Shown here piece after piece: positions 1-64,000 of a stretch of 64,000 nucleotides of DNA; position 1 is the first letter of the stretch, and each line of letters opens with the position of its first letter. Under the pieces are notes generated by a model. That model saw only the letters and a list, made by a program, of their open reading frames with translations, made no database searches and was not told the origin of the DNA. Location: positions 85,680 to 149,679 of the forward strand of contig JACPFQ010000001.1 of NCBI GenBank assembly GCA_016182875.1, written 5' to 3'. The translations under genes were made by a program, and so were the position numbers. The DNA is from Candidatus Doudnabacteria bacterium (GTDB taxonomy: Bacteria; Patescibacteriota; Doudnabacteria; UBA920; O2-02-FULL-48-8).

Positions 1-1213
1 GTTCGACGAGCGCAGCTCCATAGATATTCTGACTGTAGCCAACAAATTGGATGAAGGAAGCTCATTGGAAAAAATCGGGGGACTCACCTACCTCACAACC
101 CTGGTCAATTCCGTACCCTCAGCCGCCCACGTGATTCATTACGCCAACATCGTCAGGAGAAAAGGCACTTTGCGCCGCCTGATTTCGCAGGCAGGCGAAA
201 TCATCAGCCTGGGGTATCAGGAAAATGAAGATTTGGATTACATCCTTGACCAAGCGGAGCAGAAGTTGTTTTCCGTCTCCCAGAAATACCTTAAGCAAAA
301 CTTTGTTCCACTCAGCGAGATTTTGCACGAAACCTTTGACCGGCTGGACGAGCTCCACCGCGAAAAAGGGAAACTGCGAGGCCTGTCCAGCAGTTTCAAC
401 GACCTCGACGCCAAACTGGGAGGTCTGCAGAAATCCGACCTGATAATTTTGGCAGCAAGACCGTCTATGGGCAAAACGTCTCTAGCTTTGGATATGGTGC
501 GGCATACTTCCGTGACCCAAAAAAAGCCAGTGGCCATCTTTTCTTTGGAAATGAGCAAAGACCAGCTGGTCGACCGCTTGCTGGCCGCAGAAGCCGACGT
601 TGATTTGTGGAAGATGAGAACCGGCAAGCTTTCCGACATCGGGCCAAACAACGACTTCGAAAGAATCGGGCATGCCTTGGGCCGTCTCTCCGAAGCGCCG
701 ATTTATATCGATGATTCCGGCTCCCTAAATATCATGGAATTGCGAACCAAGGCCAGAAGGCTGGCTGCCGAACACGAAGTCGAGCTAATCGTGCTCGACT
801 ATTTGCAGCTGATGCAGGGGCATAATCAGGAAAACCGCGTGCAGGAAGTTTCGGAAATCTCAAGATCGCTTAAATCTTTGGCCAAAGAACTAAACGTGCC
901 GGTCCTAGCGCTCTCTCAGCTCTCTCGCGCTGTCGAACAGCGCGGCGGCGACAAAAAGCCCCAGCTTTCCGATTTGCGGGAATCAGGCTCTATTGAGCAG
1001 GATGCTGACGTGGTTATGTTCATCTACCGCGACGAAATGTACACTGGCAAAGAATCGCGCAGGCCTCACGTTGCTGATATCTTAATTCGCAAGCACAGAA
1101 ACGGCCCGACTGGCGAAATTGAACTGTTCTTCGACGCCGAAAAAACTTCTTTCAAGAACCTAGCCAAAGCCCCATCAGCCGAAGACGTCATGATGGAGCA
1201 AATCATGGAATAA
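1..1213 (+). CDS. dnaB: Replicative DNA helicase DnaB, C-terminal ~400 aa; the gene starts upstream of the window
   Basis: Walker A 'ARPSMGKTSLALDM', a RecA-like helicase core with 'LIVLDYLQLM' and 'SQLSRAVEQR', and a typical DnaB N-terminal linker. The ORF enters the window already open. Confidence 0.93.
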   Translation, partial: FDERSSIDILTVANKLDEGSSLEKIGGLTYLTTLVNSVPSAAHVIHYANIVRRKGTLRRLISQAGEIISLGYQENEDLDYILDQAEQKLFSVSQKYLKQNFVPLSEILHETFDRLDELHREKGKLRGLSSSFNDLDAKLGGLQKSDLIILAARPSMGKTSLALDMVRHTSVTQKKPVAIFSLEMSKDQLVDRLLAAEADVDLWKMRTGKLSDIGPNNDFERIGHALGRLSEAPIYIDDSGSLNIMELRTKARRLAAEHEVELIVLDYLQLMQGHNQENRVQEVSEISRSLKSLAKELNVPVLALSQLSRAVEQRGGDKKPQLSDLRESGSIEQDADVVMFIYRDEMYTGKESRRPHVADILIRKHRNGPTGEIELFFDAEKTSFKNLAKAPSAEDVMMEQIME

Positions 1214-1233
1214 ACTATCACATCTTAGAATTT

Positions 1234-1271
1234 CCCTCCCCTCCCAGGGGAGGGATTAAGGGTGGGGTGGG
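1234..1271. repeat. GC-rich hairpin CCCTCCCC-TCCCA-GGGGAGGG followed by GGGTGGGGTGGG. A related composite element lies at 34031-34120.
   Basis: Perfect 8-bp stem seen directly in the sequence. The same stem with a different loop occurs at 34100-34120, and GGGTGGGGTGGG recurs there as its reverse complement. Confidence 0.7.
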
Positions 1272-1273
1272 TA

Positions 1274-1654
1274 ATGAAAATAAAACCGAAATTGCTTATA
1301 AAGTCAAAGGAGTTAAGAAAGGCTCAAACTCCTTGGGAAAATAAGCTATGGTACCATTTAAGAGCAAAGAATTTTTACGGTTATCGATTCAGAAGACAGT
1401 TTGTAGTCGGACCGTATATAGTAGATTTTTGTTGCTTTGAGAAAAAACTCATCATCGAAATTGATGGCGGTCGGCATAATAAACAAACAAACAAGATCAA
1501 AGACCTTAAAAGATCAGAATATTTAGCTGAGTCTGGTTTTAAGATTCTTAGATTCTGGAACAGCGAAATAGACGAAAACCTGGAAGGTGTTTTGCAAGTA
1601 ATCTCTAACCACCTCTCCCCCGACCCCTCTCCTGGGAGGAGAGGGGAGATTTAA
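1274..1654 (+). CDS. DUF559 (Vsr/endonuclease-like) domain protein
   Basis: 'YIVDFCCFEKKLIIEIDGGRHNK...FKILRFWNSEI' matches the DUF559 fold. The C-terminal 'SPDPSPGRRGEI' is encoded by the palindromic repeat at 1624-1646. ATG at 1274. Confidence 0.75.
   Translation: MKIKPKLLIKSKELRKAQTPWENKLWYHLRAKNFYGYRFRRQFVVGPYIVDFCCFEKKLIIEIDGGRHNKQTNKIKDLKRSEYLAESGFKILRFWNSEIDENLEGVLQVISNHLSPDPSPGRRGEI
1624..1646. repeat. GC-rich hairpin CCCCTCTCC-TGGGA-GGAGAGGGG at the 3' end of the DUF559 gene
   Basis: Perfect 9-bp stem. The same stem with loop TATCA recurs at 34031-34053. Confidence 0.7.
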
Positions 1655-1916
1655 TTTGTAGATAAAACAAATAAAAAAATGCGCCGCGGGCGGGACCAGA
1701 CGATGTCCGGCCCGTTTATTATCAGAGTGACCAGGCTTCGCGGCAGCCGGAGCTCGGAAAGAGCGAAGCATCGGAACTCCTGCCCGTCGGAAATCAGCCG
1801 TCCGGAGAAGCGCAAGATCGATGCTTGCAGGGTCATTCCTACCGGCAGCGACTCTAGGCGTGTGCCTGGCTCGAGGAAGACAGCAAACGTACCAGTAAGC
1901 TCTGCAGGTGGCATGC

Positions 1917-2240
1917 TCACCTCTTGCGCGCGCGCTTCTTGCGCGGAGCTATCGAATGCTGTTCGACGAAGGCTTTTGCGTGAGCAATCAGGCTTCTGAT
2001 GCCTTCACAGGCCTGTTCCGGTATGACCTCATCGTTCCACACGCGGCTGACCAGTTTATCAACCGAGAGTTTAATCGGTCGGTCGGAAGTGCACACGCGC
2101 TTAAAATTGGCCTCCAGATCAGCGACGAACAGCTTGAAGATCATCAGTTCGTGGACGCTGAAACTGTTATTCTTCCGCAGCCTCCGCAGAAGTATAAGGC
2201 CATCTTCCAGGCGGCTTTCGGGAGTTACTGGTTCAAGCAT
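1917..2240 (-). CDS. Hypothetical 107-aa protein with a basic C-terminus (PRKKRARKR), in a GC-rich mini-island
   Basis: Strong SD on the minus strand (AGGAGGATTCAC-ATG). Local GC is about 58%, well above the neighbours. No recognisable domain. Confidence 0.4.
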   Translation of the reverse strand: MLEPVTPESRLEDGLILLRRLRKNNSFSVHELMIFKLFVADLEANFKRVCTSDRPIKLSVDKLVSRVWNDEVIPEQACEGIRSLIAHAKAFVEQHSIAPRKKRARKR

Positions 2241-2334
2241 GTGAATCCTCCTACTTTGGGGTCAGTGAATCCCGCGATGTAAAATTGATTATACCTTGTT
2301 TTTAGCTTTATGACTAGGGTAGAATAAATAAGCA

Positions 2335-2952
2335 ATGGCACTACTTCCGAAGTCGATTCAAAACCTGATCAATGAACTGTCCAAGCTTCCGGGCATCGGG
2401 CAAAAAACCGCCCAGCGGCTGACTTTCTACCTGCTCAAACAGCCGCAAATCGAGCGGCAGGGGTTTTCCAAAGCCGTGGAAAGTTTGGGCAAAGACATTA
2501 TCTATTGCTCCATCTGCCATAACATGGCAGATGCCGACCCATGCAAGATTTGTTCAGACGTAAAAAGAGATAAAAGCATCATTTGCGTCCTCGAAGATCC
2601 GTTGGATGTCGTGGCCATGGACCAGCTCGCGGACTTCAGAGGCGTTTACCATGTGCTGGGCGGCGCCATTTCGCCGCTCGAAGGCATTGGACCGGAAAAT
2701 CTCAAAATCTCAGAATTGCTCAAAAGGCTCTCGGAAAACCAAGAGCCTAAAGAAATTATTTTGGCCACCAATCCGTCCATGGAAGGCGAAGCCACAGCCA
2801 TGTATATAGCAAAACAAATCAAAATTCAAAATTCAAAATTCAAAAATATAAAAGTCACCCGCATCGGCCGCGGCCTGCCTATGGGCGGCGACCTTGAGTA
2901 CGCGGATGAGTATACGCTCTCTAAGGCACTCGAAGGACGGCGAGAGTATTAG
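2335..2952 (+). CDS. recR: Recombination protein RecR
   Basis: HhH '[12 protein letters not shown]', C4 zinc finger '[18 protein letters not shown]', and a Toprim domain with '[15 protein letters not shown]'. Contains an in-frame (CAAAATT)3 heptamer repeat at 2820-2840. Confidence 0.93.
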
Positions 2953-2989
2953 TAATTAGTAAGGAGTAATAAGTAGTTAGAATAAAACA

Positions 2990-3016
2990 AAACTGCAGGA
3001 TAATTTCTGCAGTTTT
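2990..3016. terminator. Bidirectional rho-independent terminator between convergent recR and rplU
   Basis: AAAACTGCAG-gataattt-CTGCAGTTTT: an 8-bp stem with A-run and T-run flanks, embedded in a larger palindrome spanning 2955-3040. Confidence 0.6.
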
Positions 3017-3044
3017 CTAATTACTATTTACTTATTACTATTTC

Positions 3045-3359
3045 CTAACTTATTGACTCAATCTGCACCACAGTTTGCTGCTGCCGGTGCCCGTACTTTC
3101 TTCGATACCTGGACTTAGCACGATATTTAAAAACCACAAGCTTATCAGCTTTATTTTGGTCAATGACTTTGCCTATTACTTTAGCGCCGGAAACATAAGG
3201 CTTGCCTAAATCAAATTTACCTTCATCAGAAACCAGCAGTACCTTATCAAAAGTAACGCTGTCCCCTGCTTTGCCGGGAAGCTTTTCGATTATCAACTTT
3301 TCATTTGGAGAAACCAGGTATTGTTTGCCGCCGGTTTCAATCACTGCCTGTTTTGCCAT
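3045..3359 (-). CDS. rplU: 50S ribosomal protein L21
   Basis: 'MAKQAVIETGGKQYLVSPNEKLIIEKL...VVFKYRAKSRYRRKYGHRQ' is the L21 signature. Start taken at the MAKQ methionine. Confidence 0.9.
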   Translation of the reverse strand: MAKQAVIETGGKQYLVSPNEKLIIEKLPGKAGDSVTFDKVLLVSDEGKFDLGKPYVSGAKVIGKVIDQNKADKLVVFKYRAKSRYRRKYGHRQQQTVVQIESIS

Positions 3360-3416
3360 ACCGTGATATGTTAGCATAAAAATAGCTTTCGGGTCAATCT
3401 TGCGAAATATCCGCCT

Positions 3417-3445
3417 AAAAGCCCCGGCACTTACCCGGGGCTTTT
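3417..3445. terminator. Hairpin AAAAGCCCCGG-cacttac-CCGGGGCTTTT in the rplU upstream region; terminator or attenuator-like
   Basis: 9-bp GC stem flanked by A and T runs on both strands. Function unknown. Confidence 0.4.
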
Positions 3446-3665
3446 AGCAAACGTGGTGCTTTTCCATATTGTGTTTTTCCCTCGATTAGGCTAACCGCCT
3501 TATGGCTTTCCACAAATTTTTTTGGAAAAGCATACGTGCGTTACGGCCTGTCGCATCTTTATATCTCTCCTTTCGCCACAATTTTAACGCTTCTGCCGCG
3601 GATTGTAAATAAAAATTCCGTTTTTCTTTGAATTTCAGCAAAATAGGGCCAAATTCAGGTAATAA

Positions 3666-3696
3666 AATGACGACGGGAATGTCGTTGTTTTATTAA
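3666..3696 (+). repeat. Hairpin repeat AAAATGACGAC-N7-TCGTTGTTTT, copy 1
   Basis: Near-identical element at 4957-4988. Stem GACGAC/GTCGTT followed by a T-run. Confidence 0.5.
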
Positions 3697-3794
3697 CGAA
3701 AAGTCGTTGAAAAAGGCGGCTAATTTGAATTTGTCCTCGATTCCAGTTGCTCATTTCAACACAGGTGCTATACAAAAGTCAGAAAGGAGTGGTT

Positions 3795-4004
3795 ATGAGA
3801 GAAATCACTCGAAAACTTAAAAGGATTATCGAGTCGGGAGATGCAAGAATGATTCTATTGGAAGATGACCAAGGTCGCGTTCTATTGGAAATTTCTCCAG
3901 ACCTTAGTTTTCTTAAATCAACGCTAAATCTCGTAAAAGGAATTACGAAAACCGTCAAAAATTGCAAATTGATTGTCACAAAAAAACAATTATTATTCAA
4001 CTAA
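3795..4004 (+). CDS. Hypothetical small protein (70 aa)
   Basis: Good SD AAAGGAGTGGTT-ATG. No recognisable domain. Confidence 0.45.
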   Translation: MREITRKLKRIIESGDARMILLEDDQGRVLLEISPDLSFLKSTLNLVKGITKTVKNCKLIVTKKQLLFN

Positions 4005-4038
4005 ACATTTCGCGATATGCTATCATTATCCTATCGAT

Positions 4039-4776
4039 ATGCATATCTCGACTGTCATCGAACAACTGGGCTACCCGCCCAGCGAGGTCAGACTTTATCT
4101 GGCAGCTTTGGACATTGGCGAAAGCACAATTACTGATTTAGCCAACAAAGTCGGCATGCCCAGAACCAGTGTTCAAAGCGTGATTGAAGATATGCAAAAC
4201 AGGGGTTTGATGCACAGTTACATCAAACGCAAACGCAGGTACTGGGTGGCTGAAAATCCGGAAAAACTCATGATCTTACTCAAAGAACGCGAGGCCGCGC
4301 TCAAAAGCATCATGCCGGAACTGCAGGCCAAGCGCTTCACCCATGGCGGGCGGTTTGTGGTCCAGATTTACAATGGGCCAACTCAAATTAAACTAATCAT
4401 GGATGATATAATCGATACCAAACATCATATCTCCGCCATTGTTTCTTGGGACGAATGGAAAACGTTTTTGGGCTCCGATTTTGTCAAAGACTTCATCGAA
4501 CGCCGCGTTCAGCATTTTCTTAGGGTGCGTCTGTTGACGGCCCAAACCCCGTCGTCGGTTGAGCTTAAAAAACTGGACGAGCAAAGCTTGCGGCACACCA
4601 AATTCTTGCCTGACAACGCAGGTATCAACAATTCCATCTTTATCTACGGCAACAAGCTCGCCATTATTTCCATCAATAAGCGGCAACCCATGGGGATCGT
4701 CATTGACGATTTGGACATTGCGCACTCAGCTGAAATATTATTTGAAGCTTTATGGAACCAATGTTTGGAGCATTAA
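4039..4776 (+). CDS. TrmB-family transcriptional regulator (N-terminal wHTH)
   Basis: 'LGYPPSEVRLYLAALDIGESTITDLANKVGMPRTSVQSVIEDMQNRGLM' fits the TrmB HTH pattern. The ORF track gives a TTG start at 3973 overlapping the upstream ORF; the ATG at 4039 is preferred. Confidence 0.65.
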   Translation: MHISTVIEQLGYPPSEVRLYLAALDIGESTITDLANKVGMPRTSVQSVIEDMQNRGLMHSYIKRKRRYWVAENPEKLMILLKEREAALKSIMPELQAKRFTHGGRFVVQIYNGPTQIKLIMDDIIDTKHHISAIVSWDEWKTFLGSDFVKDFIERRVQHFLRVRLLTAQTPSSVELKKLDEQSLRHTKFLPDNAGINNSIFIYGNKLAIISINKRQPMGIVIDDLDIAHSAEILFEALWNQCLEH

Positions 4777-4810
4777 TGCTATAATTAAATCAAACTGGAA
4801 AGGACAAAAT

Positions 4811-4939
4811 ATGATGGGCTACGATGGTTGGGGAATGATGGGTTACGGAAGCGGGATTGGCTGGATAACTATCCTGCTGGTCTGGACAACACTGGGCTTT
4901 TGCATTGCCGCTCTTTGGAAGTACACCAGCAAGAAGTAA
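4811..4939 (+). CDS. Putative small Gly-rich membrane peptide (42 aa)
   Basis: 'MMGYDGWGMMGYGSGIGWITILLVWTTLGFCIAALW', one TM helix, SD GGAAAGGAC, followed by the terminator at 4957-4988. Confidence 0.35.
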   Translation: MMGYDGWGMMGYGSGIGWITILLVWTTLGFCIAALWKYTSKK

Positions 4940-4956
4940 CTTACTAGTTTTTTAAA

Positions 4957-4988
4957 AAATGACGACAATTTAGTCGTTGTTTTTTTGT
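4957..4988 (+). terminator. Rho-independent terminator; copy 2 of the hairpin repeat at 3666-3696
   Basis: GACGAC-aatttag-GTCGTT followed by TTTTTTTG. Confidence 0.55.
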
Positions 4989-5135
4989 TGTTTTTTCAAT
5001 GATTTATATGCAGTTTGATATATTTTCAGTGCTGGTCGTTGCAAATAAAAAACACGGTAGTAAAATTAGATTGACAAAGCCATCGAGTTAACAAAGGTCG
5101 TCGACAGGCAAGCAAGGTAACGAATTTCAATTAAT

Positions 5136-5759
5136 ATGAAAATAAGACATGTCACCACTCAAGAAGCCAGGCTTGTGGGACAGGAAATTGGCATCGACTG
5201 GAACGAAGTCGACTTGGAGCAATTCCGCCGGGGAATGGAAGTCGAATTTGAGCATGGGCTTATTGACGAACAGACGAATATAACCAACGATAACCCCCTG
5301 CTGACCGGCAAAATCGCCTTAGCTCACCTAAAAGAACTGCCGGATTATTACACTCGACTCGAAAAGATGGAACAAAATCAAGAAGAGTATCAGGAAGCCG
5401 GAAAACCGCATTATTACGGCAATACCATCCGGAAGCTTTTTCTCGTTTCAGCCTTGATAATGGTTATTTCGCTTCCGTTTGCCCAGACCTCACTCAACCT
5501 TCCAGTCTCAATATCAATCGTGGCAATCCTCATTTTGGCCGCTTTTGCGGGAATAATTAGTCCGAGGCTGTTCGCAACAGTTGAGATTGATACGGTCGTG
5601 GCGGCTTTAGGATTTCTGACGTTCGAGTATTTTGGCGTTAAATCATACTCCGAGCACAATGCCTTCTTCTTCGTCATAAACCAAATTCTCGCCGCATTGT
5701 TTTTGTTTGCGGCATACTTTGGAGTAAAAAACTGGCGAGGCATGCTCACCGCCAGATAG
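5136..5759 (+). CDS. Hypothetical membrane protein: soluble N-terminal domain plus about 4 TM helices
   Basis: The N-terminus 'GQEIGIDWNEVDLEQFRRGMEVEFEHG...KIALAHLKELPDYYTRLEKME' resembles a conserved DUF (possibly DUF5661; from memory only). The C-terminal half is hydrophobic. Confidence 0.55.
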   Translation: MKIRHVTTQEARLVGQEIGIDWNEVDLEQFRRGMEVEFEHGLIDEQTNITNDNPLLTGKIALAHLKELPDYYTRLEKMEQNQEEYQEAGKPHYYGNTIRKLFLVSALIMVISLPFAQTSLNLPVSISIVAILILAAFAGIISPRLFATVEIDTVVAALGFLTFEYFGVKSYSEHNAFFFVINQILAALFLFAAYFGVKNWRGMLTAR

Positions 5760-6212
5760 TTACGGTTGCAGTTTCATCACTTCGCCGATTTGGATGTGGT
5801 TTTTTTTAATCCAGCCGGCGTTAACTTCAAGCACGGAGTCGATTTCGACTGTTGGCTGGTAAAGCTTCAACTGATAATCTTCTCTGCCGGGTTCGGGCTC
5901 GAGGTTGGAGCTTATATCCACCACATGGCTATCTCGAATCCAAATGATATCTATACCGAATTTCATGTTTTTCATCCAAAAACCAGGCCTGCTCGGTTCA
6001 TCAAAGACAAACAACATGCCCTGATTTTCATTTAACTCCTCTCTGCCGGATAGACCGACCGCTCTTTCATCTTGCGTATCTGCCAGCTCGATGTTTAATT
6101 TTTTTCCGGCCAGCTCCACAGTCCCGTCATTGTAGCTTGAGCCGGTTTCCTGCAAATTGCATGCCGCGGCCGCAAAGGCAACTGAAAACAGAAGGATAAT
6201 AACTTTATTCAT
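5760..6212 (-). CDS. DUF192 (COG1430) lipoprotein
   Basis: Lipobox 'AAAACN'. 'GLSGREELNENQGMLFVFDEPSRPGFWMKNMKFGIDIIWI' is the DUF192 core. Confidence 0.7.
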   Translation of the reverse strand: MNKVIILLFSVAFAAAACNLQETGSSYNDGTVELAGKKLNIELADTQDERAVGLSGREELNENQGMLFVFDEPSRPGFWMKNMKFGIDIIWIRDSHVVDISSNLEPEPGREDYQLKLYQPTVEIDSVLEVNAGWIKKNHIQIGEVMKLQP

Positions 6213-7254
6213 TGAGCTTTCTTTTGACCTTGTAAATGATAAACACTGTAGCCACCAAAGCAGCCATAACGGAGAGCAAAATTAGAAGCAGAACGAGCTT
6301 GCCCATTGATTGCAGAAACAAGGCTGACGCGCCAAAAATCCCGCTCAAGGCATAAAGGAGCAATACGGCCTGCGGCTCCGAAAGCCCGATATCCAACAGC
6401 CGGAAGTGCAGATGCTTCCGATCTCCTTTAAAGGGATTTTGTCTGTTGAAAACTCGCTGCAAAACCACCCAAAACGCATCCATCACCGGAATGCCGAGCA
6501 CCAGGACGGCAGTCGCTATTTTGCCTCCTGAGACTATGGCCAAGATGGCCAGAATAAAGCCGGCAAAAGTGCTGCCCCCTTCTCCCAAAAAAATCCTCGC
6601 GGGATGAAAATTCAAAATAAGGAATCCCAGAAGCGCTCCAGCGAAAGTGATGGAAAGAAGCGCTGTCTGGGGCTGCATGACTTCCGGCGTGAGCGACAGT
6701 CCAAACAAAACTAAAGCTGAAATGGCGGAAATCCCCGTCGTCAGGCCGTCCATGCCATCCAAAACCTTGGTGGTAAAGGTCATGGTTAGAATCCAAATAA
6801 AAACTATGACCGATGACCATAACGATGACAAAAGAATAACTCCGCCAGTTAAGGGATTATGAATGCTCACTGCCGAAATGCCGGAAGAAACCACGACCAA
6901 AGCCGCAAGAATGGGAAAAATTACCGAGTACTGGGGAGCCAGGCGGTATTTGTCGTCCAGATATCCGCCAATCATAAGGATAGCGCCTCCGGCCCAAATC
7001 GCGGCAAGAATTTTAAGCGGTATGTTGCCACCAATCAAATATCCCAAAAGCACGCCTACGGTAAAGGTGACCAGAAAAAAGCTTCCGAAAATTGCCAAGC
7101 CGCCCATGGTCGGGACCGGATGCTTATGCAGCCTCCGCTCGTTATCCGGAATGTCCAGAATCTTTCTTCTTACGGCGATTCGAGCGACCAGGAAAGTTCC
7201 GATAAATGAAATAAGGAATGCCAGCGCGAAGGAAATGAAGTAAATAGAATTCAT
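6205..7254 (-). CDS. Glycosyltransferase family 4 (WecA/TagO/MraY-like polyprenyl-phosphate sugar-1-P transferase)
   Basis: 'KHPVPTMGGLAIFGSF', 'LDDKYRL', 'KVLDGMDGLTTG', and a multi-TM topology. The start is taken at MNSIYF; the longer ORF overlaps the upstream gene. Confidence 0.85.
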   Translation of the reverse strand: MNSIYFISFALAFLISFIGTFLVARIAVRRKILDIPDNERRLHKHPVPTMGGLAIFGSFFLVTFTVGVLLGYLIGGNIPLKILAAIWAGGAILMIGGYLDDKYRLAPQYSVIFPILAALVVVSSGISAVSIHNPLTGGVILLSSLWSSVIVFIWILTMTFTTKVLDGMDGLTTGISAISALVLFGLSLTPEVMQPQTALLSITFAGALLGFLILNFHPARIFLGEGGSTFAGFILAILAIVSGGKIATAVLVLGIPVMDAFWVVLQRVFNRQNPFKGDRKHLHFRLLDIGLSEPQAVLLLYALSGIFGASALFLQSMGKLVLLLILLSVMAALVATVFIIYKVKRKLNE

Positions 7255-7258
7255 ACGG

Positions 7259-8647
7259 TCATTTAACCCGGGCTTCTTCCAGCTGTTCCAGCGAGAGCGG
7301 GTGTTTGCGGTGCTTGGGCGTGATGAAAAATTCCATGTACTTTCCAAACATCAGCCTGGTTTGGGCGTCGATCGCAGGCGCTGAACCGAAGACAGATGCG
7401 ACCAGCGGGCTGAACACCCATTGAAAAATCATGGAGAAGTATTTCCAGCGGCTGTATTCTTTGGGCTTGGGCGGCAGCAGCACCAAATTCACGTATACGG
7501 AAAAAATCAGGAAGAAAGTCGCCACACTCATAATTATCCTGGTCATGAATGGCAGGTTGACTGCCAGCACGGTTTGTCCGAACCTGTCTCCGCCCAAAAT
7601 CAGCGGCAGCCAGCCCAAGATGGCAATCATAATCGAGGCCGTGGCCCAGAAATAATGCCCTTCAATGAGCCTTTCCGCGTACAACAGCCGCTTCCAAAGC
7701 GGAATTCTATTGTTTTTCACAAACTCCGGAATGACCAAGGATAGCTCGGTCACGCCCCAAGCCCACCTCCTTTTTTGCTTATATTGGGCAACCAGGGTTT
7801 CCCAGTAGGTTTTTCCCAAAACCGCGTCCATGGAAACCGTGGTGAATAAAGGCTGGGTGCTGTAGTCGCCGTTGAAATGCAGGAAGCACTGCCAGAAGAT
7901 GTGCGAGTCATCCGGGATAATGTCTACGCGCCAAAACCCAACGTCGACCAGGGTCCTAAAGCTCATGGCGTGGGAAGAAAAAGTTATCAAACGGTCCGGA
8001 CGCGAGGCTTCCACCAGCTGCCAAAAAGATGAGGAAGTCGCGATTACCCGCGCAATCGCCGGCGTGTCCCAAATATTGTTATGGAACATCGGCATTGGCT
8101 GATAGCTCATCTGAAAAGGTTTTTGCGCCGTCAGAAAATAAAAGGCCAATTGGGCAAAGTAGCTGTATGAGACGGTGGTGTCCGCGTCGAATGCCGAAAC
8201 AATCACGTCCTCATATGGGATTCGCAGCTCATCAATGAGTTTCTGCGCTTGCTTCGCGGCATAAGTTATATTGGCGCCCTTGACCCTGGCTTCTCCTGCG
8301 ACATGGTCTGGATGAATGGTGGCCAAGAATTTAAAAAACTTATCTGAATATTTGGCTTTCAAATATTCTATTTTCGGCCGAGCAGACTCTCTTTCCCGCT
8401 CTTCAGTTGCCAAAACAAGAATTATCCGCTCCTTGGGATAATCGGCGGATAAACAAGATTCGATGGAAGAAGAAAGCACCGACACGTCTTCGGTGACTGT
8501 CGGCAGAATAATCAAATGGTAAATTCTTTTCCAGTCAAGATTGCGCCGCAGCGGAATTTGGTTGATTCGGGAAAGCTGGTCTTGATAAAATACCTTCCAT
8601 TTCTTATTTTGAGCTTTGTCATATTCCACCGACAACTCAAACCTCAA
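7259..8647 (-). CDS. Processive family-2 glycosyltransferase (cellulose/chitin-synthase-like, QxxRW)
   Basis: 'AFDADTTV' with D,D,D motifs, 'QKRRWAWG' (Q-x-x-R-W), and C-terminal TM helices. Confidence 0.8.
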   Translation of the reverse strand: MRFELSVEYDKAQNKKWKVFYQDQLSRINQIPLRRNLDWKRIYHLIILPTVTEDVSVLSSSIESCLSADYPKERIILVLATEERERESARPKIEYLKAKYSDKFFKFLATIHPDHVAGEARVKGANITYAAKQAQKLIDELRIPYEDVIVSAFDADTTVSYSYFAQLAFYFLTAQKPFQMSYQPMPMFHNNIWDTPAIARVIATSSSFWQLVEASRPDRLITFSSHAMSFRTLVDVGFWRVDIIPDDSHIFWQCFLHFNGDYSTQPLFTTVSMDAVLGKTYWETLVAQYKQKRRWAWGVTELSLVIPEFVKNNRIPLWKRLLYAERLIEGHYFWATASIMIAILGWLPLILGGDRFGQTVLAVNLPFMTRIIMSVATFFLIFSVYVNLVLLPPKPKEYSRWKYFSMIFQWVFSPLVASVFGSAPAIDAQTRLMFGKYMEFFITPKHRKHPLSLEQLEEARVK

Positions 8648-8844
8648 TTCATCGAGTGGATTTTCAGCCGCGCGTATGAATGCATCAGGTGGATTGCGAC
8701 ATTGCCGGCTTTAAGAAACCAGTACAAATCAAAAATAATGATGTAAACAGAAACCCAAACCGGATGAAAATACGCCAGCAAAGGAGAGCCCAATAAAGTC
8801 GCCCAAGTCAAAACACCCGGGAAAATCTCAAAAAATTTAGCCAT
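8644..8844 (-). CDS. Small membrane protein (66 aa), translationally coupled to the GT2 gene
   Basis: Hydrophobic, with a 4-nt overlap onto the downstream gene. No homology recognised. Confidence 0.35.
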   Translation of the reverse strand: MAKFFEIFPGVLTWATLLGSPLLAYFHPVWVSVYIIIFDLYWFLKAGNVAIHLMHSYARLKIHSMN

Positions 8845-9214
8845 TGATGCGGATAAGGTTAATGCTTGCGATTAGAAAAATCAATTGAACGATAACGGTT
8901 GAAAAGTTGATGAAAAATGCGGCCAACTTTTCCCGCTTGAAAAAATAATTTGCCAGCAAAAAATTAATAATCAGAATCAGAAGCGCCGCGGCGGGAATGA
9001 TATAAATCGCATACGCTTTATCAATCAAATCAGCGCCGTATATGACATTATAGTGCAGGACGATGCTACTGGAACTGATTTTTACCTTGCTGGCTAGAAT
9101 CACCCAATGTATAATGTTAAAAAGCAATGCCAGAGCAATTGGTACCAGGTTGAACGGTTCCGAAATAAAAGGTCTTTTGGAAGCTAAAAGTTGATTGAGC
9201 TTGTCAAGAAGCAT
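8837..9214 (-). CDS. Membrane protein (125 aa, 3-4 TM)
   Basis: Hydrophobic. Overlaps the next minus-strand gene by 8 nt (operon-like). Confidence 0.4.
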   Translation of the reverse strand: MLLDKLNQLLASKRPFISEPFNLVPIALALLFNIIHWVILASKVKISSSSIVLHYNVIYGADLIDKAYAIYIIPAAALLILIINFLLANYFFKREKLAAFFINFSTVIVQLIFLIASINLIRING

Positions 9215-10807
9215 CGCCTAGCCATTATACAAAAAATGACCAATTTTATAAAGCCCCATTGGCCCATAATTACCATAATAATTTTGGGGATTTTTTTCCG
9301 GTTTTGGCAGATTTCTCAATTGCCCGGCGGCCTTTTCCCCGACGAAGCGGCCAACGGGTTGGACGTTAATTCAATTTTGGCCGGAGACTATAAGCCTTTT
9401 TATGAACGAGGGAACGGACGCGAGGCTTTGTTTTTTTATTTTCTGGCCATCCCCGTGGCCTTATTCGGGCGCGGAGCGTGGCAGCACCACGTCGTCTCAG
9501 CCGGCATCGGCCTGCTCTCGGTCATCGCCGCCTACTTGCTTGCGAAAAAAATGTTCGGCAAACGCATAGCCTTACTGGCAGGCTTTCTCATGGCGGTTTC
9601 CAGCTACGCGGCCACAATCAGCCGCACCGCCTTCCGCGCCAATACTGTTCCCCTGTTTTCCATCCTCGTTCTTTATTTTTTGATTTGTTTTTTCCAAACC
9701 CGGGAGCCAAAAAAGAAATATTGGTATGCCGCCTTATCGGGGCTGGCGTTCGCCTTGGGATTCTATACCTACATTTCTTTTCGCATGATGCTGCCCCTGC
9801 TCTTTGGCTTCGCTATTCTCCTCGTTTTGTCGCAGAGGCATAAGCTTAAGAGCATCATTCAGCAGTACTGGAAATATAAAACCGTTTTCGCCTTAACCTT
9901 CATCCTGGGCTTCTCCTGGATTGGATATTATTTCCTAACTCATCCGGGAACGTTCATCGGACGGGCCGGACAAGTCTCGATTTTTTCGCCTGATTTAAAC
10001 CAGGGGAATATTCTGGGAACTTTCTGGGAGGTGTTCAAAGCGACAATCCTCAGCTTTTTCAGTGCCGGCGACGTTAATTGGCGGCATAACGTTTCCGGCT
10101 ACCCGTTCTTATCACCCTTGGCTTCCCCATTTTTCGCTTTGGCTCTGATTGTATTCAGCTTTGCGATTTTTAAATTGTTGCGGCAGGTTTGGAGCAGGAA
10201 ATTAAATAAAGAGACAGTTTATCAGTCGTTGGTCGCGGTTTGGTTTTGGTTTATGCTTATTCCCGAATTGACCACGGCCGAAGGAATTCCTCACGGCTTG
10301 CGCCTGATCGGCGTCATTCCACCGATGTTTATTCTCTCTGCCTGGGGCATCGATTGGTTGTGGCAAAGAATCCGAATACGCGAAGCCTATTTTAAAGCCG
10401 GCCTGGCTTCCGTTTTTCTTTTTTCTACTTTTGCCGTTAATTATCACGCCTACTTCGTCGTTGCGGCAGAAAGCCCCGAATACTACTATGCTTTCCGCTC
10501 GGATCTTTCGGTTGTGAGCCAATACCTAAATGCCCGGAACCAAAAAGAGAAGACTTACTTATCACTGGATAAATTTTCGGTCCAGACCGTAGACTACCTG
10601 ACTACCGCCGCGAACCGTCCGTATATTCTTTTGGTTCCGGAAAAAAGCTTTGCCATAAAACTCAACCAAGGCGACCAAGTGGTATTCACCCAGAGCACCA
10701 TTTTTGACAGCATTAAATTCAAACAGCACCACCCAGACAGCAAGCTTGTGCTCGAGAGAAAAAATAAATTTGGCGAAAAAATAATGCTTGTCTACGAACG
10801 ATTATGA
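9191..10807 (+). CDS. PMT/ArnT-family (GT39/GT83) membrane glycosyltransferase
   Basis: 'DEAANGL', about 12 TM helices, and the COG1807 pattern. The true start may be the M at 9236. Confidence 0.8.
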   Translation: MIELVKKHRLAIIQKMTNFIKPHWPIITIIILGIFFRFWQISQLPGGLFPDEAANGLDVNSILAGDYKPFYERGNGREALFFYFLAIPVALFGRGAWQHHVVSAGIGLLSVIAAYLLAKKMFGKRIALLAGFLMAVSSYAATISRTAFRANTVPLFSILVLYFLICFFQTREPKKKYWYAALSGLAFALGFYTYISFRMMLPLLFGFAILLVLSQRHKLKSIIQQYWKYKTVFALTFILGFSWIGYYFLTHPGTFIGRAGQVSIFSPDLNQGNILGTFWEVFKATILSFFSAGDVNWRHNVSGYPFLSPLASPFFALALIVFSFAIFKLLRQVWSRKLNKETVYQSLVAVWFWFMLIPELTTAEGIPHGLRLIGVIPPMFILSAWGIDWLWQRIRIREAYFKAGLASVFLFSTFAVNYHAYFVVAAESPEYYYAFRSDLSVVSQYLNARNQKEKTYLSLDKFSVQTVDYLTTAANRPYILLVPEKSFAIKLNQGDQVVFTQSTIFDSIKFKQHHPDSKLVLERKNKFGEKIMLVYERL

Positions 10808-12255
10808 AAAATTTCAAGCTGATTGGAATATTGATTCTTGCGGGTTTGCTGCGCCTTTATCACAACACGTCAGTGGCGCTATGGCATGACGAAGCTTTTT
10901 CGGCCCTCTATACCCGCGACTACTCCTGGACCGAAATGATGCATCGGATTGGACTGGACGTCCATCCGCCGCTTTATTATATTCTTCTCAAACTTTGGAC
11001 CTATGTCTTTGGACATTCTTTAATCTCTCTCCGGGGTGTTTCTACTATATTTGGCGTGCTTACGGCCTGGGCCGGCTACTTGTTGGTCAAAAAAATAACC
11101 AAAAGCGACAAAATCGCCTTGTTTGCCGGGTTGCTTCTGGCCATCAATCCTTTTCAAATTCAATATTCCCTGGAAGCGCGGATGTACACGCTTGGCACAT
11201 TCTTAGTGCTGCTGTCCAGCTACCTGCTCCTGCGGGCGCTTGAGACCAATGAAAGGAAGTTCTGGCTCGGCTACGCGGCCGCGGCAGCCGCTTGTTTGTA
11301 CACCCACTACTTTTTGTTCTTTTCAGTGGCCGCCCAAGTGCTATATTTGTGCTATATCCTGCTTAAAGCAAAAAAATGGCCGCTTATGCTAAATGCTGTC
11401 ATGGCCGCAGCTGCCATTTTGGTATTATACATTCCTTGGATCGGAAGTTTTCTCGTCCAAAATCAGCGGGTGGCTGCTGCGTATTGGATTCCGGCCATGG
11501 ACCGCTGGTCTGTACCAGGAACCGTATGGAAAATGGCATTTGGCGGGCAGTGGACAAGCCACTCCTTGCTCGTGATAGCCGCGATTGTCGGCCTCTTTCT
11601 GCTTTACTATTATTTCAAGAAAATCAAAGATGACTCGAAAATTTTGGTACTCCTCGGATTGCTCTTTCCCTTCATCGCCTCAATCGCTTTCTCGCTCAGA
11701 TCTTCTATTTATCTAGACCGCTATTTCGTATTCGCCGCTTTGTTTCTCATTATCATAGCCGCGGTTTCAATTATGCAAATCCAAAGATACGCCGTAAGAA
11801 GAACTCTAATCTCGCTCGTCGTCGTCGTTTCCCTGATAGCTTTTTTCAAAAACTGGAAAGAGCTCGACATCAGCCGAAAGCCAGGCATGGCCAAGGCCTC
11901 CGAGGCAGTCAACGAACAATTCACGAAGGACGATAAAATTTATGTCGGCTCCCCGTTCGTGTTCTTCACCTTCAAATACTATAACCGGACTGGCATCGCA
12001 CCCAAGCTTTACTCCGCAGGCAGTTTGGAAACCATCCCGCACTTTTCCGGGACAGCCCTGCTCACCAATGGCGACTTAATCCTCGACTTCAAAGAAGCCA
12101 AAAAAAATGACAATGTTTGGCTGATTTGGACCAACGGCTTTGGTTCAAGCAAGCCCAATGTCCCCGGCAGCTGGAGTATCATTTCGGAGCGGGAATACGA
12201 AGACGCCCCTGATTTTAAGGGAAAAATCGTCATCACGCGGTATCATGTGAACTAG
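10804..12255 (+). CDS. Second PMT/ArnT-family (GT39/GT83) glycosyltransferase
   Basis: 'WHDEAFS', 'HPPLYYILL', multi-TM. Overlaps the upstream paralog by 4 nt. Confidence 0.8.
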   Translation: MKNFKLIGILILAGLLRLYHNTSVALWHDEAFSALYTRDYSWTEMMHRIGLDVHPPLYYILLKLWTYVFGHSLISLRGVSTIFGVLTAWAGYLLVKKITKSDKIALFAGLLLAINPFQIQYSLEARMYTLGTFLVLLSSYLLLRALETNERKFWLGYAAAAAACLYTHYFLFFSVAAQVLYLCYILLKAKKWPLMLNAVMAAAAILVLYIPWIGSFLVQNQRVAAAYWIPAMDRWSVPGTVWKMAFGGQWTSHSLLVIAAIVGLFLLYYYFKKIKDDSKILVLLGLLFPFIASIAFSLRSSIYLDRYFVFAALFLIIIAAVSIMQIQRYAVRRTLISLVVVVSLIAFFKNWKELDISRKPGMAKASEAVNEQFTKDDKIYVGSPFVFFTFKYYNRTGIAPKLYSAGSLETIPHFSGTALLTNGDLILDFKEAKKNDNVWLIWTNGFGSSKPNVPGSWSIISEREYEDAPDFKGKIVITRYHVN

Positions 12256-12289
12256 CACTATGTAGCGTGCCGATTCATCGGCTCAAGCT

Positions 12290-12324
12290 GATAAATCAGC
12301 GCGCTACAATCACAGTGCCCTTGA
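12290..12324. repeat. Palindromic element GCTGATAAATCAGC with conserved flanks (family also at 49504-49540)
   Basis: ATTCATCG..GCTGATAAATCAGC..GCTACA is shared by both loci. Overlaps the 3' end of the UMP kinase coding region. Confidence 0.5.
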
Positions 12325-12979
12325 ATTTCTTGCCGGACAAATAATCCTTAAGATTTTTCAAATTTCGGCCGTTTATGATTACGACCTCAATCCCTGATTT
12401 TTCGGCGAGCTTGGCAATTGAGGGGTCAAACGGTTTGTGCTGGCCGGGTTTTCGGGAAGCTCCAAATTGAGCGCGAAATTGCCTCCAGGTCATAAAAGGG
12501 ATCAACTTCGCATTCTTAAACTTACGCGGGTCGCGGTCAAAAACCCCGTCAACATTGGTCAGGTTTATGACCGTCTTTATGTTAAGCTTTCGGGCATAAT
12601 TAATACTGCTCGAATCAGACGAGCCGCCGGGTTTGATGCCGCCGAGGGCAACCATTAGTGGCTCTTTATGCCATGCGAAATTTTTGTATGTCATCACCGG
12701 TTCGTGTTTTTTTGCGCCCAAAATCCAGCGGACGAACTGCGCGTGGAACCAGTTGGTCTCAATGCCAATCCAATCCAGCCCGGCATCGGAGACATTAGCG
12801 GCTTTTCTTGCCGCTGACTGATAGTTTCTGGCTGTGGCCCCGCCGCCCGGCAGGATCAGAAACTTCTTGCCTGTTTTTGCCTGATCCCTAACCACTTTCC
12901 TGAAATTTTTCAAAAATTTAATGTCAATCTTATCCGGCACGATGATCGAGCCCCCCAGCGATATAATGTAGCGTTTCAT
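12296..12979 (-). CDS. pyrH: Archaeal-type UMP kinase (amino-acid-kinase fold); internal ATG with its own SD, and in frame with the upstream FtsQ-like ORF
   Basis: 'ISLGGSIIVP', 'ILPGGGATARNY', 'VALGGIKPGGSSDSS', 'VINLTNVDGVF'. SD GGAGA 6 nt upstream of the internal ATG. Confidence 0.75.
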   Translation of the reverse strand: MKRYIISLGGSIIVPDKIDIKFLKNFRKVVRDQAKTGKKFLILPGGGATARNYQSAARKAANVSDAGLDWIGIETNWFHAQFVRWILGAKKHEPVMTYKNFAWHKEPLMVALGGIKPGGSSDSSSINYARKLNIKTVINLTNVDGVFDRDPRKFKNAKLIPFMTWRQFRAQFGASRKPGQHKPFDPSIAKLAEKSGIEVVIINGRNLKNLKDYLSGKKFKGTVIVAR

Positions 12980-13870
12980 TTTTGTTCTCCAATAAACCCA
13001 TTTTTCCGAGCGCATGTCGATATAGGCCAGGTTGCTCTTGTCTTTGGCCGGAATGTGCTTATTAATCATAAGCGACAAACCGGCCAGCTGAACCGCTACC
13101 GGCCTACTGACGTCAAAGAACACGCTCCAGCCGGCCTCCGAAGTAAACTGGGATTCAAAGCTATTCTTGGAAGTAATTTTAATCGAACTGATCCTCGAAT
13201 CTATTTTGGACGGCCAGGCCCGGTGCATCGACTGGATGAACGCGACCAGCTTCGGATTGCTTAAAATCTCCCCCAACACCACGTCCTGGTCTTGGTTTTC
13301 ATTTACCACCAAAGGCAGGCCTTTTTCGTCCGTGACCTCTTTCAAGACCAAACCCTCTTCATCGACCAAAAATTTTCTCTCCTTCATACTCAGGACAAAG
13401 CCAGGGTTGCGCTCCGATATTTCAATCTCAATTTTGTTTGGCCAAGATCTATTGACCTTTGTTACTTCCCGCACTTCTGGTACGGTTTTGGTCATTAATC
13501 TATTCAGCCGGCCGCGCGTCATAAGAAAAAAATGATTCCTGGGGATTAAGAACAGCCGGCTGTTGGAAGCGGCGTCCAAAACCTCTTTTACCTGTTCATA
13601 TGAAACTTGGCCCCCACCCTTCACCGCAACTTCGGTAATCAAGAGTTTGCCTGAAACCACCGAATAATAAAAGACCAGGATAAAAGCCGCGGCGCTGATA
13701 AACTTAATTCTTCGGCGGCTGAAAGGCGGCAAAAGAGGCACTCTGAAGCGATACTTCGGCATGTTAAACGTCCGCTTATAGGCGGCGGCTTGTCTGAGGC
13801 GGGAGCGGAAAGTGGGCGAGCCGAATCTCCTTCGGGGTTCCAGTTTTCTTCTGTGCTTCGAGAATATCAT
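12980..13870 (-). CDS. ftsQ: FtsQ/DivIB-like cell-division protein (TM helix plus POTRA), with no stop before the UMP kinase
   Basis: Basic N-tail, TM 'FISAAAFILVFYYSVV', and POTRA 'LITEVAVKGGGQVSYEQVKEVL...WPNKIEIEISERNPGFV'. Part of a continuous 524-codon ORF, 12296-13870. Confidence 0.65.
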
Positions 13871-13970
13871 AAGGTATCGATACTAATCAACGAATGAATA
13901 CTAATTATACGAATAATTAATGCTTAAGTTTTATTAGTATCATTAGTAAATTAGTATATTCGCATCGATG

Positions 13971-15086
13971 CTATTTAATAAGCATATTAGCAAAATCCTT
14001 CTTGACTTTCGACATTATTCTCGGTTTCTTAGCAACAACTATCATATCCTCAATCCTGACCCCAAACCTGCCCGGCAGATAAATTCCAGGCTCCACTGTG
14101 ACGACGAAATTGCTTTTCAGCACATCTTCCGAAGCGGGTGAAAAATTCGGCCCGCCTCGCCTCGCTCCGCTCGTCGGGGCGAGGCTGGGCAGTTCATGAA
14201 TTTCCAAACCTACGCCATGACCGGTATTATGCGTAAAGTATTTTCCAAAGTTTTTTTTGGCAATAAATTTGCGAGCGGTCTGGTCTACCAGCGAGGCTTT
14301 ATTGCCCAGCTTGACCTGCTCAATCGCCCTCAGTTGCGCTTGCAAAACTGTTTCGTAGACTTTTACCTGCAAACGATTCGGCTTGCCAATAAATAACGTA
14401 CGCGTGAAATCCGAATGATAGCCTTTCACTTTAAACCCAAAATCGAGAAGCAAAAAATTATTTCTGCCGATCCGGGCGCTGCTTGAAAAATGATGCGGGC
14501 TCGCCGCGTTTGGGCCAAATGCCACAATCGGGTCAAATGCCAGGCCGTCTGCGCCCAAGCGCTTCCCTTCTTTTTCTATTAAGTAGGCAATGTCTGCTTC
14601 AGTCACGCCCCTTTTTCCCATTATTCCCTTTACCCCCCTTATCTCCCTTTTTACCCTTTCAAAAACTTTATCGATAATCCTGCTCCCTTTCTCAATCGCC
14701 GCAAGCTCGGTTTTCGCTTTCTCGCTTCTAAGCTTCTCTATCACGTTTGTCGTTTGTGTCCAACCCATGCCGCGCTTAATTTTTTTAAGCTGGGCAAGCT
14801 CCCTTAAAGTTATCCGATCCTCAACTCCGATTTTTTTATGCTTAACTTCTGTTAAGTATGTGCTTAACTTTTTTAAGTCCCTAACTGGCAAATCGCTTTC
14901 TCTCTTCGCGCGAAGAGTGTAGCGGCTGTCCACGAAGAGCATGGCGGACTTGCGCATGACTGCCAAAACGCCGGCAGAGCCGGTAAAGCCGGACAGATAC
15001 TCCCGATTGATTTTGGTCATCACCAAAAAAGCATCCAGTTTTTCGTCTTTCAGAAATTGCTGCAGTGCTTTAATGGCGATGCTCAT
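13971..15086 (-). CDS. pepP: M24B Xaa-Pro aminopeptidase/prolidase
   Basis: 'HGVGLEIHELP', 'VEPGIYLPGRFGVRIEDMIVV', and a creatinase-like N-terminal domain. Confidence 0.85.
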   Translation of the reverse strand: MSIAIKALQQFLKDEKLDAFLVMTKINREYLSGFTGSAGVLAVMRKSAMLFVDSRYTLRAKRESDLPVRDLKKLSTYLTEVKHKKIGVEDRITLRELAQLKKIKRGMGWTQTTNVIEKLRSEKAKTELAAIEKGSRIIDKVFERVKREIRGVKGIMGKRGVTEADIAYLIEKEGKRLGADGLAFDPIVAFGPNAASPHHFSSSARIGRNNFLLLDFGFKVKGYHSDFTRTLFIGKPNRLQVKVYETVLQAQLRAIEQVKLGNKASLVDQTARKFIAKKNFGKYFTHNTGHGVGLEIHELPSLAPTSGARRGGPNFSPASEDVLKSNFVVTVEPGIYLPGRFGVRIEDMIVVAKKPRIMSKVKKDFANMLIK

Positions 15087-15511
15087 TATGCGTTTAGTGT
15101 CTGCGGGTTTAATTTGAGGAAAAATTCCAAATCTTGCCTGGTCTTGTCCGTCAAATCGTAGTCAAAAACCTCATCCAGCGGCACCCAGTCAAAATCAGCG
15201 CCCTCGCCCAAAGTCATTTTCGATTTATCCAAATCGCTTTTGACATAAAATACATGGCGCCAGGTTCCTCGTTTCTCATTCAGGTAATCACAAACCGGAA
15301 GAATATTTTCTTCCATCAGATTAATCCCCAATTCTTCTTTTACTTCTCTGGTAAAACATTGCTTCGGCGTTTCACTGCCCTCGCTTGACCCTCCAAAAAA
15401 TCCCCATTTATTCGGGTGAACTGGCGCTTTATCATCCCTTAAATGCAAAAGAACAGACTTAGTTTTGGGATTATACAAAAATCCTCCGGCAAAAAATTTA
15501 GCGTTTTCCAT
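15086..15511 (-). CDS. NUDIX hydrolase
   Basis: Nudix box 'GFFGGSSEGSETPKQCFTREVKEELGI'. Confidence 0.75.
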   Translation of the reverse strand: MENAKFFAGGFLYNPKTKSVLLHLRDDKAPVHPNKWGFFGGSSEGSETPKQCFTREVKEELGINLMEENILPVCDYLNEKRGTWRHVFYVKSDLDKSKMTLGEGADFDWVPLDEVFDYDLTDKTRQDLEFFLKLNPQTLNA

Positions 15512-16554
15512 TAATCTTTCTGTAATGCCAGTTTAATTAAAATATCCAAAAGCTGGGGGTAAGAAATACCGGCAGCGGCAGCGGATTTGGGAACCAACGA
15601 GGTCGGAGTAAGCCCGGGGATGGTGTTGATTTCCAGGAAATAAAGTTCGCCTTTTTTGTTCATAATGAAGTCAGACCGTGTAAGACCGCGGCAGCCCATA
15701 GCCAAATGAATCTGCAGGGCCAGGGTTTGGACTTCTCTCCGGGCCTTGTCAGAGATTCTTGCGGGTACAATTTCATCAGTGCCTCCCACTGCGTATTTGG
15801 CTTTGTAATCAAAAAAATTCGAGATAAGAGGAACAATCTCTATGACCGGCAGGGCCTGCGGCCGGGTGTTGCCAAGCACCGGCACAGTCAATTCGGTTCC
15901 TTCAATGAATTTTTCCACCAAAACTTCGCTGTCATGCCTAAAAGCCTTTTTTATAGCTCTATCCACCGCGGCCTTGCCGGAAACGATGAAGGTTCCCAGG
16001 GATGAGCCCATGCGATTGGGCTTGACCACGACCTTGCCGCGAATTTGCTTGAAATAATGTTTCTTTTCGGAAGCATAGTCGTGCTTGTAAACCAAAACCG
16101 CGTGTGCCACCTTGATGCCAAGTCTTGTTACAAAGACTTTCGTCCTGATTTTGTCCATAGCCAGGGCTGAGGCAAGCACGCTGGAACAGGTGTAAGGAAT
16201 TTTTAAAAGCTCAAGCATGCCCTGAATAGTGCCGTCCTCGCCTCCTGGCCCATGCAAAGCTAAAAGAGCCACGTCGGGCTTGCCCCTTTCGTCTTTGCGA
16301 GTGATTAGCGAAGCAATCTCTTTTTGGGATTGCTTCGTCGCTCCGCTCCTCGCAATGACGGAGCGTGAGATCTGCCTAATTGTGCCGGAAGAGGTCAGCC
16401 ATTTGCCCTGCTTCGAAATCTCAATCGGAATCACGTCGTACTTTCTGGGGTCCAGATTCTGGGCCATGGTGGCGCCCGTGCTCAAAGAGACTTCCCGCTC
16501 TTGCGAAGTCCCCCCAAAAATCAGCGCTACTTTCAGTTTCTTTTGTTTAGGCAT
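15511..16554 (-). CDS. ddl: D-alanine--D-alanine ligase
   Basis: ATP-grasp signature 'ALIFGGTSQEREVSLSTG', 'LHGPGGEDGTIQG', and an 'ELYFLEINTIPG'-type segment. Confidence 0.9.
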   Translation of the reverse strand: MPKQKKLKVALIFGGTSQEREVSLSTGATMAQNLDPRKYDVIPIEISKQGKWLTSSGTIRQISRSVIARSGATKQSQKEIASLITRKDERGKPDVALLALHGPGGEDGTIQGMLELLKIPYTCSSVLASALAMDKIRTKVFVTRLGIKVAHAVLVYKHDYASEKKHYFKQIRGKVVVKPNRMGSSLGTFIVSGKAAVDRAIKKAFRHDSEVLVEKFIEGTELTVPVLGNTRPQALPVIEIVPLISNFFDYKAKYAVGGTDEIVPARISDKARREVQTLALQIHLAMGCRGLTRSDFIMNKKGELYFLEINTIPGLTPTSLVPKSAAAAGISYPQLLDILIKLALQKD

Positions 16555-16663
16555 ATTTTAAGTCTACGCTATGCGACGGGTGACGCGATTTGGGGACCCC
16601 GACGGCGCGCAACGATAGTGAGCACCGGCGGGGTAAGGAGCAAGCAGGACCCGTCGCCCTAAG

Positions 16664-17791
16664 CTATTTAACCAACACTCTCGGAATTGTCGGGTTAATC
16701 CTGGTCACGATCTCATAACTGATAGTTCCTACAACATTCGCCAGCTCGTCAACAAAAATCTCCTCTTTTCCCTGTTTGCCGATTAATACTGCTTCATCGC
16801 CGGCTTTGATGTTTTTAACGTCAGTCACATCCACGCTCAGCAAATTCATATAGACTCGGCCCCTGATCTTGCATCGTTTGCCGCCAACCAAAACTTCGCC
16901 AAGATTGGAAAGCTTGCGGTCGTAGCCTTCGTTATATCCTACAGGCAAGGTGGCTAACTTGGTTTTGCGCGGCGTCCTGTAGCTTCGGCCGTAGCCGACG
17001 TAGGCCCCGGCGGGCAAATCCTTGACTGCCAAAATTTTGGTCTTCCAGGTTAAGACGCGCCTTAAATTAAATCCCGGATTAATTTTGGTTACCAGCGAAT
17101 GGATTGACTTATATGATTCCAAACCGTAAATCCCAATCCCGATTCTTGCCAAGTCATAGCGGCTTTCCGGAAAAGCTAAAGCCGAGGAAGTGCAGGCGAT
17201 GTGCTTGAGGGGAATAAAAATTAAATTGTTCTCTAAGTCTTCTATGATATTGCGGAAATGACCCAACTGCAGTTCAGTGAAGGTCGGGTCATCTTCGGAA
17301 GAGGCAAAGTGGCTGAAGAGTCCCTTAATCTCTATATTTGGAAGTCTGCCGACTTTCTTTATAAAACTTATGGCGTCGCGGGCGTAAATCCCCAATCTCG
17401 AAAGCCCGGTGCCGACCTTCACGTGAATTTTTGCCTTCTTCTTAAGCTTCTTCGCCGCTTTCGAAATGGCCCGCGCTTGGCTTAAATCGTAAACGACAAG
17501 CGCAACATTGCGTGCAACCAATGACTCTACTTGAACCAAATCATAGTAATTGAGAACCAAAATCGGTTTTTTGATACCCGACGTGCGCAGTGCCAGAGCC
17601 TCAGTGCCGTTAGCTGTGCCAAACCAATCCACCGATGATTCCAAGGTTTCGCTCACGGCAAAAGAGCCGTGTCCATAAGCATTGCTTTTGACCACGGCCA
17701 TAAGTTTCGTTTGCTTAAGCACTTTGCGGAATTGCTTTGCGTTGTGCAAAAGCGCCGATTGGCTGACTTCTATCCAGGTGAGTGGAGTCAT
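16664..17791 (-). CDS. alr: Alanine racemase
   Basis: PLP site 'AVVKSNAYGHGS' and a C-terminal beta domain. Confidence 0.9.
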   Translation of the reverse strand: MTPLTWIEVSQSALLHNAKQFRKVLKQTKLMAVVKSNAYGHGSFAVSETLESSVDWFGTANGTEALALRTSGIKKPILVLNYYDLVQVESLVARNVALVVYDLSQARAISKAAKKLKKKAKIHVKVGTGLSRLGIYARDAISFIKKVGRLPNIEIKGLFSHFASSEDDPTFTELQLGHFRNIIEDLENNLIFIPLKHIACTSSALAFPESRYDLARIGIGIYGLESYKSIHSLVTKINPGFNLRRVLTWKTKILAVKDLPAGAYVGYGRSYRTPRKTKLATLPVGYNEGYDRKLSNLGEVLVGGKRCKIRGRVYMNLLSVDVTDVKNIKAGDEAVLIGKQGKEEIFVDELANVVGTISYEIVTRINPTIPRVLVK

Positions 17792-17793
17792 CG

Positions 17794-19101
17794 TTATTTT
17801 TTGATGTCCTTGAATCCGGTAAATTCCTGCAAAACTTTGGGTACGGCGATCGAACCGTCCTTCTGCTGGTAATTTTCCATGACGGCAATCGGAATCCGCG
17901 ACATGGCTACGGCTGTGGCATCGTTGGTATGTACAAGCTCGGTCGTCCCATCCGGTTTGCGGACTTTGATGTTCAAGCGCCTGGCCTGGTAATCAGTCAT
18001 CATGTCTGCGGTGTGAGTTTCGCGGTATTCGCCCTGTCCAGGAAGCCAAGAGTTCAGGTCCACCCCTCGCGCGTTGGGGTTGCCGATGTCTGCCGTGCAT
18101 TTAAGAAATTTTTGATACGGAATTTCCAAAGCCTGTAAGATATACTCTTCAACCGCAATCAAGAATTGATGCTCTTTGAAGGAGTCGGCGGCTGTGGTGA
18201 ACGATTCCATCTCCAGTTTGTCGAACTGATGCAGTCTCAGCATGCCTTTGACATCTTTGCCGTATGAGCCGGCCTCGCGGCGAAAGCAAGTGGAAAAGCC
18301 CAAATACCGCAGAGGAAGCTGTTTGATATCCAAAACCTCGTCAGCATGCATAGAAACCAGGGTATGCTCCGCACTGCCAATAAGATAAATATCATCCTGC
18401 TGCAAATAATAGCGCTCGTTTTTGTCTTCTTCGGAAAGTCGCGCTGTTTTTCGGTACATATCCGGCTTAATCATCACAGGCGGGATTACGGGTATGAATG
18501 ATTTGGCGCTGTAGCCTTTCTCCACGGAGTCGGCAATTTTCTTCAAAGTCTCTTCCGAGGTTAAGATTCTGAGCACGAATTGGACTAAAGCAAATTCCAA
18601 AGCGGCCATGCCGCCCTTCCAGTAGCCGAATCTGCTTCCCGCGACCTTGGACGCCCGCTTCATATCAATCACATCCAAAGCTTCGCCGAGCGCTAAATGA
18701 TCTTTGGATTTGAAAGCAAATTTCTTGGGTTTCCCCCATTCTGCCACAACTTTATTCTCTGTTTCACCCGCTCCCACTGGCACGTCTTCCCACGGAATAT
18801 TGGGAATTTCATACATGGCTTCAAGCCACCGATCTTCAACTTCTTTGAGCTCAAGTTCCAGCTTTGAAAGCTTGTCTTTGAGCTGTTTGCTTTCAGCCAC
18901 CAAAGCGTCATCTTTGCCTTTCTTAAATTTGTCGGCTATCTCGTTCCTTCTCGAGCGCAAGGCTTCGGTTTCGATAATCAGCCGGCGTCTGGTATCGTCC
19001 AGGCTCAAAACCTCAGCCAAAGCCTCGGGATTGGTGCCTTTGTCTTTGATTGCCTTCGCAACCACGTCTTGGTTTTCTCTGATGAATTTTATGTCGAGCA
19101 T
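17794..19101 (-). CDS. serS: Seryl-tRNA synthetase
   Basis: N-terminal coiled coil and class II motifs 'FRREAGSYGKDVKGMLRLHQFDKLEM'. Confidence 0.93.
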   Translation of the reverse strand: MLDIKFIRENQDVVAKAIKDKGTNPEALAEVLSLDDTRRRLIIETEALRSRRNEIADKFKKGKDDALVAESKQLKDKLSKLELELKEVEDRWLEAMYEIPNIPWEDVPVGAGETENKVVAEWGKPKKFAFKSKDHLALGEALDVIDMKRASKVAGSRFGYWKGGMAALEFALVQFVLRILTSEETLKKIADSVEKGYSAKSFIPVIPPVMIKPDMYRKTARLSEEDKNERYYLQQDDIYLIGSAEHTLVSMHADEVLDIKQLPLRYLGFSTCFRREAGSYGKDVKGMLRLHQFDKLEMESFTTAADSFKEHQFLIAVEEYILQALEIPYQKFLKCTADIGNPNARGVDLNSWLPGQGEYRETHTADMMTDYQARRLNIKVRKPDGTTELVHTNDATAVAMSRIPIAVMENYQQKDGSIAVPKVLQEFTGFKDIKK

Positions 19102-19102
19102 A

Positions 19103-19699
19103 TTATTTGGTTAATTCTTTGAATACGTCTTCCAATTTCTCCAGCGCGTGCTTGCGGTGGTCCATAATCGTTGACTCTTCCTCGTTAAGCTCGCACCAGT
19201 ATTTTTTGTAATTCGGCAGGTAAGTCACCGACCGGTAAGGATAATGCGGGATGATTTTTTCTGACGGCTTTTCGGCGATCACTCCTTCAATCCCGCCGTG
19301 AGAGGTGAAAATGCCGAATGGCGTAGCCAATGCCAGCACTATCGAAAATTTGCAGGCTCTTTGCTCAGCCGGTACGTCCTTCATTCTTTTCATGACTTCC
19401 GAGATTATTTCATCATCACTCATCGTGCGGCCCAGCCAGCGGTGGCTCTTAATTCCCGGCTCTCCGCCCAAAGCTTCTATTTCCATGCCGCCGTCGTCAA
19501 CCAGTGTGGGGACACCTGATTTCTCAAAATAGTATTTCGCTTTATTAATGGCTTCTTCTTCAAAAGTATTGCCTTTTTCTTCGGGAGCCGGAATATTCAA
19601 ATCTTTGGCGGAAACAATCTCAAGGTTGTAGTTTTTGAGCATCGTTTTGTAGCTGTTCACTTTGGACGGATTTCCGGTTCCTATAAGAAGTTTTTTCAT
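19103..19699 (-). CDS. rdgB: Non-canonical purine NTP pyrophosphatase (Ham1/RdgB/ITPase)
   Basis: 'LLIGTGNPSKV', 'DDGGMEIEALGGEPGIKSHRW'. Start at MKKLL; the longer ORF is an N-terminal extension. Confidence 0.8.
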   Translation of the reverse strand: MKKLLIGTGNPSKVNSYKTMLKNYNLEIVSAKDLNIPAPEEKGNTFEEEAINKAKYYFEKSGVPTLVDDGGMEIEALGGEPGIKSHRWLGRTMSDDEIISEVMKRMKDVPAEQRACKFSIVLALATPFGIFTSHGGIEGVIAEKPSEKIIPHYPYRSVTYLPNYKKYWCELNEEESTIMDHRKHALEKLEDVFKELTK

Positions 19700-19736
19700 A
19701 ATAGTCTTAGGCGAGGCGCCAATAGCGCCGAGCATA

Positions 19737-20162
19737 TCACGCGTCAAAAAAATTCTTTCCGGTCTTTAGGGCTTCTATCGCGCTGTGAATGGTCGGATAA
19801 AGCGGGTTTGGCAAGTGGTCGAAATCGTACCAATCCCAGCTTTCGCAGCTGTCCGGCTCCATGACTTTCGGCTCGCCGCTCACCCAATCCGCTGTGACCG
19901 CGATGTTAATGTAGTGGTAATCCGGATGTTTCTGATTCCAGAGCCGCAAAAATCTAACATTGGCAATTTCCAGTCCGGTTTCTTCTTTGACCTCTCTAAT
20001 AGCGCAGTGCTCGAACGATTCCATGTACTCCAGGTGTCCGCCGGGTGAAGCGTATTCACCGTCGCCTATCGAGCCCTTTCTTTTGCCGAGCAAAACTTTG
20101 CCGTCCTTGACTATGTATATTCCCATGCCCACCTTCGGCATCTGTTTTTGCTCTTGGTTCAT
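19737..20162 (-). CDS. NUDIX hydrolase
   Basis: Nudix box 'GGHLEYMESFEHCAIREVKEETGL'. Confidence 0.75.
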   Translation of the reverse strand: MNQEQKQMPKVGMGIYIVKDGKVLLGKRKGSIGDGEYASPGGHLEYMESFEHCAIREVKEETGLEIANVRFLRLWNQKHPDYHYINIAVTADWVSGEPKVMEPDSCESWDWYDFDHLPNPLYPTIHSAIEALKTGKNFFDA

Positions 20163-20395
20163 GTTGGAGGCCTTTTTGATTCAAGCCAAGCCGCCGCTTG
20201 GTTGCCATTGCTCAAATCCCCCTTAAAAGCAACTGTCCATTTTCCGGTCTGGCCGCTGAAGCCAATAACAGTGTCTATATCCAATTCCGGGAAAGTTGAA
20301 TGAAACTCTTTTGATAAAGCCTCCGCTTCTTCGCGACTGCCCAGGACTATCTCCGGACCAAAATGTAAATTGCCCTTTTCACTAAACTCACTCAT
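20159..20395 (-). CDS. Hypothetical small protein (78 aa)
   Basis: ORF tightly coupled between lysS and the Nudix gene. No recognisable domain. Confidence 0.4.
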   Translation of the reverse strand: MSEFSEKGNLHFGPEIVLGSREEAEALSKEFHSTFPELDIDTVIGFSGQTGKWTVAFKGDLSNGNQAAAWLESKRPPT

Positions 20396-20396
20396 A

Positions 20397-21854
20397 TTAC
20401 TGCTCCTTCATCGGCGGGAAAATTACGGTTTCGCGCATGGACTTGTTCATAAGCACGGCAAACAGCCGCTCGCTCACACCAAAGCCCACTGCCGGCGGCA
20501 TGCCGTATTCCATAGCTTCCACATAATCCTCGTCCATCATTTGAGCTTCCTTGTCGCCCGCTTCGCGCAGCTTCATCTGTTGTTCAAATCTTTTACGCTG
20601 GTCCAGCGGATCGTTCAATTCTGCCCAGGCATTGCCAAGCTCCGTGCCCGCAGCCAGAATTTGAAAACGCAAAACTTTTTTGGGATTTTTGGGATCAAGC
20701 TTGGCCAAAGGAGAAATCGCCAAAGGGTGGCCAACCAAAAAACTGGGTTGAATCAGCTTTGGCCGGACATTTTTTTTGTAAATCGCATCAATCAATCTAC
20801 CGGCGTTGGCCGATACATCCACGTCTGCTCCGAGTTCTTTGGCTTTCGACCGCAGCTGGTCATCGGTGACCTTGTTCAAATCAAGGCCAGAAGCTTCTTT
20901 GAAGGCTTTAAAGTAATCCACCTTCGGCCACTTGTTGGCCCAATTGATCCTGTGACCCTCGTACTCGGTTTCCATAGTGCCGCAGACTTTTTTGACAACT
21001 TCCTTAAATAACTTCTCGGCCAATTTCATGCCATCCTTGTCATCGGCGTAGGCCCAGTAAAATTCCATGTCATCGTACTCCTGCAAATGCTCGCGATCAA
21101 TGCCTTCGTTGCGAAACAACCGTCCGATTTCAAAAACCTTATCAAATCCTCCCACCAGCAACCTCTTCAGAGGCAGCTCCAATGAGATGCGCAGATAAAA
21201 ATCACGGTCCAAGGCGTTGTGGTGGGTCACAAAGGGGTTGGCGTCCGCTCCTCCTGGGATGTTTTCCAAAACCGGCGTCCAAACTTCAAGGAAGCCTTGC
21301 TTAATCATGAAGTTGCGGACAGTCTGCCAAAAAATCGTTTTTTTGCGGAACAACTCCCGGGTTTCCGGATTCGCGAGCAAATCGAGATAGCGTTTGCGCA
21401 GCCTGGTTTCTATATCCTTAAGCCCATAAAACTCAGATGGGATCGGCCGGATGGATTTGGCTAGCAGTTTATAGCTTTTAGCTTCCAGACTTTTTTCGCC
21501 TGTCTTGGATAATGCCAGGGTTCCGCTCACTTCCAAAAAATCGCCGATATCCAGAAGTTCCAGCTGTTTGAACCGCTCCGCCCCCAGTACATCTTCTCGG
21601 AAGAGCAGTTGAATGCTCCCGCTTTCGTCTTCCAAGTTGGCAAAGGTCAGCTTGCCGTGGGCGCGCAGAGCCTTTATTCGGCCCGTCAATGTTATCTGTT
21701 TTTTGCTGTCTGATATCTGGCTAAATTTTAAAACCGCCTCACCAATGCTGTGAGTACGGCTGGTAGAAACCGGATACGGGTCAACCCCAAGCTTTCGCAG
21801 TTGTTCCAATTTTTGTATCCGAACTTTGCGTAATTCTTCTATCTTTTCCGACAT
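20397..21854 (-). CDS. lysS: Lysyl-tRNA synthetase (class II)
   Basis: N-terminal OB anticodon-binding domain and class II core 'FEIGRLFRNEGID', 'GGFGVSERL'. Start at MSEKIEE. Confidence 0.93.
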   Translation of the reverse strand: MSEKIEELRKVRIQKLEQLRKLGVDPYPVSTSRTHSIGEAVLKFSQISDSKKQITLTGRIKALRAHGKLTFANLEDESGSIQLLFREDVLGAERFKQLELLDIGDFLEVSGTLALSKTGEKSLEAKSYKLLAKSIRPIPSEFYGLKDIETRLRKRYLDLLANPETRELFRKKTIFWQTVRNFMIKQGFLEVWTPVLENIPGGADANPFVTHHNALDRDFYLRISLELPLKRLLVGGFDKVFEIGRLFRNEGIDREHLQEYDDMEFYWAYADDKDGMKLAEKLFKEVVKKVCGTMETEYEGHRINWANKWPKVDYFKAFKEASGLDLNKVTDDQLRSKAKELGADVDVSANAGRLIDAIYKKNVRPKLIQPSFLVGHPLAISPLAKLDPKNPKKVLRFQILAAGTELGNAWAELNDPLDQRKRFEQQMKLREAGDKEAQMMDEDYVEAMEYGMPPAVGFGVSERLFAVLMNKSMRETVIFPPMKEQ

Positions 21855-21908
21855 AAATAAAAACCTTTGAGGCTTGATTATACCACAAATCGCTGACGAA
21901 CGCCACAA

Positions 21909-22094
21909 TTACTTAAGCTTATAGCCAGAGTAAGACAGATAGCTCGCAACAACCAAAGCGGCCCAGCTGGCCCACAATGGAATTTCACTGCCGGCGATGC
22001 TTATGTCCCAGCCTTTCCAAATCCTGATGAGATGGACGACAGCAATGACCAAGAACAAAAACGGCGTAATCGTAAGATATGTTTTTTGTTTCAT
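21909..22094 (-). CDS. Small membrane protein (61 aa, 2 TM)
   Basis: Hydrophobic. No homology recognised. Confidence 0.35.
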   Translation of the reverse strand: MKQKTYLTITPFLFLVIAVVHLIRIWKGWDISIAGSEIPLWASWAALVVASYLSYSGYKLK

Positions 22095-22133
22095 GCCGAG
22101 TATTAATTGTTTTTTATATTATAGCACAAAATA

Positions 22134-22541
22134 TTATTTACTCTGCAACTTGGCCATATCCATGTAAATGACCTCCCACAGATGCCCGTCCAAATCCTCA
22201 AAGCTGCGGCCATACATCCAGCCGTGGTCTTCGGATGGCCGCGATTCCCGCCCGCCGGCGGCAACCACTTTGTCTATCATCCAATCAACCTGCTCGCGGC
22301 TATCGACAGAAAAGGCATTGATGACTTCCGTGCTGGCTTTGGGTTCGACCATCTCTTTTTCCGTAAACCTCTTCATGAACTGCTCGGTCAAAAGCATGGC
22401 AAAGGCGCTATCATTGATAATCATGCACGTGGCATTCTCATCCGTGAACTGCGGATTGAATCTAAACCCAAGCTTAGTGAAAAAGTCAATGGATTTATTG
22501 AGATCCTTCACTGCCAAATTCACAAACATCTGTTTGGCCAT
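22134..22541 (-). CDS. VOC-family (glyoxalase/bleomycin-resistance fold) protein
   Basis: 'FVNLAVKDLNKSIDFFTKLGF' and a paired beta-alpha-beta-beta-beta pattern. Confidence 0.7.
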   Translation of the reverse strand: MAKQMFVNLAVKDLNKSIDFFTKLGFRFNPQFTDENATCMIINDSAFAMLLTEQFMKRFTEKEMVEPKASTEVINAFSVDSREQVDWMIDKVVAAGGRESRPSEDHGWMYGRSFEDLDGHLWEVIYMDMAKLQSK

Positions 22542-22562
22542 AAATTGCTATGTTTTAATGCC

Positions 22563-23150
22563 TTAGAAGTTAGCTCCAAAATCTAGTTTTGGTTGCTCTG
22601 CATCCATATCATCGTACAGAGCCAAAAGTTCGTCAACAGACATTTGTTCTTCTGCAAATTTGCCCGAGCTGATTTCTTTGGAATCATTAACACTGCAAAT
22701 AATCCCATCGCCTGGAAGAATGCCTTTATCGCGAAGCTCACGCATCATATCACGGCAATCCTGGCAAGGGTGTAGCGCATCGTGTGCCCGGGTTTTGTCG
22801 CCCGTATGCTTTTCGCTTGCAACAGTGACCATAGCAGGGATCAAGGTAGCTCCTTTTTCCAGCGCCGCCTCAAAAACATTTCTCTCTGCGCAACGTTTAT
22901 CCCTGCCTCTCCGCTTTACCGGTGTCGGAGTGAAATTGTACCCAGTGTATACGGCATATTCGCCATCCGGAAGTCCCGGCTCAATACTCATAGCCGCAGC
23001 GCCAACTTGAAACGGCGGTTCCCGGTGGGAGATACCGTGCCGTTTGGCCATTGCCGCTGCCCGGATAAGCGCAGCTTTGTATTTTAGAAAGTCTCGTCGG
23101 TAGTCTCGATTATGGAACCGTTCACGGCGAGATTCTGGGCCTGAATTCAT
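22563..23150 (-). CDS. Cytidine/deoxycytidylate-deaminase-like zinc-binding protein with an N-terminal extension
   Basis: 'CAERNVFEAA' and 'HPCQDCRDMM' match the CDA zinc-ligand motifs (C/H-A-E ... P-C-x-x-C). Confidence 0.5.
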   Translation of the reverse strand: MNSGPESRRERFHNRDYRRDFLKYKAALIRAAAMAKRHGISHREPPFQVGAAAMSIEPGLPDGEYAVYTGYNFTPTPVKRRGRDKRCAERNVFEAALEKGATLIPAMVTVASEKHTGDKTRAHDALHPCQDCRDMMRELRDKGILPGDGIICSVNDSKEISSGKFAEEQMSVDELLALYDDMDAEQPKLDFGANF

Positions 23151-23198
23151 ATCTTTAAATGCTGATTAAAAAAATTTAATGTCCTCTTAACGCTCGCA

Positions 23199-23501
23199 TT
23201 AAAACTTCATCTTAGATTTAATAAGATCCCAAACGGCCACCCGGGGGTTCTTCTCAGGTGCTTTGGACCACCAGGATTTCAGGATTGGCAATGAAAAAGT
23301 CGAAAACAAATAGCCAACGGCCGGCACGAATGCCTTGAGCCAGGAATAAGCTTCATGAATCAAAACCAGCCAAACCCCAGCAATGATATAGATGACAGCA
23401 GTAATGAACAACCGCCTGGTCCAGCTGATCTCCCACGCCTTGTCAGCTTCAACTTTTCTGTTGCGCTCCTTAATCAATCCTATTTCTTTTTCTATGTCCA
23501 T
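23199..23501 (-). CDS. Hypothetical 2-TM membrane protein
   Basis: Hydrophobicity only. Confidence 0.4.
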   Translation of the reverse strand: MDIEKEIGLIKERNRKVEADKAWEISWTRRLFITAVIYIIAGVWLVLIHEAYSWLKAFVPAVGYLFSTFSLPILKSWWSKAPEKNPRVAVWDLIKSKMKF

Positions 23502-23523
23502 AACTTACATTAGAGATTTGCCT

Positions 23524-24018
23524 TCAAAAAATTAGCTCCATCTGAAGCTGGTCTGTGTATTCCTCTCCGATTTTCATTTCATGTTTAGCCAGGCCAGCTT
23601 GAACAAATCCGATTTGTTCGTACATCTTGATCGCCGCGTCTTGAGTGGTGTTAACGCTTAATCTGACTTTGGTTATCTTGGGGTTGCGGCGCAGGTCATC
23701 GAGCAGTCTTTGCACCAGGCTTTTACCGATGCCTTGGCCGCGATGTGCGGGATCCACGTACACTCCTACTATAGTTGCCATATGCTGAAAGTATTTTTTA
23801 TCCGTAAACAACACGCCAGCCATCCCCACCAATTTGCCATCTGCTTCCGCGCCGTAGATTGTCTTATGTCCTGACAACCTGCCCTTCCATTCTTCTTCCG
23901 TGAAATCAACTTCCTCTTCATAAGCCTTACCGAAAGCCCTGGGATCTTGCCGCAGTCCCTGCAGTCTCAGCTGTTTATATTTTTCCCAATTCTCAGGACC
24001 AAGAATTCTTATATCCAT
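23524..24018 (-). CDS. GNAT-family N-acetyltransferase
   Basis: 'VGVYVDPAHRGQGIGKSLV' (acetyl-CoA binding motif A). Confidence 0.8.
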   Translation of the reverse strand: MDIRILGPENWEKYKQLRLQGLRQDPRAFGKAYEEEVDFTEEEWKGRLSGHKTIYGAEADGKLVGMAGVLFTDKKYFQHMATIVGVYVDPAHRGQGIGKSLVQRLLDDLRRNPKITKVRLSVNTTQDAAIKMYEQIGFVQAGLAKHEMKIGEEYTDQLQMELIF

Positions 24019-24092
24019 ATTGTCTCCTTATTTCACAAATGATGCAAAAAAAAAGCGGAAAAAATTGCATAAATTACCCAGGTCATAGTTGT

Positions 24093-24118
24093 TATTCTCC
24101 TATTCGCGCGAATTAGAG
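24093..24118. promoter_or_regulatory. Palindromic operator-like repeat ATTCTCCTATTCGCGCGAATTAGAGA, copy 1 (upstream of the GNAT gene, overlapping the 3' end of arsR-1)
   Basis: Perfect 12-bp palindrome ATTCGCGCGAAT. Three copies, at 24093, 24391 and 24734. Confidence 0.5.
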
Positions 24119-24373
24119 ATCGATGAGAAGTGATTTTACGAACGGGCGAAGCTTGGAATTGATACTGTAAAAAACATTTAAATTCCTCTGCTCTCGTTCC
24201 AATAGGTCAGCTCGCGCCAGAATGTTCAAGTGTTTAGAGGTGGCCTTAAAAGAAAGTCTTATTGCTCTGGCAACTTCCTGTACTGAAGCCTCTCTTTCTA
24301 TTTTAAGAAACTGTAATATGTACAGTCGTCGCCGATTAGCCAAGGCTTTAAGAATATTCTCTAATTCTTTCAT
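24113..24373 (-). CDS. ArsR/SmtB-family transcriptional regulator
   Basis: 'ANRRRLYILQFL...VQEVARAIRLSFKATSKHLNIL' is a wHTH. Confidence 0.8.
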   Translation of the reverse strand: MKELENILKALANRRRLYILQFLKIEREASVQEVARAIRLSFKATSKHLNILARADLLEREQRNLNVFYSINSKLRPFVKSLLIDL

Positions 24374-24390
24374 GATACCATTATACTACT

Positions 24391-24416
24391 ATTCTCCTAT
24401 TCGCGCGAATTAGAGA
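24391..24416. promoter_or_regulatory. Operator-like palindrome copy 2, immediately upstream of arsR-1
   Basis: Identical 26-mer. This position is consistent with autoregulation. Confidence 0.5.
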
Positions 24417-24426
24417 AGGTTAACTA

Positions 24427-24729
24427 CTAAGGTTTTATCTCCAACAAAAGACTTACGGTATCGCCGGCTAAGATGTGTTCTTTTTTCCGTACCTCTGCTT
24501 TGAGCGGCAAAAGGTATGCTCCGGCTTTTTTATCGAAAAAAATAGACGTGTTCCAGATTGTTTGTTCGAGTCTAACAATAACTGGAAGCGAACTCCAACC
24601 TCTATGCGCAACAGCGAACAGTTGCTTGATTTTGCCCGACTGATTCTTGAGTAAAGTCACCATATGCCAGGCAGCTATCCCAGGATAAAGCCAGACCCTG
24701 GCCCGCATTTTATAAACCGTTCCTGTCAT
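24427..24729 (-). CDS. DUF1905-domain protein (paralog 1)
   Basis: 'WLYPGIAAWHMVTL...GWSSLPVIVRL...YLLPLKAEVRKKEHILAGDTVSL'. Confidence 0.6.
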   Translation of the reverse strand: MTGTVYKMRARVWLYPGIAAWHMVTLLKNQSGKIKQLFAVAHRGWSSLPVIVRLEQTIWNTSIFFDKKAGAYLLPLKAEVRKKEHILAGDTVSLLLEIKP

Positions 24730-24733
24730 AACT

Positions 24734-24789
24734 ATTCGCTTATTCGCGCGCCTGCCCGCCGAAGCTTTAGCGAAGGCGGGAATTAGAGA
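24734..24789. promoter_or_regulatory. Operator-like palindrome copy 3, split by a 30-bp GC-rich hairpin insertion (CCTGCCCGCCGAAGCTTTAGCGAAGGCGGG)
   Basis: ATTCGCGCG | insertion | AATTAGAGA. The inserted hairpin has stem GCCCGCC/GGCGGGC. Confidence 0.5.
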
Positions 24790-24797
24790 TGGTTAGC

Positions 24798-25109
24798 TCA
24801 GGGTTTAATTTCTAAAACGAGACTGATCGTCTGACCGCCGGTGACTTTTTCTTTCTTGCGTACTTCTGCTTTCAGAGGCAGGACATATGCTGCGGATTTT
24901 TTGTCATAGAAAATTGATGTCTTCCAACTGGTCCGGCCGAGCCTGACGATAACGGGCAAAGAACTCCATCCTCGGTGCATATCCGAAAACAACTCCTTGA
25001 TCTTGTCTGACTGCTTGCGGGGCAGAGTCACCATATGCCACGCCGCCATTCCTGGCCAAATCCAAACCTTGGTTTTGATTTTATACCGACTCCTTGGTAA
25101 CATTCTCAT
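24798..25109 (-). CDS. DUF1905-domain protein (paralog 2)
   Basis: Same pattern as paralog 1, about 60% identical by eye. Confidence 0.6.
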   Translation of the reverse strand: MRMLPRSRYKIKTKVWIWPGMAAWHMVTLPRKQSDKIKELFSDMHRGWSSLPVIVRLGRTSWKTSIFYDKKSAAYVLPLKAEVRKKEKVTGGQTISLVLEIKP

Positions 25110-25132
25110 ATTCTTAAGAATATTGGAATATC
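25100..25132. promoter_or_regulatory. 31-bp repeat ATTCTCA(C/T)ATTCT(C/T)AAGAATATTGGAAT(G/A)TC, copy 1 (promoter region of DUF1905 paralog 2)
   Basis: Four copies, at 25100, 25440, 26907 and 27041. Nested palindromes CATTC..GAATG and AATATT. Confidence 0.5.
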
Positions 25133-25436
25133 AAAACTGCGAAAGGATCTTCTTGAATCTTTCACCATAAGGCGAAAGCTGGTGTTCAACCTTCCGCCCT
25201 TTGTAAGCCTTATTAACCAATCCCGCCTGTACCAGGCGGCGAGTATGCTCAGAGATAGTCTTAAAGTTGCAACGAAGCACATCCGCGATCTGTTCTAGAT
25301 TAATCCCCGGCTGCCTGGCTATCAGCAATAAAATATCGATCCGCCGATGGTTGGCTATCCCCTTAAAATGTCTTTCAAGTTGTTTCGCTGTTTTCATTTC
25401 TTTTTCGCTTCGGACTCTATAAAACCAGTCTATCAC
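25131..25436 (-). CDS. ArsR-family transcriptional regulator (paralog 2)
   Basis: 'HRRIDILLLIARQPGINLEQIADVLRCNFKTISEHTRRLVQAGLV'. Confidence 0.8.
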   Translation of the reverse strand: MIDWFYRVRSEKEMKTAKQLERHFKGIANHRRIDILLLIARQPGINLEQIADVLRCNFKTISEHTRRLVQAGLVNKAYKGRKVEHQLSPYGERFKKILSQF

Positions 25437-25439
25437 AAC

Positions 25440-25470
25440 ATTCTCACATTCTCAAGAATATTGGAATGTC
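25440..25470. promoter_or_regulatory. 31-bp repeat copy 2, immediately upstream of arsR-2
   Basis: Near-identical to the other copies. Confidence 0.5.
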
Positions 25471-25498
25471 TTAACGCCCCAGACCCCGTGTGGGACGT

Positions 25499-25831
25499 TT
25501 ATTTCTTAAGATAAGTCACGCTTCTGCCGGTTCGGCCGATTTGGCGCAATTTGCCTTGCTTTTCCAACTCATCCAGATATCGCTCGGCTGAGGTGTTGGA
25601 GACTCCAAGCATTTTTTCAACCATGTCATTGGTAATTTCATCATTCGCTCCAAAGCTAGCAAGAATCCGATCCAAATTTTTCCGGTGCTCTTCGGCCCGC
25701 ATCAGGTTCACTTCATTTTCGTCCCTGCCTACTTTGCCATTCTGGGGAAGAATCTGATTTTTGCCGAACCAAAATTTGGCAAAAATAACGCCAATGAGGA
25801 AGCCAATGGATATCATCAAAAAATCTCTCAT
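25499..25831 (-). CDS. Membrane-anchored protein with a C-terminal wHTH-like domain (110 aa)
   Basis: N-terminal TM 'ISIGFLIGVIFAKFWF', C-terminal 'ERYLDELEKQGKLRQIGRTGRSVTYL'. Truncated copies of its 5' end lie at 26332-26403 and 27045-27107. Confidence 0.5.
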   Translation of the reverse strand: MRDFLMISIGFLIGVIFAKFWFGKNQILPQNGKVGRDENEVNLMRAEEHRKNLDRILASFGANDEITNDMVEKMLGVSNTSAERYLDELEKQGKLRQIGRTGRSVTYLKK

Positions 25832-25844
25832 AAAATTTTAATTA

Positions 25845-26003
25845 ATATTTATCCATAATGGCAGTTGCATCGTAACCATACTCTTCGGCTTGTTTCAAGA
25901 TTTCTTTCAACTCACCTTTCTTTATAAGAATAAACCCTGATTTTCTCAGGGCCTTAAGGATTCTCGACTGCGAGACATCAGACGGTAACTTAGGTGGTAA
26001 CAT
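25845..26003 (-). pseudogene. HicA-like toxin remnant (52 aa, lacks the central GSH segment)
   Basis: 'MLPPKLPSDVSQSRILKALRKSGFILIKKGE..LKEILKQAEEYG' matches the HicA N- and C-terminal segments but not the catalytic core. Overlaps the upstream gene by 14 nt. Confidence 0.35.
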
Positions 26004-26328
26004 GAACTAATTGATTTTGTTTCTCAAACAGGTCACCTTTGATATTGATTAAGGCAGGGTGGCAGAACCGCGCCGGAACTTCAAACGCTGTAAAAATAGC
26101 ATCTTTGATATTGTGCTCTAATTCCTCTATTGTGGCCCCACTGGTGATTATAGTACCTCGAGTGTAGTCAACAGAGCGGGCAACGAAGTATGATTGTCCG
26201 TCTTCTTCAACTTTCTCAAATCGAAAATTAATACCTCTACCCCTTAACTCAACAAGCATATCTTCTAGATTATCATGAGCTTGATTTTTTGTAGCAGTAT
26301 ATGATTGTATTCTTTGTAGTAATCTCAT
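25990..26328 (-). CDS. HicB/UPF0150-like antitoxin-fold protein
   Basis: 'FRFEKVEEDGQSYFVARSVDYTRGTIITSGATIEELEHNIKDAIFTAFE'. Confidence 0.5.
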   Translation of the reverse strand: MRLLQRIQSYTATKNQAHDNLEDMLVELRGRGINFRFEKVEEDGQSYFVARSVDYTRGTIITSGATIEELEHNIKDAIFTAFEVPARFCHPALINIKGDLFEKQNQLVHVTT

Positions 26329-26331
26329 GAT

Positions 26332-26403
26332 TTAATTATAGTCTAATCGTTTTAGGTGGTCAATAAACAAAAACCCAACAGCCACCATCAAAAAATCTCT
26401 CAT
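26332..26403 (-). pseudogene. Truncated duplicate of the 5' end of gene 25499-25831 (MRDFLMVAVGFLFIDHLKRLDYN*)
   Basis: ATGAGAGATTTTTTGATG plus a conserved upstream 'TTAATTAAA' are identical to the intact gene start. Confidence 0.5.
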
Positions 26404-26441
26404 AAATTATTTAATTAAATTCCAAGAATTCAGATTTTTAC

Positions 26442-26850
26442 CTACTGAACCATAATAGTATAGTTTAGAGTAATAACACCAGTTTTTAATTTATGAAATA
26501 CAAAAAGATACGCAGGTTTGTTCCGCTGATTTTTCTTAATCTTTAATTTCCTACTAACCTGGTCCAATAACTTTATTGGTAAGATAATAAATTCGTTGAT
26601 TCCCGTTTCACGGGTACGCGCTACTAGCACAGTAAAAACTCTTGACTCAACAAACTGAAAAGTGCCCAGTCTTATTCCAATGCTTTGTCTTGACCTGAAT
26701 AAGATAAGTCCTTGCTTCTTTTATTGCAGCAATATCCACACCATAATCAACCGGCAAAATATTTGCATTAAACCCCCGAAACAAAAGCTCGCTCATAACA
26801 GCAGCTTCTCCGCCTTTACCAGTAAAGATATTGATTGATCTCTTGTCCAT
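26442..26850 (-). other. Two small ORFs (62 and 67 aa); the 67-aa ORF has a PD-(D/E)xK-like signature (VDYGVDIAAIKEARTYLIQVK), possibly nuclease gene remnants
   Basis: ORFs at 26442-26630 and 26647-26850, in a region full of gene fragments. Confidence 0.3.
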
Positions 26851-26906
26851 AGATAAAGTCTACCACAAAAGAAAAAGCGTCTTTAGCCAACGTCAACCTT
26901 TATGAT

Positions 26907-26937
26907 ATTCTCACATTCTCAAGAATATTGGAATGTC
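26907..26937. promoter_or_regulatory. 31-bp repeat copy 3
   Basis: Identical core. Confidence 0.45.
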
Positions 26938-27040
26938 AATTCCGTTTTCGACACATTTGTACCAATATCCGAATTGCACCTGCCCAGCCGTCTGGCGGGG
27001 TAATTAAGCAAATCAAGGTTCGATCATGAAGAGTTCTAAT

Positions 27041-27071
27041 ATTCTCACATTCTCAAGAATGTCGGAATGTC
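27041..27071. promoter_or_regulatory. 31-bp repeat copy 4 (variant ..AAGAATGTCGGAATGTC)
   Basis: Truncates the gene-start fragment at 27045-27107. Confidence 0.45.
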
Positions 27072-27107
27072 TAAGAACCCGACAGCAACCAATAAAAAAT
27101 CTCTCAT
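27045..27107 (-). pseudogene. Second truncated duplicate of the 25499-25831 gene start (MRDFLLVAVGFLDIPTFLRM*)
   Basis: Same ATGAGAGATTTTTT start. The reading frame runs into the 31-bp repeat. Confidence 0.45.
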
Positions 27108-27877
27108 AGTGGAATGGATGTAAATGACTGTCGAGAATTTCTTTCAAATTGCCTTAGTTCTTCTTCGCGGATAATCGAATAACGAGAATCATTAAGCCTC
27201 TCCAACGGACAGAAAAATAACCGCGCGGGTTTTTTGGGACTGCCTCCCACTCCGATTACCACAAAAACAGACATCCCCTGTTTTCTACCATATTCTCTAT
27301 AATTTTCTCCCTTCCTTTTGTCCCAGTCTATGCCGCCCTTAAAAAAATATGAGCGATACTTACACTCAACCGCCAATATCTTTCCTGTCCCAATATGCCG
27401 GAAGGTAAAATCAGGATTAGAGTCGGATTCCACTGTCCGTTTAAGAATCTTTGAAAAATCCCTGGTCTTATCAACAACAACCCAGATATCTCTTGGAAAA
27501 AGAGAGGCTACATGGCTTTCGAACTTATAACCTTTTCCGAAGGTGTCATAATAAAGCCAAAGGAAAACCCCGAACACAATCGCGACTACTAAATCTAACA
27601 CCTGCCAAATCTTAGCGTTATGCAGATAAATTGGGACAACCGGATTGAAGAGTATAACTGCTCCAATAAATCCCAGGATCCAGTAAATTTTTCTGCTCCG
27701 GTAAGCAATAAAACTAAGAACAATACCAGCCAAGCTAACAAGCCATCGCAATATGCCAAAGTCGCCTCGATACAAACCCGCCGCTGCGACTAGTAGTGTG
27801 ATGATAACTATCCAGATTAAAATACGCGTTATAACTTCCGGATTCATAAATTTATACCTTTTGCTTAAGTTTACCAC
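27104..27877 (-). CDS. Membrane-anchored NERD (nuclease-related domain) protein
   Basis: 3-4 N-terminal TM helices, then C-terminal 'GKGYKFESHVASLF...DFTFRHIGTGKILAVECKYRS...SVFVVIG', the NERD/PD-(D/E)xK pattern. Confidence 0.6.
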   Translation of the reverse strand: MVNLSKRYKFMNPEVITRILIWIVIITLLVAAAGLYRGDFGILRWLVSLAGIVLSFIAYRSRKIYWILGFIGAVILFNPVVPIYLHNAKIWQVLDLVVAIVFGVFLWLYYDTFGKGYKFESHVASLFPRDIWVVVDKTRDFSKILKRTVESDSNPDFTFRHIGTGKILAVECKYRSYFFKGGIDWDKRKGENYREYGRKQGMSVFVVIGVGGSPKKPARLFFCPLERLNDSRYSIIREEELRQFERNSRQSFTSIPL

Positions 27878-28035
27878 AAAACAAAAACTATCGTCATTTG
27901 ACGTCGTCTAATAATAATTAGTATTCAGGTTATTGACTAATTTACTTCCGAATAATAAAATTAAGGTATGGTGGAGGCGCGAGAGACACCAAAACCACGA
28001 AAGGTCGAAAATAATTAATTTAAAGGACCAATAAA

Positions 28036-28257
28036 ATGGCCAATCAGCATATTGTTTACCGAGGGCACAATGAATGGGCGGTTAGACGCGAAAAAGCTAG
28101 CCGAGATACAATCGTTGTAGACAATCAGCAAGAAGCTTTTGATATTGCAAGAGATATTGCTGAAAATCAAGGTGGCGAAGTGTTTATTCACGGCAGAGAC
28201 GGTAAAATCCGTGAACGGAATACTTACAAGGATGACCCCTATCCGCCAAAGGGTTAA
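28036..28257 (+). CDS. DUF2188-domain protein
   Basis: '...GGEVFIHGRDGKIRERNTYKDDPYPPKG' (DUF2188 C-terminal signature). Confidence 0.65.
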   Translation: MANQHIVYRGHNEWAVRREKASRDTIVVDNQQEAFDIARDIAENQGGEVFIHGRDGKIRERNTYKDDPYPPKG

Positions 28258-28288
28258 TTAATAACCTGAAAATGAAAACAAAAAATTA

Positions 28289-28317
28289 AAAACCGCCAGA
28301 ACTACTGGCGGTTTTTG
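28289..28317. terminator. Bidirectional terminator between the convergent DUF2188 genes
   Basis: AAAACCGCCAG-aacta-CTGGCGGTTTTT. Confidence 0.65.
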
Positions 28318-28323
28318 CTTTAT

Positions 28324-28620
28324 CTAATTTTTAGGTGGATATGGATCAGAAGAATAAAACCTGGTTTCAATAAGGCCATTTCTATTGTGAATAAAGATCT
28401 CTCCCCCATTTTGGCCAGTGTCTTCCCTAGCCTTTGATAAGGCTTCATCACGAGTACTATATCTTTTTTCTTCCCTAGCTCCAATTCTTTTTACTTTCCA
28501 TTCTCCATCTTTTGGAAAAATATGAACATTTCTCTGCCCACGCTTAATAGCCTCAGTATATGATCTTATCTGGGGATTATTCTTATTATTTCTTTTCAAT
28601 GGTATTTCTTTAGGTGCCAT
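28324..28620 (-). CDS. DUF2188-domain protein (paralog)
   Basis: '...NGGEIFIHNRNGLIETRFYSSDPYPPKN'. Confidence 0.65.
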   Translation of the reverse strand: MAPKEIPLKRNNKNNPQIRSYTEAIKRGQRNVHIFPKDGEWKVKRIGAREEKRYSTRDEALSKAREDTGQNGGEIFIHNRNGLIETRFYSSDPYPPKN

Positions 28621-28624
28621 ATGT

Positions 28625-29221
28625 CTATTCTGAAACCAATTTGATTATATCATCTTTAGTATATTGATTTTCTCTTAAATAGGCAAGCAAATCACCTCTA
28701 GTTTCAAATTTTAACTCGGTAAAACTCAAATCTTCCCCTAAATAAGCGTTCTTGATAAGTTTGATCTCTACGTGAGGATAGTTTTCTGCTATCCAAAGCA
28801 AGGTCTTCCTTGCTGAGGAATGTTTTTCATAAAAGTATCTGTCACTAAATTTTCTGTCCCGGTTAAGAAATGCAACGAAGGCTTGTTTGAAATCTTGGGG
28901 CCAAACGGCATGAATTTCTATCTTTTTCTTAGATTTACTAATTCTTCCTATTTTAATTCCTGCGCCTTTTTCGGTTGGAAGTATACCGTCTAGGACGATT
29001 AAATCTTGCTTATCTAAATATTCTGAAAAATATTCGGTTTTTCCAGATGCAGGTCCACCAGACAATAAAACGACCTTTTCAAATTTAGATGTTTTAATTG
29101 TCTCGTAAAGCTTTGCGTCGGCTAACTTAGCAGATTCACTATGAAATTCCTCAGATCGTTCTGGCGAGTATCCTGGTAAATCCTTTTTAATATCATCAGC
29201 AGAAATCAATATCGAAGTCAT
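28625..29221 (-). CDS. P-loop kinase, zeta-toxin/AAA_33-like
   Basis: Walker A 'LSGGPASGKTEYF', about 200 aa, nucleotide-kinase-like. The family assignment is tentative. Confidence 0.45.
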   Translation of the reverse strand: MTSILISADDIKKDLPGYSPERSEEFHSESAKLADAKLYETIKTSKFEKVVLLSGGPASGKTEYFSEYLDKQDLIVLDGILPTEKGAGIKIGRISKSKKKIEIHAVWPQDFKQAFVAFLNRDRKFSDRYFYEKHSSARKTLLWIAENYPHVEIKLIKNAYLGEDLSFTELKFETRGDLLAYLRENQYTKDDIIKLVSE

Positions 29222-29326
29222 TTATATAAATTTATTCATTTTCTTCAATTTCAAATCCTAGTTTGTTTTGCAGTTCTTTCGGTTGTAATAATAAGGTAAA
29301 ATAACCTAAAACTCCTTCAATCCGTA

Positions 29327-29644
29327 TTAATAAAATTCTCTATCAACATAAATTTCTGAAGAATAAATCTTACGTTCTGGGCCGCTCATTACTAATCGTG
29401 GCTTAATTTCTGATTGAGGTATTGTAAAGTCATGTAAATCTTCTCCAGATGCTACAGCTAGCTCTTTTATGCAATCATTAAACTCATTAGCATATTTCCC
29501 TTGTACATGAGATTTAGGCAAATTATTTTTTAACGCTGTCAATTTAGATAACGATCTGGCGAGTTGCTTATCCATAATTGAAGGATTCTTATATTTTAGA
29601 AAAACCAAAATCTTTTCCGACAGGTTTAAGTTCTTGATTATCAA
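29327..29644 (-). CDS. Hypothetical 105-aa protein, translationally coupled to the upstream EVE-nuclease gene
   Basis: ATGA overlap with the 29641-30693 gene. No recognisable domain. Confidence 0.4.
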   Translation of the reverse strand: MIIKNLNLSEKILVFLKYKNPSIMDKQLARSLSKLTALKNNLPKSHVQGKYANEFNDCIKELAVASGEDLHDFTIPQSEIKPRLVMSGPERKIYSSEIYVDREFY

Positions 29645-30693
29645 CAGTGTTCTAAATAATTAATAAAATCAATATATTTTTTATCGGTTGGTTCCCGTGA
29701 TGGGACTAAAATCCTGTATTGGTCCTCAAAAGTTATATTCTTTTCTTTTTTGAATTTATTGATCTCAAAATAATCATATTCATATAGTTGCACTATTCCT
29801 TTTCGTGCTTGGACTTTAAAATTTCTGTTTTCTGTACTTTTTACTTCAAAGAGAAATGAACGCTTACCGTCATGCGCAAACAAATCAACATACTCATTAG
29901 AAAGCGTAGCATATCCCTTCTTTCTAAATATGCTTATCAGTTGTTCAAGGACAGAATGATGAGATGCTTCTGCTCGAGCCAGAATATCATTATCTCGCTC
30001 GACTATAGAATAAGGTTTAATTATTAATCGCTTCTTGATTGATTCTAAAAATCTCAAGGAAGCTGCGTGTCTTAGAGTTTCAGTTGCATTATGAACTTCA
30101 ACTAAATCTGATGCCTTCTGTTCAATCGCGGGACCACGAGTTGAGTGTCCGGTATATAAATGTAATGGCCTATTTTGAAATAAAATTTGTTGAGCAACTT
30201 CGGGCCGTACCGTGGAAAAACTACCCATTTGTGGGAAACCCTTAATTTCTGAAATTGGGATTCGATTTCCAACCAGTTGACTAATCAGTGGAACCGTAGC
30301 AACATCATTGGCTGGTGTGGGTGATTCCCAATTTGCAGGATTAGGTAATTCGCCGAATAAATATATTTCAGTTAACGGAACTAATAATGGCCAACGGTTT
30401 ACATTGTTTTTTATTTCATAATGCCATAAATAGTTATTTTTTATCGAAAAATCAAAACCAACTACTCCAATTCCGATTATGCCGGATTTAGCTACGCCCG
30501 GGAAAGCTGAAGTATCTCCTGATGAACTATGAATAAAAAATATATCGCCTGTTTGCAATTTTTCCCAATCTTTTCTATTTTTGTCTTTAGCTTCAAGTCC
30601 CCAAGTAAAATATTTAATAGCGGTCAACCAGTGCTCAGGCGGACCAGTAAACTTAAAAAACTGTTTTTGATTTAGAGCCGAAGAAAGATCCAT
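29641..30693 (-). CDS. EVE (PUA-like) domain fused to a PD-(D/E)xK nuclease (DUF3883-like); putative modification-dependent restriction endonuclease
   Basis: N-terminus 'KQFFKFTGPPEHWLTAIKYFTWGLE...LQTGDIFFIHSSSG...GIIGIGVV' is EVE-like. C-terminus 'VDLFAHDGKRSFLFEVKSTENRNFKVQARKGIVQLYEY' carries D...E-x-K. Confidence 0.55.
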   Translation of the reverse strand: MDLSSALNQKQFFKFTGPPEHWLTAIKYFTWGLEAKDKNRKDWEKLQTGDIFFIHSSSGDTSAFPGVAKSGIIGIGVVGFDFSIKNNYLWHYEIKNNVNRWPLLVPLTEIYLFGELPNPANWESPTPANDVATVPLISQLVGNRIPISEIKGFPQMGSFSTVRPEVAQQILFQNRPLHLYTGHSTRGPAIEQKASDLVEVHNATETLRHAASLRFLESIKKRLIIKPYSIVERDNDILARAEASHHSVLEQLISIFRKKGYATLSNEYVDLFAHDGKRSFLFEVKSTENRNFKVQARKGIVQLYEYDYFEINKFKKEKNITFEDQYRILVPSREPTDKKYIDFINYLEHC

Positions 30694-31040
30694 TATAATT
30701 TATTGTACTTAGTATGTTTCCCTTTGGCTTTGTCTACTGGGTATTTCTTCTCGTTCTGTTCCATTTTTTTATGAAAAGCTTCAATTATATCAACACCAAT
30801 ATCATTACTGATAAGCAATACCCAATAAAGGACGTCGGACAATTCTTCAGCTACTTCTTCTTTATGATCTTTCACATACGCTTCCATTTCTTCTTTGTTT
30901 TTCCATTGAAAATGCTCAGCCACTTCCGCAGCTTCTAACATCAAGGACAAGGCTAAGTCTTTAGGATTATGAAACTGCTTCCACTCTCTATCATCTCTGT
31001 ATTTAATTATTCTGTCAGTTAAATCTTTTATATCCGACAT
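30693..31040 (-). CDS. MazG-like nucleoside-triphosphate pyrophosphohydrolase (all-alpha dUTPase/dCTPase-like)
   Basis: 'EWKQFHNPKDLALSLMLEAAEVAEHFQWK...ELSDVLYWVLLISNDIGVDI'. Its stop overlaps the start of the EVE gene. Confidence 0.7.
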   Translation of the reverse strand: MSDIKDLTDRIIKYRDDREWKQFHNPKDLALSLMLEAAEVAEHFQWKNKEEMEAYVKDHKEEVAEELSDVLYWVLLISNDIGVDIIEAFHKKMEQNEKKYPVDKAKGKHTKYNKL

Positions 31041-31221
31041 AAAAAATTATCCAAATTACTTGGCTTAATAATGCCACGAATTGCTTGGAAAATCAATCAA
31101 CATCTCAGACGGGTGTGGGGTGTTAGATTAAGGTTATAGGTTTTAGGTGATAGGTTATAGAAATCAAAAACGGGCCTTGAAGCCGCTTTAAATATATTAG
31201 CTTTCGCTTGGGTCAAATTTG

Positions 31222-31250
31222 TTGACGAGTTTATACTTAAAACCTAAAAT
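31222..31250 (+). promoter_or_regulatory. Near-consensus sigma70 promoter (TTGACG, 17-nt spacer, TAAAAT)
   Basis: -35 at 31222-31227, 17-nt spacer, -10 at 31245-31250. Confidence 0.45.
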
Positions 31251-31256
31251 CTTTGT

Positions 31257-31394
31257 ACCGTCAGATTTTGGGGAAAGCAGGACGAAAACCCTGCCAGAGA
31301 CACCTGGTCAAAACCTCCACTTGGGTTCGGAGGGGCTTCGAGGGCACCAGGCACCTGTTGAGGTGAGGACTCCTCCAATTCTGACGGCTTTTTC
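31257..31394 (+). ncRNA. Candidate small structured RNA (~135 nt) closed by a long-range stem ACCGUCAGA...UCUGACGGC plus UUUUUC
   Basis: Transcript predicted from the promoter above. Ends pair over 9-10 bp, and the internal hairpins GCAGG..CCUGC, ACCUGG..CCAGGU and CCUCC..GGAGG are followed by a T-run. Class not identified. Confidence 0.35.
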
Positions 31395-31442
31395 TTATGA
31401 AAAAAATCAGCTGGCAAGATTTGCTCCTGCCAGCCTTAACTC

Positions 31443-31692
31443 TCAGACCCGCCGGAAGTCTCGGCCTTCGGACGGTTGGTACAACCCAAGCTTGCGGTTG
31501 CTGCGGTTGGGGAAGACCGGGATGGTGCCTGCGATGAACCTGCCGAGGTCTGTAACCTCGCGGTCATAGCGTTTGGCCCGCACCCAATCTTCTCTCTTGA
31601 CGGCCCGGCCACGAAGTTTCTCGTAGCGCTTCTTGAGGAACTCGGCTGCCGCCAGTTCATTCATGTACTTGATTTGCTCCAACCCGTGCATA
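31443..31692 (-). CDS. Hypothetical 82-aa ORF downstream of the DUF62 gene
   Basis: Starts at MHGLEQ and overlaps the 3' end of the DUF62 gene by about 35 nt. Sits in the GC-rich island. Weak support. Confidence 0.3.
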
Positions 31693-32481
31693 CTCACCTC
31701 CTGCTTCATGAACGGCCAGTAAATCACCGACCTTAAGTCCCAATCTTGCCGCTGCCGACCCGCCCTTGACCACGATTTCGAGGAACCGCGTATTAGCAAG
31801 CCCCGAACTGCCGATGACCACGGCCAACTCGCCTTCCGGCACGTCACAGAGCCGCGGGTAAACCGGCAGATGTCCCAGATATTGCCGGTACCGCCGGTCA
31901 GACAAGCCAACCACATCCTCGGTCGTCAGCGTGGTCTTGAGATTACCAAAGCAATCAACATACCAGACGACCTCCTCTGTCCACGGCTCAATTTCTTGCG
32001 GCGGACCCCCGTGAAAACCGACTGACTCGAACTCCGCAACAAGCAAAGGCAGAAAATCAAAGCTGCGGAATTGCGAACTTTCGATCTGCAGCCGCTCGTG
32101 GTCGTCGATAACCTGGGCGTAAACCAGCTGCTGCAGCGTGCGCGCGACATCAATCGGGTAGCAGGAACGAATGCCGACCTTGGGCAGCAGTCCCAGGGTG
32201 TTGACCGTCGTTACAACGAACGGGCCATCTTTGCATTCCACCTGTACGAACGGCGGGCCATTGGTACCTGACGTCTGCTCGTTCCGAGGTGCGACATTGC
32301 ACAGAATCCAGCCCGGTGCGTTCCCAGCCGCATCCAGCGCGTCGATCAGGCAGCCGGCGGCTTCGTACTCGTTGACCACAGGCATGGTGGTCACCGGACA
32401 ATTAAGCCAAGCAGCTGCTCTAGTAGACAGCCTCCCCAAAGCATTGGCATCGGAGCAGTCGTTGATTATGGTCACAAACAT
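31657..32481 (-). CDS. DUF62 family protein (SAM hydroxide adenosyltransferase / SAM-dependent halogenase (fluorinase/chlorinase) family)
   Basis: N-terminus 'MFVTIINDCSDANALGRL...', 'NVAPRNEQTSG', C-terminal 'LEIVVKGGSAAARLGLKVGDLLAV'. Perfect SD AAGGAGG. Coding GC is about 62%. Confidence 0.6.
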   Translation of the reverse strand: MFVTIINDCSDANALGRLSTRAAAWLNCPVTTMPVVNEYEAAGCLIDALDAAGNAPGWILCNVAPRNEQTSGTNGPPFVQVECKDGPFVVTTVNTLGLLPKVGIRSCYPIDVARTLQQLVYAQVIDDHERLQIESSQFRSFDFLPLLVAEFESVGFHGGPPQEIEPWTEEVVWYVDCFGNLKTTLTTEDVVGLSDRRYRQYLGHLPVYPRLCDVPEGELAVVIGSSGLANTRFLEIVVKGGSAAARLGLKVGDLLAVHEAGGEYARVGANQVHE

Positions 32482-32544
32482 CTTTGGCCTCCTTAGTGAT
32501 TCCGACGCTGCGGTCGGAATGATTTTACTTCGTAAAATCAAAAA

Positions 32545-32700
32545 GCCTCTTTCTTCATGAAAGAGGCTTGCCTAAGTACTTTTGGTGTCAAACCCGTCTA
32601 ACGGGTTAAATGCCCAAACAGGCCTCTTCCATGGAAAGAAGCCATCATCATAGCGCCCGAGCAGGTTCGATATAGGAATTTCATTAAGATTATCTTAAGC
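32545..32700 (-). promoter_or_regulatory. Riboswitch-like 5' leader of the DUF62 gene, with mutually exclusive terminator and antiterminator hairpins
   Basis: Minus-strand RNA has hairpin GGCUUCUUUCC-AUG-GAAGAGGCC, hairpin ACCCGU-UAG-ACGGGU, then terminator AAGCCUCUUUC-AUGAA-GAAAGAGGCUU plus UUUUGAUUUU 40 nt before the SD. The 3' half of the first hairpin can pair with the 5' half of the terminator. A GAUGAUGG k-turn-like element is present. Ligand class unassigned. Confidence 0.4.
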
Positions 32701-32724
32701 TTGAGTAAATAAAAAGTCAAATAA

Positions 32725-32758
32725 AAACCGGAGCGGACCGCGGGGTCTGCTCCGTTGG
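32725..32758 (-). terminator. Rho-independent terminator of gene 32801-33127
   Basis: On the minus strand: GGAGCAGACCC-cgc-GGTCCGCTCC followed by GGTTTTTATTT. Confidence 0.6.
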
Positions 32759-32800
32759 AATGCACAAACGGCCTGGGCGGCCGGCGATGGAATCAGGGAA

Positions 32801-33127
32801 TCACTGGTCGCCTGGAATACCAGTCCCCCTCGTGCTGGCAAAGAACACCGGAACCGCAACGCTTGCTGCCAGCATAACGACGCAGGTAGCAAACAGCCAG
32901 AACACTTCCTTGTAGAAGCTTGCGGCTCCAATGAGCGCGTATGTGGTCCGCGTCGCCCAGTGAGGCTTGCCCACAAGGAAGACGCAGAGGTAGAACACGA
33001 CATCGCGCAGCCCGTTGACCGGGCCGGTGTTGATCCTGGGTCTCGGAGTCGGCGGCAGAGACGCGTAGTCCTCGCCGCTATAGTGCCCGGTCTCACCGCG
33101 CATAAGAGCCTCCTTCCCATTGGACAT
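32801..33127 (-). CDS. Hypothetical small membrane protein (108 aa), in the GC-rich island
   Basis: Two TM helices, GC about 62%. A longer alternative ORF 32695-33165 overlaps. No homology recognised. Confidence 0.4.
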   Translation of the reverse strand: MSNGKEALMRGETGHYSGEDYASLPPTPRPRINTGPVNGLRDVVFYLCVFLVGKPHWATRTTYALIGAASFYKEVFWLFATCVVMLAASVAVPVFFASTRGTGIPGDQ

Positions 33128-33143
33128 GTGGCATATAGTTTAG

Positions 33144-33176
33144 CAAAAACCGCCACTTTGTTCAATGGCGGTTTTT
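33144..33176. terminator. Hairpin AAAAACCGCCA-ttgaacaaagt-TGGCGGTTTTTT at the island boundary
   Basis: 7-bp stem with A and T runs on both sides. Confidence 0.55.
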
Positions 33177-33545
33177 TCGTTTGAGCTCGGCTTCGTGGAC
33201 TTCTTCTTCATCCATGCCGAAGTGGTGGGCGATTTCGTGCCAGACCGTGTTTTTGATAATTTCCTTCATGTCTTCCAGATCCCTGGCAACTCGTTCGATG
33301 GGCTCTTGAAAAATCGTAATTTTGTCCGGCAAAACGCCGCCGTAATACGGGCCGCGCTTGTTCTGCGGCACGCCTTCGTAAAGCCCAAACAAGGTCCAGC
33401 CGTGCCGCAGGCGCAGTTTATGCGCCTGCTCCGGGGTCGGATGGTCTTCGACAACAATGGCGACATTATTCAAAAGTTCCAAAAATTTCGCCGGAATGGC
33501 TTCGATGCCCTGACTTACCAACTGCTCAAACTCTTCCTTAATCAT
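33162..33545 (-). CDS. Zincin_1/DUF1025 (COG3824) minimal metallopeptidase-like protein
   Basis: 'HEIAHHFGMDEEEV'. Confidence 0.65.
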   Translation of the reverse strand: MIKEEFEQLVSQGIEAIPAKFLELLNNVAIVVEDHPTPEQAHKLRLRHGWTLFGLYEGVPQNKRGPYYGGVLPDKITIFQEPIERVARDLEDMKEIIKNTVWHEIAHHFGMDEEEVHEAELKRKNRH

Positions 33546-34006
33546 TCTATGGATGCAACCAGATATTCGGTTTTGCCGGCCGGGGATTCGACCACAACCT
33601 TGCTGCCAAGCTTGGCGCCCAACAAGGCCCTGCCGACCAGCGATTCGTTGGAAATCTTGCCGGCCGCCGGGTTGGCTTCGCTGGCACCCACAATGGTGTA
33701 TTTGACTTCTTTGCCATTGGTCCCAAGCGTCACGGTACAGCCAATGCTGACGACATTGCGATCGCCGTTGCTTTTAATCAATTCGGCATTCTTGACCATA
33801 TCTTCCAGCTCGAGAATCCGGCCCTCGATGAACGCCTGCTCTTCTTTGGCCTGAGCGTAGTCGGCGTTCTCCGAAAGGTCGCCGTGCGAAATGGCTTCCT
33901 GAATTCGCTCAATGATTTCTTTTCTTCGGTCTTCCTTGAGGACCTTGAGCTCGTCCTGGAGCTTCTTTAGTCCTTCCTGCGTGAGTAGAACTTTTCTGGT
34001 TGGCAT
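33542..34006 (-). CDS. greA: Transcription elongation factor GreA
   Basis: N-terminal coiled coil 'LTQEGLKKLQDELKVLK...', 'GDLSENADYAQAKEEQAFIEGRILELE', and a C-terminal FKBP-like domain. Confidence 0.9.
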   Translation of the reverse strand: MPTRKVLLTQEGLKKLQDELKVLKEDRRKEIIERIQEAISHGDLSENADYAQAKEEQAFIEGRILELEDMVKNAELIKSNGDRNVVSIGCTVTLGTNGKEVKYTIVGASEANPAAGKISNESLVGRALLGAKLGSKVVVESPAGKTEYLVASIE

Positions 34007-34030
34007 ATGGTCTATCTACAAATTAGAACT

Positions 34031-34120
34031 CCCCTCTCCTATCAGGAGAGGGGACGAGGGTGAGGTGGCTTGAGATGCTTTAGCCACCCCACCCTTAGTC
34101 CCTCCCCTGGAAGGGGAGGG
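34031..34120. repeat. Composite GC-rich hairpin element (three adjacent hairpins); the same modules flank the DUF559 gene at 1234-1271 and 1624-1646
   Basis: CCCCTCTCC-TATCA-GGAGAGGGG; GGGTGAGGTGGC..GCCACCCCACCC; CCCTCCCC-TGGAA-GGGGAGGG. Confidence 0.7.
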
Positions 34121-34218
34121 AAATCCTAATTTGAAAAATTAATACCTGCCAAATATATACGATGCGCTTGTTTTTGTCAACGTTTGGGTATATATTTAAT
34201 TTGATTAAGTTAAAAGCT

Positions 34219-34758
34219 ATGAATTTGAACCCGCTAAAGGACTTCATGGATGGCTGGACCGAGAGCCAGGAAGACCTGAAGAAACGAAAACAAATATTCA
34301 AAAGCTTCAAAGCCAAAGCTGACGTCAAGCGTTCGGAATCCGAAAAGCTGGCAGATTCGATGACGGCCTACTTTGGCAGCATGCGGTTTTTGCTTCTAAA
34401 TCTCATTTGGTTCGCGGCCTGGATTCTGATCAACACCAACTCGATTCCGGGTGTTAAGGCATTCGATCCTTATCCTTTCAACTTCCTGACCATGGTCGTG
34501 TCGTTGGAAGCAATAGTTCTGGCAACCTTTGTCCTTATTTCCCAGAACCGGGCGGCGAGAATAGATGACTTGCGCGAAGAGTTGGATCTGCAAATCAACC
34601 TCATCTCCGAACGGGAAGTTACCAAGGTCATCAAATTACTATCTTTGCTTTTGGAGAGGCAAGGAATCGATCTTTCGCAGGATCCGGAGCTTAAAAAAAT
34701 GCTCCGGCCCACCAGCGCTTCGGAAATCGAAAAACACTTAGAGAAGGAAATAAAATAA
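34219..34758 (+). CDS. DUF1003-domain membrane protein
   Basis: 'FDPYPFNFLTMVVSLEAIVLATFVLISQNRAARIDDLREELDLQINLISEREV'. Confidence 0.7.
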   Translation: MNLNPLKDFMDGWTESQEDLKKRKQIFKSFKAKADVKRSESEKLADSMTAYFGSMRFLLLNLIWFAAWILINTNSIPGVKAFDPYPFNFLTMVVSLEAIVLATFVLISQNRAARIDDLREELDLQINLISEREVTKVIKLLSLLLERQGIDLSQDPELKKMLRPTSASEIEKHLEKEIK

Positions 34759-34761
34759 GTT

Positions 34762-34866
34762 CAAAAATCAAAGAGCAAAAATCAAAATGTAATTAAAAAT
34801 GCAAAAAGAATAATTTTTAATTTTGCTTTATCATTTTGCATTTTGACTTTTGAATTTTAAATTCTC
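34762..34866. repeat. ~105-bp AT-rich palindromic intergenic repeat, copy A (family also at 45413-45522 inverted and 61623-61733)
   Basis: CAAAAATCAAAG(A/C)(G/T)CAAAAATCAAAATGTAATTAAAAATGCAAA...TTTGCATTTTGACTTTTGAATT. Lies between convergent genes. Confidence 0.7.
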
Positions 34867-34873
34867 ATTAGCC

Positions 34874-36784
34874 CTATCTATGCTCTGCCCACCATTCGTA
34901 AACCTGCCTAGCCACAGGCACGGCAACGGAACTCCCCTCGCCCCCGGATTCAACAAGAATCGTTAGGGCGATTTTTGGATCCTCGAACGGAGCGTAAGAG
35001 GTGAACCAGGCGTGCGTGCGGCTGGGATTCCTGGCGTCAAACTGGGCCGTGCCTGTTTTTCCGGCGATGGAAATGGACAAACTATCAAGCGACCGCGCGC
35101 TTCCGGCCGTGACTGCCTGCCGCATGCCATCCTGCACGACTCTCACCCACTTGCTGTCCAAAAAATTTTCTTTAAGCACTACTGGCGTCTTTTTTTCCAC
35201 TCCTTCGATCTCATCGACGATATAAGGCCGCATGAGTTTGCCACCGTTGGCAATCGTGGCCGTCCAGCTGTTGACCTGAAGCGGCGTGACCAGCAAATCC
35301 CCCTGGCCAATGGAATAGTGGTAGGTGTTGCCCAAGTACCACTGTTCGTTTCGCGTCTTTAATTTCCACTCGGGGTCAGGCACCAAGCCGCCTTTTTCGT
35401 TCTGCAAATCAATGCCTAAGGGCTGCCCCAGGCCGAATTTCCGATACCACTCGGCAAGTTTTTCCGGCCCAAGCCCCCTGATGCTTGTTTTGGCATTGCC
35501 GCCGCCAACCGTGTAGAAGTAAATGTCCGAAGAGCGGGCGATCGCCGAGTAAATATCCATCAAGCCCAAACCCGAACGGTCGTAGCCATAAAAAGTGAAG
35601 TTGCCCACATGTATCACGCCGTCATCCAAAATTTTGGTTTCCGGAGTGACTACCCCTTCGGTCAGCGCCGCTACTGCGAGCATGGGTTTGACCGTGGACC
35701 CTGGCGGGTAAGCGCCGGCGATGACGCGATTAAGTAAGGGAATATTTTTATCATTGATTAAGCTTTCGTATTCGGAAGTAGAGATCCCCCGGGCAAACCA
35801 GTTGTTATCGAAGCTCGGCAGCGAGATGTAAGCCAAAACTTTCCCCGTGGCCGGCTCTGTGGCAATAGCCGCGGCTTTTTTGGCTGAGCCGCGTTTCATG
35901 ATGTCTGTCAACGCCTCATATAAAACCGTTTCAAGTTCATAATCAAGATTGAGCTTGAGGTTGCTGCCGGCCACGGCCGGCACTTCCGGCAGGGTTTTTC
36001 TGAAGCTGCCCCGGGCATCGATTTCTATCTGCTTTCGGCCCGGGATGCCTCGCAAAAACCGCTCATAGTAAATTTCCAGGCCGGTTTTGCCGATGTTGTC
36101 GTTGAGCAGATAATTTTCGCCTGCATGCTCCTCGAGCTCTCCGCGCGTGATTTTACCCGTATAGCCGACCAGGTGGGAAAAAACAAGCGGGTCCTTATAC
36201 TCGCGAATCGGATTGTTTTCGACCACAAAACCTTCGAAGCTGTCTTGCCTGCTCATAAGAATCAATGCTTGTTCCTTGCTGATGTTCTGAGCAATGGTCA
36301 AAAAACCTAAATTATCTTGCCTGCTTGAAGCAATGATTTTTTCGATTTCTGCCGGGTCCTCATTTATAATTGCGGCAACCTCGCTGATATTCGACTTAAG
36401 CTCGGCCTCGTCTTTGGGAAAACCCGAAGGATTGGCTACCAGCTCAAAGCTTGGAATGTTGCCGGCAATTACTTTTCCCGTTTTATCAAGGATCAGGCCC
36501 CGCGGAGCGATGACATAATTGGTTCTAAGTTTATTGCCTTCGGCCAAATTTCTAAATTCCTCACCCCTAACCGCTTGAAGAAAGTAAATCCTTCCCAGAA
36601 TCAAACCAAAGCACAAAATCAAGATTAAACCCAAAAGATTCAAATTCGGACGATACCGCTCGTCATCCATGACTTCCGGCTCCGCCACCTGCGAGTCCAA
36701 AAAAGATTCTTCAAAGCTTAAGTCTTTTGTCTTTCTAATCTTTTTGCTTGTCGGTTTAAATTCAAATGGATTTTTCGCCGGCAT
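34874..36784 (-). CDS. mrdA: Penicillin-binding protein 2 (peptidoglycan D,D-transpeptidase) in the mre operon
   Basis: N-terminal TM anchor, dimerisation domain, and transpeptidase motifs 'GSTVKP', 'SIGQGD', 'KTGTAQ'. Confidence 0.88.
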   Translation of the reverse strand: MPAKNPFEFKPTSKKIRKTKDLSFEESFLDSQVAEPEVMDDERYRPNLNLLGLILILCFGLILGRIYFLQAVRGEEFRNLAEGNKLRTNYVIAPRGLILDKTGKVIAGNIPSFELVANPSGFPKDEAELKSNISEVAAIINEDPAEIEKIIASSRQDNLGFLTIAQNISKEQALILMSRQDSFEGFVVENNPIREYKDPLVFSHLVGYTGKITRGELEEHAGENYLLNDNIGKTGLEIYYERFLRGIPGRKQIEIDARGSFRKTLPEVPAVAGSNLKLNLDYELETVLYEALTDIMKRGSAKKAAAIATEPATGKVLAYISLPSFDNNWFARGISTSEYESLINDKNIPLLNRVIAGAYPPGSTVKPMLAVAALTEGVVTPETKILDDGVIHVGNFTFYGYDRSGLGLMDIYSAIARSSDIYFYTVGGGNAKTSIRGLGPEKLAEWYRKFGLGQPLGIDLQNEKGGLVPDPEWKLKTRNEQWYLGNTYHYSIGQGDLLVTPLQVNSWTATIANGGKLMRPYIVDEIEGVEKKTPVVLKENFLDSKWVRVVQDGMRQAVTAGSARSLDSLSISIAGKTGTAQFDARNPSRTHAWFTSYAPFEDPKIALTILVESGGEGSSVAVPVARQVYEWWAEHR

Positions 36785-37286
36785 ATCTAAGCATGAGTTT
36801 GGACACTAAAAGATAATAAAGATAAACCGGATACAGCACTATCAAATCCAATATCGCCTCAAGCCAGATTTTTTTTAAGCTGTCAACAAGACTAAAGGAA
36901 GCGCCAAGCCCCAATCGGGCAAAAATCTCCGATACGAAAAACGCTAAAAAATAATAAGCCACAACTGCCGCAAGCATGACCCCGGCCTGCGCCAAAAAGT
37001 TTTCTTTTTTTTCGGAAAACAGTCTTCCCGCAAGCCTAATGGCCATGACCAAGATAAGAAAACTAATGGTCATCACTCCGTCAGGAAGCGCGGAAACAAA
37101 GTCCGCGAGCATGCCGGCAAGAAGCGCTGCAGCCAGGGCCTCATGGAAAGAAGCGTAAATGGAAACAATCACCAAAAGCATGAGCATGAAATTGGGAAAG
37201 ACCTGGTTAATCGAAAAATTTTGAGCCAGGGCCGTCTGGACGACTGTTAAGATAAAAATCCCAATGCCAAGAATTAGATACTTCAT
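36762..37286 (-). CDS. mreD: Rod shape-determining protein MreD
   Basis: 174-aa polytopic membrane protein immediately downstream of mreC. Confidence 0.7.
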   Translation of the reverse strand: MKYLILGIGIFILTVVQTALAQNFSINQVFPNFMLMLLVIVSIYASFHEALAAALLAGMLADFVSALPDGVMTISFLILVMAIRLAGRLFSEKKENFLAQAGVMLAAVVAYYFLAFFVSEIFARLGLGASFSLVDSLKKIWLEAILDLIVLYPVYLYYLLVSKLMLRYAGEKSI

Positions 37287-38086
37287 TGCTTGATCACGAA
37301 CAAGAACCTTAGATTTCTTAAATCGGCTGACGGGCTGACATAGGCTTTTTGAAACAAGTCCGAAGAAGACGAACTGACGGAGCTGACCTCCCCCACCAGC
37401 AAGCCGCGCGGGAAGTCGCCGGAAAGTCCGGAAGTGACTAACTGGTCGCCGGTCTTTATAAGTTCGTTGTGAGTGATTAAATTAAACTTAAGGCTCAAGC
37501 CATGCTCGCCGGAAAGCAGTCCCAACGCTCCGGACTCCGCAACGAAAGCGTTGACGGTTAAGCTTGGATCGGTAATCAGCGTCACTTCCGAGGTCGTGGA
37601 ATAAACGCGGGTTACCTTTCCCACGAGCAGGCCGGGAGAGGCAATGACGCTGCTGCCCTCGGTTATCTGGCTGCTGCGCCCCTTATCGACGACAATGGTT
37701 TGGGTAAAACCGGTGGGATCGGAAATCTTTACCGCTACCGGAATAAGGTCAAAACTTGATTCCTGTTCAAAGTTCAAAGCCCTGCGCAAGGCTGCGTTTT
37801 CCTGCTTTGCCGCTTTGAGCCGGGCGTTTTCAAATGAAAGCTCGTCAACTTTCTGAGTCAGCTGATCGTTCTCGCTCGAGAGTTTTTTGATTAGAAAGAG
37901 GGTCTTGAATGTGGTTTTAATTCCGCTGCCCGCGTCCGATATAGTAGAGACCGAAGCGCCGTAAGCCTTCAGAATCCCGCTTTTGACCGGGTTTAGAAAA
38001 CCGGTGAGGCTTGCTATGATGAATAGCGAGACGAGCGCGAAAATGGCAAAGCTACGCTGAAAAGCTTTTGTGTAGATAAAACGCAT
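37283..38086 (-). CDS. mreC: Rod shape-determining protein MreC
   Basis: N-terminal TM, coiled coil 'SENDQLTQKVDELSFENARLKAAKQENAALRRAL', and C-terminal beta domains. Confidence 0.8.
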   Translation of the reverse strand: MRFIYTKAFQRSFAIFALVSLFIIASLTGFLNPVKSGILKAYGASVSTISDAGSGIKTTFKTLFLIKKLSSENDQLTQKVDELSFENARLKAAKQENAALRRALNFEQESSFDLIPVAVKISDPTGFTQTIVVDKGRSSQITEGSSVIASPGLLVGKVTRVYSTTSEVTLITDPSLTVNAFVAESGALGLLSGEHGLSLKFNLITHNELIKTGDQLVTSGLSGDFPRGLLVGEVSSVSSSSSDLFQKAYVSPSADLRNLRFLFVIKQ

Positions 38087-38153
38087 AGTAGAAAGTTAGA
38101 AACAAGAGATAAGAAATTAGACTCTCTTGTTTCTATTTACTTGTTTCTTGTTA

Positions 38154-39206
38154 CTACCTCGGGATTTGCTCAAACTGCGTGACCATCAAGACGTCCTTCA
38201 GGCCTTCCAAATCCTCGAGCACGATCCCCGCTCCGCGCACGACCGCTGTCAGCGGGTCGTCCGCGAGGGTTACCGGCATTTGCGTTTCCGAGGCCACGAG
38301 CCTGTCCAGTCCGCGCAAAAGCGCGCCGCCGCCGGCCAGCGTAATGCCGCGCTCCATTATGTCCGCCACCAGCTCTGGCGGAGTTTCTTCCACCGCGGTT
38401 TTGATGTTGTTGACGATGACCCGCACCGAGCGCTGCAAGGCCGCCCTGATCTGGTCGTCCGTGACTGTCACCTCTTTGGGCAGGCCGGTCACCAAATCTC
38501 TTCCCCGGATCTGGGTTTTCATTTTCTCCTTAAGCGCGTAGGCGGAGCCGATTTTGATTTTGACCTCTTCCGCCGTCCGCTCGCCTAAAAGCAAATTAAA
38601 TTCATCGCGGGCGAATTGAATGATGTTTTCGTTCATTTCGTCTCCGGCCACGCGGATGCTGCGGGAAATTACGATTCCACCCAGGGAAATCACGGCAATC
38701 TCAGCCGTTCCCCCGCCGATGTCCACAATCATGGAGCCGGTGGCGTCCTGCACCGGAAGCCTGGCTCCGATAGCCGCGGCCATCGGCTCTTCCACTAGGA
38801 GCGCCATCCGGGCTCCGGCGTTAAGCGTGGCGTCCTGGACTGCCCTTTTTTCCACTTCGGTCACTCCCGACGGTATCCCCACCACCACCCGCGGCCGGTT
38901 AAGAAAGCTAAAAGCCGTATGATTGACTTTTTCAATGAAATATCGAAGCATCTGCTCTGTCACTTCGAAATCGGAAATTACCCCATCGACCAGAGGCCTA
39001 TGAGCCACGATGTGGGCCGGGGTCCTGCCGACCATGCGCTTGGCTTCTTCGCCAATGGCCAAAATCTGCTTGGTCTTCTGGTTTATGGCCACGACCGAGG
39101 GCTCATTAATAACAATACCCTTGCCTTTGACATATACAAGGGTATTGGCAGTGCCTAAGTCAATTCCGATATCTTTGCTGAATCTATTGTAAATGGGATC
39201 GAGCAT
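38154..39206 (-). CDS. mreB: Rod shape-determining protein MreB
   Basis: '[14 protein letters not shown]', 'DIGGGTAEIAVISLGGIV' (actin fold). Confidence 0.93.
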   Translation of the reverse strand: MLDPIYNRFSKDIGIDLGTANTLVYVKGKGIVINEPSVVAINQKTKQILAIGEEAKRMVGRTPAHIVAHRPLVDGVISDFEVTEQMLRYFIEKVNHTAFSFLNRPRVVVGIPSGVTEVEKRAVQDATLNAGARMALLVEEPMAAAIGARLPVQDATGSMIVDIGGGTAEIAVISLGGIVISRSIRVAGDEMNENIIQFARDEFNLLLGERTAEEVKIKIGSAYALKEKMKTQIRGRDLVTGLPKEVTVTDDQIRAALQRSVRVIVNNIKTAVEETPPELVADIMERGITLAGGGALLRGLDRLVASETQMPVTLADDPLTAVVRGAGIVLEDLEGLKDVLMVTQFEQIPR

Positions 39207-40434
39207 TTGCCATCATGTCTTTAATAGCAATTAATTTTGTTTTTGATTCGTTTCTAGATTTTAGCTCGACGCTGTCTTCTTTCAGGGTTTTGTCTGAGAC
39301 TAAAGCCCGCTTTGGGATACCGAGCAGGTCGCTGTCCGTAAGCTTAACGCCTACCGAGACGTCTCTTTGGTCATATAGTACCGAAATGCCGCTTAACTGT
39401 AAAGCTTTGTACAATTTATCGGCTTGCGCAGTATTTTCAGCAATGTTTATCAAATGAACGTCAAATGGCGACACTGCTCGCGGCCAGATAATTCCCTTCT
39501 CGTCATGGAATTTTTCCACAATCACGCCGAGCAGTCGGGAAATGCCAATGCCGTAAGAACCCAAAATCACGGGTCTCTGAGCCCCGCTCTCGTCTTTGAA
39601 GTACAAGCCCAACTGTTCGGATTTAGTCGAGCCAAAACTGAAGATATTTCCAACCTCAGACCCTTTTACTTCTTCAAGCTCCGACCGCTTGACTCCCAAT
39701 TGGGCCATTACCTCGTCAGTCAGGACTTCCTTGTTAATGGCAAGTTTTTTGCCGCGGTGCAAGTAAATCACGTCTTCCCCCGTTTCCGAAAGAGTTTGAA
39801 ATTCGTGGCTGAATTGGGTAAATGCCCCGCCTGAGGCAAAGGTTAAGAAAGTGCTGTCGCCCAAGCCCGTCCGTTCAAAAACTTTGTGATACGCCTGAAT
39901 GGCTTTGTTATAAAATTCTTCGTGAGCTTCTTTACTAATACTGTAAGAATACAAATCCTTCATCAAAAACTCGCGGCCGCGCAGAATGCCGCTTTTGGCC
40001 CTCAGCTCGTTTCGAAGTTTAGTCTGGAATTGATATATGTATACCGGCAGGTCGCGGTAGCTGTTGATGTAAGCAGTCATCATTTCGGTAATCGGCTCTT
40101 CGTGCGACCAGGCCAGGCCGACTTCGTTGCCGTTTTTAAGCTGCGACTTAAACCAAATATCCACCTTTTTATCATCCCACCGGTCAGTTCGCTCCCAAAG
40201 CTCTTTGCGCTGCAAGCTGGTCATGAGCAGCTCCTGGCCGCCAATCGCATTCATCTCTTCGCGCACTATATTTTTGATTTTTTCGATGACCTTAAGCCCC
40301 AAAGGCAAATAGGCATAGGCGCCGGCCATTTGCTTGTGAATGTAGCCTGCGCGGATGAGAAGCTGGGCATTGACCGACTGCTCGTCCTTCGGCGCTGTTC
40401 TCAAAGTTTTGGTAAACAATTCTGATTGAAGCAT
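39184..40434 (-). CDS. proS: Prolyl-tRNA synthetase (short bacterial form lacking the large editing insertion)
   Basis: 'LFTKTLRTAPKDEQSVNAQLLIRAGYI...LPLGLKVIEKIKNIVREEM', class II core, and a C-terminal anticodon-binding domain. Confidence 0.9.
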   Translation of the reverse strand: MLQSELFTKTLRTAPKDEQSVNAQLLIRAGYIHKQMAGAYAYLPLGLKVIEKIKNIVREEMNAIGGQELLMTSLQRKELWERTDRWDDKKVDIWFKSQLKNGNEVGLAWSHEEPITEMMTAYINSYRDLPVYIYQFQTKLRNELRAKSGILRGREFLMKDLYSYSISKEAHEEFYNKAIQAYHKVFERTGLGDSTFLTFASGGAFTQFSHEFQTLSETGEDVIYLHRGKKLAINKEVLTDEVMAQLGVKRSELEEVKGSEVGNIFSFGSTKSEQLGLYFKDESGAQRPVILGSYGIGISRLLGVIVEKFHDEKGIIWPRAVSPFDVHLINIAENTAQADKLYKALQLSGISVLYDQRDVSVGVKLTDSDLLGIPKRALVSDKTLKEDSVELKSRNESKTKLIAIKDMMANARSHLQ

Positions 40435-40447
40435 GGATATTAGCGCA

Positions 40448-40503
40448 ACCCTGAACTTGTTTCAGGGTCTCGTCCTGAGATGCTGAATTAAATTCAGCAT
40501 TAC
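40448..40503. repeat. Double-hairpin repeat containing TGAGATGCTGAAT-taa-ATTCAGCATT (family also at 59080-59134)
   Basis: Hairpin CCCTGAAC..GTTTCAGGG, then the conserved GAGATGCTGAAT/ATTCAGCAT palindrome, then the (A/G)CG..TTTATTA tail. Confidence 0.55.
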
Positions 40504-40601
40504 GTATTTATTAAGCCCTTGAATTATATCAGTTGCTAAAAGCATTGACAAAAGCTCCAAAAAAGAGTGTAATTATATATCACTAACCAAGGAGGTATCC
40601 G

Positions 40602-40802
40602 ATGATGAGCGCGAAGATTGCCCACGTGATTTTCACTAGGCTCAACGCCTACGCCGCCCGGCACGACTTGACCCTGCCCGAGCTTCCGAACGTGGTCAGG
40701 GACCTGGCCGACGGCGTCGAGGAAGTCATCGCAGAGGAGGCGCAAGCCCGGCCCGCCGGCGACGCGGCAATGGGACTGGCCTCGGACGAACACCGAGGCT
40801 GA
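40602..40802 (+). CDS. Hypothetical 66-aa protein, the first ORF of the GC-rich cassette-like island
   Basis: SD AAGGAGG 7 nt upstream. GC about 62%. Confidence 0.45.
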   Translation: MMSAKIAHVIFTRLNAYAARHDLTLPELPNVVRDLADGVEEVIAEEAQARPAGDAAMGLASDEHRG

Positions 40803-40824
40803 TGGACACTGGCCCGACACAAAT

Positions 40825-40869
40825 ACGCGAGGAGTGCAGGAAACAGACACCCTAATGCACTCCCCGCGT
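40825..40869 (+). terminator. Island hairpin type H, copy 1: ACGCGAGGAGTGCA...TGCACTCCCCGCGT
   Basis: 13-bp imperfect stem followed by TTCTAATTTTTCC. Homologous hairpins at 42428-42468 and 43545-43608. Confidence 0.55.
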
Positions 40870-40893
40870 TCTAATTTTTCCGCATTAGCAAAA

Positions 40894-40969
40894 ATCTAAC
40901 CATTTCGAGCGCGAAGCGCGAGAAATCGCTCTTATGAGGGATCTCTCCCGTTGGTCGAGATGGTTACAT
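40894..40969. repeat. attC-like imperfect inverted repeat ATCTAACCATTTCGAG...TCGAGATGGTTACAT
   Basis: Outer 7-mers ATCTAAC (= RYYYAAC) and GTTACAT (one mismatch to GTTRRRY), with inner 9-bp inverted repeats. Preceded by the shared motif TTTTTCCGCATTAGCAAA, also found at 42780-42797. Confidence 0.3.
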
Positions 40970-40997
40970 TCTTGGTGCTGCGAAAACTTGTTAGGAG

Positions 40998-41926
40998 GAA
41001 ACAACATGACCCTCAACCCTTATCTCATTACCAGCATGCGAGGAAAGAGAGATGGGATTGCGGGTCATTCAGAAAGAAGACTCGCAATTGTTTTGCCAAG
41101 CGGTCTGTTTGCCGGCTACCTTGGCGGTGCCGCATGTTGGGCGCTGCACAAGCTGGGCTTCGCAAATGTACCGACTACCATCGTGGGTTTTTCGGCGGGA
41201 GCGCTCACCGGCGCTTTCTGGGTTTCGGGTCAGCTTAATGACCACGTCATGAACCTGGCCCTGACCTACCACGACCGCAATCGCGACGTGGTCCGGCCCT
41301 GGCGGATCGGCAAGATCTTTGACGTTGACCGAGTCATCGACTCGATCGCCCAGGATTTCGATCTTGCCACTTTCATGGCTTCCCCGATCAACTTGTTGGT
41401 CGGGGTTGCGACAGAGGGTGGACACGGCGAACTCCTTGATGTCAAAACGGCCAAACCCGGCCCATTCGATGCGCTTAAGGCAGCGATCGCTATGCCCTGG
41501 CCCATGTTCAATCGCCACATCGAGGTCAACGGCCACCTCTATGGCGACCAGATCTTCGATCCTCTGCCGATTGAAGACATCATCAAGGCGACCAATCCCA
41601 CGGACGTCTTGATAATTGCTAATCAACCAAAGCGACCGATCGACGAATGGCGATTGAGCGGTGCCGATCTGGCGCTGGCAGCCCTGCGTCTCACCGCTCC
41701 CGAGGTGGCGATGAAAATGCTCGGGCGCAAAGCCAGACTTCGCAAAGCACTGCGTTTCTGCGAAGAGTGTCCCGACATCAACATCGGCGTCCTCTATCCG
41801 CCAAGTTCATCGCGCGGACTGACTAGAGATGCCGAATCACTTCGCCACGCCATCATCGAAACTGCCAAGGCGACAGCCGAGGCATTCGGTGAACAACTCA
41901 ACATCTCGCAAGTAGTGAGGGGATGA
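40998..41926 (+). CDS. Patatin-like phospholipase
   Basis: Oxyanion-like 'LPSGLFAGYLGG', nucleophile elbow 'GFSAGA' (G-x-S-x-G), SD AGGAGG. The ORF track start at 40934 lies inside the inverted repeat; the ATG at 40998 is preferred. Confidence 0.6.
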
Positions 41927-42414
41927 TAATGACCGACATGCTGTACCCAAGGCTCATCTTCGCGATTCACTTCACGCTTGCGGATTACGCTGCATGGCAA
42001 AAAATCACCCTGTCGGATATGACTAAGCTCGTGGAGCGTCTGGCAAGTACTCTCGAGCAGAGCTACAACGGGGCGACCAAGAAGCCTCCGAAGAACGCCA
42101 AAGCCACGATCAAACGTGTGCTCGTAGAATACACTTTGAGAGACACCTGCCGCGCCCAGACTCGAAGGCGAGCGAGGATGGGTGCAGGTCGGCGCAAGCG
42201 TGCGTTGACTGGCGGGGCAAGCAGAATCAACCTGCCGGAAATGACTACGCTTGTAGAAAGTCTTACAGGCGCTGTCGACAAGGTCTACGCACTGGAGGCA
42301 GGGACACACAGCAAAGTCGAACGGCCCGCTGCTCGAGAGGCCAAAAGTCTAAGTGGCCTCAGTGCTGCTGACATTCTCGCACACCTTGACTTTGTGCACA
42401 CGTACTTCGACTGA
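41923..42414 (+). CDS. Hypothetical 163-aa protein, coupled to the patatin gene by an ATGA overlap
   Basis: GC-rich ORF with no recognisable domain. Confidence 0.45.
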   Translation: MIMTDMLYPRLIFAIHFTLADYAAWQKITLSDMTKLVERLASTLEQSYNGATKKPPKNAKATIKRVLVEYTLRDTCRAQTRRRARMGAGRRKRALTGGASRINLPEMTTLVESLTGAVDKVYALEAGTHSKVERPAAREAKSLSGLSAADILAHLDFVHTYFD

Positions 42415-42427
42415 GCTGGGTCTTCAG

Positions 42428-42468
42428 GCGCGCGGAGTGGAAGGCTTACACAGCTTCCCTCCCCGCGT
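42428..42468 (+). repeat. Island hairpin type H, copy 2: GCGCGCGGAGTGGAAGGCT..AGCTTCCCTCCCCGCGT
   Basis: Same arm sequences as copy 1. Followed directly by SD AAAGGAGGA. Confidence 0.5.
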
Positions 42469-42493
42469 CCCAAAGCCAAAGGAGGAACCCTAA

Positions 42494-42757
42494 GTGAGCA
42501 CGATTGCAGAGGTCGTCGACTTTGTACTTCAGGCGCAGGCACGGATGAATACGGCCAAATGCGATTCGGCGTTCCGGCTCGAGTTTCATCGACGGCTAGG
42601 AGCGCTCGTCGATGATGTTCGGCGGGTCTACCACCTCAACACCCAGCCGCTGCTTAAGATGGATCGGACAAGGCAACTGCCTGACTCGTCGCAGGTCATC
42701 TTTGATCAACTCAAACAGCAGCTCGCAACCGTCCCAAACAACCCCCGTACTGAGTGA
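42494..42757 (+). CDS. Hypothetical 87-aa protein (GTG start)
   Basis: SD AAGGAGGA 7 nt upstream of GTG. Confidence 0.4.
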   Translation: MSTIAEVVDFVLQAQARMNTAKCDSAFRLEFHRRLGALVDDVRRVYHLNTQPLLKMDRTRQLPDSSQVIFDQLKQQLATVPNNPRTE

Positions 42758-42870
42758 AAGCGTCAGTACGGGGACCCGTTTTTCAGCATTAGCAAATGGT
42801 CACTGATCCCGCCTTCGCCAAGGCTTCGGCGGGCAGGCACGGATTACGGATCACAGATCACTTGGTACTG
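42743..42870. repeat. Hairpin CCCCGTACTGA..TCAGTACGGGG, motif TTTTTCAGCATTAGCAAA, and a second attC-like structured inverted repeat
   Basis: Parallels the 40825-40969 architecture: hairpin, then GCATTAGCAAA motif, then inverted repeat TGGTCACTGATCC...GGATCACAGATCAC with an inner CCCGCC..GGCGGG hairpin. Confidence 0.35.
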
Positions 42871-42923
42871 CGGAGCGAAAACCGCAACCTTTCCGCCCAC
42901 CCAGGGCGATGTTTGGAGGATCA

Positions 42924-43274
42924 ATGGAATCGTTCATGGTTACTCAGACGGCTCTGGCTGGCGTCAGTTTTATCGTCGCTGCGTTCTATCCCTACCGCTC
43001 AGGGCCCGCTTACGCGATGCTGTGGCTCACAGGCTTCGTCGCGGTCCTCGGAGTACTACTTGCCGTGGGCGTTTACTTCGATGCCCATGTTTTCTACCCC
43101 GAAGCGCTGAATGACGGCCCGCTCGGCGTGGGTATGTTCGTCGACCTGCCGGACGCGGTAGAATGGCAGATTCTGAGGGACCTGGCACTCAGCCTCAGCT
43201 TCTACTTGGCGCCTGTCACCACATTCGGGCTCGGCCGCCTGGCCCGCCGCCGCATCGGCCGTCTGACAAGCTAA
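42924..43274 (+). CDS. Hypothetical membrane protein (about 117 aa, 3 TM)
   Basis: SD GGAGGATCA-ATG. Confidence 0.4.
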   Translation: MESFMVTQTALAGVSFIVAAFYPYRSGPAYAMLWLTGFVAVLGVLLAVGVYFDAHVFYPEALNDGPLGVGMFVDLPDAVEWQILRDLALSLSFYLAPVTTFGLGRLARRRIGRLTS

Positions 43275-43301
43275 CGCAATTCAAAACGCGAGGAGTCATT
43301 C

Positions 43302-43535
43302 ATGATTTGCGACGTGACCGAAGCGGTGCAGATACTCCGCCGACTGGCGGAGAAGCTGGAAAGGGGGGACGGATTTTCGGACGATGACGGGGTCGAGCTT
43401 GGCCGGGCGAGCGAGGCAGGCACGTGCAGAAGCCCCGGCAGAACGCCGCCCAAAGACTTCGTGGGAGCGTTCAACCACGGATATTACCGCTCTCGAGATA
43501 GGCGCAACGGCCGTACGCCCGGTCCAGCCGACTGA
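43302..43535 (+). CDS. Hypothetical 77-aa protein
   Basis: SD within the half-copy of hairpin H (AAAACGCGAGGAGTCATTC-ATG). Confidence 0.4.
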   Translation: MICDVTEAVQILRRLAEKLERGDGFSDDDGVELGRASEAGTCRSPGRTPPKDFVGAFNHGYYRSRDRRNGRTPGPAD

Positions 43536-43544
43536 GAAAGCCGC

Positions 43545-43608
43545 ACGATCTAAAACGCGCGGAGTGCAGCGGACTTGAAACCCAAGCCCCGAAGCACTCC
43601 CCGCGTAT
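43545..43608 (+). terminator. Island hairpin type H, copy 3, with a T8 tract: a strong rho-independent terminator closing the island
   Basis: ACGCGCGGAGTGC...GCACTCCCCGCGT-ATTTTTTTT. Confidence 0.7.
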
Positions 43609-43632
43609 TTTTTTTATATCCTTAAGACAGGT

Positions 43633-43674
43633 CATTAGTTAACAATTTATGCGATAGCAGATTTTGTTAACAGC
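43633..43674. repeat. 42-bp direct repeat (copy 1) at the 3' boundary of gene 43674-44267, with internal inverted repeat GTTAACAA..TTGTTAAC
   Basis: CATTAGTTAACAATTTATGCGATAGCAGATTTTGTTAACAGC, about 85% identical to 44240-44281. Confidence 0.6.
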
Positions 43675-44267
43675 TAAAGACCAAACTGTTTAATCAGGTC
43701 CTTCTGGATATCGATGCTTTTGACAAGCATTATTCGAACAAATGGACGAACTTCATAAAGCTCGCTGATAAAATCAATTTCGTCTTCGCATGCATATGGG
43801 TAAACCCACACACTCTTCTGCAAGCGATAAAATCCCAGCTCTCTTAATTTTGCCCGCATAGATTCTCTCCCTTGCTTGTACTTCTCCGGAATATCAAAGA
43901 TCACAGCCCGCCACAGCTTATCCCACTTTGCAGGCTTTTTGATATGCAATTCTTCAAGTTTATATTTTAAAAACTTGTTCTGACCGTTTTTTGTCAACCG
44001 GACCACAGTCTTGCCGTCTTCCTTGGAGATACCAATAAGCTTCCTCTGTTCCAAATTTCTTAAAGAGAGGTAAACCTTACGTCGATGCCACTTCGGAATG
44101 TTTAATTCTTCAGCAATAGCCATTAAGATCAATGGACCAGCAACTGGAATTGCTATAACTCCAGCCGCTGCAATACAACCCAAAATAACCTTGGCAATTT
44201 CAGATCTTTTGCTTTTATTTTCGCTTAAATCATTCATACCGTTAGTTAACAACTTAGGCGATAGCAT
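43674..44267 (-). CDS. PaaX-like protein: N-terminal TM segment, wHTH, and a Cas2/PaaX_C-like C-terminal domain
   Basis: 'LSLRNLEQRKLIGISKEDGKTVVRLTKNGQ' (wHTH) and 'WRAVIFDIPEKYKQGRESMRAKLRELGFYRLQKSVWVYPY' (Cas2/PaaX_C fold pattern). AT-rich, unlike the adjacent island. Confidence 0.5.
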   Translation of the reverse strand: MLSPKLLTNGMNDLSENKSKRSEIAKVILGCIAAAGVIAIPVAGPLILMAIAEELNIPKWHRRKVYLSLRNLEQRKLIGISKEDGKTVVRLTKNGQNKFLKYKLEELHIKKPAKWDKLWRAVIFDIPEKYKQGRESMRAKLRELGFYRLQKSVWVYPYACEDEIDFISELYEVRPFVRIMLVKSIDIQKDLIKQFGL

Positions 44268-44281
44268 AAGTTGTTAACATC
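44240..44281. repeat. 42-bp direct repeat (copy 2) containing the start codon of gene 43674-44267
   Basis: CGTTAGTTAACAACTTAGGCGATAGCATAAGTTGTTAACATC encodes MLSPKLLTN on the minus strand. Confidence 0.6.
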
Positions 44282-44291
44282 AAGATTTAAA

Positions 44292-45410
44292 TCAGAAAAT
44301 CCGTTCGAATAAATTTTTAAACCCCTCGCTGTAGCGGCTGACGTCCTTCACCGTCACGAACACCATCAGAAGCAGAAGCAAGCTGAAGCCCACGGTGTTG
44401 GCTACCTGCTCGGCTTTGATAGGCATTTTTCTCCCGCGGATTTTCTCGATGAACAGAAATAGAATCCGGCCGCCGTCGAGGGCCGGGAACGGCACGGCAT
44501 TGATGATGGCCAGATTAACGGAAAGCAGGGCCGTAAATTGCATTAAATAATTAAACCCCAGCCGCGTCGCGTCGCGGGTCAAGACCGCAATGCCCACCGG
44601 CCCTGCCAAGGCCCCCGAGACCGACTGGCCGCTGAGCCACTGGCCGATTATCTGGCCAAACACCGAAAGAGTGCCCCAAACCAGATTGATCGTCCCGACC
44701 AGCCCCCGGAACGGAGCCTCGTACCAAGGATAAGAAATCTCGGCTATCTGCGATGGCGCAATTCCCAGAGGACCTTTGCCTTCCGGCGGGTTTACTCTTG
44801 GAGTCAGTGTTTTGCTAAAGCTTTCGCTTCCGCGCTTGAATTCATAAACGGTTTCTTTGCCCGCGTTTTGCTTGGTCAGAACTATTAATTCCTCAATGGA
44901 ATCTATGGGTTCGCCGTTGACGGCAAGGATGCTGTCACCCGGCTTGATGCCGGCAGCAGCTGCCGGAGAATCAGGCGAAACAGCCACCAGGCCAATCTGA
45001 ACGTTTCTTACCTGAGCAGACTTGGGCAGCTGCTCGAATTCATCCACTATTGCCGGCAAGCCGATGGCCAAACCTATCGAAACTAACACCCAGGCCAGCA
45101 CGACATTCATGGAAACCCCGGCGACCAAGACCGAAAACTTTTGTAAGAAGGGTTTGTTGACGAAACTTTGCGGATCGTCAGTTGCCTCGCCGTCTTCGCC
45201 GGAAATTTTGACAAAACCGCCTAAGGGAATCCAGTTGATGGAATAAATGGTTTCGCCTTTTCTGATGCCGAACATCCTCGGCGGAAACCCGAATCCGAAT
45301 TCTTCCACGCGCATGCCGCTGCGCTTGGCCATGATGAAATGCCCGAGTTCATGGACGAACACGAGCAGGCCTAGGATGAGGATAAAAATGAGAATTGTGA
45401 GTAGAATCAT
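44292..45410 (-). CDS. rseP: RIP metalloprotease RseP (site-2 protease, M50)
   Basis: 'HELGHFIMAK', a PDZ domain, and C-terminal TM helices. ATG start preferred over the TTG at 45428. Confidence 0.88.
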   Translation of the reverse strand: MILLTILIFILILGLLVFVHELGHFIMAKRSGMRVEEFGFGFPPRMFGIRKGETIYSINWIPLGGFVKISGEDGEATDDPQSFVNKPFLQKFSVLVAGVSMNVVLAWVLVSIGLAIGLPAIVDEFEQLPKSAQVRNVQIGLVAVSPDSPAAAAGIKPGDSILAVNGEPIDSIEELIVLTKQNAGKETVYEFKRGSESFSKTLTPRVNPPEGKGPLGIAPSQIAEISYPWYEAPFRGLVGTINLVWGTLSVFGQIIGQWLSGQSVSGALAGPVGIAVLTRDATRLGFNYLMQFTALLSVNLAIINAVPFPALDGGRILFLFIEKIRGRKMPIKAEQVANTVGFSLLLLLMVFVTVKDVSRYSEGFKNLFERIF

Positions 45411-45412
45411 GA

Positions 45413-45522
45413 AGAATTCAAAATGCAAAAGTCAAAATGCAAAATGACAAAGCAAAATTAAAAATTATTCTCTTTGCATTTTTAATTACATTTTGATTTT
45501 TGAGCTTTGATTTTTGCATTTA
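45413..45522. repeat. ~110-bp AT-rich palindromic repeat, copy B (inverted orientation)
   Basis: Reverse complement matches copies A and C nearly base for base. Confidence 0.7.
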
Positions 45523-46074
45523 AATAGTTAAAACCTCGGCTTCTTTGGCATCGGCCAGCTTCTTAATTTCCTCGTTATGTTTGTCCACGATTTTCTGCAA
45601 ATCCTCTTTGGCTCCGATTTTGTCATCTTCCGAAATCTCCCCTTGTTTTTCCTCTCTTTGTATTTCCTTCCAGATTTCCTCGCGGACGTTGCGGATGGCC
45701 ACCCGAGCTTTTTCAGTCATTTGCGAAACGACCTTCACCAATTCTTTCCGGCGCTCTTCTGTCATGGGCGGGATGTTTAAACGAATGTAGTTGCCGTCAT
45801 TAATCGGGTTAATCCCAAGATTGGAAATCTGCACGGCTTTCTCAATATCCTTGAGGGCATTTTTATCGTAGGGCTGAATCGTAATGCTTCTCGGCTCGGG
45901 CACGGCAATCTGGGCGATTTGAATCAAGGGAGTCTTGGCGCCGTAATATTCAACCTCAAGATGCTCCACTAACTGCGCCGAAGCCCGGCCGGTCCGCAAG
46001 GTTTTGAGCTCGGACTTAAGATGTTCAACCGCTTTTGCGAACTCAGCTTCTTTTTTTGTCAGATCAATGGCCAT
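45520..46074 (-). CDS. frr: Ribosome recycling factor
   Basis: 'RTGRASAQLVEHLEVEYYGAKTPLIQIAQI...LNIPPMTEERRKELVK'. Confidence 0.93.
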   Translation of the reverse strand: MAIDLTKKEAEFAKAVEHLKSELKTLRTGRASAQLVEHLEVEYYGAKTPLIQIAQIAVPEPRSITIQPYDKNALKDIEKAVQISNLGINPINDGNYIRLNIPPMTEERRKELVKVVSQMTEKARVAIRNVREEIWKEIQREEKQGEISEDDKIGAKEDLQKIVDKHNEEIKKLADAKEAEVLTI

Positions 46075-47123
46075 TATTTACGTTCTCCGAGCCCTAAATA
46101 TACTATGTTCGCACTTTCAGGGTCAATTGCTATAAGTCTTACCGGCTGCTCGGTCCGCAGCCCCTTGGTTTCCCAGGTCAATCCGCCGTTTAGGCTTTTG
46201 AGCATGGTTGACCCGACGCTGAGCAGTATGTTGTTGGAATTGGACGGGTTGACGGCTAAGGCCGAGACCTTGAGAGCCTTATCCTTGAGCGGCAGGCCTA
46301 GAATATTCCAATTCTGCCCATCGTTGACAGTCCGATACAACCCTTCTTCAGCGGCAAGATAAATCACGCCCGGCAGGCGCGAATCCAGCGAAAAATCATG
46401 GAACACGCTTACGGCCGGCACGGTCGTGTTGTTAAAAACATTGTCCCTGGTTAAAACCTCGCTAATCTTAGTCCAAGTGTGGCCAGAGTCAACGCTTTTA
46501 AATATTCCCGCAGTTCGGGTGAGGACGTAGGCCGTGTTGTTTGAATCAAATCGGATTTTGATTATTCGATCCTGTAAATCCTGGCCTGCCTGCCAGGTGC
46601 TGCCGCCGTCGAACGACCGGATGATTTCTCCCGTCGAAAGCCCCGCAATAACCAGCGACGAGGAAGAGACGGCCATGCTCATGACCGGATTGGATTTGGA
46701 AGGTTCGGTATAAATTTCCGACCAATTATTGCCGTCGTCCAGGCTTTTGATAATCTTGCCGTTATTGCCCGAAACCCCCGCGGCATAAATGGTGCTCGGG
46801 TTGTTCGGGCTAATTGCCAGGTCAGCCACAGCAATCCTGGTAAGGATATAAGTCCAATTTTTTGCGCCATCCTCGGTTTTATAAATGCCCGAACTGCCGG
46901 CTAAATACATGACTTCCGAGTTGCCTGGTTCGAATGCCAAGGCGTTTACCGAAACATTGTTGATATTGCCTTTTCCCAAGCTATTTGCGGAATGAAAGCT
47001 TTCGCCCCCGTCTTCGGATTTAAAAACCCCGCGCGCGCCCGTGGTGATGTTTAACGGGTCGGAAATATTACAGCTTGCAGCCGCAAACACGACCCCCATG
47101 AGCAATATTATAAATTTAGGCAT
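46074..47123 (-). CDS. BNR/Asp-box repeat beta-propeller lipoprotein (Ycf48/sialidase-like fold)
   Basis: Lipobox 'AAASC' and seven S-x-D-G-G-x-T/S-W repeats (e.g. KSEDGGESF, RSFDGGSTW). Confidence 0.6.
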   Translation of the reverse strand: MPKFIILLMGVVFAAASCNISDPLNITTGARGVFKSEDGGESFHSANSLGKGNINNVSVNALAFEPGNSEVMYLAGSSGIYKTEDGAKNWTYILTRIAVADLAISPNNPSTIYAAGVSGNNGKIIKSLDDGNNWSEIYTEPSKSNPVMSMAVSSSSLVIAGLSTGEIIRSFDGGSTWQAGQDLQDRIIKIRFDSNNTAYVLTRTAGIFKSVDSGHTWTKISEVLTRDNVFNNTTVPAVSVFHDFSLDSRLPGVIYLAAEEGLYRTVNDGQNWNILGLPLKDKALKVSALAVNPSNSNNILLSVGSTMLKSLNGGLTWETKGLRTEQPVRLIAIDPESANIVYLGLGERK

Positions 47124-48009
47124 AATCGGCTTGAAGCATTAAATTTACCAGCACCAGTTTGGCGTTCAGGTTTTGCCTGACCAGACTTTGGCTTTCGCCA
47201 AGCAGAGCTATCCGGTCTGCTAGTTTTTTATGCGGGTTCTTTCTAAGCTCCGACTCCAGCCGGTTTTGCCACAGGTCGAGGGTCAATAATAACTCCGCTG
47301 TTTCGCTTTCAGAAAGTTGGTTCACCAAAAGCAGCCTTTTTGACTTGTCTTCGGACAAAAAATCATCAAGCTGTTTTTCTGTGTTGGCAAGCATTGACAA
47401 GAATTCCTCGTCCATGGCTATCTTGAGGGCTAGGCCCGGCTTCTGGGATGCAAAATTTTGGATTAAAGCTTTCTGCGCCGTTGAAAGTTTCAGCGGCAGA
47501 AGGTATTTGTACCCATCATAATCAACCACGCCGAAATTTATTTTTTGGGCGCGGGAGAGGATGGTTTTTTTAAGCCGGTCCGGCGAAGAGGTAATAAGGA
47601 TGACTATCGTATAAGGCTTCGGCTCTTCGATGCTTTTCAGAAGGGCGTTCTGCGCCTCCTCGGTCATATTTTCGGCGGCATCAATCACGGCAACCTTATA
47701 CTGGGCCAAATAAGGCTTCAGCGAGAGCTTGTAAATCAAATCCCTTATCTGCTCAATCTTTATGGCTTCGCTGCCGCCCAGCTCAATGAAGTCGGCGTTA
47801 TTTTTCAAGACAAAGCTTTTGCATTGCTTGCAGGAATTGCAGGCCTGGTTGTTTTCGCAAATCAAAATCTGGGCAAGCTTATGGGCGACCATCCGTTTGC
47901 CAACTCCTTGAGGGCCGGCGAAGACATAAGCATGGGCCAGCCGCCCCCGTTTGATTGTCTGCTCCAAAAACTCCAGCTGTTTTTTGTGTCCCGCAACTTG
48001 CCAATCCAT
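47116..48009 (-). CDS. holB: DNA polymerase III delta-prime subunit
   Basis: Degenerate P-loop 'GPQGVGKRMVA', zinc module 'CNSCKQCKSF', and an AAA+ clamp-loader fold. Confidence 0.8.
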   Translation of the reverse strand: MDWQVAGHKKQLEFLEQTIKRGRLAHAYVFAGPQGVGKRMVAHKLAQILICENNQACNSCKQCKSFVLKNNADFIELGGSEAIKIEQIRDLIYKLSLKPYLAQYKVAVIDAAENMTEEAQNALLKSIEEPKPYTIVILITSSPDRLKKTILSRAQKINFGVVDYDGYKYLLPLKLSTAQKALIQNFASQKPGLALKIAMDEEFLSMLANTEKQLDDFLSEDKSKRLLLVNQLSESETAELLLTLDLWQNRLESELRKNPHKKLADRIALLGESQSLVRQNLNAKLVLVNLMLQADYA

Positions 48010-48634
48010 GGCCTAATTCTAGCATTTTTGCCCTCTAAACAAAAACAGCAACCGTTCTGGCCAATTCTGCACTCTTAGTGCGAAGTTTTGGCCCAAGGCC
48101 GCTGATTTTTGTTTGTTACAAAGCTTTGTTAGGCTTAACCTCAAATATTTTTGCAAAAGCAAAATTTTGAGTCAATGTTGTTATGTGGAAAATCTGTTGA
48201 GATTTTTTGTGTACAAAAAATTCACCGCTAGGGTGAATCTTTTGATTAAAGATCGGTGTGGTACCGGTTCTGTTAACTGAGTCCTTACGAACTTTCGCTA
48301 ACCGGGGAAAAGGTCCAAGAGGTTACCCTTACTTGTTTGACACCGAAGGCATTTCTCCTTCAGCGTACCTTCTCAGAAACCAGTATCTCTTGATCAGTCG
48401 ATCCCGCTTTTCAGCGGAACCTGCTTCGCAAGAGTTGCCCCTTACGAAGACCATGGTATAGCTATTCTAGATTAGGTAAAATTTGAGGTCAAATTATTTT
48501 AAAGCAACAAAAAACAGCCGGTTTTAAAGGCTTTTTTGTGAGGTGTGAATAAATTGTTCTTAAAGAGTGGAAAATCTGTAGAATTGACAAAAATTTACTA
48601 AAAAAGGATAATTAATATATCAATGGATAGGGCC

Positions 48635-48663
48635 TTGACTTTGAGACTAAATAGGCTTATAAT
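48635..48663 (+). promoter_or_regulatory. Consensus sigma70 promoter TTGACT, 17-nt spacer, TATAAT inside the gene desert
   Basis: -35 at 48635-48640, 17-nt spacer, -10 at 48658-48663. Confidence 0.45.
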
Positions 48664-49503
48664 TTAGAGCCAATGAATAAAAACAAGACAAAAGGATATA
48701 ATAGATTTAGATAATCTGATAATATCTTTTTGCCTGTTTTTTTCTTACGATACTTGTAGATTTGTTGCTAAAGCCAGCGGTTGTAAGAGAGTTTAATACT
48801 TAGATAACAGTTGTAGTTTTATAACTGTTTAGAGCTAAAAAGTTCTAGATGTATTACTTACGTCTAGGCTTTTTAGTATGTGGAGGGAACCGGAACCACT
48901 TCCCTTTGGCGATGATTAACCGGCCGTTCCGGTAAACTGCATTGCAGTACCAGAAACCATCATCACCAAGGAAGCACTGTTGGTGAACTGTTGAGGGTTG
49001 TTGTGTCTGTTCTGTCATAAAGGCGGCTTTCCTGTGTTGGCTTGCTCTCTTACAACCACCTACAACCGCTAGTTCTAGAAACAAATTCTTATTTTGAAGG
49101 TACAAATAAAATCGCCTCACGAGCCAGCACTCTGGGGTTTAACTTTCGTTAATCCCCAAGATTTGAGCGCCTGGGGGAATTTGATTTTCCCCAGAGCACT
49201 AGCTCTTAAAGCGATTTTGCCCTAGTGAGTATCGGACTTGCTGGCTTCTCCGGGCGCTCAACTCGGAGAAAGTTGTAGATTTTTAAAGTGCTTATATCTT
49301 AAAGGATTTTATTTAGGCTGTCAAACGCGGCCTTTTCCTATCCTCACTTATTATAGCAATACCGGTTTACAAAGTCCATATTATGTCTTGAGGGGAGAGG
49401 TGTTAACTGTTGAGACTGCATACGCGAAGCATTATTCGCATTCGCGAGCGAGGAGCTGGTGTACTTTGAGGAGAGCGTGGCGATCTACTTTCTAGCCCGT
49501 TAA

Positions 49504-49580
49504 TTCATCGATGCTGATAAATCAGCAGGCTACACTCGGGTTAGATTGCTTCGTCGCTACACTCCTCGCAAATGCGCAGA
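49504..49580. repeat. Two small palindromic repeat elements overlapping the 3' end of mreB-2: GCTGATAAATCAGC (also at 12299) and TTAGATTGCTTCGTCGC..CTCCTCGCAAATGCG (also at 52925-52965)
   Basis: Shared 35-40-nt segments at both loci. Confidence 0.5.
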
Positions 49581-49591
49581 CAGACAGTTTC

Positions 49592-50599
49592 TTACCTTGC
49601 CGCCAGGATGCTGCGCTTATAGCTTTCCAAGTTCTCCAGGGCGACGCCGGTGCCTTGGGCTACGCAAAGAATCGCGTCATCCGCCACATAGGCAGGCACC
49701 CCAGTGGACTGGCCGATTAGCTTGTCCACATTCCTAAGCAGGGCGGTGCCACCGGTCATAATCATGCCCTTGTCTATAATATCGGCTGCCAGCTCCGGCG
49801 GCGTTTCCTGCAATACCGAGCGCACCGCCTTGATTATTTCGCGGAGCTCCTCCTGAATCGCCTCAACTACTTCGTTCGTGGAAATCTGGACTGTTTTGGG
49901 CAGCCCTTGAATCAAATCGCGGCCGCGAATCTCAATCACCCCTTCCTTTTCGACGGGCAAGGCCGAACCGATTTTAATTTTAATTTCTTCCGCGGTGCGG
50001 TCTCCTATGGCCAAACCGTATTTTCGCCGGACGTATTCGGCAATCGCGGCATCCAGCTTATTGCCGGCTACCCGCACCGAAGTCTGGGTCACTATTCCTC
50101 CCAAAGACAGCACAGCCACGTCTGTGGTGCCCCCGCCGATATCAATAATCATATTGCCGGAGGGGTGAGCAATATCAATGCCGGCGCCGATTGCCGCGGC
50201 TACCGTTTCCTTGATGACGTAGGCGGCTTTGGCGCCAGCAGCGGTAGCGGCATCCACGACGGCGCGCCTTTCCGTGGAGGTAATGCCTCCAGGCACCGAA
50301 ATCATGACCTCTGGCCGGAAAAATCGGATATTGCCCGCGGCTTTGTTGATGAAGTACCTAAGCATGGCTTCGGTCACGCGGTAATCGGCAATCACGCCGT
50401 CCTTCATGGGCCGGTGCGCGACAATCGTATCAGGAGTGCGGCCAAGCATCTCCTTGGCTTCCGATCCTACGGCCAAAACCTGGTTGTCGACAATGGAAAT
50501 AGCCACCACAGTCGGTTCATTTATGATAATGCCTTTGTTCGGCACGAAAACCAAAGTGTTGGCTGTGCCCAGGTCTATGCCTATTCTCTTTAAAAACAT
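49592..50599 (-). CDS. MreB/Mbl-family actin homolog (second paralog)
   Basis: '[14 protein letters not shown]', '[18 protein letters not shown]'. Confidence 0.9.
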
Positions 50600-50733
50600 A
50601 GCTTAACTTATTCTTTTAGAAATATGTCGAAATAAGCTCGCTTCGCTCGCGAAATTTATAGAAATTGGCTAGCAACAGAATATTTCTATTTATTTCGCAG
50701 CCGAAGGCTGTATATTTCTATATATTTCTCTTG

Positions 50734-51999
50734 TTAATCAATTCTTTTAATCTCAGCGCCCAACTTTTGCAATCTCTGCTCTATCTTCTCGTATCCTCTG
50801 TCAATATGTTCGATGCCATCGATCTCCGACTGGCCCTCGGCAACCAAGCCGGCAAGCACCAAAGTCATACCCATCCGAATATCATAACTGACAAGCTTGG
50901 CCCCGTAAAGCCTGGCTGGGCCGGTTATTTTGACCCGGTGAGGGTCAAGGATTTGGGCTTTGGCCCCCATTTTATTCAATTCAGAAGCATATCCCAAACG
51001 GTTTTCATACATCCATTCATAGATTACGGTTTCTCCTGCCGCTTGGGTTGCCAATACAGCCAGCGCCGGAGTGTCGTCGCTTGCAAGCTTTGGATAAAGC
51101 CCGACCTGCAATTTATTTACGGCGCGGTAGGCGGCTTTGGGCGGATGGACGCGGACAAAATCTTTGCCAACCTCAAAATTTACGCCGAACTGCTTCATTT
51201 TCAGCAGAAAGTCATCAAGAAACCCGGGATCAAGATGAGTAATTTTAATATCCCCTTTGACGGCGGCGGCAAGGGTGATGAATGTCGCGGCTTGATTGGA
51301 GTCGGGAATTACTTCGGCCTGTCCGCCCTTCAAGCTGGAAACGCCTTGGATAACCAGTGTTGGACTGCCTTTCCCTGAGATTTTGGCGCCCATGCCGTTC
51401 AAAAAGTCGATCAACTGCCCAACGTGCGGCTCCATGGCCGCAAGCTTAATCGTAGTAATGCCGTTTGCCAGCGCCGATGCCATCAGCAAATTTTCCGTGG
51501 CTGTCACAGACGTTTCTTCCATTACTATAGTTGCGCCCGAAAGCCCGTTGGGCGCGGAAAAACTGTAGCCGCCGTCTGTCTCAACCTTGGCCCCTAGGCT
51601 TACGAAACCTGCAATATGCGGCTCAATCGTCCGAACCCCTATTTTGTCCCCGCCGCTGGTTTTTAAATCAGCTTGCTTCATTCGAATAAGCAAGGGCCCG
51701 GCCAATAAAATCGACGCCCGTAATTTGGATGTCAGCTCCGGATTTGGAGCGGATCGGTTCAGTTCTTTCGGGTCGATAACCAGCTTCCCGGCTGAGCGGT
51801 CGTAATCCACTTTTGCTCCCAAACCGGTAATCAGCTTAATCATCACTTCCACATCCTCAATGAGTGGGACATTGGTCAAAACACTTTTTTCTTTCGATAA
51901 AAGACTGGCCACCATTAAAGCCAGAACCGAGTTCTTGGAGCCGGAAACCGGAATTTCACCGCTTAACTTTTTGCCGCCGTTTATGATAAACCTAGCCAT
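50734..51999 (-). CDS. murA: UDP-N-acetylglucosamine 1-carboxyvinyltransferase
   Basis: 'ARFIINGGKKLSGEIPVSGSKNS', EPSP-synthase fold, 421 aa. Confidence 0.93.
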   Translation of the reverse strand: MARFIINGGKKLSGEIPVSGSKNSVLALMVASLLSKEKSVLTNVPLIEDVEVMIKLITGLGAKVDYDRSAGKLVIDPKELNRSAPNPELTSKLRASILLAGPLLIRMKQADLKTSGGDKIGVRTIEPHIAGFVSLGAKVETDGGYSFSAPNGLSGATIVMEETSVTATENLLMASALANGITTIKLAAMEPHVGQLIDFLNGMGAKISGKGSPTLVIQGVSSLKGGQAEVIPDSNQAATFITLAAAVKGDIKITHLDPGFLDDFLLKMKQFGVNFEVGKDFVRVHPPKAAYRAVNKLQVGLYPKLASDDTPALAVLATQAAGETVIYEWMYENRLGYASELNKMGAKAQILDPHRVKITGPARLYGAKLVSYDIRMGMTLVLAGLVAEGQSEIDGIEHIDRGYEKIEQRLQKLGAEIKRID

Positions 52000-52029
52000 A
52001 GCCTTGATATTTTAGCAAAAAACCCTAAA

Positions 52030-52869
52030 ATGATAAATGCTATGCGCTTACGAAACCGTTTGCTTATCGTCGCCCTAGGCGTGATAATCTTCCTGATTGT
52101 AACCCCCATACTGATACTTTTTGCCCGGGGGTTTAAAGTCGATACCAAAAACTGGCAAATAGTCAAAACCGGGATTCTGGTAGCTAAAACCGAACCGGAC
52201 GAAGCTTCGGTTTTTATTGAAAATAAGCTTCAAAAAAAGCTTACCCCGGCGACAATCAGATTCTTGCTTCCAAGTGATTACAATATCCGCATCGAAAAAG
52301 AAGGCTATTTGTCCTGGACCAAAAGATTGCCCATCAAAAGCCAGTTCGTGACCTGGGCCACTGCCAACCGCGAATTCATCGCGCTGTTCCTAGAGCATCC
52401 AGAACTGCAGCCGCAATCGGCGATTCCCGAAAATAAAACCACAGCGGTTTCCGAAGGCCTGGTTCAAGCAGATAATCTTAAGTTCGTCCTTAAGGATTCA
52501 ATTCTCTACAGGGAAAACCTATCATTGGAAAAAGTTTACGAACCCGTCACAGAGGCTTATTGGGATGACGAAGCCAAAAAACTTGTTTTATCCAACAATA
52601 ACGAAATGTTACTGCTCGAGCCTTTGTCCGAAAGTCCGGATTTGATATTAAGAAGCATTTCGGAACTCAAAAATACCAAGCTCAATTGGCACACAGGTTA
52701 TATGTTCTTCCAAAATGAAGGCAAAATAAAGGCCGTCGAACTCGACGGCCGGGACCATCGCAATATTTATACTTTAATGGACGCGATGGATGACTTTCTC
52801 GTCTCCAAAGACGGCAAGACGCTCTATGTGCTTAATCAGCAAGAAACAAAGATTTACGTGATTAGGTAG
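52030..52869 (+). CDS. Membrane-anchored PEGA-domain protein
   Basis: N-terminal TM, then 'EPDEASVFIENKLQKKLTPATIRFLLPSDYNIRIEKEGYLSW' (PEGA). Confidence 0.55.
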   Translation: MINAMRLRNRLLIVALGVIIFLIVTPILILFARGFKVDTKNWQIVKTGILVAKTEPDEASVFIENKLQKKLTPATIRFLLPSDYNIRIEKEGYLSWTKRLPIKSQFVTWATANREFIALFLEHPELQPQSAIPENKTTAVSEGLVQADNLKFVLKDSILYRENLSLEKVYEPVTEAYWDDEAKKLVLSNNNEMLLLEPLSESPDLILRSISELKNTKLNWHTGYMFFQNEGKIKAVELDGRDHRNIYTLMDAMDDFLVSKDGKTLYVLNQQETKIYVIR

Positions 52870-52924
52870 CGAACTTACGCATCTGCGAGCGACCGCAGGT
52901 CGCGTGGCAGTCTATTCTTTTGGA

Positions 52925-52965
52925 TTAGATTGCTTCGTCGCCGTTCGGCTCCTCGCAAATGCGAA
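52925..52965. repeat. Repeat TTAGATTGCTTCGTCGC..CTCCTCGCAAATGCG, copy 2
   Basis: Matches 49541-49580. Confidence 0.5.
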
Positions 52966-52976
52966 AAGTCAAACAA

Positions 52977-53387
52977 TCAAAACTCTGCCTTATCCAAAGC
53001 CTCGTTAACTAGCTTATCCGCTAGTTTGTTTTTTTCCCGGCCAACATGCTTGAATTCCACGCGCAGGAACTTATTTGAAATCTTAAAAACTTCAGCGGCT
53101 AAATTTTTCAGCTCCGGTTCTTTGACTTTATACTTGCCGGTAAGCTGGCGCACCACAAGCTCGGAATCCAAAAAACAAAGCGCTTCTTTGGCGCCCAGCG
53201 CCGCCGCTTCCGTAAGCCCGCGAATCAAGGCTTTGTACTCAGCTTGATTGTTGGTGCCGCTGCCAATATACTCGCCAATTTGCCGCAACGGCCTTTCGCC
53301 CGCGCCATAAATCACCGCGCCAATCGCCGCCGGCCCAGGGTTCCCTCTAGCACCCCCATCGGTGTAAATAACTAATTTTTCAGGCAT
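52977..53387 (-). CDS. rnhA: Ribonuclease HI
   Basis: 'IYTDGGARGNPGPAAIG', 'NNQAEYKAL', 'KHVGREKNKLADKL' (DEDD catalytic residues). Confidence 0.85.
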   Translation of the reverse strand: MPEKLVIYTDGGARGNPGPAAIGAVIYGAGERPLRQIGEYIGSGTNNQAEYKALIRGLTEAAALGAKEALCFLDSELVVRQLTGKYKVKEPELKNLAAEVFKISNKFLRVEFKHVGREKNKLADKLVNEALDKAEF

Positions 53388-53925
53388 TAATTTTAAGATT
53401 AGTGATGAATTCTAATAATTCTGAAACATGTATGAAAGACTTAAATGTCCAGGATTCATCTTTGCTTGCATCTAATTTTTTAAGTAGTTCCAAAGCAACC
53501 CATTTTACCTCGTCCATTTCTTCTTTTTCAAAGCTTAGGCTGTCGACGTCTCCGTCCCAAAAAAATATATAAACATAAATGAACTCTTTGTTTTTATCTT
53601 CATAATAGTGCTTAACCACTTTCCATAGCTTTAAGTCCGGCTCCTCGGCTCTAAGGCCCAATTCTTCGTGCAATTCCATAATCGCTCCTTGGACTGGACT
53701 AATTCCCACAAGAATATGCCCGCCAAAAAAGGCTTCCCACAGGCCGGGGTTATGATCTTTCGAAACCGACCGCTTATTGCACAAGACCTCGTTTTTAGAA
53801 TTCAAGACCCAAACATGGGCGTTGCGATGCCAGACGCCTTCGCTGTGGGCGCGATGCCGCTCCACCGGCTCAATCGGCTGGTTATTTTCATCAACCGCAA
53901 ACAGCAATTCGTTCTTATTTATCAT
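53380..53925 (-). CDS. NUDIX hydrolase (IDI/Nudix-like)
   Basis: Nudix-box-like 'GGHILVGISPVQGAIMELHEELGL'. Confidence 0.6.
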   Translation of the reverse strand: MINKNELLFAVDENNQPIEPVERHRAHSEGVWHRNAHVWVLNSKNEVLCNKRSVSKDHNPGLWEAFFGGHILVGISPVQGAIMELHEELGLRAEEPDLKLWKVVKHYYEDKNKEFIYVYIFFWDGDVDSLSFEKEEMDEVKWVALELLKKLDASKDESWTFKSFIHVSELLEFITNLKINA

Positions 53926-55581
53926 GCTTTCTTAAGTCAATAATTTTTAATTCCAAGCTTTTGCTGCCGTTCCAGGAATTTTCTTCCAGTTCATAGACCG
54001 CATCTATTTTCGTTCCGGGTGGCAGCTTCTCAGACAAAAAACCCTGGCCAAAGGCAATGGCGCCAAAAAATTTATTTCCCATCTTGAGTCTTAGTTTAAG
54101 GTGCTTGTTGCCGTTGCCTACACTCCGCGCTTCCGTGATTTCCATACCGTAGGAAACAAATTTTGGCTTGGGATTCCCCACGCCAAATGGAGCGATGCGC
54201 TGGATATATTCAAAATTATCGAAATTTATATCAGACTCATTAAGCTCCAAATCGACCTCAAGCACAGGCGGCTCAAACTCCATGCTTAGCGTCTCAACAT
54301 AGTCCAAAAGCTTCTGATGAAAGCTCGAAAGATGCTCTGAGGGCAAGGTAAAGCCTGCCGCTTGCATATGCCCTCCATACCGAACCAGTAGTTCCTTGCT
54401 TGAGTTAAGGGCCGCGACCAGGTCAAAATTGCCCACTGACCGGCCAGAACCGGTGGCCAACAGCTCTTCTTTGCGCAAAATCAGGACCGGACGGCCGTAT
54501 TCTTCGGCGAGTCGGCCCGCAACAAGTCCGACCACGCCTTTGGGCCAGTCAGCGCCATACGCCAGCAGAACCTTTTTATCAGAGGCCAGTTCGAGTTGAG
54601 ACCGGGCTTCGCTCAAAACCTGCTCCGTCAACTTTTGGCGGTGCTGGTTTAAATCATTAAGCTCCAAAGCCAAATTTTTGGCTTCAGCTTCATCCTCGGT
54701 AACCAAAAGCTTGAAAGCCAAATCCGCGTGTTTGATTCGGCCGGCGGCATTGATGCGGGGAGCCAAAATAAATCCCAAGGCGTAAGTATCGAGGGCTTTG
54801 CCCTCAAGGCCGGCCAGGGTCATCAATTTTTTCAGGCCAAGCCAGCGCGTCTTGGCCAAAACCTTAAGGCCGAAGCTTACCAAGATTCTGTTTTCACCTA
54901 CGAGATTTTGGCAATCAGCAACTGTGCCAATGGCTAGTAAATCCAAACGCCATTTCTCCCAGCCATTTGGAAATTGGAAATTAGATTAAAGGCCACTCCC
55001 ACTCCAGTCAAAAACGGAAACGAGTAATTGTCATGCGGATTTTTGGGATTGATGACCGCAAGCGCCTCTGGAAGCTCTCCAGTCACCTCGTGATGGTCAG
55101 TCACGATCACGTCCATCCCAAGCTCTTTTGCCAAAGCGACTTCTTCCACGGCATTAGTGCCGCAGTCAACGGTAATCACAAGCTGTCCGCCTCTTTCAGC
55201 GATTAGTTTGATTGCGTCAGCGTTAACGCCGTAGCCTTCGGAAAACCGGTCAGGAATGTAGTAATCAACCACTGCCCCCAGCTTCTTAAGAGCCAAATAA
55301 ACCACTGCCGCGGCAGTGATGGCGTCCGCGTCATAATCCGCGTAAATAAAAATTTTTTCTTTCCGCTCTAAGGCCTGCAAAATCCGCTCAACTGCCATCA
55401 GCATGTCGGCAAACAAAAAAGGATCGTGCAGTTTGCCGAAGTCCGGATTTAAAAAATCGCGTATCGCTTCGGGCTCAGTAAACCCCCGCAACGCTAAAAG
55501 CCTGATAACCAACGGAGGGTATTCCGGCAAAACTTCGGGATTTTTTATTTCCAGGGTTTTAACCCGCCACTGTTTGGACAT
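53915..55581 (-). pseudogene. recJ: Single-stranded-DNA exonuclease RecJ, split by a frameshift into a DHH ORF (54934-55581) and a DHHA1-OB ORF (53915-54946)
   Basis: N-part 'IYADYDADAITAAAV', 'VITVDCG', 'VIVTDHH'. C-part 'LDLLAIGTVADCQNL', 'GGHMQAAGF'. Frames overlap at a (GGAAATT)2 heptamer repeat at 54969-54982, next to a T3/A3 run. Confidence 0.85.
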
Positions 55582-55582
55582 T

Positions 55583-56056
55583 TTACCTAAAAATCTTATT
55601 CGCCCAGGTTAGAAATTCTGCAAGGTTGAAGACAAGTATGCGTTTTTCAGGTGAATCTTGCTCAATATACTTTCTAGTGGCCACGGCGTTTCTCAGCCAT
55701 TGTATGGCTCCTTTTTTGAATCCCGGACCGTCGATAACAATAATCATGTCGTCCTCGGGCACTTGCAAGGCGTTTAGATACAGATAGGCCAGTTTTTCAT
55801 CAACTGAACCTGACCTTTGTTGCCATTTACATTCTATGCGTACCGAAAGCTTATATTTTTTTGATTTCAACAAATATTCAGTATAACCGCCATGTTCATA
55901 AATTGTTCTATACGGCACATGCATTAAAAGCAATTCTGAACCATATTTCTTAGAATTTTTTGCCCAGTCTCTATAAGCAACAACAGTAAAACCCTTGCTT
56001 TCAAGAGTGCCTCGAACTGTTTGCTCAAGAGTTGACCCGCTGGATGTTGTTGTCAT
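55583..56056 (-). CDS. Putative small restriction endonuclease (PD-(D/E)xK-like), partner of the Dam-like methyltransferase
   Basis: 157 aa, 'TEYLL...VRIECKWQQ' is a candidate (D/E)-x-K. Immediately downstream of the MTase in the same orientation (gap 14 nt). Confidence 0.35.
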   Translation of the reverse strand: MTTTSSGSTLEQTVRGTLESKGFTVVAYRDWAKNSKKYGSELLLMHVPYRTIYEHGGYTEYLLKSKKYKLSVRIECKWQQRSGSVDEKLAYLYLNALQVPEDDMIIVIDGPGFKKGAIQWLRNAVATRKYIEQDSPEKRILVFNLAEFLTWANKIFR

Positions 56057-56070
56057 ACGCCGCCTAAATA

Positions 56071-56928
56071 CTAATAATTAGTTATAATTACTTCCTTGAC
56101 TTTACCTCTGCCTTCGCTCTTACAGTTTATCGCTCGGTTTGCATCAACTTCTTTAATTAACTTAGCATATTTGGCATAAAGTCGAAATATCAAAGGCGTG
56201 TGGGAATTTGATACCATAAAATAAACCCCTTTTTCGCTCAACCTGTCGCATAGATCTCTTAGATCAACTTGCATTTTCAAATCGAAATCGTCTTTAAAAT
56301 ATTTTGTGAAAGATGTTCTGTTCAAAGGTATGTAGGGGGGATCAAAATAAATGAAGTCTCCTTTTCTGGCATCCTTTTCGACATCTAAGAAAGACTGGCA
56401 CTTAATTACAATATTGCGTAGCGCCTCATTGGAAGCTCTTAAATTATGTTCATCTATAATATTTGGATTTTGATAGTTGCCGTAAGGAACATTAAAATAA
56501 CCCTTAGAATTGACTCGATAGAGTCCATTGTAGCAAGTTTTGTTTAAATAAATAAATCTTGCAGCTTTTTGCACATTATTCCATTTATTATAGTCCAAAT
56601 TTCTATCAGCATTTCGAATTTTATAAAAATCTTGCTCGGTATTCTTTAGTTTCTTTAGTTCAATAATTAGATCATCAACCTGATCTTTAATAATTTGATA
56701 TACGTTCATCAACTCTGGGTTTATATCAGAGATTGTGCTGAGCTTTGGCTGCAATCTGAAAAACAAAGCCCCGCCCCCAACAAAGGGCTCAAAGTACCTA
56801 TTAAACCATTTGGGAGCATATCTTACCAATTCATCTAAAAGCTGGCGTTTGCCGCCTGCCCACTTCACAAAAGGCTGTACTTTTATTTTAGCGTCTATTT
56901 TCAATGCGAGTTGTTTAATATTATACAC
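56071..56928 (-). CDS. Dam-family N6-adenine DNA methyltransferase
   Basis: 'VKWAGGKRQLL', 'EPFVGGGALFF', and the catalytic 'DPPY'. Confidence 0.85.
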   Translation of the reverse strand: MYNIKQLALKIDAKIKVQPFVKWAGGKRQLLDELVRYAPKWFNRYFEPFVGGGALFFRLQPKLSTISDINPELMNVYQIIKDQVDDLIIELKKLKNTEQDFYKIRNADRNLDYNKWNNVQKAARFIYLNKTCYNGLYRVNSKGYFNVPYGNYQNPNIIDEHNLRASNEALRNIVIKCQSFLDVEKDARKGDFIYFDPPYIPLNRTSFTKYFKDDFDLKMQVDLRDLCDRLSEKGVYFMVSNSHTPLIFRLYAKYAKLIKEVDANRAINCKSEGRGKVKEVIITNY

Positions 56929-57049
56929 CTTTATTTTGACAAATTATTTATTAAAAATCAAAAAAAGCGGCTTTTAAGCCGCCTTTACTTTATAAGATAT
57001 TCACATTATGCATTAATTATATTCCCTTTTTGAAAAAAGTCAATTCTTT

Positions 57050-57487
57050 TCAAATCGTGGTCACGCCCGGCCGATCGTCTTCGTCGGGCTTTACTGAGAG
57101 CGGCCCGTGCGGCTTATCGTCCAGCAGTTCTTTGACTTTAGCCAGGATGTCGTTGGGGCCGTCATAACCTTTGACCATGAAATAAGTTTCCATAAGCTTC
57201 CCGGCTTTCTCCCTGTCCTCGTCGCGTCCTAAGTGGGAAAAAATAATCACCGGCGTTAATGCAGTGGCCGGATTGTTCTTCAGATTTTTTATTAGTTCAA
57301 ATCCATCCATGCGCGGCATGTCAATGCCAGTAAACACCAGGTCAGGACGGTCTGCTGGAGAAATTTTCTGCCAAGCATCCAGGCCGTCAGCAGCGGGTAT
57401 GACCTCAAAGCCGTTACTTCGAAACAGCTCAACGTAAAGGTCTCTTTGTTCTAAATCGTCATCGACGACAAGTATTTTTTTCATCAA
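57050..57487 (-). CDS. Single-domain response regulator (CheY-like receiver)
   Basis: 'ILVVDDD...', phospho-acceptor context 'VFTGIDMPRMDGFELI'. 4-nt overlap with gpmI. Confidence 0.8.
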   Translation of the reverse strand: MMKKILVVDDDLEQRDLYVELFRSNGFEVIPAADGLDAWQKISPADRPDLVFTGIDMPRMDGFELIKNLKNNPATALTPVIIFSHLGRDEDREKAGKLMETYFMVKGYDGPNDILAKVKELLDDKPHGPLSVKPDEDDRPGVTTI

Positions 57488-59070
57488 ATTTGTTTAACCA
57501 ATTGAGGAAGCAGGCTTATGCCTGTCATTTCTTTGGGATTTGGAATTCCCATTAATTCTAGCATGCTTGGAGAGACGTCCGAAAGCACGCCAACAGGGAC
57601 GACACCGGCCAAGGACAGCACACCTCCTTCTTTGGGCGTTTTGCGCTTAAATTGATTCGCCACCAAAATAAACGGGACAGGGTTGGTCGAGTGCTCTTTG
57701 TCTATTCCGCCTGACCGGATGTCCAGCAGCTCCTCAATGTTGCCGTGATCCGCGGTTATGAGAAGGCAAATATCCTCCGCCAAACAAGCATCCGATATTT
57801 TTTTTAGACATTCGTCGATGACTTTGACGGCCAAGATAGACGCCGAGATGTTGCCGGTGTGACCGACCATGTCGGGGTTGGCATAAAAACTGTAGTTGGC
57901 CCGCAGCTGCGAAATAAGCGTATCAGTGACCTTGCGCGCGGACATCTCTGGCACGTCCTGATAATTCTGGTAATTGGAAATCGGCGACGTGACAATCTCG
58001 CGCTCTTCACCAGGGAAAGGATGAATGACGCCGCCATTGAAAAACACCGAGACGTGGGCGTATTTCTCCGATTCAGCTACGTGAAACTGCCGCAAACCCT
58101 GCTTGCTTATCAGCTCGGCAAAGCCATTGTTAATTTCCTGCGGTGGAAACGCAACCTTAACGTTCAAGTCGCGGGAGTATTCGGTCATGGTCACGAACAG
58201 TAAATTTTTAATTTGTTTAATGGGAAATTTGTTGAATCCGGTTTCGGTAAAAGCCCTTGTAATCTGCAAAGCTCGGTCAGGCCGGAAATTAAAATGAATA
58301 ATCGCGTCATTGTCGGAAATCACGGCAGGGGTGTCCGAATTTTTGGCAATTACGGTCGGAGGAATCATTTCGTCAAAAATATGATGAGCATAATTGTCCG
58401 CGACTGCCTGCTGGGCCGATGCCGCTTTCCTGCCTTCGCCAAAAACCATGGCCTTATAAGCTGCCTCGGTCAGATTCCAATGTTCAGCCCGGTCCATGCC
58501 ATAGAATCTGCCGCTGATGGTGGCAATCTTGCCTAAATTGAGATTGACCAGTCTTTTCGCCAGCTTTTCCAGGGTATCCAGCGCGATTTGCGGCGGCGTG
58601 TCGCGTCCGTCGGTAAACATGTGAATATAAACGTTTTTAAGCTTATGCTCGGCCATAAGCCCAAGCAAGGCATAAAGATGCTCATCATAGCTATGCACGC
58701 CGCCCGGACTGACCAATCCCATGAAGTGCAGGTTGGAACTATACTTTTTTGCATGCGCTGCAGCCGCGAGAAATGCTTCGTTCCTAAAAAAACTGCGGTC
58801 CTCGATCGCCAGAGTAATCCGGGAAAGGTCCTGGCCGACAATTCTTCCCGCACCCAGGTTCAAATGGCCCACTTCCGAATTCCCCATTTCGCCCCAGGGC
58901 AAGCCCACGGCCGGACCCGAGGCTTGAAGGGTGGTTGCCGGAAAGTTGTCGATTAGATAATTGATTGTTGCGGGTGCGGCCAGAGTCACCGCGTTGCCGT
59001 GGGAAGCAGTGGCAATGCCAAAACCATCGAGGACCACCAGAAGCAATTTTTTATATGGAGTAAATTGCAT
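57484..59070 (-). CDS. gpmI: 2,3-bisphosphoglycerate-independent phosphoglycerate mutase
   Basis: 'LLLVVLDGFGI', metal-site 'TADHGN', 528 aa. Confidence 0.92.
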   Translation of the reverse strand: MQFTPYKKLLLVVLDGFGIATASHGNAVTLAAPATINYLIDNFPATTLQASGPAVGLPWGEMGNSEVGHLNLGAGRIVGQDLSRITLAIEDRSFFRNEAFLAAAAHAKKYSSNLHFMGLVSPGGVHSYDEHLYALLGLMAEHKLKNVYIHMFTDGRDTPPQIALDTLEKLAKRLVNLNLGKIATISGRFYGMDRAEHWNLTEAAYKAMVFGEGRKAASAQQAVADNYAHHIFDEMIPPTVIAKNSDTPAVISDNDAIIHFNFRPDRALQITRAFTETGFNKFPIKQIKNLLFVTMTEYSRDLNVKVAFPPQEINNGFAELISKQGLRQFHVAESEKYAHVSVFFNGGVIHPFPGEEREIVTSPISNYQNYQDVPEMSARKVTDTLISQLRANYSFYANPDMVGHTGNISASILAVKVIDECLKKISDACLAEDICLLITADHGNIEELLDIRSGGIDKEHSTNPVPFILVANQFKRKTPKEGGVLSLAGVVPVGVLSDVSPSMLELMGIPNPKEMTGISLLPQLVKQI

Positions 59071-59079
59071 TTTGTTCGC

Positions 59080-59134
59080 AATCCTGACGAAAGTCAGGAT
59101 CTCTTCTTGAGATGCTGAATCAAGTTCAGCATTG
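59080..59134. repeat. Double-hairpin repeat with TGAGATGCTGAAT-caag-TTCAGCATT, copy 2
   Basis: ATCCTGAC-gaaa-GTCAGGAT, then the conserved palindrome, then GCGCGATTTATTATTA tail. Compare 40448-40503. Confidence 0.55.
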
Positions 59135-59146
59135 CGCGATTTATTA

Positions 59147-60391
59147 TTAAATTAATTCTTCTTCTATCTTCAGCAGTCGATTCCACTTCGCCACTCGTTC
59201 ACCCCGGGCCACAGATCCGGCTTTAATAAAATCAGCCCCAACCCCCACGGCAAAGTCAGCGATAAAGTCATCGTTGGTTTCTCCGGAGCGATGCGAACAA
59301 ACAATCTTGTAATTATTCTTTTGCGCAAGCACAACCGTGTTCATCGTTTCCGTAATCGTACCAACTTGATTTGGCTTTATGATAATGGCGTTGGCAACTC
59401 CAAGCTCAATCCCCTTTTTCAATCTTTTGGCTTGAGTGACAAATAAGTCATCGCCAACCAGCATGATTTTATCTCCCAGCCGCTTCTGCATGGCCGACCA
59501 CCCTTCCCAGTCGTCCTCATTCAGGCCGTCTTCAATCGAAATAATCGGATATTTCTCTGCCCAATGTCTGTAAAGAGAAACCATCCTTTCGGCGTTTAAG
59601 GCCGTATGGTCGGCGTTTAATATATATTCCTTGTCGCGGCTGTTGAAGAATTGGTTGGCCGCAGCATCCAAGGCCAGCTCCATTTGGGAAGCATGCCGCG
59701 TTTGGCTGACAGCTTCCGCGATCAACCGAAGGGGCTGCTCATTGGACTCCCAGTTGGGAGAATAGCCCCCTTCGTTGCCTAAATCAGTATCAAGTCTATG
59801 AAGCTTGAGCGTCTTTCTCAGGGCCTGGAAGACTTCGCTGGCCGTTTCCAGGTTTTCAGAAAAACTTTGGCCACTTGGCACGAGCATGAATTCCTGGATG
59901 TTGAGGTTGGTATCGCCATGCACGCCGCCGTTTATGACATTAAACATGGGCCGGGGCAATTTATATTTTTTGTTCCTGCGCAAAGAAGCGACATATTCAT
60001 ATACCTCTATGCCTTTGGAGGCGGCCGCAGCTTTACAAACAGCGCCGGACACTCCTATCAAAGCATTGCCTCCCAAATTACTCTTATCCAAAGCGCCGTC
60101 CAGTTCCAAAAGCATTTCATCGACTTTCTTTTGATTGGCAACGTCTGTTCCCTTTAACTTCTTTCCGATTATTTCATTGACGTTTTTAATCGCTTTGGTT
60201 ACTCCTAAGCCAAAAAATTTATCACCGCCGTCACGCAGTTCCACTGCTTCAGCTCTTCCGGTGGAAGCGCCGGACGGCACGCCGAACACTCCGATTCCTT
60301 TCGCAGTCTCTACCACCACTTCCAAAGTCGGGTAGCCTCTCGAGTCCAAAATCTGGCGGGCTTCAACTTTTTTGATGGGGACTCTAGGCAT
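59147..60391 (-). CDS. eno: Enolase
   Basis: 'VPIKKVEARQILDSRGYPTLEVVV'. Start at MPRVPI; the longer ORF with a 61-aa extension is rejected. 8-nt overlap with pgk. Confidence 0.93.
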   Translation of the reverse strand: MPRVPIKKVEARQILDSRGYPTLEVVVETAKGIGVFGVPSGASTGRAEAVELRDGGDKFFGLGVTKAIKNVNEIIGKKLKGTDVANQKKVDEMLLELDGALDKSNLGGNALIGVSGAVCKAAAASKGIEVYEYVASLRRNKKYKLPRPMFNVINGGVHGDTNLNIQEFMLVPSGQSFSENLETASEVFQALRKTLKLHRLDTDLGNEGGYSPNWESNEQPLRLIAEAVSQTRHASQMELALDAAANQFFNSRDKEYILNADHTALNAERMVSLYRHWAEKYPIISIEDGLNEDDWEGWSAMQKRLGDKIMLVGDDLFVTQAKRLKKGIELGVANAIIIKPNQVGTITETMNTVVLAQKNNYKIVCSHRSGETNDDFIADFAVGVGADFIKAGSVARGERVAKWNRLLKIEEELI

Positions 60392-61619
60392 GTGAAATCT
60401 CCAATGCTTTAATCGCAGGCAATTTTTTTCCGGCCAAAAATTCAAGCATGGCCCCGCCGCCGGTGGAAACATGGTCCAAAAATTCCGAAACCTTGGCCTG
60501 ATCCAAAACCTCGACGGTTTCACCGCCGCCGGCAACGCCATAAGCCTTGCCGCGGGCTTGGGAAGCAAAAACATAGGCCAGGCTCCTGCTGCCGAATGAA
60601 AACTTGGGATACTCTATTAAACCCAAAGGCCCGTTCCAAATCAGAGTTTTGGCGGACTTAAGGTATGTTGCGAACTGCCGGATTGTTTCCGGCCCGATAT
60701 CGAGAATCATCTGATTCGACCTGACTTTGGAAACGGGGAGAGCTTCCGCCTGGTCGTTTGGAGATTTCGCGACCACGACATCAACCGGCAGGATGATTTT
60801 TTCCTTGTAATTGCGCTCCAATTCCTTAGCCACCGCGAGGTTGTCAAACTTCGATAAACCAATGTTAAATCCGCGCGCTTTAAGAAAAGAATTGGCCAAT
60901 TCTCCCCCGACCAAAATATAAGAGGCGTGCTGAGCCAGGTTGTGGATCGTTCCGACTTTGTCGGAAATTTTGGCCCCGCCCATCAAAATTACCAGGGGCT
61001 TTTCGGGGTTTCTTAAAACCTTGCTTAAGGAGCTGATTTCTTTGAGGAAGGAAATGCCGGCGTAACTTTTAAGCTTAAGCGCTAGGCCATAGGTTGAAGC
61101 TTCCATTCTGTGACTCATCGAAAACGCTTCGTTTACGAATATCTCGCCGAATGAGGCCAGGGTTTTCACAAACTGCTCGTCATTGTTTTCTTCTCCCGCG
61201 TAGAATCGAATATTTTCCAAAAACAAGATATCACTTGGCTTTATTTTTTTGCTTAAGTCCGAGTAATCTTTTTGCGTGATATCAGTGTCCAAAAAATAAA
61301 TGTGCGGAACATTATAATCCGGAAGTTCGTCAGAAACTTTGACTGTTTTCATGCCCAATAGTTCTCCAAGTTTCTCTGCTGCCGGCCAGAGCGATTTGTC
61401 CATCTGCCAGCCCTCCGGACGATTCAGATGGGAAACAATCACCACTTTTGCGCCCTCTCGAATCAAATGCCTGATCGTCTGTAATGCGTCACGGATTCGT
61501 GCGTCATCAGCCACTTCCAATTTTTCCGTATGGATGTTTTTTTTCAAAGGCACATCAAAACCGACGCGCACAATCACGCGCCGGCCGGAAACTTTTACGC
61601 TTGTTATCGGCTTTATCAT
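60384..61619 (-). CDS. pgk: Phosphoglycerate kinase
   Basis: 'GRRVIVRVGFDVPL', 'VSHLNRPEG', and a C-terminal ATP domain. ATG at 61619 preferred over the TTG at 61640 inside the repeat. Confidence 0.92.
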   Translation of the reverse strand: MIKPITSVKVSGRRVIVRVGFDVPLKKNIHTEKLEVADDARIRDALQTIRHLIREGAKVVIVSHLNRPEGWQMDKSLWPAAEKLGELLGMKTVKVSDELPDYNVPHIYFLDTDITQKDYSDLSKKIKPSDILFLENIRFYAGEENNDEQFVKTLASFGEIFVNEAFSMSHRMEASTYGLALKLKSYAGISFLKEISSLSKVLRNPEKPLVILMGGAKISDKVGTIHNLAQHASYILVGGELANSFLKARGFNIGLSKFDNLAVAKELERNYKEKIILPVDVVVAKSPNDQAEALPVSKVRSNQMILDIGPETIRQFATYLKSAKTLIWNGPLGLIEYPKFSFGSRSLAYVFASQARGKAYGVAGGGETVEVLDQAKVSEFLDHVSTGGGAMLEFLAGKKLPAIKALEISHA

Positions 61620-61622
61620 AAT

Positions 61623-61733
61623 GCAAAAATCAAAGCTCAAAAATCAAAATGTAATTAAAAATGCAAAGAGAATAAAGATACTTTTTTAATTTTACTCTGT
61701 CATTTTGCATTTTGACTTTTGACTTTTGAATTC
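61623..61733. repeat. ~110-bp AT-rich palindromic repeat, copy C, between gap and pgk
   Basis: Near-identical to 34762-34866. Confidence 0.7.
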
Positions 61734-61734
61734 T

Positions 61735-62787
61735 CTATTGCTTGCCTATAAGTATCGCCTGCTCCACAAACCGGTTCGCGTACCCAAATTCATTGTCATA
61801 CCAAGCCACAACCTTGACCAAGTCACCATCTACGACTTGGGTGAGCGACAAATCCACGATGGCGGAATGCGGGTTGCCTATGATGTCCGAAGAAACTATT
61901 GGGTCGATAGTTACCTGCAAAATATTTTGCCACATTGGATGCTTGGCTGCCTCTATAAATGCCTTGTTTATTTCATCCACAGTAACTTTCCTATTTAGAA
62001 GAGCCGTAAAATCCGACAACGAGCCGCAAGAAACAGGCACACGATAAGAAGCGCCGCCGAACTCTCCTTTCAGCTCTGGAATTACTTCGGTCGCCGCGAT
62101 TGAAGCTCCTGTAGATGTTGGGATGATGTTTGCCGCAGCTGCGCGGGCCCGCCGTAAATCGCCCGACTTGCCGCCCGGCGGCGGGCCGTCTACCAAATTC
62201 TGCTCAGCGGTATAGGCGTGAATGGTGGACATCATCATTTTCTTGATCCCAAACTTGGAATGCAGAATTGCCGCGACCGGAGTGATGCAATTCGTGGTGC
62301 AGGAGGCATTCGAAATAATTTGCTGTTTGCCATATTTGTCGTGGTTTACACCGATAATAAATGTGGGTGTATCGTCATGAGCGGGAGCGGAAATAATTAC
62401 TTTTTTGGCGCCGGCGCGAAGATGTGCGCCTGCTTTTTCCGAATCAGTAAATCTCCCCGTGGATTCCAGGACGACATCAACATCCAAGTCCTTCCAGGGC
62501 AAGGCCGCCGGGTCTTTCTCCGCGAACACCGGCACTTTAGTTTTTTCGGCGATCAAAGTTCCGACCGTATAAGAAGATGGGTTAACTTTTTCGTGCTTAT
62601 CTTCAAATGAAACTTTCTTGTCATAAATCCCGTAAACTGAATCATACCGAAGCAGGTGAGCCAACACTTGTGGCTCGGTTAGGTCGTTAATAGCTACGAC
62701 TTCAAGCTCAGGCTTAGTCAGGGCGATTTTAAAAGCCTGCCTCCCGATGCGGCCAAATCCATTGATTGCGACTCGAATCTTATCCAT
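61735..62787 (-). CDS. gap: Glyceraldehyde-3-phosphate dehydrogenase
   Basis: 'RVAINGFGRIGR', active site 'SCTTNC'. Confidence 0.93.
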   Translation of the reverse strand: MDKIRVAINGFGRIGRQAFKIALTKPELEVVAINDLTEPQVLAHLLRYDSVYGIYDKKVSFEDKHEKVNPSSYTVGTLIAEKTKVPVFAEKDPAALPWKDLDVDVVLESTGRFTDSEKAGAHLRAGAKKVIISAPAHDDTPTFIIGVNHDKYGKQQIISNASCTTNCITPVAAILHSKFGIKKMMMSTIHAYTAEQNLVDGPPPGGKSGDLRRARAAAANIIPTSTGASIAATEVIPELKGEFGGASYRVPVSCGSLSDFTALLNRKVTVDEINKAFIEAAKHPMWQNILQVTIDPIVSSDIIGNPHSAIVDLSLTQVVDGDLVKVVAWYDNEFGYANRFVEQAILIGKQ

Positions 62788-62942
62788 TAAACGTAATTAG
62801 AAAACAGGATGGCGACAAACAGCGCCCAAACCAGAAAAATCAAGTATTCTTTTTCGTTTTTGAAATTGAAGCGGCTCAAAAGCCATCCTTCCAAATCGTA
62901 TTTTTTGTGTAGCCAATGTTTTGTCATTTTTCTTCCTTTGTT

Positions 62943-63830
62943 TTATTTCCGACCTTTGTTATTTGCTTTCAGCAGTTTTATTTTCTTTTCGGCCATCATT
63001 TGCAGGGCAAGTGTTGCCGGAGTCAAAATTTTTCTAGGGTCGTAGATTTGCGGGTGCTTCTTCAGATTCTGCCGAAGCGCGGTATTGAACGCCACTCTCA
63101 AATCAGTGTCGATATTGAATACCGCGACTCCTGCCTTGATTGCGGCTTTTATCTCTGTATCGGTTACCCCGGAAGCACCATGCAATACTAAGGGAATTTT
63201 AACTTTTTTTTTGATTGCTTTCAAACGCGGCAAGTCAATGTGTTCTTTGAGCGTCCTCAATATCCGCTTAATTTTTGGATTCACGGGAATCCCGTGAACC
63301 GAACCGACCGCCACCGCCAGGGTATCGACCTGGGTTTCAGCCGCAAACTCCGCGGCCTGCGCGGGTTCTGTCATCAAATCTTTGCCGCTTCTGACCTTCT
63401 GCCAGTCTTCATTGCCCAGAATCCTTCCTATTTCGGCCTGGACCCAAACTCCTCGCTTATGCGCGTATGAAACCACAGTTCTGGTCAACCTGATGTTTTC
63501 GCGATATGGCAAATGCGAGGCGTCAATCATGACTGACGAATAACCCAAATTGATTAATTTTTTAATCAGTGAAAAATCATGGCAATGGTCCTGGTGCAGG
63601 GCAACCGGCACTTTGGCGCGCCGCGCTTCGGTCTTGATAATGCCCACGAGCTCTTCGATTCCTGCATACTCCAAAGCGCCAACCGAGGTCTGAATAATCA
63701 CCGGCGCTTTCTGCTTTTCCGCGGCCCTGACAATGCCCTGGGTGGTTTCCAAATCCTGAGTGTTGAAAGCCGGTATGGCATACTTGCCGATTATTTTTTT
63801 ATTTACGATTCGTCCGATATGTACCAGCAT
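62943..63830 (-). CDS. fba: Class II fructose-bisphosphate (ketose-bisphosphate) aldolase
   Basis: 'AIPAFNTQDLETTQGIVRAAEKQKAPVIIQ', 'HQDHC', 'GIPVNPK', 'HGASG'. Confidence 0.88.
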   Translation of the reverse strand: MLVHIGRIVNKKIIGKYAIPAFNTQDLETTQGIVRAAEKQKAPVIIQTSVGALEYAGIEELVGIIKTEARRAKVPVALHQDHCHDFSLIKKLINLGYSSVMIDASHLPYRENIRLTRTVVSYAHKRGVWVQAEIGRILGNEDWQKVRSGKDLMTEPAQAAEFAAETQVDTLAVAVGSVHGIPVNPKIKRILRTLKEHIDLPRLKAIKKKVKIPLVLHGASGVTDTEIKAAIKAGVAVFNIDTDLRVAFNTALRQNLKKHPQIYDPRKILTPATLALQMMAEKKIKLLKANNKGRK

Positions 63831-64000
63831 GATGCTAATATGCGAATTTGTGCGAATGATGCGAATTGCGAATCATTCGGCTGAACCGGAGTTTAATATT
63901 CTTTTCGGTTTAATAAATTTATCTCTAAAATTTACAATTATACCAAGTTTTTTGTTTAATGCACTTAGATATCTTCTTACTTGATAGTAGTCTTCTTTTG

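What the first reader, a model, noticed from the sequence alone, without database searches (positions are those of the whole stretch)
32482..32700. Riboswitch-like leader with terminator and antiterminator hairpins upstream of the DUF62 SAM-related gene
On the minus strand a ~140-nt leader forms hairpin 1 (GGCUUCUUUCC..GAAGAGGCC) and hairpin 2 (ACCCGU-UAG-ACGGGU). These are followed by an intrinsic terminator (AAGCCUCUUUC..GAAAGAGGCUU plus a U-tract) 40 nt before a perfect SD. The 3' arm of hairpin 1 is nearly identical to the terminator 3' arm, so the two can compete for the same partner strand, the classic riboswitch expression-platform logic. A GAUGA-type k-turn-like motif lies upstream. 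Because the regulated gene acts on SAM (or possibly halide), this could be a SAM/SAH or fluoride-class element or a novel one. I could not match it to any class by eye.
Basis: seen in the sequence. Interest (0 to 1): 0.6.

Follow-up and report, generated by a model that had tools for sequence, protein, structure and literature searches.

The report
Methionine-codon leader peptide transcription attenuator
The structured leader is most likely not a riboswitch but a trp-style attenuator: a tiny upstream reading frame with a run of methionine codons would let ribosome speed decide whether transcription stops before a SAM-hydrolase-like gene, a design found upstream of about half of 82 homologous genes from ultra-small (CPR/Patescibacteria) bacteria and not described in the literature I could search.

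Summary
The terminator and the competing pairing are real and non-random. No Rfam family matches, and nothing resembling a ligand-binding core is conserved. This ORF starts 7 nt after a -10 box and has no Shine-Dalgarno, so it is probably leaderless. Of 82 homologous loci, 42 carry a short upstream ORF with at least 3 Met codons within 7 codons (for example MNYATKSQHMMMAMM...). The count was 0 on the reverse complement. Nearly all of these are followed by an intrinsic terminator. A strand "B" that pairs with the terminator 5' arm begins a near-constant 11 nt after the last Met codon, and the stop codon usually sits at B. Both B:C and C:D covary. The best explanation is a classic ribosome-mediated transcription attenuator that senses Met-tRNA. 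It would switch on a divergent DUF62-fold protein, inferred to cleave SAM to methionine plus adenosine, when methionine is scarce. This is a new variant of a known kind: Met as the signal, a leaderless leader ORF, and a CPR host. All of it is computational; nothing was tested experimentally.

The parts
32729..32754 (-). Intrinsic terminator of the upstream 108-aa gene (CGGAGCAGACC-CCGC-GGUCCGCUCCG, then GUUUUUAU). It separates that gene from the leader transcription unit.
32692..32720 (-). Promoter-like site: TTGACT (32720-32715), 17-nt spacer, TAAGAT (32697-32692). The -10 ends 7 nt before the leader ATG, which implies a leaderless or nearly leaderless leader ORF.
   Evidence: The same geometry recurs in other loci: a -10-like hexamer peaks 6-9 nt upstream of the leader ATG in 38 loci, and 0 of 38 have an SD.
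32598..32684 (-). Leader ORF of 28 codons, MKFLYRTCSGAMMMASFHGRGLFGHLTR*. The stop UAG is at 32600-32598, in the loop of hairpin 2.
   Evidence: Homologous ORFs occur in L086 (MNSSSFKQSANMMMASFHGRGLFGHFRLR*) and L005.
32643..32651 (-). Regulatory codons AUG-AUG-AUG (three consecutive Met).
   Evidence: Met runs are conserved in 42 of 82 homologous loci and are enriched about 160-fold over the rest of the loci.
32633..32643 (-). Strand A (GGCUUCUUUCC), the 5' arm of hairpin 1. A ribosome stalled on the Met run would cover it.
   Evidence: Compensatory G-C to A-U in L005 and C-G to U-G in L086.
32621..32630 (-). Strand B (GGAAGAGGCC), the 3' arm of hairpin 1 and the 5' strand of the antiterminator. 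It pairs with C.
   Evidence: -13.9 kcal/mol, z = -3.76; covariation.
32592..32606 (-). Hairpin 2 (ACCCGU-UAG-ACGGGU), at the tip of the extended antiterminator, with the leader stop codon in its loop.
   Evidence: L086 has a different stem (CCGCC...GGCGG) at the same place, again with the stop codon in the loop.
32559..32631 (-). Extended antiterminator helix: B and flanking bases paired with C and flanking bases, with hairpin 2 at the tip. Energy -29.4 kcal/mol.
32534..32569 (-). Leader terminator: C (32569-32559), loop AUGAA, D (32553-32543), then U-tract UUUUUGAUUUU.
   Evidence: U-A to C-G compensation in L005. Family-wide covariation 0.476 against 0.269 in shuffles.
32521..32539 (-). Hairpin 4 (GAUUUUAC-GAA-GUAAAAUC), overlapping the distal U-tract. 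Role unknown.
   Evidence: Kept with different letters in L086.
32499..32520 (-). Hairpin 5 (AUUCCGAC-CGCAGC-GUCGGAAU), window-specific, just 5' of the SD. Role unknown.
31657..32494 (-). SD AAGGAGG (32494-32488) and the regulated gene (ATG at 32481, 274 aa). The product is a divergent two-domain DUF62-fold protein of the SAM hydrolase / chlorinase / fluorinase fold.
   Evidence: Pfam SAM_HAT_C E = 3.8e-11. NCBIfam (R)-SAM hydrolase models match weakly, far below cut-off. AlphaFold model pLDDT 87.6. Foldseek hits are DUF62-family chains only, E = 1e-10, TM about 0.6.

Best explanation
This is a ribosome-mediated (leader-peptide) transcription attenuator that uses methionine codons as its sensor.

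Proposed sequence of events:
1. Transcription starts at or next to the AUG of a 28-codon leader ORF, so the leader ORF is leaderless.
2. A ribosome translates behind RNA polymerase and meets three consecutive Met codons.
3. If charged elongator Met-tRNA is plentiful, the ribosome runs on to the stop codon in hairpin 2. There it occludes the extension of the antiterminator. Strand B is recaptured by strand A to form hairpin 1, strand C is left to pair with D, and the terminator hairpin plus U-tract stops transcription about 60 nt before the gene.
4. If Met-tRNA is scarce, the ribosome stalls on the Met run and covers strand A, which begins at the last base of the run. B then starts just beyond the leading edge of the stalled ribosome and is free to pair with C as C emerges. 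This gives the extended helix of -29.4 kcal/mol.
5. With C occupied, the terminator cannot form and polymerase reads into the gene.

The gene encodes a divergent DUF62-fold enzyme. Characterised relatives of this fold cleave SAM, or its inactive (R)-epimer, to adenosine plus L-methionine. On that basis the circuit would release methionine from SAM when methionine runs short.

Shown by computation: the ORF, the Met runs, the terminator, the alternative pairing, their fixed spacing, their covariation, and their conservation across CPR bacteria.
Inferred: the transcription start, stalling on Met codons, coupling of translation to transcription, and the enzyme activity.
For: (1) The window's anatomy and energies fit the model.

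(2) The closest relatives keep the same design with compensatory changes. These are L086 (53% protein identity over 61% of the query, a 173-aa truncated call) and L005 (49%).
- Hairpin 1: G-C to A-U, and C-G to U-G.
- Terminator: U-A to C-G.
- Hairpin 2: replaced by an unrelated stem that again holds the stop codon.

(3) Of 82 loci (the window's own contig, L005 and 80 Patescibacteria genomes), 42 have a short upstream ORF with at least 3 Met in 7 codons, and 33 have at least 4. Controls gave 0 on the reverse complement and 4 in shuffles. Density of such ORFs with at least 4 Met is 32 in 29 kb upstream against 4 in 589 kb elsewhere, and those 4 lie inside genes.

(4) 39 of the 42 also have an intrinsic terminator between the ORF and the gene (one search scanned all loci for terminators).

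(5) The strand that best pairs with the terminator 5' arm starts 9-15 nt after the last Met codon in 33 of 39 loci, median 11. By my knowledge of toeprint and helicase distances, this is where the front edge of a ribosome with a Met codon in its A site would lie. The leader stop codon lies within -3 to +17 nt of the end of B in 31 of 39 loci (my tally of the table).

(6) B pairs with its own C better than with the C arms of other loci: 0 of 10000 permutations, about 6.9 sd.

(7) On an unfitted MAFFT alignment both helices covary. B:C scores 0.309 against 0.223 in shuffles (0 of 500) and at most 0.222 in slid controls. C:D scores 0.476 against 0.269 (0 of 500).

(8) The leader ATG sits 6-9 nt after a -10-like box, and no SD was found in 0 of 38 loci.

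(9) The regulated protein has the DUF62 fold over its full length. Published DUF62 enzymes hydrolyse SAM or (R,S)-SAM to adenosine and methionine.
Against: - There is no experimental evidence.
- Met has a single codon, so selection on codons cannot be separated from selection on a Met-rich peptide.
- The window has only three Met codons; many relatives have 4-6.
- At equilibrium the antiterminator (-29.4 kcal/mol) is much more stable than hairpin 1 plus hairpin 2. The full-length MFE has no terminator (A:D plus B:C). Termination therefore depends on kinetics and ribosome position, which I cannot model.
- Methionine shortage should also reduce fMet-tRNA and so reduce initiation on the leader ORF. 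In the classical model that favours termination.
- The hairpin 1 (A:B) element is strong only in the window's subfamily and a few others (median z = -0.41 across 40 leaders).
- About half of the homologous genes lack the leader.
- The enzyme is very divergent. It has QFRSFD where canonical DUF62 has FHGRD, and it scores far below NCBIfam cut-offs. Its activity is not established.
- Leaderless translation has not been shown in these organisms.
Confidence: 0.8

Rival explanations
1. A metabolite-binding riboswitch (SAM, SAH, fluoride or a new ligand) whose aptamer includes hairpins 1 and 2 and whose expression platform is the terminator.
For: The leader is highly structured (z = -4.76). It has mutually exclusive helices and precedes a SAM-related gene.
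Against: No Rfam family reaches threshold in the window or in 20 homologous loci. At E <= 10 only noise appears. Across 37 leaders nothing is conserved except the Met codons, B, C, D and the U-tract, and the B-to-C spacer varies freely in length and sequence. Hairpin 2 is absent or replaced in relatives. Most of the would-be aptamer is occupied by a conserved ORF whose start sits at the promoter and whose stop sits at B.
Confidence: 0.03
2. A regulatory arrest peptide. The Met-rich nascent peptide itself, perhaps together with a small molecule such as SAM or Met, stalls the ribosome. Stalling would then not depend on Met-tRNA supply. The same stalled ribosome would drive the same antitermination switch.
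For: The same comparative data apply as for the best explanation. Because Met has one codon, conservation of AUG equals conservation of the residue. Ligand-sensing arrest peptides are known in other systems (from my own knowledge: TnaC; plant CGS1 senses SAM).
Against: The number and arrangement of Met residues vary widely (MMM, MMxMM, MMMxMMM, MSMMHMM). The flanking residues are not conserved, and a 1-nt indel shifts the frame after codon 7 between the window and L005. Arrest peptides normally need a defined sequence.
Confidence: 0.08
3. An RNA-binding protein attenuator of the PyrR or TRAP kind. A protein would bind the AUG triplet repeats or hairpin 1 and choose between terminator and antiterminator.
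For: The three-hairpin geometry gives a weak PyrR-model hit (22.6 bits, E = 0.79). Triplet repeats recall TRAP sites (from my own knowledge).
Against: The PyrR score is far below the gathering score of 54, and the gene is not a pyr gene. The AUG run is always in frame with an upstream ATG placed at the promoter and with a stop codon at B, which a protein site would not require. No candidate regulator gene is linked, and downstream genes are not conserved.
Confidence: 0.04
4. No regulation. The hairpins are an ordinary terminator or stabiliser left between two genes, and the short ORF is a chance ORF.
For: The upstream gene ends nearby, and terminator-like sites are not enriched in this 2.2-kb region as a whole (3 found against 2.8 expected).
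Against: The upstream gene has its own terminator and the leader has its own promoter. The ORF, Met run, spacing and alternative pairing recur in about 40 distant genomes with strong statistics.
Confidence: 0.02

Closest known systems
Classical leader-peptide transcription attenuators of amino-acid operons (trp, his, phe, thr, leu, ilv; Rfam Trp_leader, His_leader and others)
   Same: A short leader ORF with clustered codons for one amino acid. An intrinsic terminator lies before the structural gene. An antiterminator strand sits just 3' of the regulatory codons. An optional 1:2 hairpin is present. The stop codon is placed so that a terminating ribosome blocks the antiterminator.
   Different: The sensed amino acid is methionine. 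I found no such attenuator in the held literature, and papers held there describe Met/SAM control by S-box riboswitches and T-boxes. The leader ORF appears leaderless, with no SD. The target is a single SAM-cleaving-type gene, not a biosynthetic operon. The hosts are CPR/Patescibacteria. No Rfam leader family matches.
Mycobacterial leaderless poly-cysteine short ORFs (Cys 'ribulon'; Canestrari et al., bioRxiv 10.1101/834739)
   Same: A leaderless short ORF at the 5' end of the transcript, with a run of codons for one sulfur amino acid. A ribosome stalled on it remodels downstream RNA structure to turn on genes of that amino acid's metabolism.
   Different: The mycobacterial elements act on translation by unmasking the downstream ribosome-binding site, and the authors contrast them with terminator-based attenuation. 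Here a canonical intrinsic terminator with a U-tract is the output. The amino acid is Met, not Cys, and the phylum differs.
SAM riboswitches (S-box and others) and Met-specific T-boxes
   Same: Premature termination in a 5' leader controls genes of methionine/SAM metabolism.
   Different: Those sense SAM directly or sense uncharged tRNA by RNA-RNA contact. No such aptamer or T-box elements are present here. The polarity also differs: the gene here is predicted to be induced by Met shortage in order to destroy SAM.
PyrR-binding attenuator (RF00515)
   Same: An anti-antiterminator hairpin, an antiterminator and a terminator in the same order. It is the best, though sub-threshold, Rfam alignment.
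   Different: 22.6 bits against a gathering score of 54, E = 0.79. There is no pyr gene, and no PyrR-type regulator was looked for or found.

Membership tests
Ribosome-mediated (leader-peptide) transcription attenuators | Short ORF in the 5' leader with clustered codons for one amino acid | tested here: met
   The window ORF at 32684-32598 has AUGx3. 42 of 82 homologous loci have at least 3 Met in 7 codons, against 0 on the reverse complement. Enrichment is about 160-fold.
Ribosome-mediated (leader-peptide) transcription attenuators | Intrinsic terminator between the leader ORF and the structural gene | tested here: met
   Window 32569-32543 plus U-tract. Present in 39 of 42 Met-leader loci. 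Stem covaries.
Ribosome-mediated (leader-peptide) transcription attenuators | Antiterminator pairing mutually exclusive with the terminator | tested here: met
   B:C duplex z = -3.76 in the window and median -2.4 in 39 loci. Own-versus-other permutation 0 of 10000. Covariation 0.309 against 0.223, 0 of 500 shuffles.
Ribosome-mediated (leader-peptide) transcription attenuators | Geometry: a ribosome stalled at the regulatory codons leaves the antiterminator strand free, and a ribosome at the stop codon blocks it | tested here: met
   B starts 9-15 nt after the last Met codon in 33 of 39 loci. The stop is within -3 to +17 nt of the end of B in 31 of 39 (my tally). The interpretation rests on known ribosome footprint sizes, from my own knowledge.
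Ribosome-mediated (leader-peptide) transcription attenuators | Read-through depends on translation of the leader and on supply of the cognate charged tRNA | not testable with these tools
   Needs reporter or in-vitro coupled assays.
Ribosome-mediated (leader-peptide) transcription attenuators | The regulated gene is connected to the metabolism of the sensed amino acid | tested here: inconclusive
   The protein has the DUF62 fold, and characterised DUF62 enzymes release Met from SAM. This family is divergent. In L005 a class I tRNA synthetase gene follows; its Pfam hits include both the MetRS-type and CysRS-type families.
Known riboswitch classes (SAM-I to VI, SAM/SAH, fluoride, preQ1, ZTP and others in Rfam 15) | Match to the family covariance model at or above its gathering score | tested here: not met
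   0 hits in the window. None of these families appears even at E <= 10 in 32380-32900. None in 20 homologous loci.
Rfam amino-acid leader families (Trp, His, Leu, Thr, Phe leaders) and T-box | Match to the family covariance model | tested here: not met
PyrR binding site (RF00515) | Score at or above the gathering score of 54 bits | tested here: not met
   22.6 bits, E = 0.79
DUF62 / SAM hydroxide adenosyltransferase family (the regulated gene) | Two-domain SAM_HAT fold | tested here: met
   Pfam SAM_HAT_C 43.6 bits. The model has pLDDT 87.6. The top 20 Foldseek PDB hits are all DUF62, chlorinase or fluorinase chains over about 280 columns.
DUF62 / SAM hydroxide adenosyltransferase family (the regulated gene) | Conserved catalytic motif and equivalog-level sequence score | tested here: not met
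   No SAM_HAT_N hit. NCBIfam (R)-SAM hydrolase models score 26-27 bits against cut-offs of 350-470. FHGRD aligns to QFRSFD.

The most novel reading that the evidence does not exclude
This would be the first described methionine-sensing leader-peptide attenuator. It is an ancient element, widespread in Patescibacteria, built on a leaderless poly-Met short ORF. It would show three things: these reduced bacteria couple translation to transcription for regulation; they can read Met-tRNA charging directly; and their divergent DUF62-fold enzyme is a methionine-starvation-induced SAM-cleaving salvage enzyme. That last point would give a physiological role to a family whose function is still debated.
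Probability: 0.5. Interest if true: 0.75.

Novelty: new variant of a known kind. Interest (0 to 1): 0.66.

Why it matters
From my own knowledge, leader-peptide attenuation is textbook for Trp, His, Phe, Thr, Leu and Ile/Val, and Cys has been added more recently. Papers in the held library describe methionine control as resting on riboswitches and T-boxes. A Met-codon attenuator would fill that gap. It also raises a mechanistic puzzle, because methionine is needed for initiation as well as elongation.

The element gives a rare handle on gene regulation in CPR/Patescibacteria, which are almost entirely uncultured. It implies transcription-translation coupling, leaderless initiation and sigma-70-like promoters in these organisms.

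It also supplies regulatory evidence on the physiological role of DUF62-type SAM hydrolases, which recent papers leave open. Induction under methionine shortage argues for methionine recovery from SAM. Finally, the motif could be used to find other genes in a methionine "ribulon".

Tried and rejected
- **Rfam.** I searched at gathering thresholds (whole window; 20 homologous loci) and at E <= 10 on the leader. No real family matched. The PyrR, sRNA, miRNA and CRISPR-DR hits are sub-threshold noise driven by the hairpins.
- **Metagenome scan.** It was swamped by (ATG)n microsatellites. The 8 'short ORF plus terminator' candidates were not credible leaders. Whether a regulon exists stays open.
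- **Conserved operon partner.** Genes downstream of the regulated gene are not conserved, so the unit is essentially monocistronic.
- **Hairpin 1 (A:B) as a universal element.** It is not. It is strong only in the window's subfamily and a few others. This fits the window having the longest distance from B to the stop codon.
- **Other Met-rich short ORFs.** The window has none with consecutive Met codons besides the leader. The four others in the fetched loci lie inside genes.
- **tRNA genes next to some leaders.** These are ordinary tRNA clusters, not consistently tRNA-Met.
- **Repeated elements.** The leader hairpins are not repeated elsewhere in the window.
- **Literature.** Searches for a methionine leader peptide or attenuator, and for attenuation in Patescibacteria, found nothing relevant. 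The library lacks most subscription-journal papers, so this is not proof of absence.
Full report
**Observation**

- Hairpin 1: GGCUUCUUUCC-AU-GGAAGAGGCC, 32643-32621.
- Hairpin 2: ACCCGU-UAG-ACGGGU, 32606-32592.
- An 11-bp terminator, AAGCCUCUUUC-AUGAA-GAAAGAGGCUU, 32569-32543, followed by UUUUUGAUUUU.
- SD AAGGAGG at 32494-32488.

The terminator is also picked up by the consensus scan. The 213-nt leader folds at -74 kcal/mol against -52.5 ± 4.5 for dinucleotide shuffles (z = -4.76). The 3' arm of hairpin 1 (strand B) pairs with the 5' arm of the terminator (strand C) at -13.9 kcal/mol (z = -3.76). The full MFE pairs the whole hairpin 1 region with the whole terminator region.

The unit is autonomous. 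The upstream ORF has its own terminator (32754-32729). A TTGACT-17-TAAGAT promoter-like site lies at 32720-32692.

**No known RNA family matches**

Rfam 15 gives no hit at gathering thresholds anywhere in the 64-kb window. At E <= 10 in 32380-32900 the best hit is PyrR at 22.6 bits (gathering score 54, E = 0.79). The rest is hairpin-driven noise, and no SAM, SAH, fluoride, preQ1, ZTP, T-box or amino-acid-leader model appears. Twenty homologous loci give only unrelated tRNA genes.

The 'GAUGA-type' motif is AUG-AUG-AUG (32651-32643). It lies in frame inside a 28-codon ORF at 32684-32598, MKFLYRTCSGAMMMASFHGRGLFGHLTR*.
- The ORF's ATG lies 7 nt after the -10 hexamer, and no SD precedes it.
- Its stop codon UAG is the loop of hairpin 2.
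- Strand A of hairpin 1 begins at the last base of the Met run.

**The regulated gene and the organism**

The 274-aa protein hits Pfam SAM_HAT_C only (E = 3.8e-11). A search of the large protein collection returned 191 relatives at E <= 1e-5. Apart from an identical sequence on four contigs, the closest are 53% identical over 61% of the query (a truncated 173-aa call) and 49% identical. All sources that name an organism give Parcubacteria, Patescibacteria or other CPR lineages.

An AlphaFold model built on 32 family members (pLDDT 87.6) matches only DUF62-family structures over its full length. These are (R)-SAM hydrolase MJ1651, PH0463 SAM hydroxide adenosyltransferase, the chlorinases SalL and ClA1, and fluorinase, with E down to 1e-10, TM about 0.6 and 15-18% identity.

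At the sequence level the family is very divergent.
- NCBIfam (R)-SAM hydrolase models score 26-27 bits against cut-offs of 350-470.
- The canonical FHGRD motif aligns to QFRSFD.

The fold assignment is therefore sound, but the activity is inferred. Published work shows that DUF62 enzymes hydrolyse SAM, preferentially the inactive (R,S)-epimer, to adenosine and L-methionine, and that their physiological role is still debated. The rest of the window is ordinary CPR chromosome: DnaB, MreB, glycolytic enzymes, class II tRNA synthetases, PBP2 and GreA.

**Comparative evidence from close relatives**

The four contigs with the identical protein have identical leaders. Two diverged relatives keep the design.

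L086:
- -10 box TATTAT, 6 nt, then ATG.
- Leader peptide MNSSSFKQSANMMMASFHGRGLFGHFRLR*.
- Hairpin 1 with C-G changed to U-G.
- A different hairpin 2 (CCGCC...GGCGG) that again holds the stop codon in its loop.
- The same terminator.
- Hairpin 4 with different stem letters.

L005:
- Leader peptide ...SMMMTSFQWKRSACI*.
- Hairpin 1 with G-C changed to A-U.
- Terminator with U-A changed to C-G.
- No hairpin 2.
- A 1-nt indel in the hairpin 1 loop shifts the reading frame after codon 7 of the conserved block. Beyond the Met run, conservation is therefore at the RNA level, not the peptide level.

**Comparative evidence from distant relatives**

A scan of one genome per species returned 80 Patescibacteria loci encoding relatives that are 36-43% identical.
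- ATGATGATG lies 95-200 nt upstream of the gene in about 30 of them.
- Counting any short ORF (up to 70 codons) with at least 3 ATG in 7 codons within 350 nt upstream, 42 of 82 loci qualify and 33 have at least 4. Examples are MNYATKSQHMMMAMMTLFPRRLVL, MRDTFAVMMMSMMMAGRLGPVRSRA and MKKNQLNNMSMMHMMT....
- Controls gave 0 loci on the reverse complement and 4 in shuffles.
- ORFs of up to 60 codons with at least 4 Met number 32 in 29 kb of upstream sequence, against 4 in 589 kb of everything else. Those 4 lie inside genes.
- The Met run is usually preceded by 6-12 ordinary codons, counted from the nearest in-frame ATG.
- That ATG lies 6-9 nt after a -10-like hexamer, often with a TTGACA-like -35, and none of 38 has an SD. 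The leader ORFs therefore look leaderless.
- 39 of the 42 have an intrinsic terminator between the ORF and the gene (one search scanned all loci).

**The switch**

For each locus I asked which part of the segment between the last Met codon and the terminator pairs best with the terminator 5' arm.
- The partner, strand B, starts 9-15 nt after the last Met codon in 33 of 39 loci. The median is 11 and the mode is 11.
- Duplex energies are better than shuffles: median z = -2.4, and 23 of 39 fall below -2.
- B pairs with its own C arm better than with the C arms of other loci. The summed normalised energy is -33.3 against -25.3 ± 1.2 in permutations, with 0 of 10000 as good.

On a plain MAFFT alignment of 37 leaders, not fitted to any structure, both helices covary.
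- B:C: 73.7% of cells paired, 32 cells changed on both sides against 15.6 in shuffles, covariation 0.309 against 0.223 (0 of 500), slid controls at most 0.222.
- C:D: 82.8% paired, 61 cells against 24.4, covariation 0.476 against 0.269 (0 of 500).

The two helices share columns 105-110, so they cannot coexist.

The leader stop codon lies within -3 to +17 nt of the end of B in 31 of 39 loci (my tally of the table). A terminating ribosome would therefore sit on or against B. The window has the largest gap, 20 nt. Its subfamily also has the strongest A:B hairpin (z = -3.5 to -4.4), whereas A:B is not significant family-wide (median z = -0.41). I read this as two ways of keeping B away from C when translation is fast: steric cover by the terminating ribosome, or recapture by A.

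**Mechanism**

The anatomy is that of a trp-type attenuator with Met as the regulatory amino acid.
- With a Met codon of the run in the A site, a stalled ribosome covers about 9-12 nt downstream. That is strand A in the window. B then lies exactly at the ribosome's front edge and is free to pair with C. In the window this forms an extended helix of -29.4 kcal/mol with hairpin 2 at its tip, and the terminator (-15.8 kcal/mol) cannot form.
- With fast translation the ribosome reaches the stop in hairpin 2. B is then covered or re-paired with A, C pairs with D, and transcription ends at the U-tract.

The footprint distances come from my own knowledge of toeprint (+15/16 from the P site) and ribosomal helicase (+11) positions, not from a tool.

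The physiological logic is inferred. Methionine shortage would induce an enzyme of a fold whose characterised members release methionine and adenosine from SAM. In L005 a class I tRNA synthetase gene follows 72 nt downstream. Its Pfam hits include both the MetRS-type PF09334 and the CysRS-type PF01406, and its N-terminus looks MetRS-like to me. This is a single case.

**Weak points**

- Nothing has been tested experimentally.
- Met has one codon, so a peptide-level (arrest-peptide) reading cannot be excluded on sequence grounds. The variable number and spacing of Met residues argue against it.
- At equilibrium the window's RNA prefers the antiterminated fold, so termination must be under kinetic control.
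- Met shortage should also depress initiation with fMet-tRNA. In the classical model that gives super-attenuation, and how a Met attenuator avoids this is an open question.
- Half of the homologues, mainly Microgenomates-type loci where the gene follows another gene closely, lack the leader.
- Hairpins 4 and 5, between the terminator and the SD, are unexplained.

**Comparison with known systems and novelty**

The element works like the classical leader-peptide attenuators and meets every sequence-testable criterion of that class. It matches none of the Rfam leader families.

The nearest published analogue I found is the set of mycobacterial leaderless poly-Cys short ORFs. These also use a leaderless sensory ORF, but they act by unmasking a ribosome-binding site rather than through a terminator.

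Papers held in the library describe Met/SAM control by S-box riboswitches and T-boxes, and list leader peptides only for other amino acids. Searches for a methionine leader peptide or attenuator, and for attenuation in Patescibacteria, returned nothing relevant. The library is incomplete, so prior description cannot be ruled out.

I classify the element as a new variant of a known kind.

**Dead ends**

The single metagenome pattern scan meant to find Met leaders in front of other genes was swamped by (ATG)n microsatellites. Whether there is a wider methionine regulon remains untested.

**Verdict**

The riboswitch interpretation is not supported, although its expression-platform logic is. The best explanation is a Met-codon, leaderless, ribosome-mediated transcription attenuator, conserved across CPR bacteria, that controls a divergent DUF62-fold gene. 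Confidence is about 0.8 and interest 0.66.

Noticed in passing
window 32521-32539 and 32499-32520 (minus strand): Two extra hairpins lie between the leader terminator and the SD. Hairpin 4 overlaps the distal U-tract and is kept with different stem letters in L086. Hairpin 5 (8 bp, -9.9 kcal/mol) is window-specific and abuts the SD. Neither is a repeated element in the window. Their roles are unknown; mRNA stability or a second, translational layer are possibilities.
   Followed up: partly
window 26000-31000: This stretch has low GC (0.32-0.39, against 0.45-0.55 around it). It holds a 350-aa ORF with only a weak Hjc-like nuclease hit and a MazG-like pyrophosphohydrolase, immediately downstream of the regulated gene's operon. 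It may be an acquired island.
   Followed up: no
window 31443-31691 (minus strand): An 82-aa ORF overlaps the 3' end of the DUF62-like gene by about 35 nt. It was called as a gene on the public contigs, has no Pfam or NCBIfam family, and is followed by a strong terminator at 31435-31409. It is probably co-transcribed with the regulated gene.
   Followed up: partly
window 32801-33127 (minus strand): The upstream 108-aa ORF has no family hit and a hydrophobic C-terminal half. It has its own terminator, whose T-run ends 3 nt before the -35 of the leader promoter.
   Followed up: partly
whole window: No Rfam family at all, not even a tRNA, reaches its gathering score in 64 kb.
   Followed up: no
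L005 2173-3609: In the 49%-identical relative, a 478-aa class I tRNA synthetase gene follows the DUF62-like gene after 72 nt. Its Pfam hits include both MetRS-type PF09334 and CysRS-type PF01406, and its N-terminus (PIYYVNDKPHIG) looks MetRS-like. This could be a second methionine-related gene under the same leader.
   Followed up: no
regulated protein, residues about 136-141 (window about 32060-32075): The CPR family has an invariant QFRS(F)D motif where canonical DUF62 enzymes have FHGRD. Other invariant residues (D8, R17, R21, D47, D50, N62, R66) define a distinct subfamily. The catalytic residues may differ from those of characterised SAM hydrolases.
   Followed up: partly
L086 315-1080: The closest relative's gene is split. 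A 173-aa call is followed 3 nt later by an ORF encoding the C-terminal domain. This is either a frameshift or an assembly error in that contig.
   Followed up: no
L043, L053, L061 (upstream of the homologous gene): In these Microgenomates-type loci the homologous gene has no Met leader. It directly follows another ORF whose last residues are conserved across the three loci (...CEAVGYPVLRLIRT.LG.W.LGD..VGKYRTL...). The gene therefore appears to sit inside an operon there. I did not identify that upstream ORF.
   Followed up: no

What the first reader, a model, noticed from the sequence alone, without database searches (positions are those of the whole stretch)
40590..43610. GC-rich cassette-like array of SD-led small ORFs (including a patatin-like lipase) separated by related hairpins and attC-like inverted repeats
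About 3 kb at ~60% GC sits in a ~46% GC genome. It holds six same-strand ORFs, each with a strong AGGAGG SD that the host genes lack. The ORFs are separated by a hairpin family with conserved arms ACGCG(A/C)GGAGTG...CACTCCCCGCGT (40825, 42428, 43545, half-copy at 43284), a shared motif TTTTTC(C/A)GCATTAGCAAA (40876, 42780), and imperfect inverted repeats whose outer 7-mers resemble integron attC cores (ATCTAAC ... GTTACAT at 40894-40969). The array inserts between proS and rseP. It looks like an integron-type or other site-specific-recombination cassette array, and patatin-like lipases are known defense or effector cargo. No integrase lies in the window.
Basis: partly seen in the sequence, partly recalled or inferred. 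Interest (0 to 1): 0.75.

Follow-up and report, generated by a model that had tools for sequence, protein, structure and literature searches.

The report
Variable accessory-gene slot upstream of proS
A 3-kb GC-rich run of six small genes in an ultra-small (CPR, Doudnabacteria) bacterium is this species' own filling of a gene slot beside proS whose promoter and terminator recur in related species, and its repeated hairpins are copies of that terminator rather than integron recombination sites.

Summary
The described features are real. Window 40600-43615 is 57-60% GC against about 46%. It holds six plus-strand ORFs, all with Shine-Dalgarno (SD) sites (6/6, against 3/68 host ORFs), a private three-copy hairpin family plus a half copy, and an 18-nt repeat. 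Both junctions are identical in 11 independent assemblies.

The integron reading fails. The block has no R''/R' core pairs and the hairpins have no extrahelical bases. No recombinase was found in the window. Terminators separate the units, and nothing is shuffled.

About 80 relatives keep the rseP-proS-mreB order, and none encodes O1-O6. Three other Doudnabacteria carry, at the same site and orientation, an unrelated GC-elevated insert ending in a GGAG...CTCC hairpin terminator. Two of these inserts are SD-led ORFs. L007 and L022 share the promoter-like sequence upstream of O1, and L007 has nearly the same hairpin arms.

My best reading is a lineage-conserved promoter-to-terminator slot with swappable cargo. 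Here it has grown to six ORFs, partly by internal duplication (O1 resembles both halves of O3).

O2 is a divergent patatin-fold lipase of a subfamily found in CPR-type genomes. It keeps Ser63 and Asp181 but has a degenerate oxyanion motif. The other five ORFs match no family.

Verdict: an ordinary kind of variable islet with some CPR-specific detail; moderate-to-low interest.

The parts
40545..40573 (+). Promoter-like sequence TTGACA-N17-TGTAAT upstream of O1. It overlaps back-to-back with the proS promoter-like site on the minus strand (40551-40523).
   Evidence: The minus-strand site was found by the scan. The plus-strand site was read from the sequence and aligns with L007 and L022 at the same locus. 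It does not pass the scan's -10 criteria, and function is inferred.
40602..40802 (+). O1, 66 aa, led by AAGGAGG (40589-40595). It is a paralogue of both halves of O3.
   Evidence: (z 6.3-6.7 against O3N and O3C). No family match. Singleton cluster HYV13_00775.
40825..40879 (+). Hairpin 1 (arms 40825-40836 and 40858-40869, with an A.C mismatch at arm position 6) plus TCTAATTTTT. Terminator-like.
   Evidence: -23 kcal/mol, z -3.5; 72 bits.
40875..40892 (+). Copy 1 of the 18-mer TTTTTCCGCATTAGCAAA. Its T-run doubles as the tail of hairpin 1.
   Evidence: 2 exact copies, 0.43 expected at up to 3 mismatches.
40894..40969 (+).
   Evidence: -39 kcal/mol, z -3.5; fails the attC core test; assembly contigs break at its core.
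41006..41926 (+). O2, 306 aa, divergent patatin-fold serine hydrolase. It has the GFSAG nucleophile motif (Ser63) and Asp181. The Gly-rich oxyanion motif is degenerate (PSGLFAG where the family has GGGMRG).
   Evidence: 515 relatives, best 33% identity; pLDDT 84; PlpD, CapV, CapE, patatin; TM about 0.6.
41929..42414 (+). O3, 161 aa, basic (net charge +10), made of two copies of the O1-like motif. It starts 2 nt after the O2 stop, so is probably co-transcribed.
   Evidence: (no homologue other than itself).
42428..42468 (+). Hairpin 2 (C.C mismatch at arm position 6, inner GAAGG/CTTCC stem). It has no T-run, so is probably an intra-operon stem-loop.
   Evidence: z -4.8 as DNA; 54 bits.
42494..42757 (+). 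O4, 87 aa, GTG start led by AAGGAGG. It appears not to be annotated in the GenBank record.
   Evidence: The locus tags skip from O3 (HYV13_00785) to O5 (HYV13_00790).
42733..42783 (+). Terminator-like hairpin CCCCGTACTGA...TCAGTACGGGG plus TTTTT, spanning the O4 stop codon.
   Evidence: Read from the sequence. The T-run is the start of 18-mer copy 2.
42779..42796 (+). Copy 2 of the 18-mer (TTTTTCAGCATTAGCAAA).
42796..42862 (+). Large hairpin B in the leader of O5. Its core CCCGCCTTCGCCAAGGCTTCGGCGGGCAGGC is a widely dispersed short hairpin.
   Evidence: second copy at window 24750-24781; four unrelated viral contigs; contigs break here.
42924..43274 (+). O5, 116 aa, small membrane protein (hydrophobic segments at about 3-22 and 27-58), led by GGAGG.
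43283..43297 (+). Half copy of the hairpin's left arm (AAAACGCGAGGAGTC). Its GAGGAG serves as the SD of O6.
   Evidence: (family D3, 93%).
43302..43535 (+). O6, 77 aa, no relatives detected.
43555..43615 (+). Hairpin 3 (arms 43555-43566 and 43595-43606) flanked by AAAA and T8. It is a bidirectional intrinsic-terminator-like element between the block and the convergent PaaX-like gene, and the positional counterpart of the L007 hairpin.
   Evidence: -29.8 kcal/mol, z -4.75; 63 bits.

Best explanation
The block is the species-specific content of a variable accessory-gene slot that sits upstream of, and divergent from, proS in a subset of Doudnabacteria.

The slot's frame belongs to the lineage. 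It consists of a promoter-like TTGACAAAAG...TGTAAT sequence placed back-to-back with the proS promoter, and a strong GC stem-loop ending in a T-run with arms ACGCG.GGAGT / ACTCCCCGCGT. That stem-loop terminates both the slot transcript and the convergent PaaX-like gene. An AAGGAGG ribosome-binding site follows the promoter in the window and in L007.

The coding cargo between promoter and terminator differs completely between species. It is GC-elevated and, where an ORF is clear, SD-led, in genomes whose own genes almost never use SD. This points to acquisition from a GC-richer, SD-using gene pool. The most likely route (inferred) is homologous recombination through the conserved flanks.

In this genome the slot has grown to six ORFs in about three transcription units: O1 | O2-O3-(O4) | O5-O6. 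Part of that growth was internal duplication. O1 and the two halves of O3 are paralogues, the terminator hairpin is present three and a half times, and the 18-nt block and SD context of the leaders of O2 and O5 are duplicated. Two generic palindromic hairpins sit in the two leaders.

The only assignable gene, O2, is a divergent patatin-fold lipase of a subfamily found in CPR-type genomes. Its most likely role (inferred) is membrane-lipid or host-lipid processing rather than a cyclic-nucleotide-triggered defence effector.

Shown: composition, SD contrast, repeats, synteny, absence from relatives, the conserved frame, paralogy, and the patatin family and fold. Inferred: promoter and terminator activity, the route of acquisition, and biological role.
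For: - Both junctions are real. Eleven Logan contigs from at least 8 sequencing runs are 100% identical to the window.
- Synteny g46074-frr-rseP-proS-mreB is conserved across about 80 Patescibacteria. The rseP-proS gap is 6-150 bp in many of them, and none encodes O1-O6.
- Three other Doudnabacteria have an unrelated GC-elevated insert at the same site and in the same orientation. L007 has a 104-aa ORF (53% GC against 33-42% in the flanks) led by AAGGAGG. L077 has a 205-aa membrane ORF (57% GC against 43% for the locus) led by GGAGGA. L022 has about 230 nt at 57% GC with no clear SD or start. Each ends in a GGAG...CTCC hairpin followed by T's.
- The promoter-like sequence aligns among the window, L007 and L022.
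- A covariance model of the three hairpins finds only those three in the window. In 1.43 Mb from 85 related loci it finds only L007 9328-9379 (E about 0.002) and L022 9675-9726 (E about 0.09), and both lie in the syntenic gap. The L007 right arm ACTCCCCGCGT is identical to the window's.
- The cargo ORFs are mutually unrelated; no pair reaches z above 3.
- SD use is 6/6 in the block against 3/68 in host ORFs. About half of Parcubacteria lack the 16S anti-SD motif (PMC9297842).
- Internal paralogy: O1, O3N and O3C score z 6.1-6.7 against each other.
- O2: 515 HMMER relatives, all ten relatives scanned are Pfam Patatin members found in CPR-type contexts, and the model has the patatin fold.
Against: - The conserved frame rests on only two or three other genomes. 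The covariance-model E-values are modest, and its calibration is rough.
- L077's promoter aligns poorly.
- The closest relative by proS (L006) and another Doudnabacteria (L083) have no slot at all, so the slot is itself patchy.
- No donor was identified. Five of the six ORFs have no detected relative, so 'acquired' rests on composition and SD use rather than phylogeny.
- O2's subfamily is found in CPR-type genomes, which fits intra-CPR exchange but also fits old residence.
- There are no expression data, so the promoter, terminators and unit boundaries are all predictions.
- A second islet in the window (31.25-33.15 kb) has the same SD and GC signature but different terminators. The signature is therefore not unique to this slot.
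Confidence: 0.6

Rival explanations
1. Integron-type cassette array. The ORFs are promoterless cassettes captured by an IntI integrase at attC hairpins, and the integrase lies outside the window.
For: Small same-strand ORFs are separated by imperfect hairpins with conserved arms and variable loops. One element has a perfect R''-like end, ATCTAAC. A fixed promoter-like sequence lies upstream.
Against: - There are no strict RYYYAAC...GTTRRRY pairs in the block on either strand.
- The hairpin family has ACGCG/CGCGT ends with no AAC/GTT. It is 41-52 nt long, shorter than typical attC sites (own knowledge). It has a symmetric mismatch or a G-T pair instead of extrahelical bases.
- Three hairpins carry T-runs and look like terminators.
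- No recombinase was found in 64 kb.
- Eleven assemblies show no rearrangement.
- The hairpin recurs as a single terminator in L007.
Confidence: 0.03
2. A single horizontal transfer of a contiguous 3-kb fragment from a GC-richer, SD-using donor (bacterium, plasmid or phage). On this reading the hairpins are the donor's own terminators or REP-like repeats, and the host contributes nothing but the insertion site.
For: Uniform GC elevation and SD use across all six ORFs. Absent from relatives. The hairpin family is private to the block within the window.
Against: - The hairpin arms and the upstream promoter-like sequence are shared with other Doudnabacteria at the same locus, so they are not donor-specific.
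- Internal duplication (O1/O3, the leaders) shows growth in place.
- There is no DNA match to phage or plasmid records, and no protein match for O3 or O5 in phages.
- The hairpin pattern is absent from viral contigs, and the two metagenome hits are chance palindromes.
- There is no integrase, no tRNA and no flanking direct repeats.
Confidence: 0.17
3. Native, fast-evolving lineage-specific genes. The slot has always held a gene, inherited vertically and diverged beyond recognition. High GC and strong SD would reflect special expression requirements, not foreign origin.
For: The promoter-like sequence and the terminator are conserved at the locus. O2's subfamily occurs in CPR-type genomes. The population is clonal, with no sign of mobility.
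Against: - The cargo differs in number, length and type: 104 aa soluble, 205 aa membrane, about 230 nt, and six ORFs, with no residual similarity.
- Close relatives have no gap at all (L006 34 bp, L083 8 bp).
- A second islet with the same GC and SD signature carries an ordinary DUF62/SAM_HAT-domain enzyme. This fits a shared foreign pool better than locus-specific selection.
Confidence: 0.12
4. An anti-phage or conflict islet. O2 would be a membrane-degrading abortive-infection effector like the CBASS patatins CapV and CapE, and the small ORFs would be sensors, immunity proteins or regulators.
For: The O2 model matches CapV and CapE as well as it matches PlpD. A small membrane protein and small orphan ORFs lie next to it. 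The location is variable and next to a Cas2-like-domain gene. One relative (L099) sits in a recombinase-associated, inverted-repeat-bounded unit.
Against: - There is no CD-NTase or other known sensor, and no credible PADLOC match for any block ORF (only a marginal E = 0.02 hit of O4 to RT_IV).
- Other relatives lie among housekeeping genes.
- O2 lacks the Gly-rich/Arg oxyanion motif that most relatives keep.
Confidence: 0.1

Closest known systems
Horizontal-transfer hotspots: variable genomic islets between conserved core genes
   Same: Core flanks (rseP and proS) stay syntenic across the phylum while the content between them differs from species to species. The cargo is compositionally atypical, mostly without known family, and has no mobility gene of its own.
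   Different: The islet is very small. The frame that is kept includes a dedicated divergent promoter-like sequence and a sequence-conserved terminator hairpin. The cargo is marked by SD sites in a genome that otherwise almost lacks them.
Integron gene-cassette arrays (IntI, attI, attC)
   Same: A fixed upstream promoter-like element is followed by same-strand small ORFs separated by imperfect hairpins that have conserved arms and variable loops.
   Different: There is no intI or attI, no R''/R' cores, no extrahelical bases, T-run terminators between units, and no shuffling.
Rho-independent (intrinsic) and bidirectional terminators
   Same: Hairpins 1 and 3 and the O4 hairpin are GC-rich stems followed by T-runs directly after stop codons. 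Hairpin 3 has A's upstream and T's downstream and lies between convergent genes.
   Different: Terminators usually conserve structure rather than sequence. Here a 12-nt arm sequence with a fixed internal mismatch is kept in three copies and across species. The loops (17-28 nt) are longer than the simple scan allows.
REP/BIME-type repetitive extragenic palindromes
   Same: Imperfect palindromes with a conserved mismatch, placed after genes within and between operons.
   Different: The family is not dispersed. Only the three local copies exist in 64 kb, and none lies outside the syntenic gap in 1.43 Mb of related loci. There is no RAYT transposase. Large hairpin B does behave like a short dispersed palindrome.
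Bacterial patatin-like phospholipases (PlpD, RssA/YchK type; CBASS CapV and CapE)
   Same: O2 has the patatin fold, the GXSXG nucleophile motif, the catalytic Asp, and the typical length of about 300 aa.
   Different: Sequence identity to any relative is at most 33%. O2 scores below Pfam's cut-off by itself. The oxyanion motif GGGxR/KG is replaced by PSGLFAG. There is no autotransporter domain and no CBASS partner.

Membership tests
Integron | IntI tyrosine recombinase adjacent to the array | tested here: not met
   No Phage_integrase, resolvase or transposase was found among the block ORFs or 30 other window ORFs scanned with Pfam, and none by eye in the first 30 kb. A few short ORFs were not scanned. 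The rest of the 151-kb contig and of the MAG could not be examined.
Integron | attC sites with R'' (RYYYAAC) and R' (GTTRRRY) cores 50-150 nt apart, one after each cassette | tested here: not met
There are 0 strict pairs in the block on either strand. No core pair in the window has at least 14/20 arm complementarity. IntegronFinder's attC covariance model was not available, and the Rfam scans returned no attC-type match.
Integron | Extrahelical bases on the folded bottom strand | tested here: not met
   The bottom strands fold into continuous stems with a G-T pair (hairpin 1) or a symmetric 1x1 mismatch (hairpins 2 and 3), with no bulged bases.
Integron | Cassette mobility: shuffling, presence/absence, empty site | tested here: not met
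   Eleven contigs from independent runs are 100% identical and collinear. This is a single population, so the test is limited.
Patatin-like phospholipase (PF01734) | Score above Pfam's gathering threshold | tested here: not met
   O2 alone scores 20.7 bits against the 27.7 cut-off. All ten relatives scanned pass, at 28-69 bits.
Patatin-like phospholipase (PF01734) | Homology to family members over the full length | tested here: met
   515 hits at E <= 1e-3 and 155 at <= 1e-10. The best non-self hit has E = 1.7e-33 at 33% identity over residues 8-296.
Patatin-like phospholipase (PF01734) | Ser-Asp catalytic dyad (GXSXG and DG/DX motifs) | tested here: met
   GFSAG with invariant Ser63 and Gly65; Asp181 is invariant in alignment A4.
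Patatin-like phospholipase (PF01734) | Glycine-rich oxyanion-hole motif GGGxR/KG | tested here: not met
   O2 has PSGLFAG where most relatives have GGGMRG. Only Gly33 is kept. Activity is therefore uncertain.
Patatin-like phospholipase (PF01734) | Patatin alpha/beta fold | tested here: met
   The AlphaFold2 model built on a 15-sequence alignment has pLDDT 84 and pTM 0.87. The top PDB matches are PlpD 5fya (E 1e-9, TM 0.62-0.73), CapV, CapE and patatin.
CBASS (patatin effector type) | CD-NTase cyclase gene next to the effector | tested here: not met
   No block ORF has a credible Pfam or PADLOC match (O4's marginal RT_IV hit has E = 0.02), and no cyclase was found.
Intrinsic terminator | GC-rich stem-loop followed by a U-run just downstream of a stop codon | tested here: met
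   Hairpin 1 is followed by TCTAATTTTT, the O4 hairpin by ACCCGTTTTT, and hairpin 3 by AT8. Folding z-scores are -3.5 to -4.75. Hairpin 2 has no U-run. Activity was not measured.
REP-like dispersed palindromes | Many dispersed copies per genome | tested here: not met
   The covariance model finds only the three local copies in 64 kb. The rest of the genome was not available.
Prophage or integrative element | Integrase, att repeats, tRNA target, phage-family genes | tested here: not met
   No tRNA in the window. No PHROG match for any block ORF. No phage or plasmid similarity. No flanking direct repeats.

The most novel reading that the evidence does not exclude
The sequence-conserved hairpin (ACGCG.GGAGT / ACTCCCCGCGT, with a fixed internal mismatch) might be more than a terminator. 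It could be the recombination or capture site of an integrase-independent, or trans-acting, cassette system in Doudnabacteria. On this reading, modules of leader, SD, ORF and hairpin are added to or swapped at a fixed promoter beside proS. That would explain why each module in the window ends in, or begins with, a copy or half copy of the same hairpin, and why different species hold unrelated SD-led cargo in the same frame.
Probability: 0.08. Interest if true: 0.75.

Novelty: new member of a known kind. Interest (0 to 1): 0.35.

Why it matters
CPR/Patescibacteria genomes are small and highly syntenic, so places where they take up and keep new genes are informative about how these host-dependent cells adapt. 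This locus shows three things:
- It is a concrete, reproducible variable slot between two core genes.
- SD sites together with raised GC work as a simple marker of non-native genes in a lineage that largely does without SD. A second islet in the same window carries the same marker.
- A patatin-fold lipase subfamily occurs in CPR-type genomes. These organisms are thought unable to make their own membrane lipids and are enriched in lysolipids (bioRxiv 10.1101/465690), so the subfamily is a candidate for host-lipid processing.

The case is also a caution. Arrays of hairpin-separated small ORFs can look like integron cassettes by eye while being terminator-punctuated islets.

Tried and rejected
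- Rfam at gathering and permissive thresholds: nothing credible.
- PHROGs and PADLOC on all block ORFs: no credible match.
- Word-indexed homology search for O2 and O3: each found only itself. For O2 this was an artefact of the word index, because the exhaustive HMMER search found 515 relatives.
- Single-sequence AlphaFold model of O2: unusable, pLDDT 34.
- Sequence search of the PDB with O2: no hit.
- Hairpin pattern in viral contigs: 0 hits. In metagenome contigs: 2 hits, both perfect-palindrome terminators in roughly 70% GC genomes with no other similarity, judged to be chance.
- The 18-mer in viral contigs: 18 hits, about the number I estimate for chance.
- blastn of the whole block against phage and plasmid records, and tblastn of O3 and O5 against phages: no match.
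- My recollection that the two large hairpins are CPR-wide repeats was not borne out in the 80 related loci. Only the core of hairpin B proved to be dispersed.
- Similarity between L007's 5'UTR and the window's O2 and O5 leaders (TGCTGCGGA..AAAA): not significant, with 3 matches against 1.1 expected.
- Similarity between the O5 and L077 membrane proteins: none.
- Chimeric assembly: rejected.

Full report
**Source and setting.** The window comes from a Candidatus Doudnabacteria (CPR/Patescibacteria) MAG. The block ORFs are HYV13_00775-00795 on a 151-kb contig. The surrounding genes are ordinary core genes: pbp2, mreD, mreC, mreB, proS on one side and a PaaX/Cas2-like-domain gene, rseP, frr, a BNR-repeat protein and holB on the other.

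**The observation.** The GC-rich block is real. It runs from about 40600 to 43615 at 55-62% GC in 300-nt windows, against a window mean of about 46-47%.
- Block ORFs are 56-66% GC (GC3 62-82%).
- Host genes are 40-56% GC; mreB is 56% with GC3 69%.

Six plus-strand ORFs are present and have coding-like codon-position GC.

The SD claim holds up well. All six ORFs have AGGAGG, GGAGG or GAGG 5-9 nt before the start. Only 3 of 68 other ORFs of at least 100 aa have a strong SD at the first start, or 10 of 68 if any start in the first 60 codons is allowed. The hypergeometric p-values are about 5e-7 and 4e-5. This fits published work that about half of Parcubacteria lack the 16S anti-SD motif (PMC9297842).

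The hairpin-arm motif gives 8 matches against 0.4 expected, and 6 of them are in the block. Each of the three full hairpins folds better than its shuffles. The 18-mer TTTTTCMGCATTAGCAAA occurs exactly twice.

**Not an assembly artefact.** Contigs from independent SRA runs span proS-O1-O4 and O5-O6-paaX-rseP. All eleven are 100% identical to the window. They break exactly at the cores of the two large hairpins, which suggests those cores are repeated or palindromic k-mers in the community.

**Test of the integron reading.**
- A direct scan for RYYYAAC...GTTRRRY pairs 50-150 nt apart found none in the block on either strand. No pair in the window has complementary arms.
- The small hairpin family has ACGCG/CGCGT ends. 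When the bottom strand is folded as DNA it shows a G-T pair or a symmetric 1x1 mismatch, not extrahelical bases.
- Hairpin 1, the hairpin over the O4 stop codon, and hairpin 3 are each followed by a T-run. They look like intrinsic terminators, which would defeat expression of downstream cassettes from one promoter.
- No integrase, resolvase or transposase was found in the window. No tRNA is present.
- Rfam, PHROGs and PADLOC give nothing credible.
- The core of large hairpin B also occurs at window 24750-24781 in ordinary intergenic DNA, and exactly in four unrelated 60-65% GC viral contigs with no flanking similarity. It is a generic short palindrome, not a cassette site.

**Comparative evidence.** A proS-anchored scan recovered 80 Patescibacteria loci. 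Synteny g46074-frr-rseP-proS-mreB is widely conserved, and none of these loci encodes O1-O6. The rseP-proS gap is 6-150 bp in many relatives, including the closest one (L006, 34 bp). Among Doudnabacteria it is variable, at 8, 621, 867, 1136 and 1908 bp.

Three other Doudnabacteria have a GC-elevated insert at the same site, divergent from proS:

| Locus | Cargo | GC | Lead | End |
|---|---|---|---|---|
| L007 | 104-aa ORF, GTG start | 53% vs 33-42% flanks | promoter-like ATTGACAAAAG..., then AAGGAGG | AAAAACGCGGAGGGT...ACTCCCCGCGTTTTC |
| L077 | 205-aa membrane ORF | 57% (gap 52%) vs 43% locus | GGAGGA | GGAGCGG...CCGCTCC plus T7 |
| L022 | about 230 nt, no clear SD or start | 57% | none seen | GGGGAGCG...CGCTCCCC plus T-run |

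- The promoter-like sequence aligns among the window, L007 and L022.
- A covariance model of the three window hairpins finds only those three in the window; the next best hit scores 15 bits.
- In 1.43 Mb from 85 related loci the model hits only L007 9328-9379 (E about 0.002) and L022 9675-9726 (E about 0.09). Both are in the syntenic gap.
- The cargo ORFs of the four genomes show no detectable similarity to one another and have no Pfam family.

The promoter-like sequence and the terminator hairpin therefore belong to the locus in this lineage, and the coding content between them is what varies.

**Internal structure of the window's version.**
- O1 and the two halves of O3 share a repeated motif of about 25-40 residues (z 6.1-6.7; 0-1 of 300 shuffles reach the score).
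- O1 and O3 are each followed by a family hairpin.
- The leaders of O2 and O5 share the 18-mer, a CTTGGTRCTGCG...GAAAAC block, and the TGTTWGGAGGA context. Each has a different large hairpin inserted between the first two.
- A half copy of the hairpin's left arm supplies O6's SD.

I read this as growth in place by duplication plus addition of modules, giving about three units: O1 | O2-O3-hairpin 2-O4 | O5-O6.

**The genes.** O2 looked like an orphan in the word-indexed search. The exhaustive HMMER search then found 515 relatives, the best at 33% identity over the full length.
- All ten relatives scanned are bona fide Pfam Patatin proteins. The three I located lie in contexts with genes typical of CPR genomes (DUF5657/5659/5674, pheS, gyrB, PBPs), and one is labelled Patescibacteria.
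- O2 keeps GFSAG (Ser63) and Asp181. It has PSGLFAG where the family has GGGMRG.
- A model built on a 15-sequence alignment is confident (pLDDT 84, pTM 0.87). It matches PlpD, CapV, CapE and plant patatin, and patatin-like proteins of viruses.
- There is no CBASS cyclase or other known defence partner.
- O5 is a small membrane protein and O3 is strongly basic. O1 and O3-O6 match no family, and O3 and O5 match no phage record.

CPR bacteria are thought unable to synthesise membrane lipids and are enriched in lysolipids (bioRxiv 10.1101/465690). A lipid-processing role for this patatin subfamily is therefore plausible, but it is inference.

**A second islet.** Window 31.25-33.15 kb (minus strand, 55-63% GC) has three AAGGAGG- or AGGAGG-led ORFs, one of them a DUF62/SAM_HAT-domain enzyme, with their own GC-stem and T-run terminators. 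The combination of raised GC and SD therefore marks a class of genes in this genome and is not unique to the proS slot. This supports a shared foreign gene pool.

**Conclusion.** The descriptive finding is largely correct, and the integron/attC mechanism is not supported. The best-supported account is a lineage-conserved promoter-to-terminator slot upstream of proS with species-specific, probably acquired, cargo. In this genome the slot has expanded to six ORFs, including a divergent patatin-fold lipase. The hairpins are copies of the slot's terminator.

This is a known kind of thing (a variable islet at a core-gene junction) with CPR-specific features. The one unusual point is the sequence-level conservation of the hairpin arms across copies and species. 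That leaves a small chance that the hairpin also acts as a recombination site.

Noticed in passing
window 31250-33150 (minus strand): A second GC-rich (55-63%), SD-led islet. It holds a 100-aa membrane ORF (32801-33103), a DUF62/SAM_HAT-domain ORF (31657 to about 32481) and an 82-aa ORF (31443-31691). Each is led by AAGGAGG or AGGAGG, and the units are closed by their own GC-stem and T-run terminators.
   Followed up: partly
window 31255-31395 (minus strand): A GC-rich stretch of about 140 nt with no ORF, closed by GCCGTCAGA...TCTGACGGT, just downstream of the second islet's terminator. It may be a structured RNA. There is no Rfam match.
   Followed up: no
window 43635-43672 and 44242-44279: The PaaX/Cas2-like gene is bracketed by two direct copies (32 of 38 identical) of a palindromic site, TTAGTTAACAA-N18-TTGTTAACA. 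One lies just after its stop codon and the other overlaps its start codon. Four of the five GTTAACAA octamers in the window are in these two sites. They could be an operator pair or an att-like duplication.
   Followed up: partly
L099 5676-7184 (ENA ERZ1292623, Patescibacteria contig): The O2 relative P0153 is bracketed by a 137-nt inverted repeat (93% complementary). It lies between tRNA-Met and tRNA-Asp, directly after a large serine recombinase. It is GC-elevated (50% against 39%) and led by GGGAGG. Sister-sample contigs begin about 590 nt upstream of the gene, near the left repeat arm. It may be an invertible or mobile patatin unit.
   Followed up: partly
window 42808-42838 and 24750-24781; L124-L127: The 31-nt hairpin core CCCGCCTTCGCCAAGGCTTCGGCGGGCAGGC occurs twice in the window (the second copy has 2 mismatches). 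It also occurs exactly in four unrelated 60-65% GC IMG/VR contigs with no flanking similarity. It is a short palindrome that is unexpectedly widely dispersed.
   Followed up: partly
window 40449-40500 and 59085-59135: The double hairpin just upstream of proS (CCCTGAAC..GTTCAGGG followed by GATGCTGAAT..ATTCAGCATT) recurs in diverged form between the iPGM and enolase genes. It appears to be another dispersed intergenic hairpin pair of this genome.
   Followed up: no
window 24000-31100: A low-GC (32-43%) patch of small accessory genes. By eye it includes two DUF1905-like paralogues, ArsR-type regulators, a DUF2188-like ORF and a P-loop/zeta-toxin-like ORF. Pfam confirms a DUF6804 protein and a MazG-like protein. 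This is a compositionally opposite kind of variable region in the same window.
   Followed up: no
window 42494-42757: O4 (87 aa, GTG start, AAGGAGG SD) seems to be unannotated in the GenBank record. The locus tags run from HYV13_00785 (O3) directly to HYV13_00790 (O5), whereas the Logan gene calls include it.
   Followed up: no
window 53915-55581 (minus strand): recJ appears split into two overlapping ORFs: DHH (54934-55581) and DHHA1 plus RecJ_OB (53915-54946). This could be a frameshift, an assembly error or a genuinely split gene.
   Followed up: no
L006 (DATJFX010000040.1): The closest proS relative (75% identity) is labelled Candidatus Methylomirabilota, yet it has the Patescibacteria-type frr-rseP-proS-mreB synteny with mreB 84% identical. 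The contig is probably mis-binned.
   Followed up: no

Follow-up and report, generated by a model that had tools for sequence, protein, structure and literature searches.

What is a patatin-like gene, tightly coupled to a small gene without known relatives, doing in a compositionally foreign segment of the genome of an ultra-small CPR bacterium, Candidatus Doudnabacteria? A preliminary description of this DNA had proposed that the two genes are cargo of an island and that they form an effector with its immunity or regulator protein, possibly in the manner of abortive-infection systems. The window referred to below is the whole stretch of 64,000 nucleotides that was analysed. The best explanation we can offer is that the locus is an accessory lipid hydrolase operon with regulators encoded by the same island, a reading for and against which our confidence is evenly balanced. 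We do not think that the partner is an immunity protein or that the pair is an anti-phage module.

The island occupies about 40.6-43.6 kb of the window and holds six genes in roughly 3 kb. Its GC content is 57.8% versus 46.8% (about 2.8 standard deviations), the highest of any 3-kb stretch in the window, and its tetranucleotide distance of 0.44 versus a median of 0.19 also makes it the most deviant 3-kb stretch. On one side it is flanked by genes for PBP2, MreD, MreC, MreB, and ProRS, and on the other side by genes for a PaaX/Cas2-like protein, RseP, Frr, and a BNR protein. In related genomes frr, rseP, proS, and mreB are contiguous; in the closest related locus (L012) 35 bp separate rseP from proS, and the two genes are adjacent in many other relatives as well. 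None of the 80 related loci examined carries the island ORFs at the same junction. The deviant composition and this absence from 80 related genomes confirm that the region is an island, and as an insertion into the conserved rseP-proS junction it is specific to the lineage. Among Doudnabacteria, the junction appears to be variable in what is inserted there. Of the usual hallmarks of mobility, there is no tRNA in the window, no integrase-like Pfam match in the island, and no direct repeat flanking it, the sole direct repeats being internal. The island DNA has no similarity to phages or plasmids. Five independent sample assemblies carry it with the same sequence, which says little about selection because the assemblies represent one population.

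The patatin-like serine hydrolase gene lies at 41006-41926 on the + strand, the strand on which all the genes, hairpins, and motif copies of the island described below are read. The mechanical ORF around it extends over 40934-41926 (330 aa, + strand). An AGGAGG ribosome-binding site at 40993-40998 precedes ATG 41006, which yields a protein of 306 aa; this start is called by both NCBI and Logan and agrees with the N-termini of relatives. The preliminary description had placed the pair at 40998-42414. Both ORFs are present on the + strand and the end at 42414 stands, but 40998 falls inside the ribosome-binding site and out of frame, the true start being 41006. The protein has no signal peptide.

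An exhaustive phmmer search with the 306-aa protein retrieves a patatin subfamily of 515 cluster representatives at E<=1e-3, the clusters being formed at 50% identity. The relatives match the protein end to end, over about 300 aa, at 26-33% identity. The best relative is only about 33% identical. Within the aligned family, the window protein reaches 32% identity to its closest member and 28% on average, and judged by best match it is the most divergent of them. Its match to Pfam Patatin (PF01734) has E 5e-4 and 20.5-20.7 bits, below the gathering cut-off of 27.7 bits. PF01734 is matched at E<=0.01 by all 40 aligned sequences (39 relatives and the window protein), the best at 7.5e-20. Since the window protein matches relative P0003 at E 1.7e-33, and 39 of 39 aligned relatives match PF01734, its patatin homology is transitive. 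A k-mer indexed homology search with the patatin returned only the protein itself; the k-mer search with the alignment of the patatin family has at least two proteins among the matches listed. Viral contigs gave no match to the patatin.

The catalytic residues are well preserved. G33, S63, and D181 are invariant in all 40 aligned sequences, so the Ser-Asp dyad is kept on the alignment. The GFSAGA string first taken as the patatin core is present as G61-F-S63-A-G65-A, a G-x-S-x-G nucleophile elbow that the family profile aligns to the Ser motif of PlpD, just as it aligns D181 to the PlpD 'vDGg' motif. A C-terminal P-T-D motif is also common to the window protein and its relatives. The Gly-rich oxyanion loop that had been reported holds only in part. 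Where the family has G-G-G-M-R/K-G, the window protein has S32-G33-L34-F35-A36-G37: G33 is the sole box glycine of three that is kept, although the trailing Gly37 is present, and the R/K position (R/K in 28 of 40 sequences, missing in 12 of 40 relatives) is Ala. As a result, the G-G-x-R/K anion-binding or oxyanion box expected after strand 1 is lacking in the window protein. The residue after D181 is Gln, versus Gly in 35 of 40.

The fold agrees with the homology. The AF2 model, built with the family alignment as input, has a pLDDT of 89.2 and a pTM of 0.90, and its best Foldseek match is PlpD (E 7e-11, TM 0.62/0.74). PlpD, CapV, CapE, and patatin-17 are all matched at probability 1.00, which identifies the patatin alpha/beta/alpha fold, and further matches are generic viral patatins or RssA. 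The family profile matches PlpD (5fqu) at E 4e-11 across the Ser and Asp motifs, and it also matches CapE, VipD, and ExoU. The 306-aa protein is thus a patatin-fold member by homology, with fold and dyad in accord, and in this homology and in the island status we are highly confident. Chemistry is another matter: because the anion box does not match, the homology stands and classical phospholipase chemistry is uncertain. Hydrolase activity is slightly more probable than not. Phospholipase activity is plausible but putative, because the glycine/arginine box is degenerate (SGLFAG versus GGGMRG). Given an anion box without Arg/Lys and the Gln after D181, the protein could be catalytically impaired or a pseudoenzyme.

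The named members of the subfamily, and those with readable gene contexts, are Patescibacteria, including Uhrbacteria. In three of eight contexts an alpha/beta-hydrolase gene adjoins the patatin relative. A Hydrolase_4 gene lies directly upstream in L010, and a Ser_hydrolase gene adjoins the relative in L144 and L008; L092 has a second patatin and ACPS (holo-ACP synthase) beside it, L011 has a C39 peptidase and an ABC transporter, and L093 and L094 have housekeeping genes around it. Gene neighbourhood in four of the eight contexts would point to lipid metabolism for the subfamily. No homologue of the coupled partner stands beside any patatin relative examined. The downstream ORFs of about 165 aa in L008 and L092, considered as counterparts of the partner, are unrelated: one encodes a membrane protein, the other a secreted protein. 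The partner also has no similarity to the N-terminal extension of about 100 aa in long-form patatin relatives, with which it might have been equated in a Rosetta-stone argument. Nor does the pair recur in a metabolic setting, for the reason that the pair as such shows no conservation; what is conserved is the patatin gene by itself, and its contexts are not those of defence.

The partner, p161, is a basic orphan protein encoded at 41929-42414 (161 aa, or 163 aa from the ATGA start at 41923). The overlap described earlier is really present, with ATG 41923 and the patatin stop TGA at 41924-26, and the partner end at 42414 is correct. A GAGGGG ribosome-binding site (41917-41922) ends immediately before ATG 41923. 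It is 6 nt ahead of ATG 41929, the start called by Logan (161 aa), and 15 nt ahead of ATG 41938, the start called by NCBI (158 aa). The start is most likely 41929, two bases past the patatin stop. As the genes either overlap by 4 nt or are separated by a 2-nt gap, patatin and partner are translationally coupled. In p161, as in the neighbouring genes, GC3 (0.62) is higher than GC2 (0.48). The protein has a pI of 9.95, an Arg/Lys-rich centre with a net charge of +14 across residues 41-100, and an internal repeat (ITLSDMTKLVERL / INLPEMTTLVESL; E 3e-4, equalled by none of 2000 shuffles).

It was correctly described as uncharacterised. There is no significant match of p161 in Pfam, PHROG, NCBIfam, PADLOC, or PDB sequences, none in viral contigs, and none by tblastn against phages and plasmids. 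An index of 5.8 billion proteins, which reaches relatives sharing exact 5-residue words, returned only p161 itself. Its single-sequence AF2 model has a pLDDT of 41 and is unusable. The one relative is found within the island. The first island gene, o66 (40602-40802), forms its own transcription unit behind an AAGGAGG ribosome-binding site and encodes an acidic protein of 66 aa (pI 4.9). Its N-terminal half aligns to partner residues 4-44 (BLASTP E 1e-4) and its C-terminal half to residues 99-142 (Smith-Waterman score 51, reached by one of 2000 shuffles). By these alignments o66 is a compact paralogue of p161. The partner has no significant match to a DNA-binding domain: ROS_MUCR matches it at E 0.13, which is sub-threshold, as is the match of a two-sequence profile to the HRDC domain of RecQ (2rhf, E 0.24), and the 56B_RHH match to o66 (E 0.1-0.2) is non-significant.

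Terminator hairpins delimit three transcription units in the island. The first ends after o66 with H1, a hairpin with a U-tract and thus an intrinsic terminator (40826-40868; -22.3 kcal/mol, z -5.1). The patatin unit ends with p87 (42494-42757), an orphan 87-aa ORF that has a GTG start and the ribosome-binding site AAAGGAGG, and whose terminator hairpin with a U-tract lies at 42743-42773 (-22.2 kcal/mol, z -4.8). The remaining genes are p121 (42909-43274), a predicted membrane protein (GRAVY 0.73, 16 hydropathy windows >1.6) whose true start is likely ATG 42924 after a GGAGGA ribosome-binding site, and the orphan 77-aa ORF p77 (43302-43535, from the ORF list), the last gene of the island. Apart from one chance-level PADLOC match of p87, the ORFs p87, p121, and p77 match no family in Pfam, PADLOC, PHROGs, or NCBIfam, and PDB sequences gave nothing significant for them either.

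Two kinds of repeated element run through these units. H1 is copy 1 of an island-specific hairpin, CGCG-N-GGAGTG...CTCCCCGCG. Copy 2, H2, has no U-tract and lies between the partner and p87 (42429-42467; -24.8 kcal/mol, z -3.7), and copy 3, H3, has a U-tract and is the terminator at the right edge (43556-43605; -29.8 kcal/mol, z -6.9). Rfam has no match on the island, and 49 metagenome matches to the hairpin are unrelated GC-rich sequences consistent with chance. The other element is an 18-nt direct repeat. Copy 1, TTTTTCCGCATTAGCAAA, is found upstream of the patatin operon (40875-40892), and copy 2, TTTTTCAGCATTAGCAAA, identical to it at 17 of 18 positions, is found upstream of the third transcription unit (42779-42796). 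A half-site of the motif, TTCAGCAT, recurs within a palindrome at 40480-40500. The 18-nt motif may serve as an operator or promoter element. For units 2 and 3 no promoter was recognised, and the alignment of the regions upstream of them as homologous promoters is unconvincing outside the motif.

In the reading that we favour, the six-gene island of about 3 kb is a horizontal acquisition and lies on the opposite strand within the rseP-(paaX-like)-proS junction of Candidatus Doudnabacteria. Its largest gene encodes a compact, cytoplasmic patatin-fold serine hydrolase, whose Ser63-Asp181 dyad may hydrolyse acyl esters of lipids or transfer their acyl groups. Because of its degenerate Gly-Gly-x-Arg anion box, the enzyme may act weakly, or on a substrate other than a classical phospholipid. 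The very basic, helical, and internally repeated p161 is translated in step with the hydrolase. Together with o66 it may act as an island-specific regulator, most likely by binding nucleic acid. The candidate target is the 18-nt motif that precedes transcription units 2 and 3; upstream of the first unit there is a related but shorter half-site. Candidate DNA targets would be TTTTTCMGCATTAGCAAA and the palindrome at 40480-40500, and the CGCG-N-GGAGTG hairpins would be the candidate RNA. A regulatory role of the partner is our preferred guess and a tentative one, by itself rather less likely than not.

Two other accounts take the island to be less than a working operon. It could be decaying cargo left over from a plasmid, a phage, or some other element, with a relaxed and possibly inactive patatin and functionless small ORFs. 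Such decay would fit the degenerate motifs by the active site of the most divergent family member, the five orphans among six island ORFs, and the missing integrase, tRNA, and flanking direct repeat. Yet no island ORF is broken, every one of them has a ribosome-binding site, and the three units are cleanly bounded by terminators; Ser63 and Asp181 are retained and the patatin model is confidently folded, while the identity among five assemblies counts slightly against decay, given that they are one population. We consider decay unlikely. Very unlikely is that the 161-aa ORF arose by chance in GC-rich DNA and the patatin is a solo gene. Long chance ORFs do occur here, as a 171-aa antisense ORF overlapping p161 demonstrates, no p161 homologue was found anywhere searched, and AF2 confidence is low. 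Against chance stand the ribosome-binding site 6 nt ahead of ATG 41929, the GC3 excess shared with neighbouring genes, a gene call by two independent pipelines, and the paralogy with o66 and in-frame internal repeat, both of which beat shuffled sequences.

Under the effector-immunity proposal, the two genes would form a toxin-antidote or abortive-infection pair. The patatin would be the toxin and degrade membranes, the co-translated partner would hold it in check or license its action upon infection, and a second antidote or a repressor would be supplied by o66. In its favour, the two genes are tightly coupled and lie inside a foreign island at a variable junction, the CBASS patatin effectors CapV and CapE are among the structural neighbours, and the o66/partner motif loosely recalls ribbon-helix-helix antitoxins (E 0.1). 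Like a type II toxin-antitoxin system, the locus has two small genes that are co-transcribed and translationally coupled (stop 41924-26; starts 41923 or 41929), but the pair does not recur in the other genomes and mobile elements searched, and a patatin is, to our knowledge, not an established type II toxin. PADLOC finds nothing in the six island proteins except a chance-level match of p87 to RT_IV (E 0.021, 12 bits), and its CapV and CapE models do not match the patatin at E<=1. No CD-NTase cyclase is found next to the patatin by Pfam and PADLOC on the island ORFs. It had been said at the outset that no cyclase or sensor is visible, and among PBP2, MreBCD, ProRS, the PaaX/Cas2-like protein, RseP, Frr, and the BNR protein there is indeed none, nor any other defence gene. 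CapV and CapE are no closer to the window protein than PlpD or plant patatin. Since the partner is absent from the neighbourhoods of relatives and from all collections searched, there is no conserved patatin-partner pair. The occurrence of the subfamily as a solo gene in housekeeping contexts argues that the patatin is not intrinsically toxic, and its degenerate anion box makes a potent phospholipase less likely. With no PADLOC match, no CBASS partner gene, and relatives in non-defence contexts, the proposal is not upheld, and we judge it decidedly unlikely. A bolder variant is very unlikely: patatin, p161, and o66 may constitute a previously unseen, self-contained module in which a new family of small nucleic-acid- or protein-binding repeat proteins gates a membrane-active lipase. 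Its role might be that of a toxin-antidote or anti-phage switch specific to CPR bacteria, or that of a regulated weapon or harvesting tool aimed at the membrane of the host bacterium, and its location would be a hot-spot where Doudnabacteria strains exchange cargo.

Comparison with known systems sets the proposed accessory hydrolase closest to the compact patatins of Patescibacteria, annotated as 'patatin-like phospholipase family protein' or, in IMG, 'predicted patatin/cPLA2 family phospholipase' (for example, GMQ95256.1, MCX6714294.1, and MFC1612662.1), which we take to be RssA-like and of the COG1752 type. They share with it homology over about 300 aa, Gly33, Ser63, Asp181, P-T-D, the lack of a signal peptide, and the same phylum-level host group. 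The window protein differs in being only 26-33% identical to them, in having SGLFAG for GGGMR/KG and DQ for DG, and in residing beside an orphan partner on a foreign island, whereas the relatives are solo genes or stand beside an alpha/beta-hydrolase. The best solved structural and profile match is the passenger domain of PlpD (5fqu / 5fya), a secreted patatin-like lipase of Pseudomonas aeruginosa. In PlpD the patatin is carried as passenger by a type V secretion protein that also has POTRA and beta-barrel domains; the window protein has neither of these domains nor a signal peptide and is 16-19% identical to it. CapV and CapE (9jek, 9ion, 9iom) share the patatin fold (TM about 0.57-0.61), and CapE is matched by the family profile at 4e-6 around the Gly box and GxSxG, but identity is 12-16% and the window patatin has no CD-NTase or other CBASS gene nearby. 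The secreted patatin toxins ExoU (with SpcU) and VipD, which have a chaperone or host activator, resemble it in a recognisable catalytic core and, at the locus, a small adjacent gene. Those toxins exceed 500 aa, have extra domains, and reach a TM of only 0.25-0.42. Chaperones of the SpcU type are small acidic proteins, in contrast to the basic window partner.

The pair is a strain-specific accessory locus and as such matters little. All that it firmly adds is a further, highly divergent member of the patatin-fold hydrolases; the partner protein alone is unusual. Of wider interest are the junction and the subfamily. The rseP-proS junction may help to find other accessory cargo in Doudnabacteria genomes. 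The compact cytoplasmic patatin subfamily is widespread, and its named members come from Patescibacteria, which are unable to make their own lipids. Because an alpha/beta-hydrolase gene adjoins its members in three of the eight contexts, the subfamily is a concrete candidate for lipid salvage or remodelling in Patescibacteria.

The patatin-like gene belongs to an island in a metagenome-assembled genome of Candidatus Doudnabacteria (Patescibacteria/CPR). Six plus-strand ORFs make up the island: o66 (40602-40802), the patatin-like gene (41006-41926; 306 aa), the ORF directly 3' of it, here termed the partner or p161 (41929-42414, or from 41923), p87 (42494-42757), a membrane protein (42909-43274, start probably 42924), and p77 (43302-43535). 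The flanking host genes are all on the minus strand, with PBP2, MreD, MreC, MreB, and ProRS (39184-40434) on one side and a PaaX_M/Cas2-like protein (43674-44267), then RseP, Frr, and a BNR protein, on the other. The patatin-like protein and the partner are identical to NCBI HYV13_00780 and HYV13_00785, respectively.

Against Pfam Patatin, the window protein alone scores 20.7 bits, under the 27.7 threshold, and searches of PADLOC, PHROGs, NCBIfam, and PDB sequences gave no match. When 1.84 billion cluster representatives were scanned exhaustively with phmmer, 515 relatives passed E<=1e-3, of which 155 also passed E<=1e-10; they are proteins of ~300 aa that align end-to-end with 26-33% identity. 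Pfam Patatin is matched at E<=0.01 by 40/40 aligned sequences including the window protein (best 7.5e-20), and the profile of the family alignment matches PlpD (5fqu) at 4e-11, spanning both catalytic motifs, as well as CapE, VipD, and ExoU. The AF2 model built from this alignment is confident (pLDDT 89.2, pTM 0.90); its nearest solved structure is PlpD (E 7e-11, TM 0.62/0.74), followed by CapV, CapE, and plant patatin. Matches among viral proteins are generic patatins or RssA. The window protein adds a new outlier to a known group, the RssA/PlpD-like compact patatins of Patescibacteria.

Because Gly33, Ser63, and Asp181 are invariant in 40/40 sequences, the loss of the Ser-Asp dyad, which the preliminary description had named as evidence against its own reading, is not seen. 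The GFSAG motif recorded there is present, and the Gly-rich loop proves degenerate: the family box G-G-G-M-R/K-G has become S-G-L-F-A-G, with Ala at the position where Arg/Lys is retained in 28/40 relatives. The residue after Asp181 is Gln (Gly in 35/40), and the protein is the most divergent aligned member by best match (best 32%, mean 28% identity). Patatin homology and fold are thus secure; the same does not hold for classical phospholipase chemistry.

The mechanical ORF of the patatin-like gene opens at 40934. ATG 41006 is preceded by AGGAGG, is the start that NCBI and Logan both call, and agrees with the N-termini of relatives; the start proposed earlier, 40998, falls within the ribosome-binding site and out of frame. 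The ATGA overlap with the partner was described correctly (ATG 41923, TGA 41924-41926). Since a GAGGGG ribosome-binding site touches ATG 41923 and lies 6 nt before ATG 41929, the likelier partner is a 161-aa protein starting 2 nt past the patatin stop, rather than one of 163 aa; NCBI uses the third ATG, 41938. The coupling of the two genes holds whichever partner start is used.

The partner has no match in Pfam, PADLOC, PHROGs, NCBIfam, PDB, or any collection searched (proteins sharing exact 5-residue words with it, viral contigs, phages, plasmids). It is very basic (pI 9.95; net charge +14 across residues 41-100), is predicted to be helical at unusable confidence (AF2 pLDDT 41), and repeats one segment internally, ITLSDMTKLVERL / INLPEMTTLVESL (E 3e-4; matched by 0/2000 shuffles). 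The N-half of o66 aligns with partner residues 4-44 (E 1e-4) and its C-half with residues 99-142 (score reached in 1/2000 shuffles); on these alignments, o66 and the partner are paralogous. Their motif has no further occurrence within the window, and hints of a ribbon-helix-helix (E 0.1) and an HRDC-like segment (E 0.24) are both non-significant. The N-terminal extension of long-form patatin relatives, considered as a counterpart of the partner, bears no relation to it.

A hairpin confined to the island is found after o66 (40826-40868), after the partner (42429-42467), and after p77 (43556-43605). The three copies have a common basal stem, CGCG-N-GGAGTG...CTCCCCGCG, with a conserved 1x1 mismatch; their upper stems and loops differ. 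U-tracts follow two of the three, and also a separate hairpin after p87; these look like terminators and therefore predict three transcription units. Upstream of both unit 2 and unit 3 is an 18-nt motif, TTTTTCMGCATTAGCAAA; a palindrome upstream of o66 contains a half-site related to it. Rfam has no match on the island. The 5' arm of the hairpin occurs alone at 43283-43296; it includes a Shine-Dalgarno-like GGAG and also serves as the p77 ribosome-binding site. The divergent promoter region of proS and o66 (40435-40600) contains a predicted minus-strand proS promoter, TTGTCA-17-TATAAT (11/12, with TG), overlapped by a predicted plus-strand o66 promoter, TTGACA-17-TGTAAT, and the proS leader has two hairpins (40450-40468 and a palindrome, 40480-40500).

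Within the window, GC peaks and tetranucleotide usage deviates most in segment 40602-43610. The frr-rseP-proS-mreB genes form a conserved block on one strand in 80 related CPR genomes, none of which carries any island ORF; the rseP-proS gap in the closest of them is 35 bp. A PaaX-like gene occupies the rseP|proS junction in two other Doudnabacteria loci, L028 (64% identity) and L013 (42%), the latter with further genes there. No tRNA, integrase, or flanking repeat was found for the island. Between the PaaX-like gene and proS, L013 carries an unrelated 197-aa ORF and a 104-aa antisense ORF (6138-7756), and L028 a GC-rich 440-bp spacer (7560-8000); in Doudnabacteria, the PaaX-like|proS junction may be a hot-spot where insertions recur. 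The PaaX-like protein of the window (197 aa) looks like a putative membrane-anchored regulator: its N-terminus has a hydrophobic segment, and it combines a winged-helix-like region with a PaaX_M/Cas2-like domain (Pfam E 1e-20). Logan assemblies made independently from five samples match the window at 100% identity; their contigs begin or end at the same three places (40899/40903, 42487/42494, and 42835/42836), in each case immediately 3' of a strong hairpin. Either strain-level variation in the presence of the patatin cassette or a drop in coverage at hairpins could explain this. A second segment that was probably also acquired lies at ~26000-31000: it is low in GC (32-39%), ranks second in the window for deviant tetranucleotide composition, and includes several orphan ORFs besides genes for a DUF6804 protein and a MazG-like pyrophosphatase.

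Named patatin relatives come from Patescibacteria group bacteria and Candidatus Uhrbacteria, annotated as 'patatin-like phospholipase family protein' or 'predicted patatin/cPLA2 family phospholipase'. Eight neighbourhoods were readable. A Hydrolase_4 gene ends 3 nt ahead of the patatin start in L010 (6269-7924), and a Ser_hydrolase gene lies immediately 3' of the patatin in L144 (6001-7748) and two genes upstream in L008 (5726-7942). L092 (1186-3600) has a second, divergently oriented patatin adjoining holo-ACP synthase; in L011 a C39 peptidase precedes the patatin and ABC-transporter genes follow it; in L093 and L094 the patatin sits among ribosomal, translation, or redox genes, and in L007 it adjoins DUF4446. 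No sequence like the partner or another island ORF was found in the six loci searched (L007, L008, L010, L011, L093, and L094), and the ~165-aa ORFs downstream of the patatin in L008 (a membrane protein) and L092 (a secreted protein) are unrelated; the patatin-partner pairing is therefore not conserved. Members of the family are encoded by a solo gene, next to which an alpha/beta-hydrolase gene recurs.

The island is most likely an acquired accessory operon, which would encode a putative divergent lipid or ester hydrolase and island-specific small regulators, o66 and p161, with the repeated DNA motif or the hairpins as their candidate targets; we infer both the enzyme's activity and the partner's role. 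That the island is decaying cargo, a reading to be set beside a degenerate loop and an intact dyad, is unlikely. It is very improbable that the partner, matchless as it is, represents a spurious ORF: paralogy at the protein level, together with the ribosome-binding site and the GC3 pattern, argues that o66 and the partner are both real genes. The preliminary description suggested that the coupled pair could be an effector with its immunity or regulator protein, and mentioned that patatin effectors occur in CBASS and other abortive-infection systems. Defence genes are found in 0/8 of the readable neighbourhoods, and the window patatin is not a CBASS effector; the pair is not demonstrable as a toxin-antitoxin system, nor is it of the ExoU/SpcU type. 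A toxin-antidote or defence module is thus quite improbable.

The only threads worth following are the partner/o66 protein family and a possible lipid-salvage role of the wider patatin family. Genes of the compact patatin subfamily are found time and again close to an alpha/beta-hydrolase gene (Hydrolase_4 or Ser_hydrolase) in Patescibacteria, and this gene pair is a possible lipid-salvage candidate in bacteria unable to make lipids. Such a role would bear on the lipid acquisition of CPR bacteria, which is unexplained (PMC11665869; see also PMC8080830).
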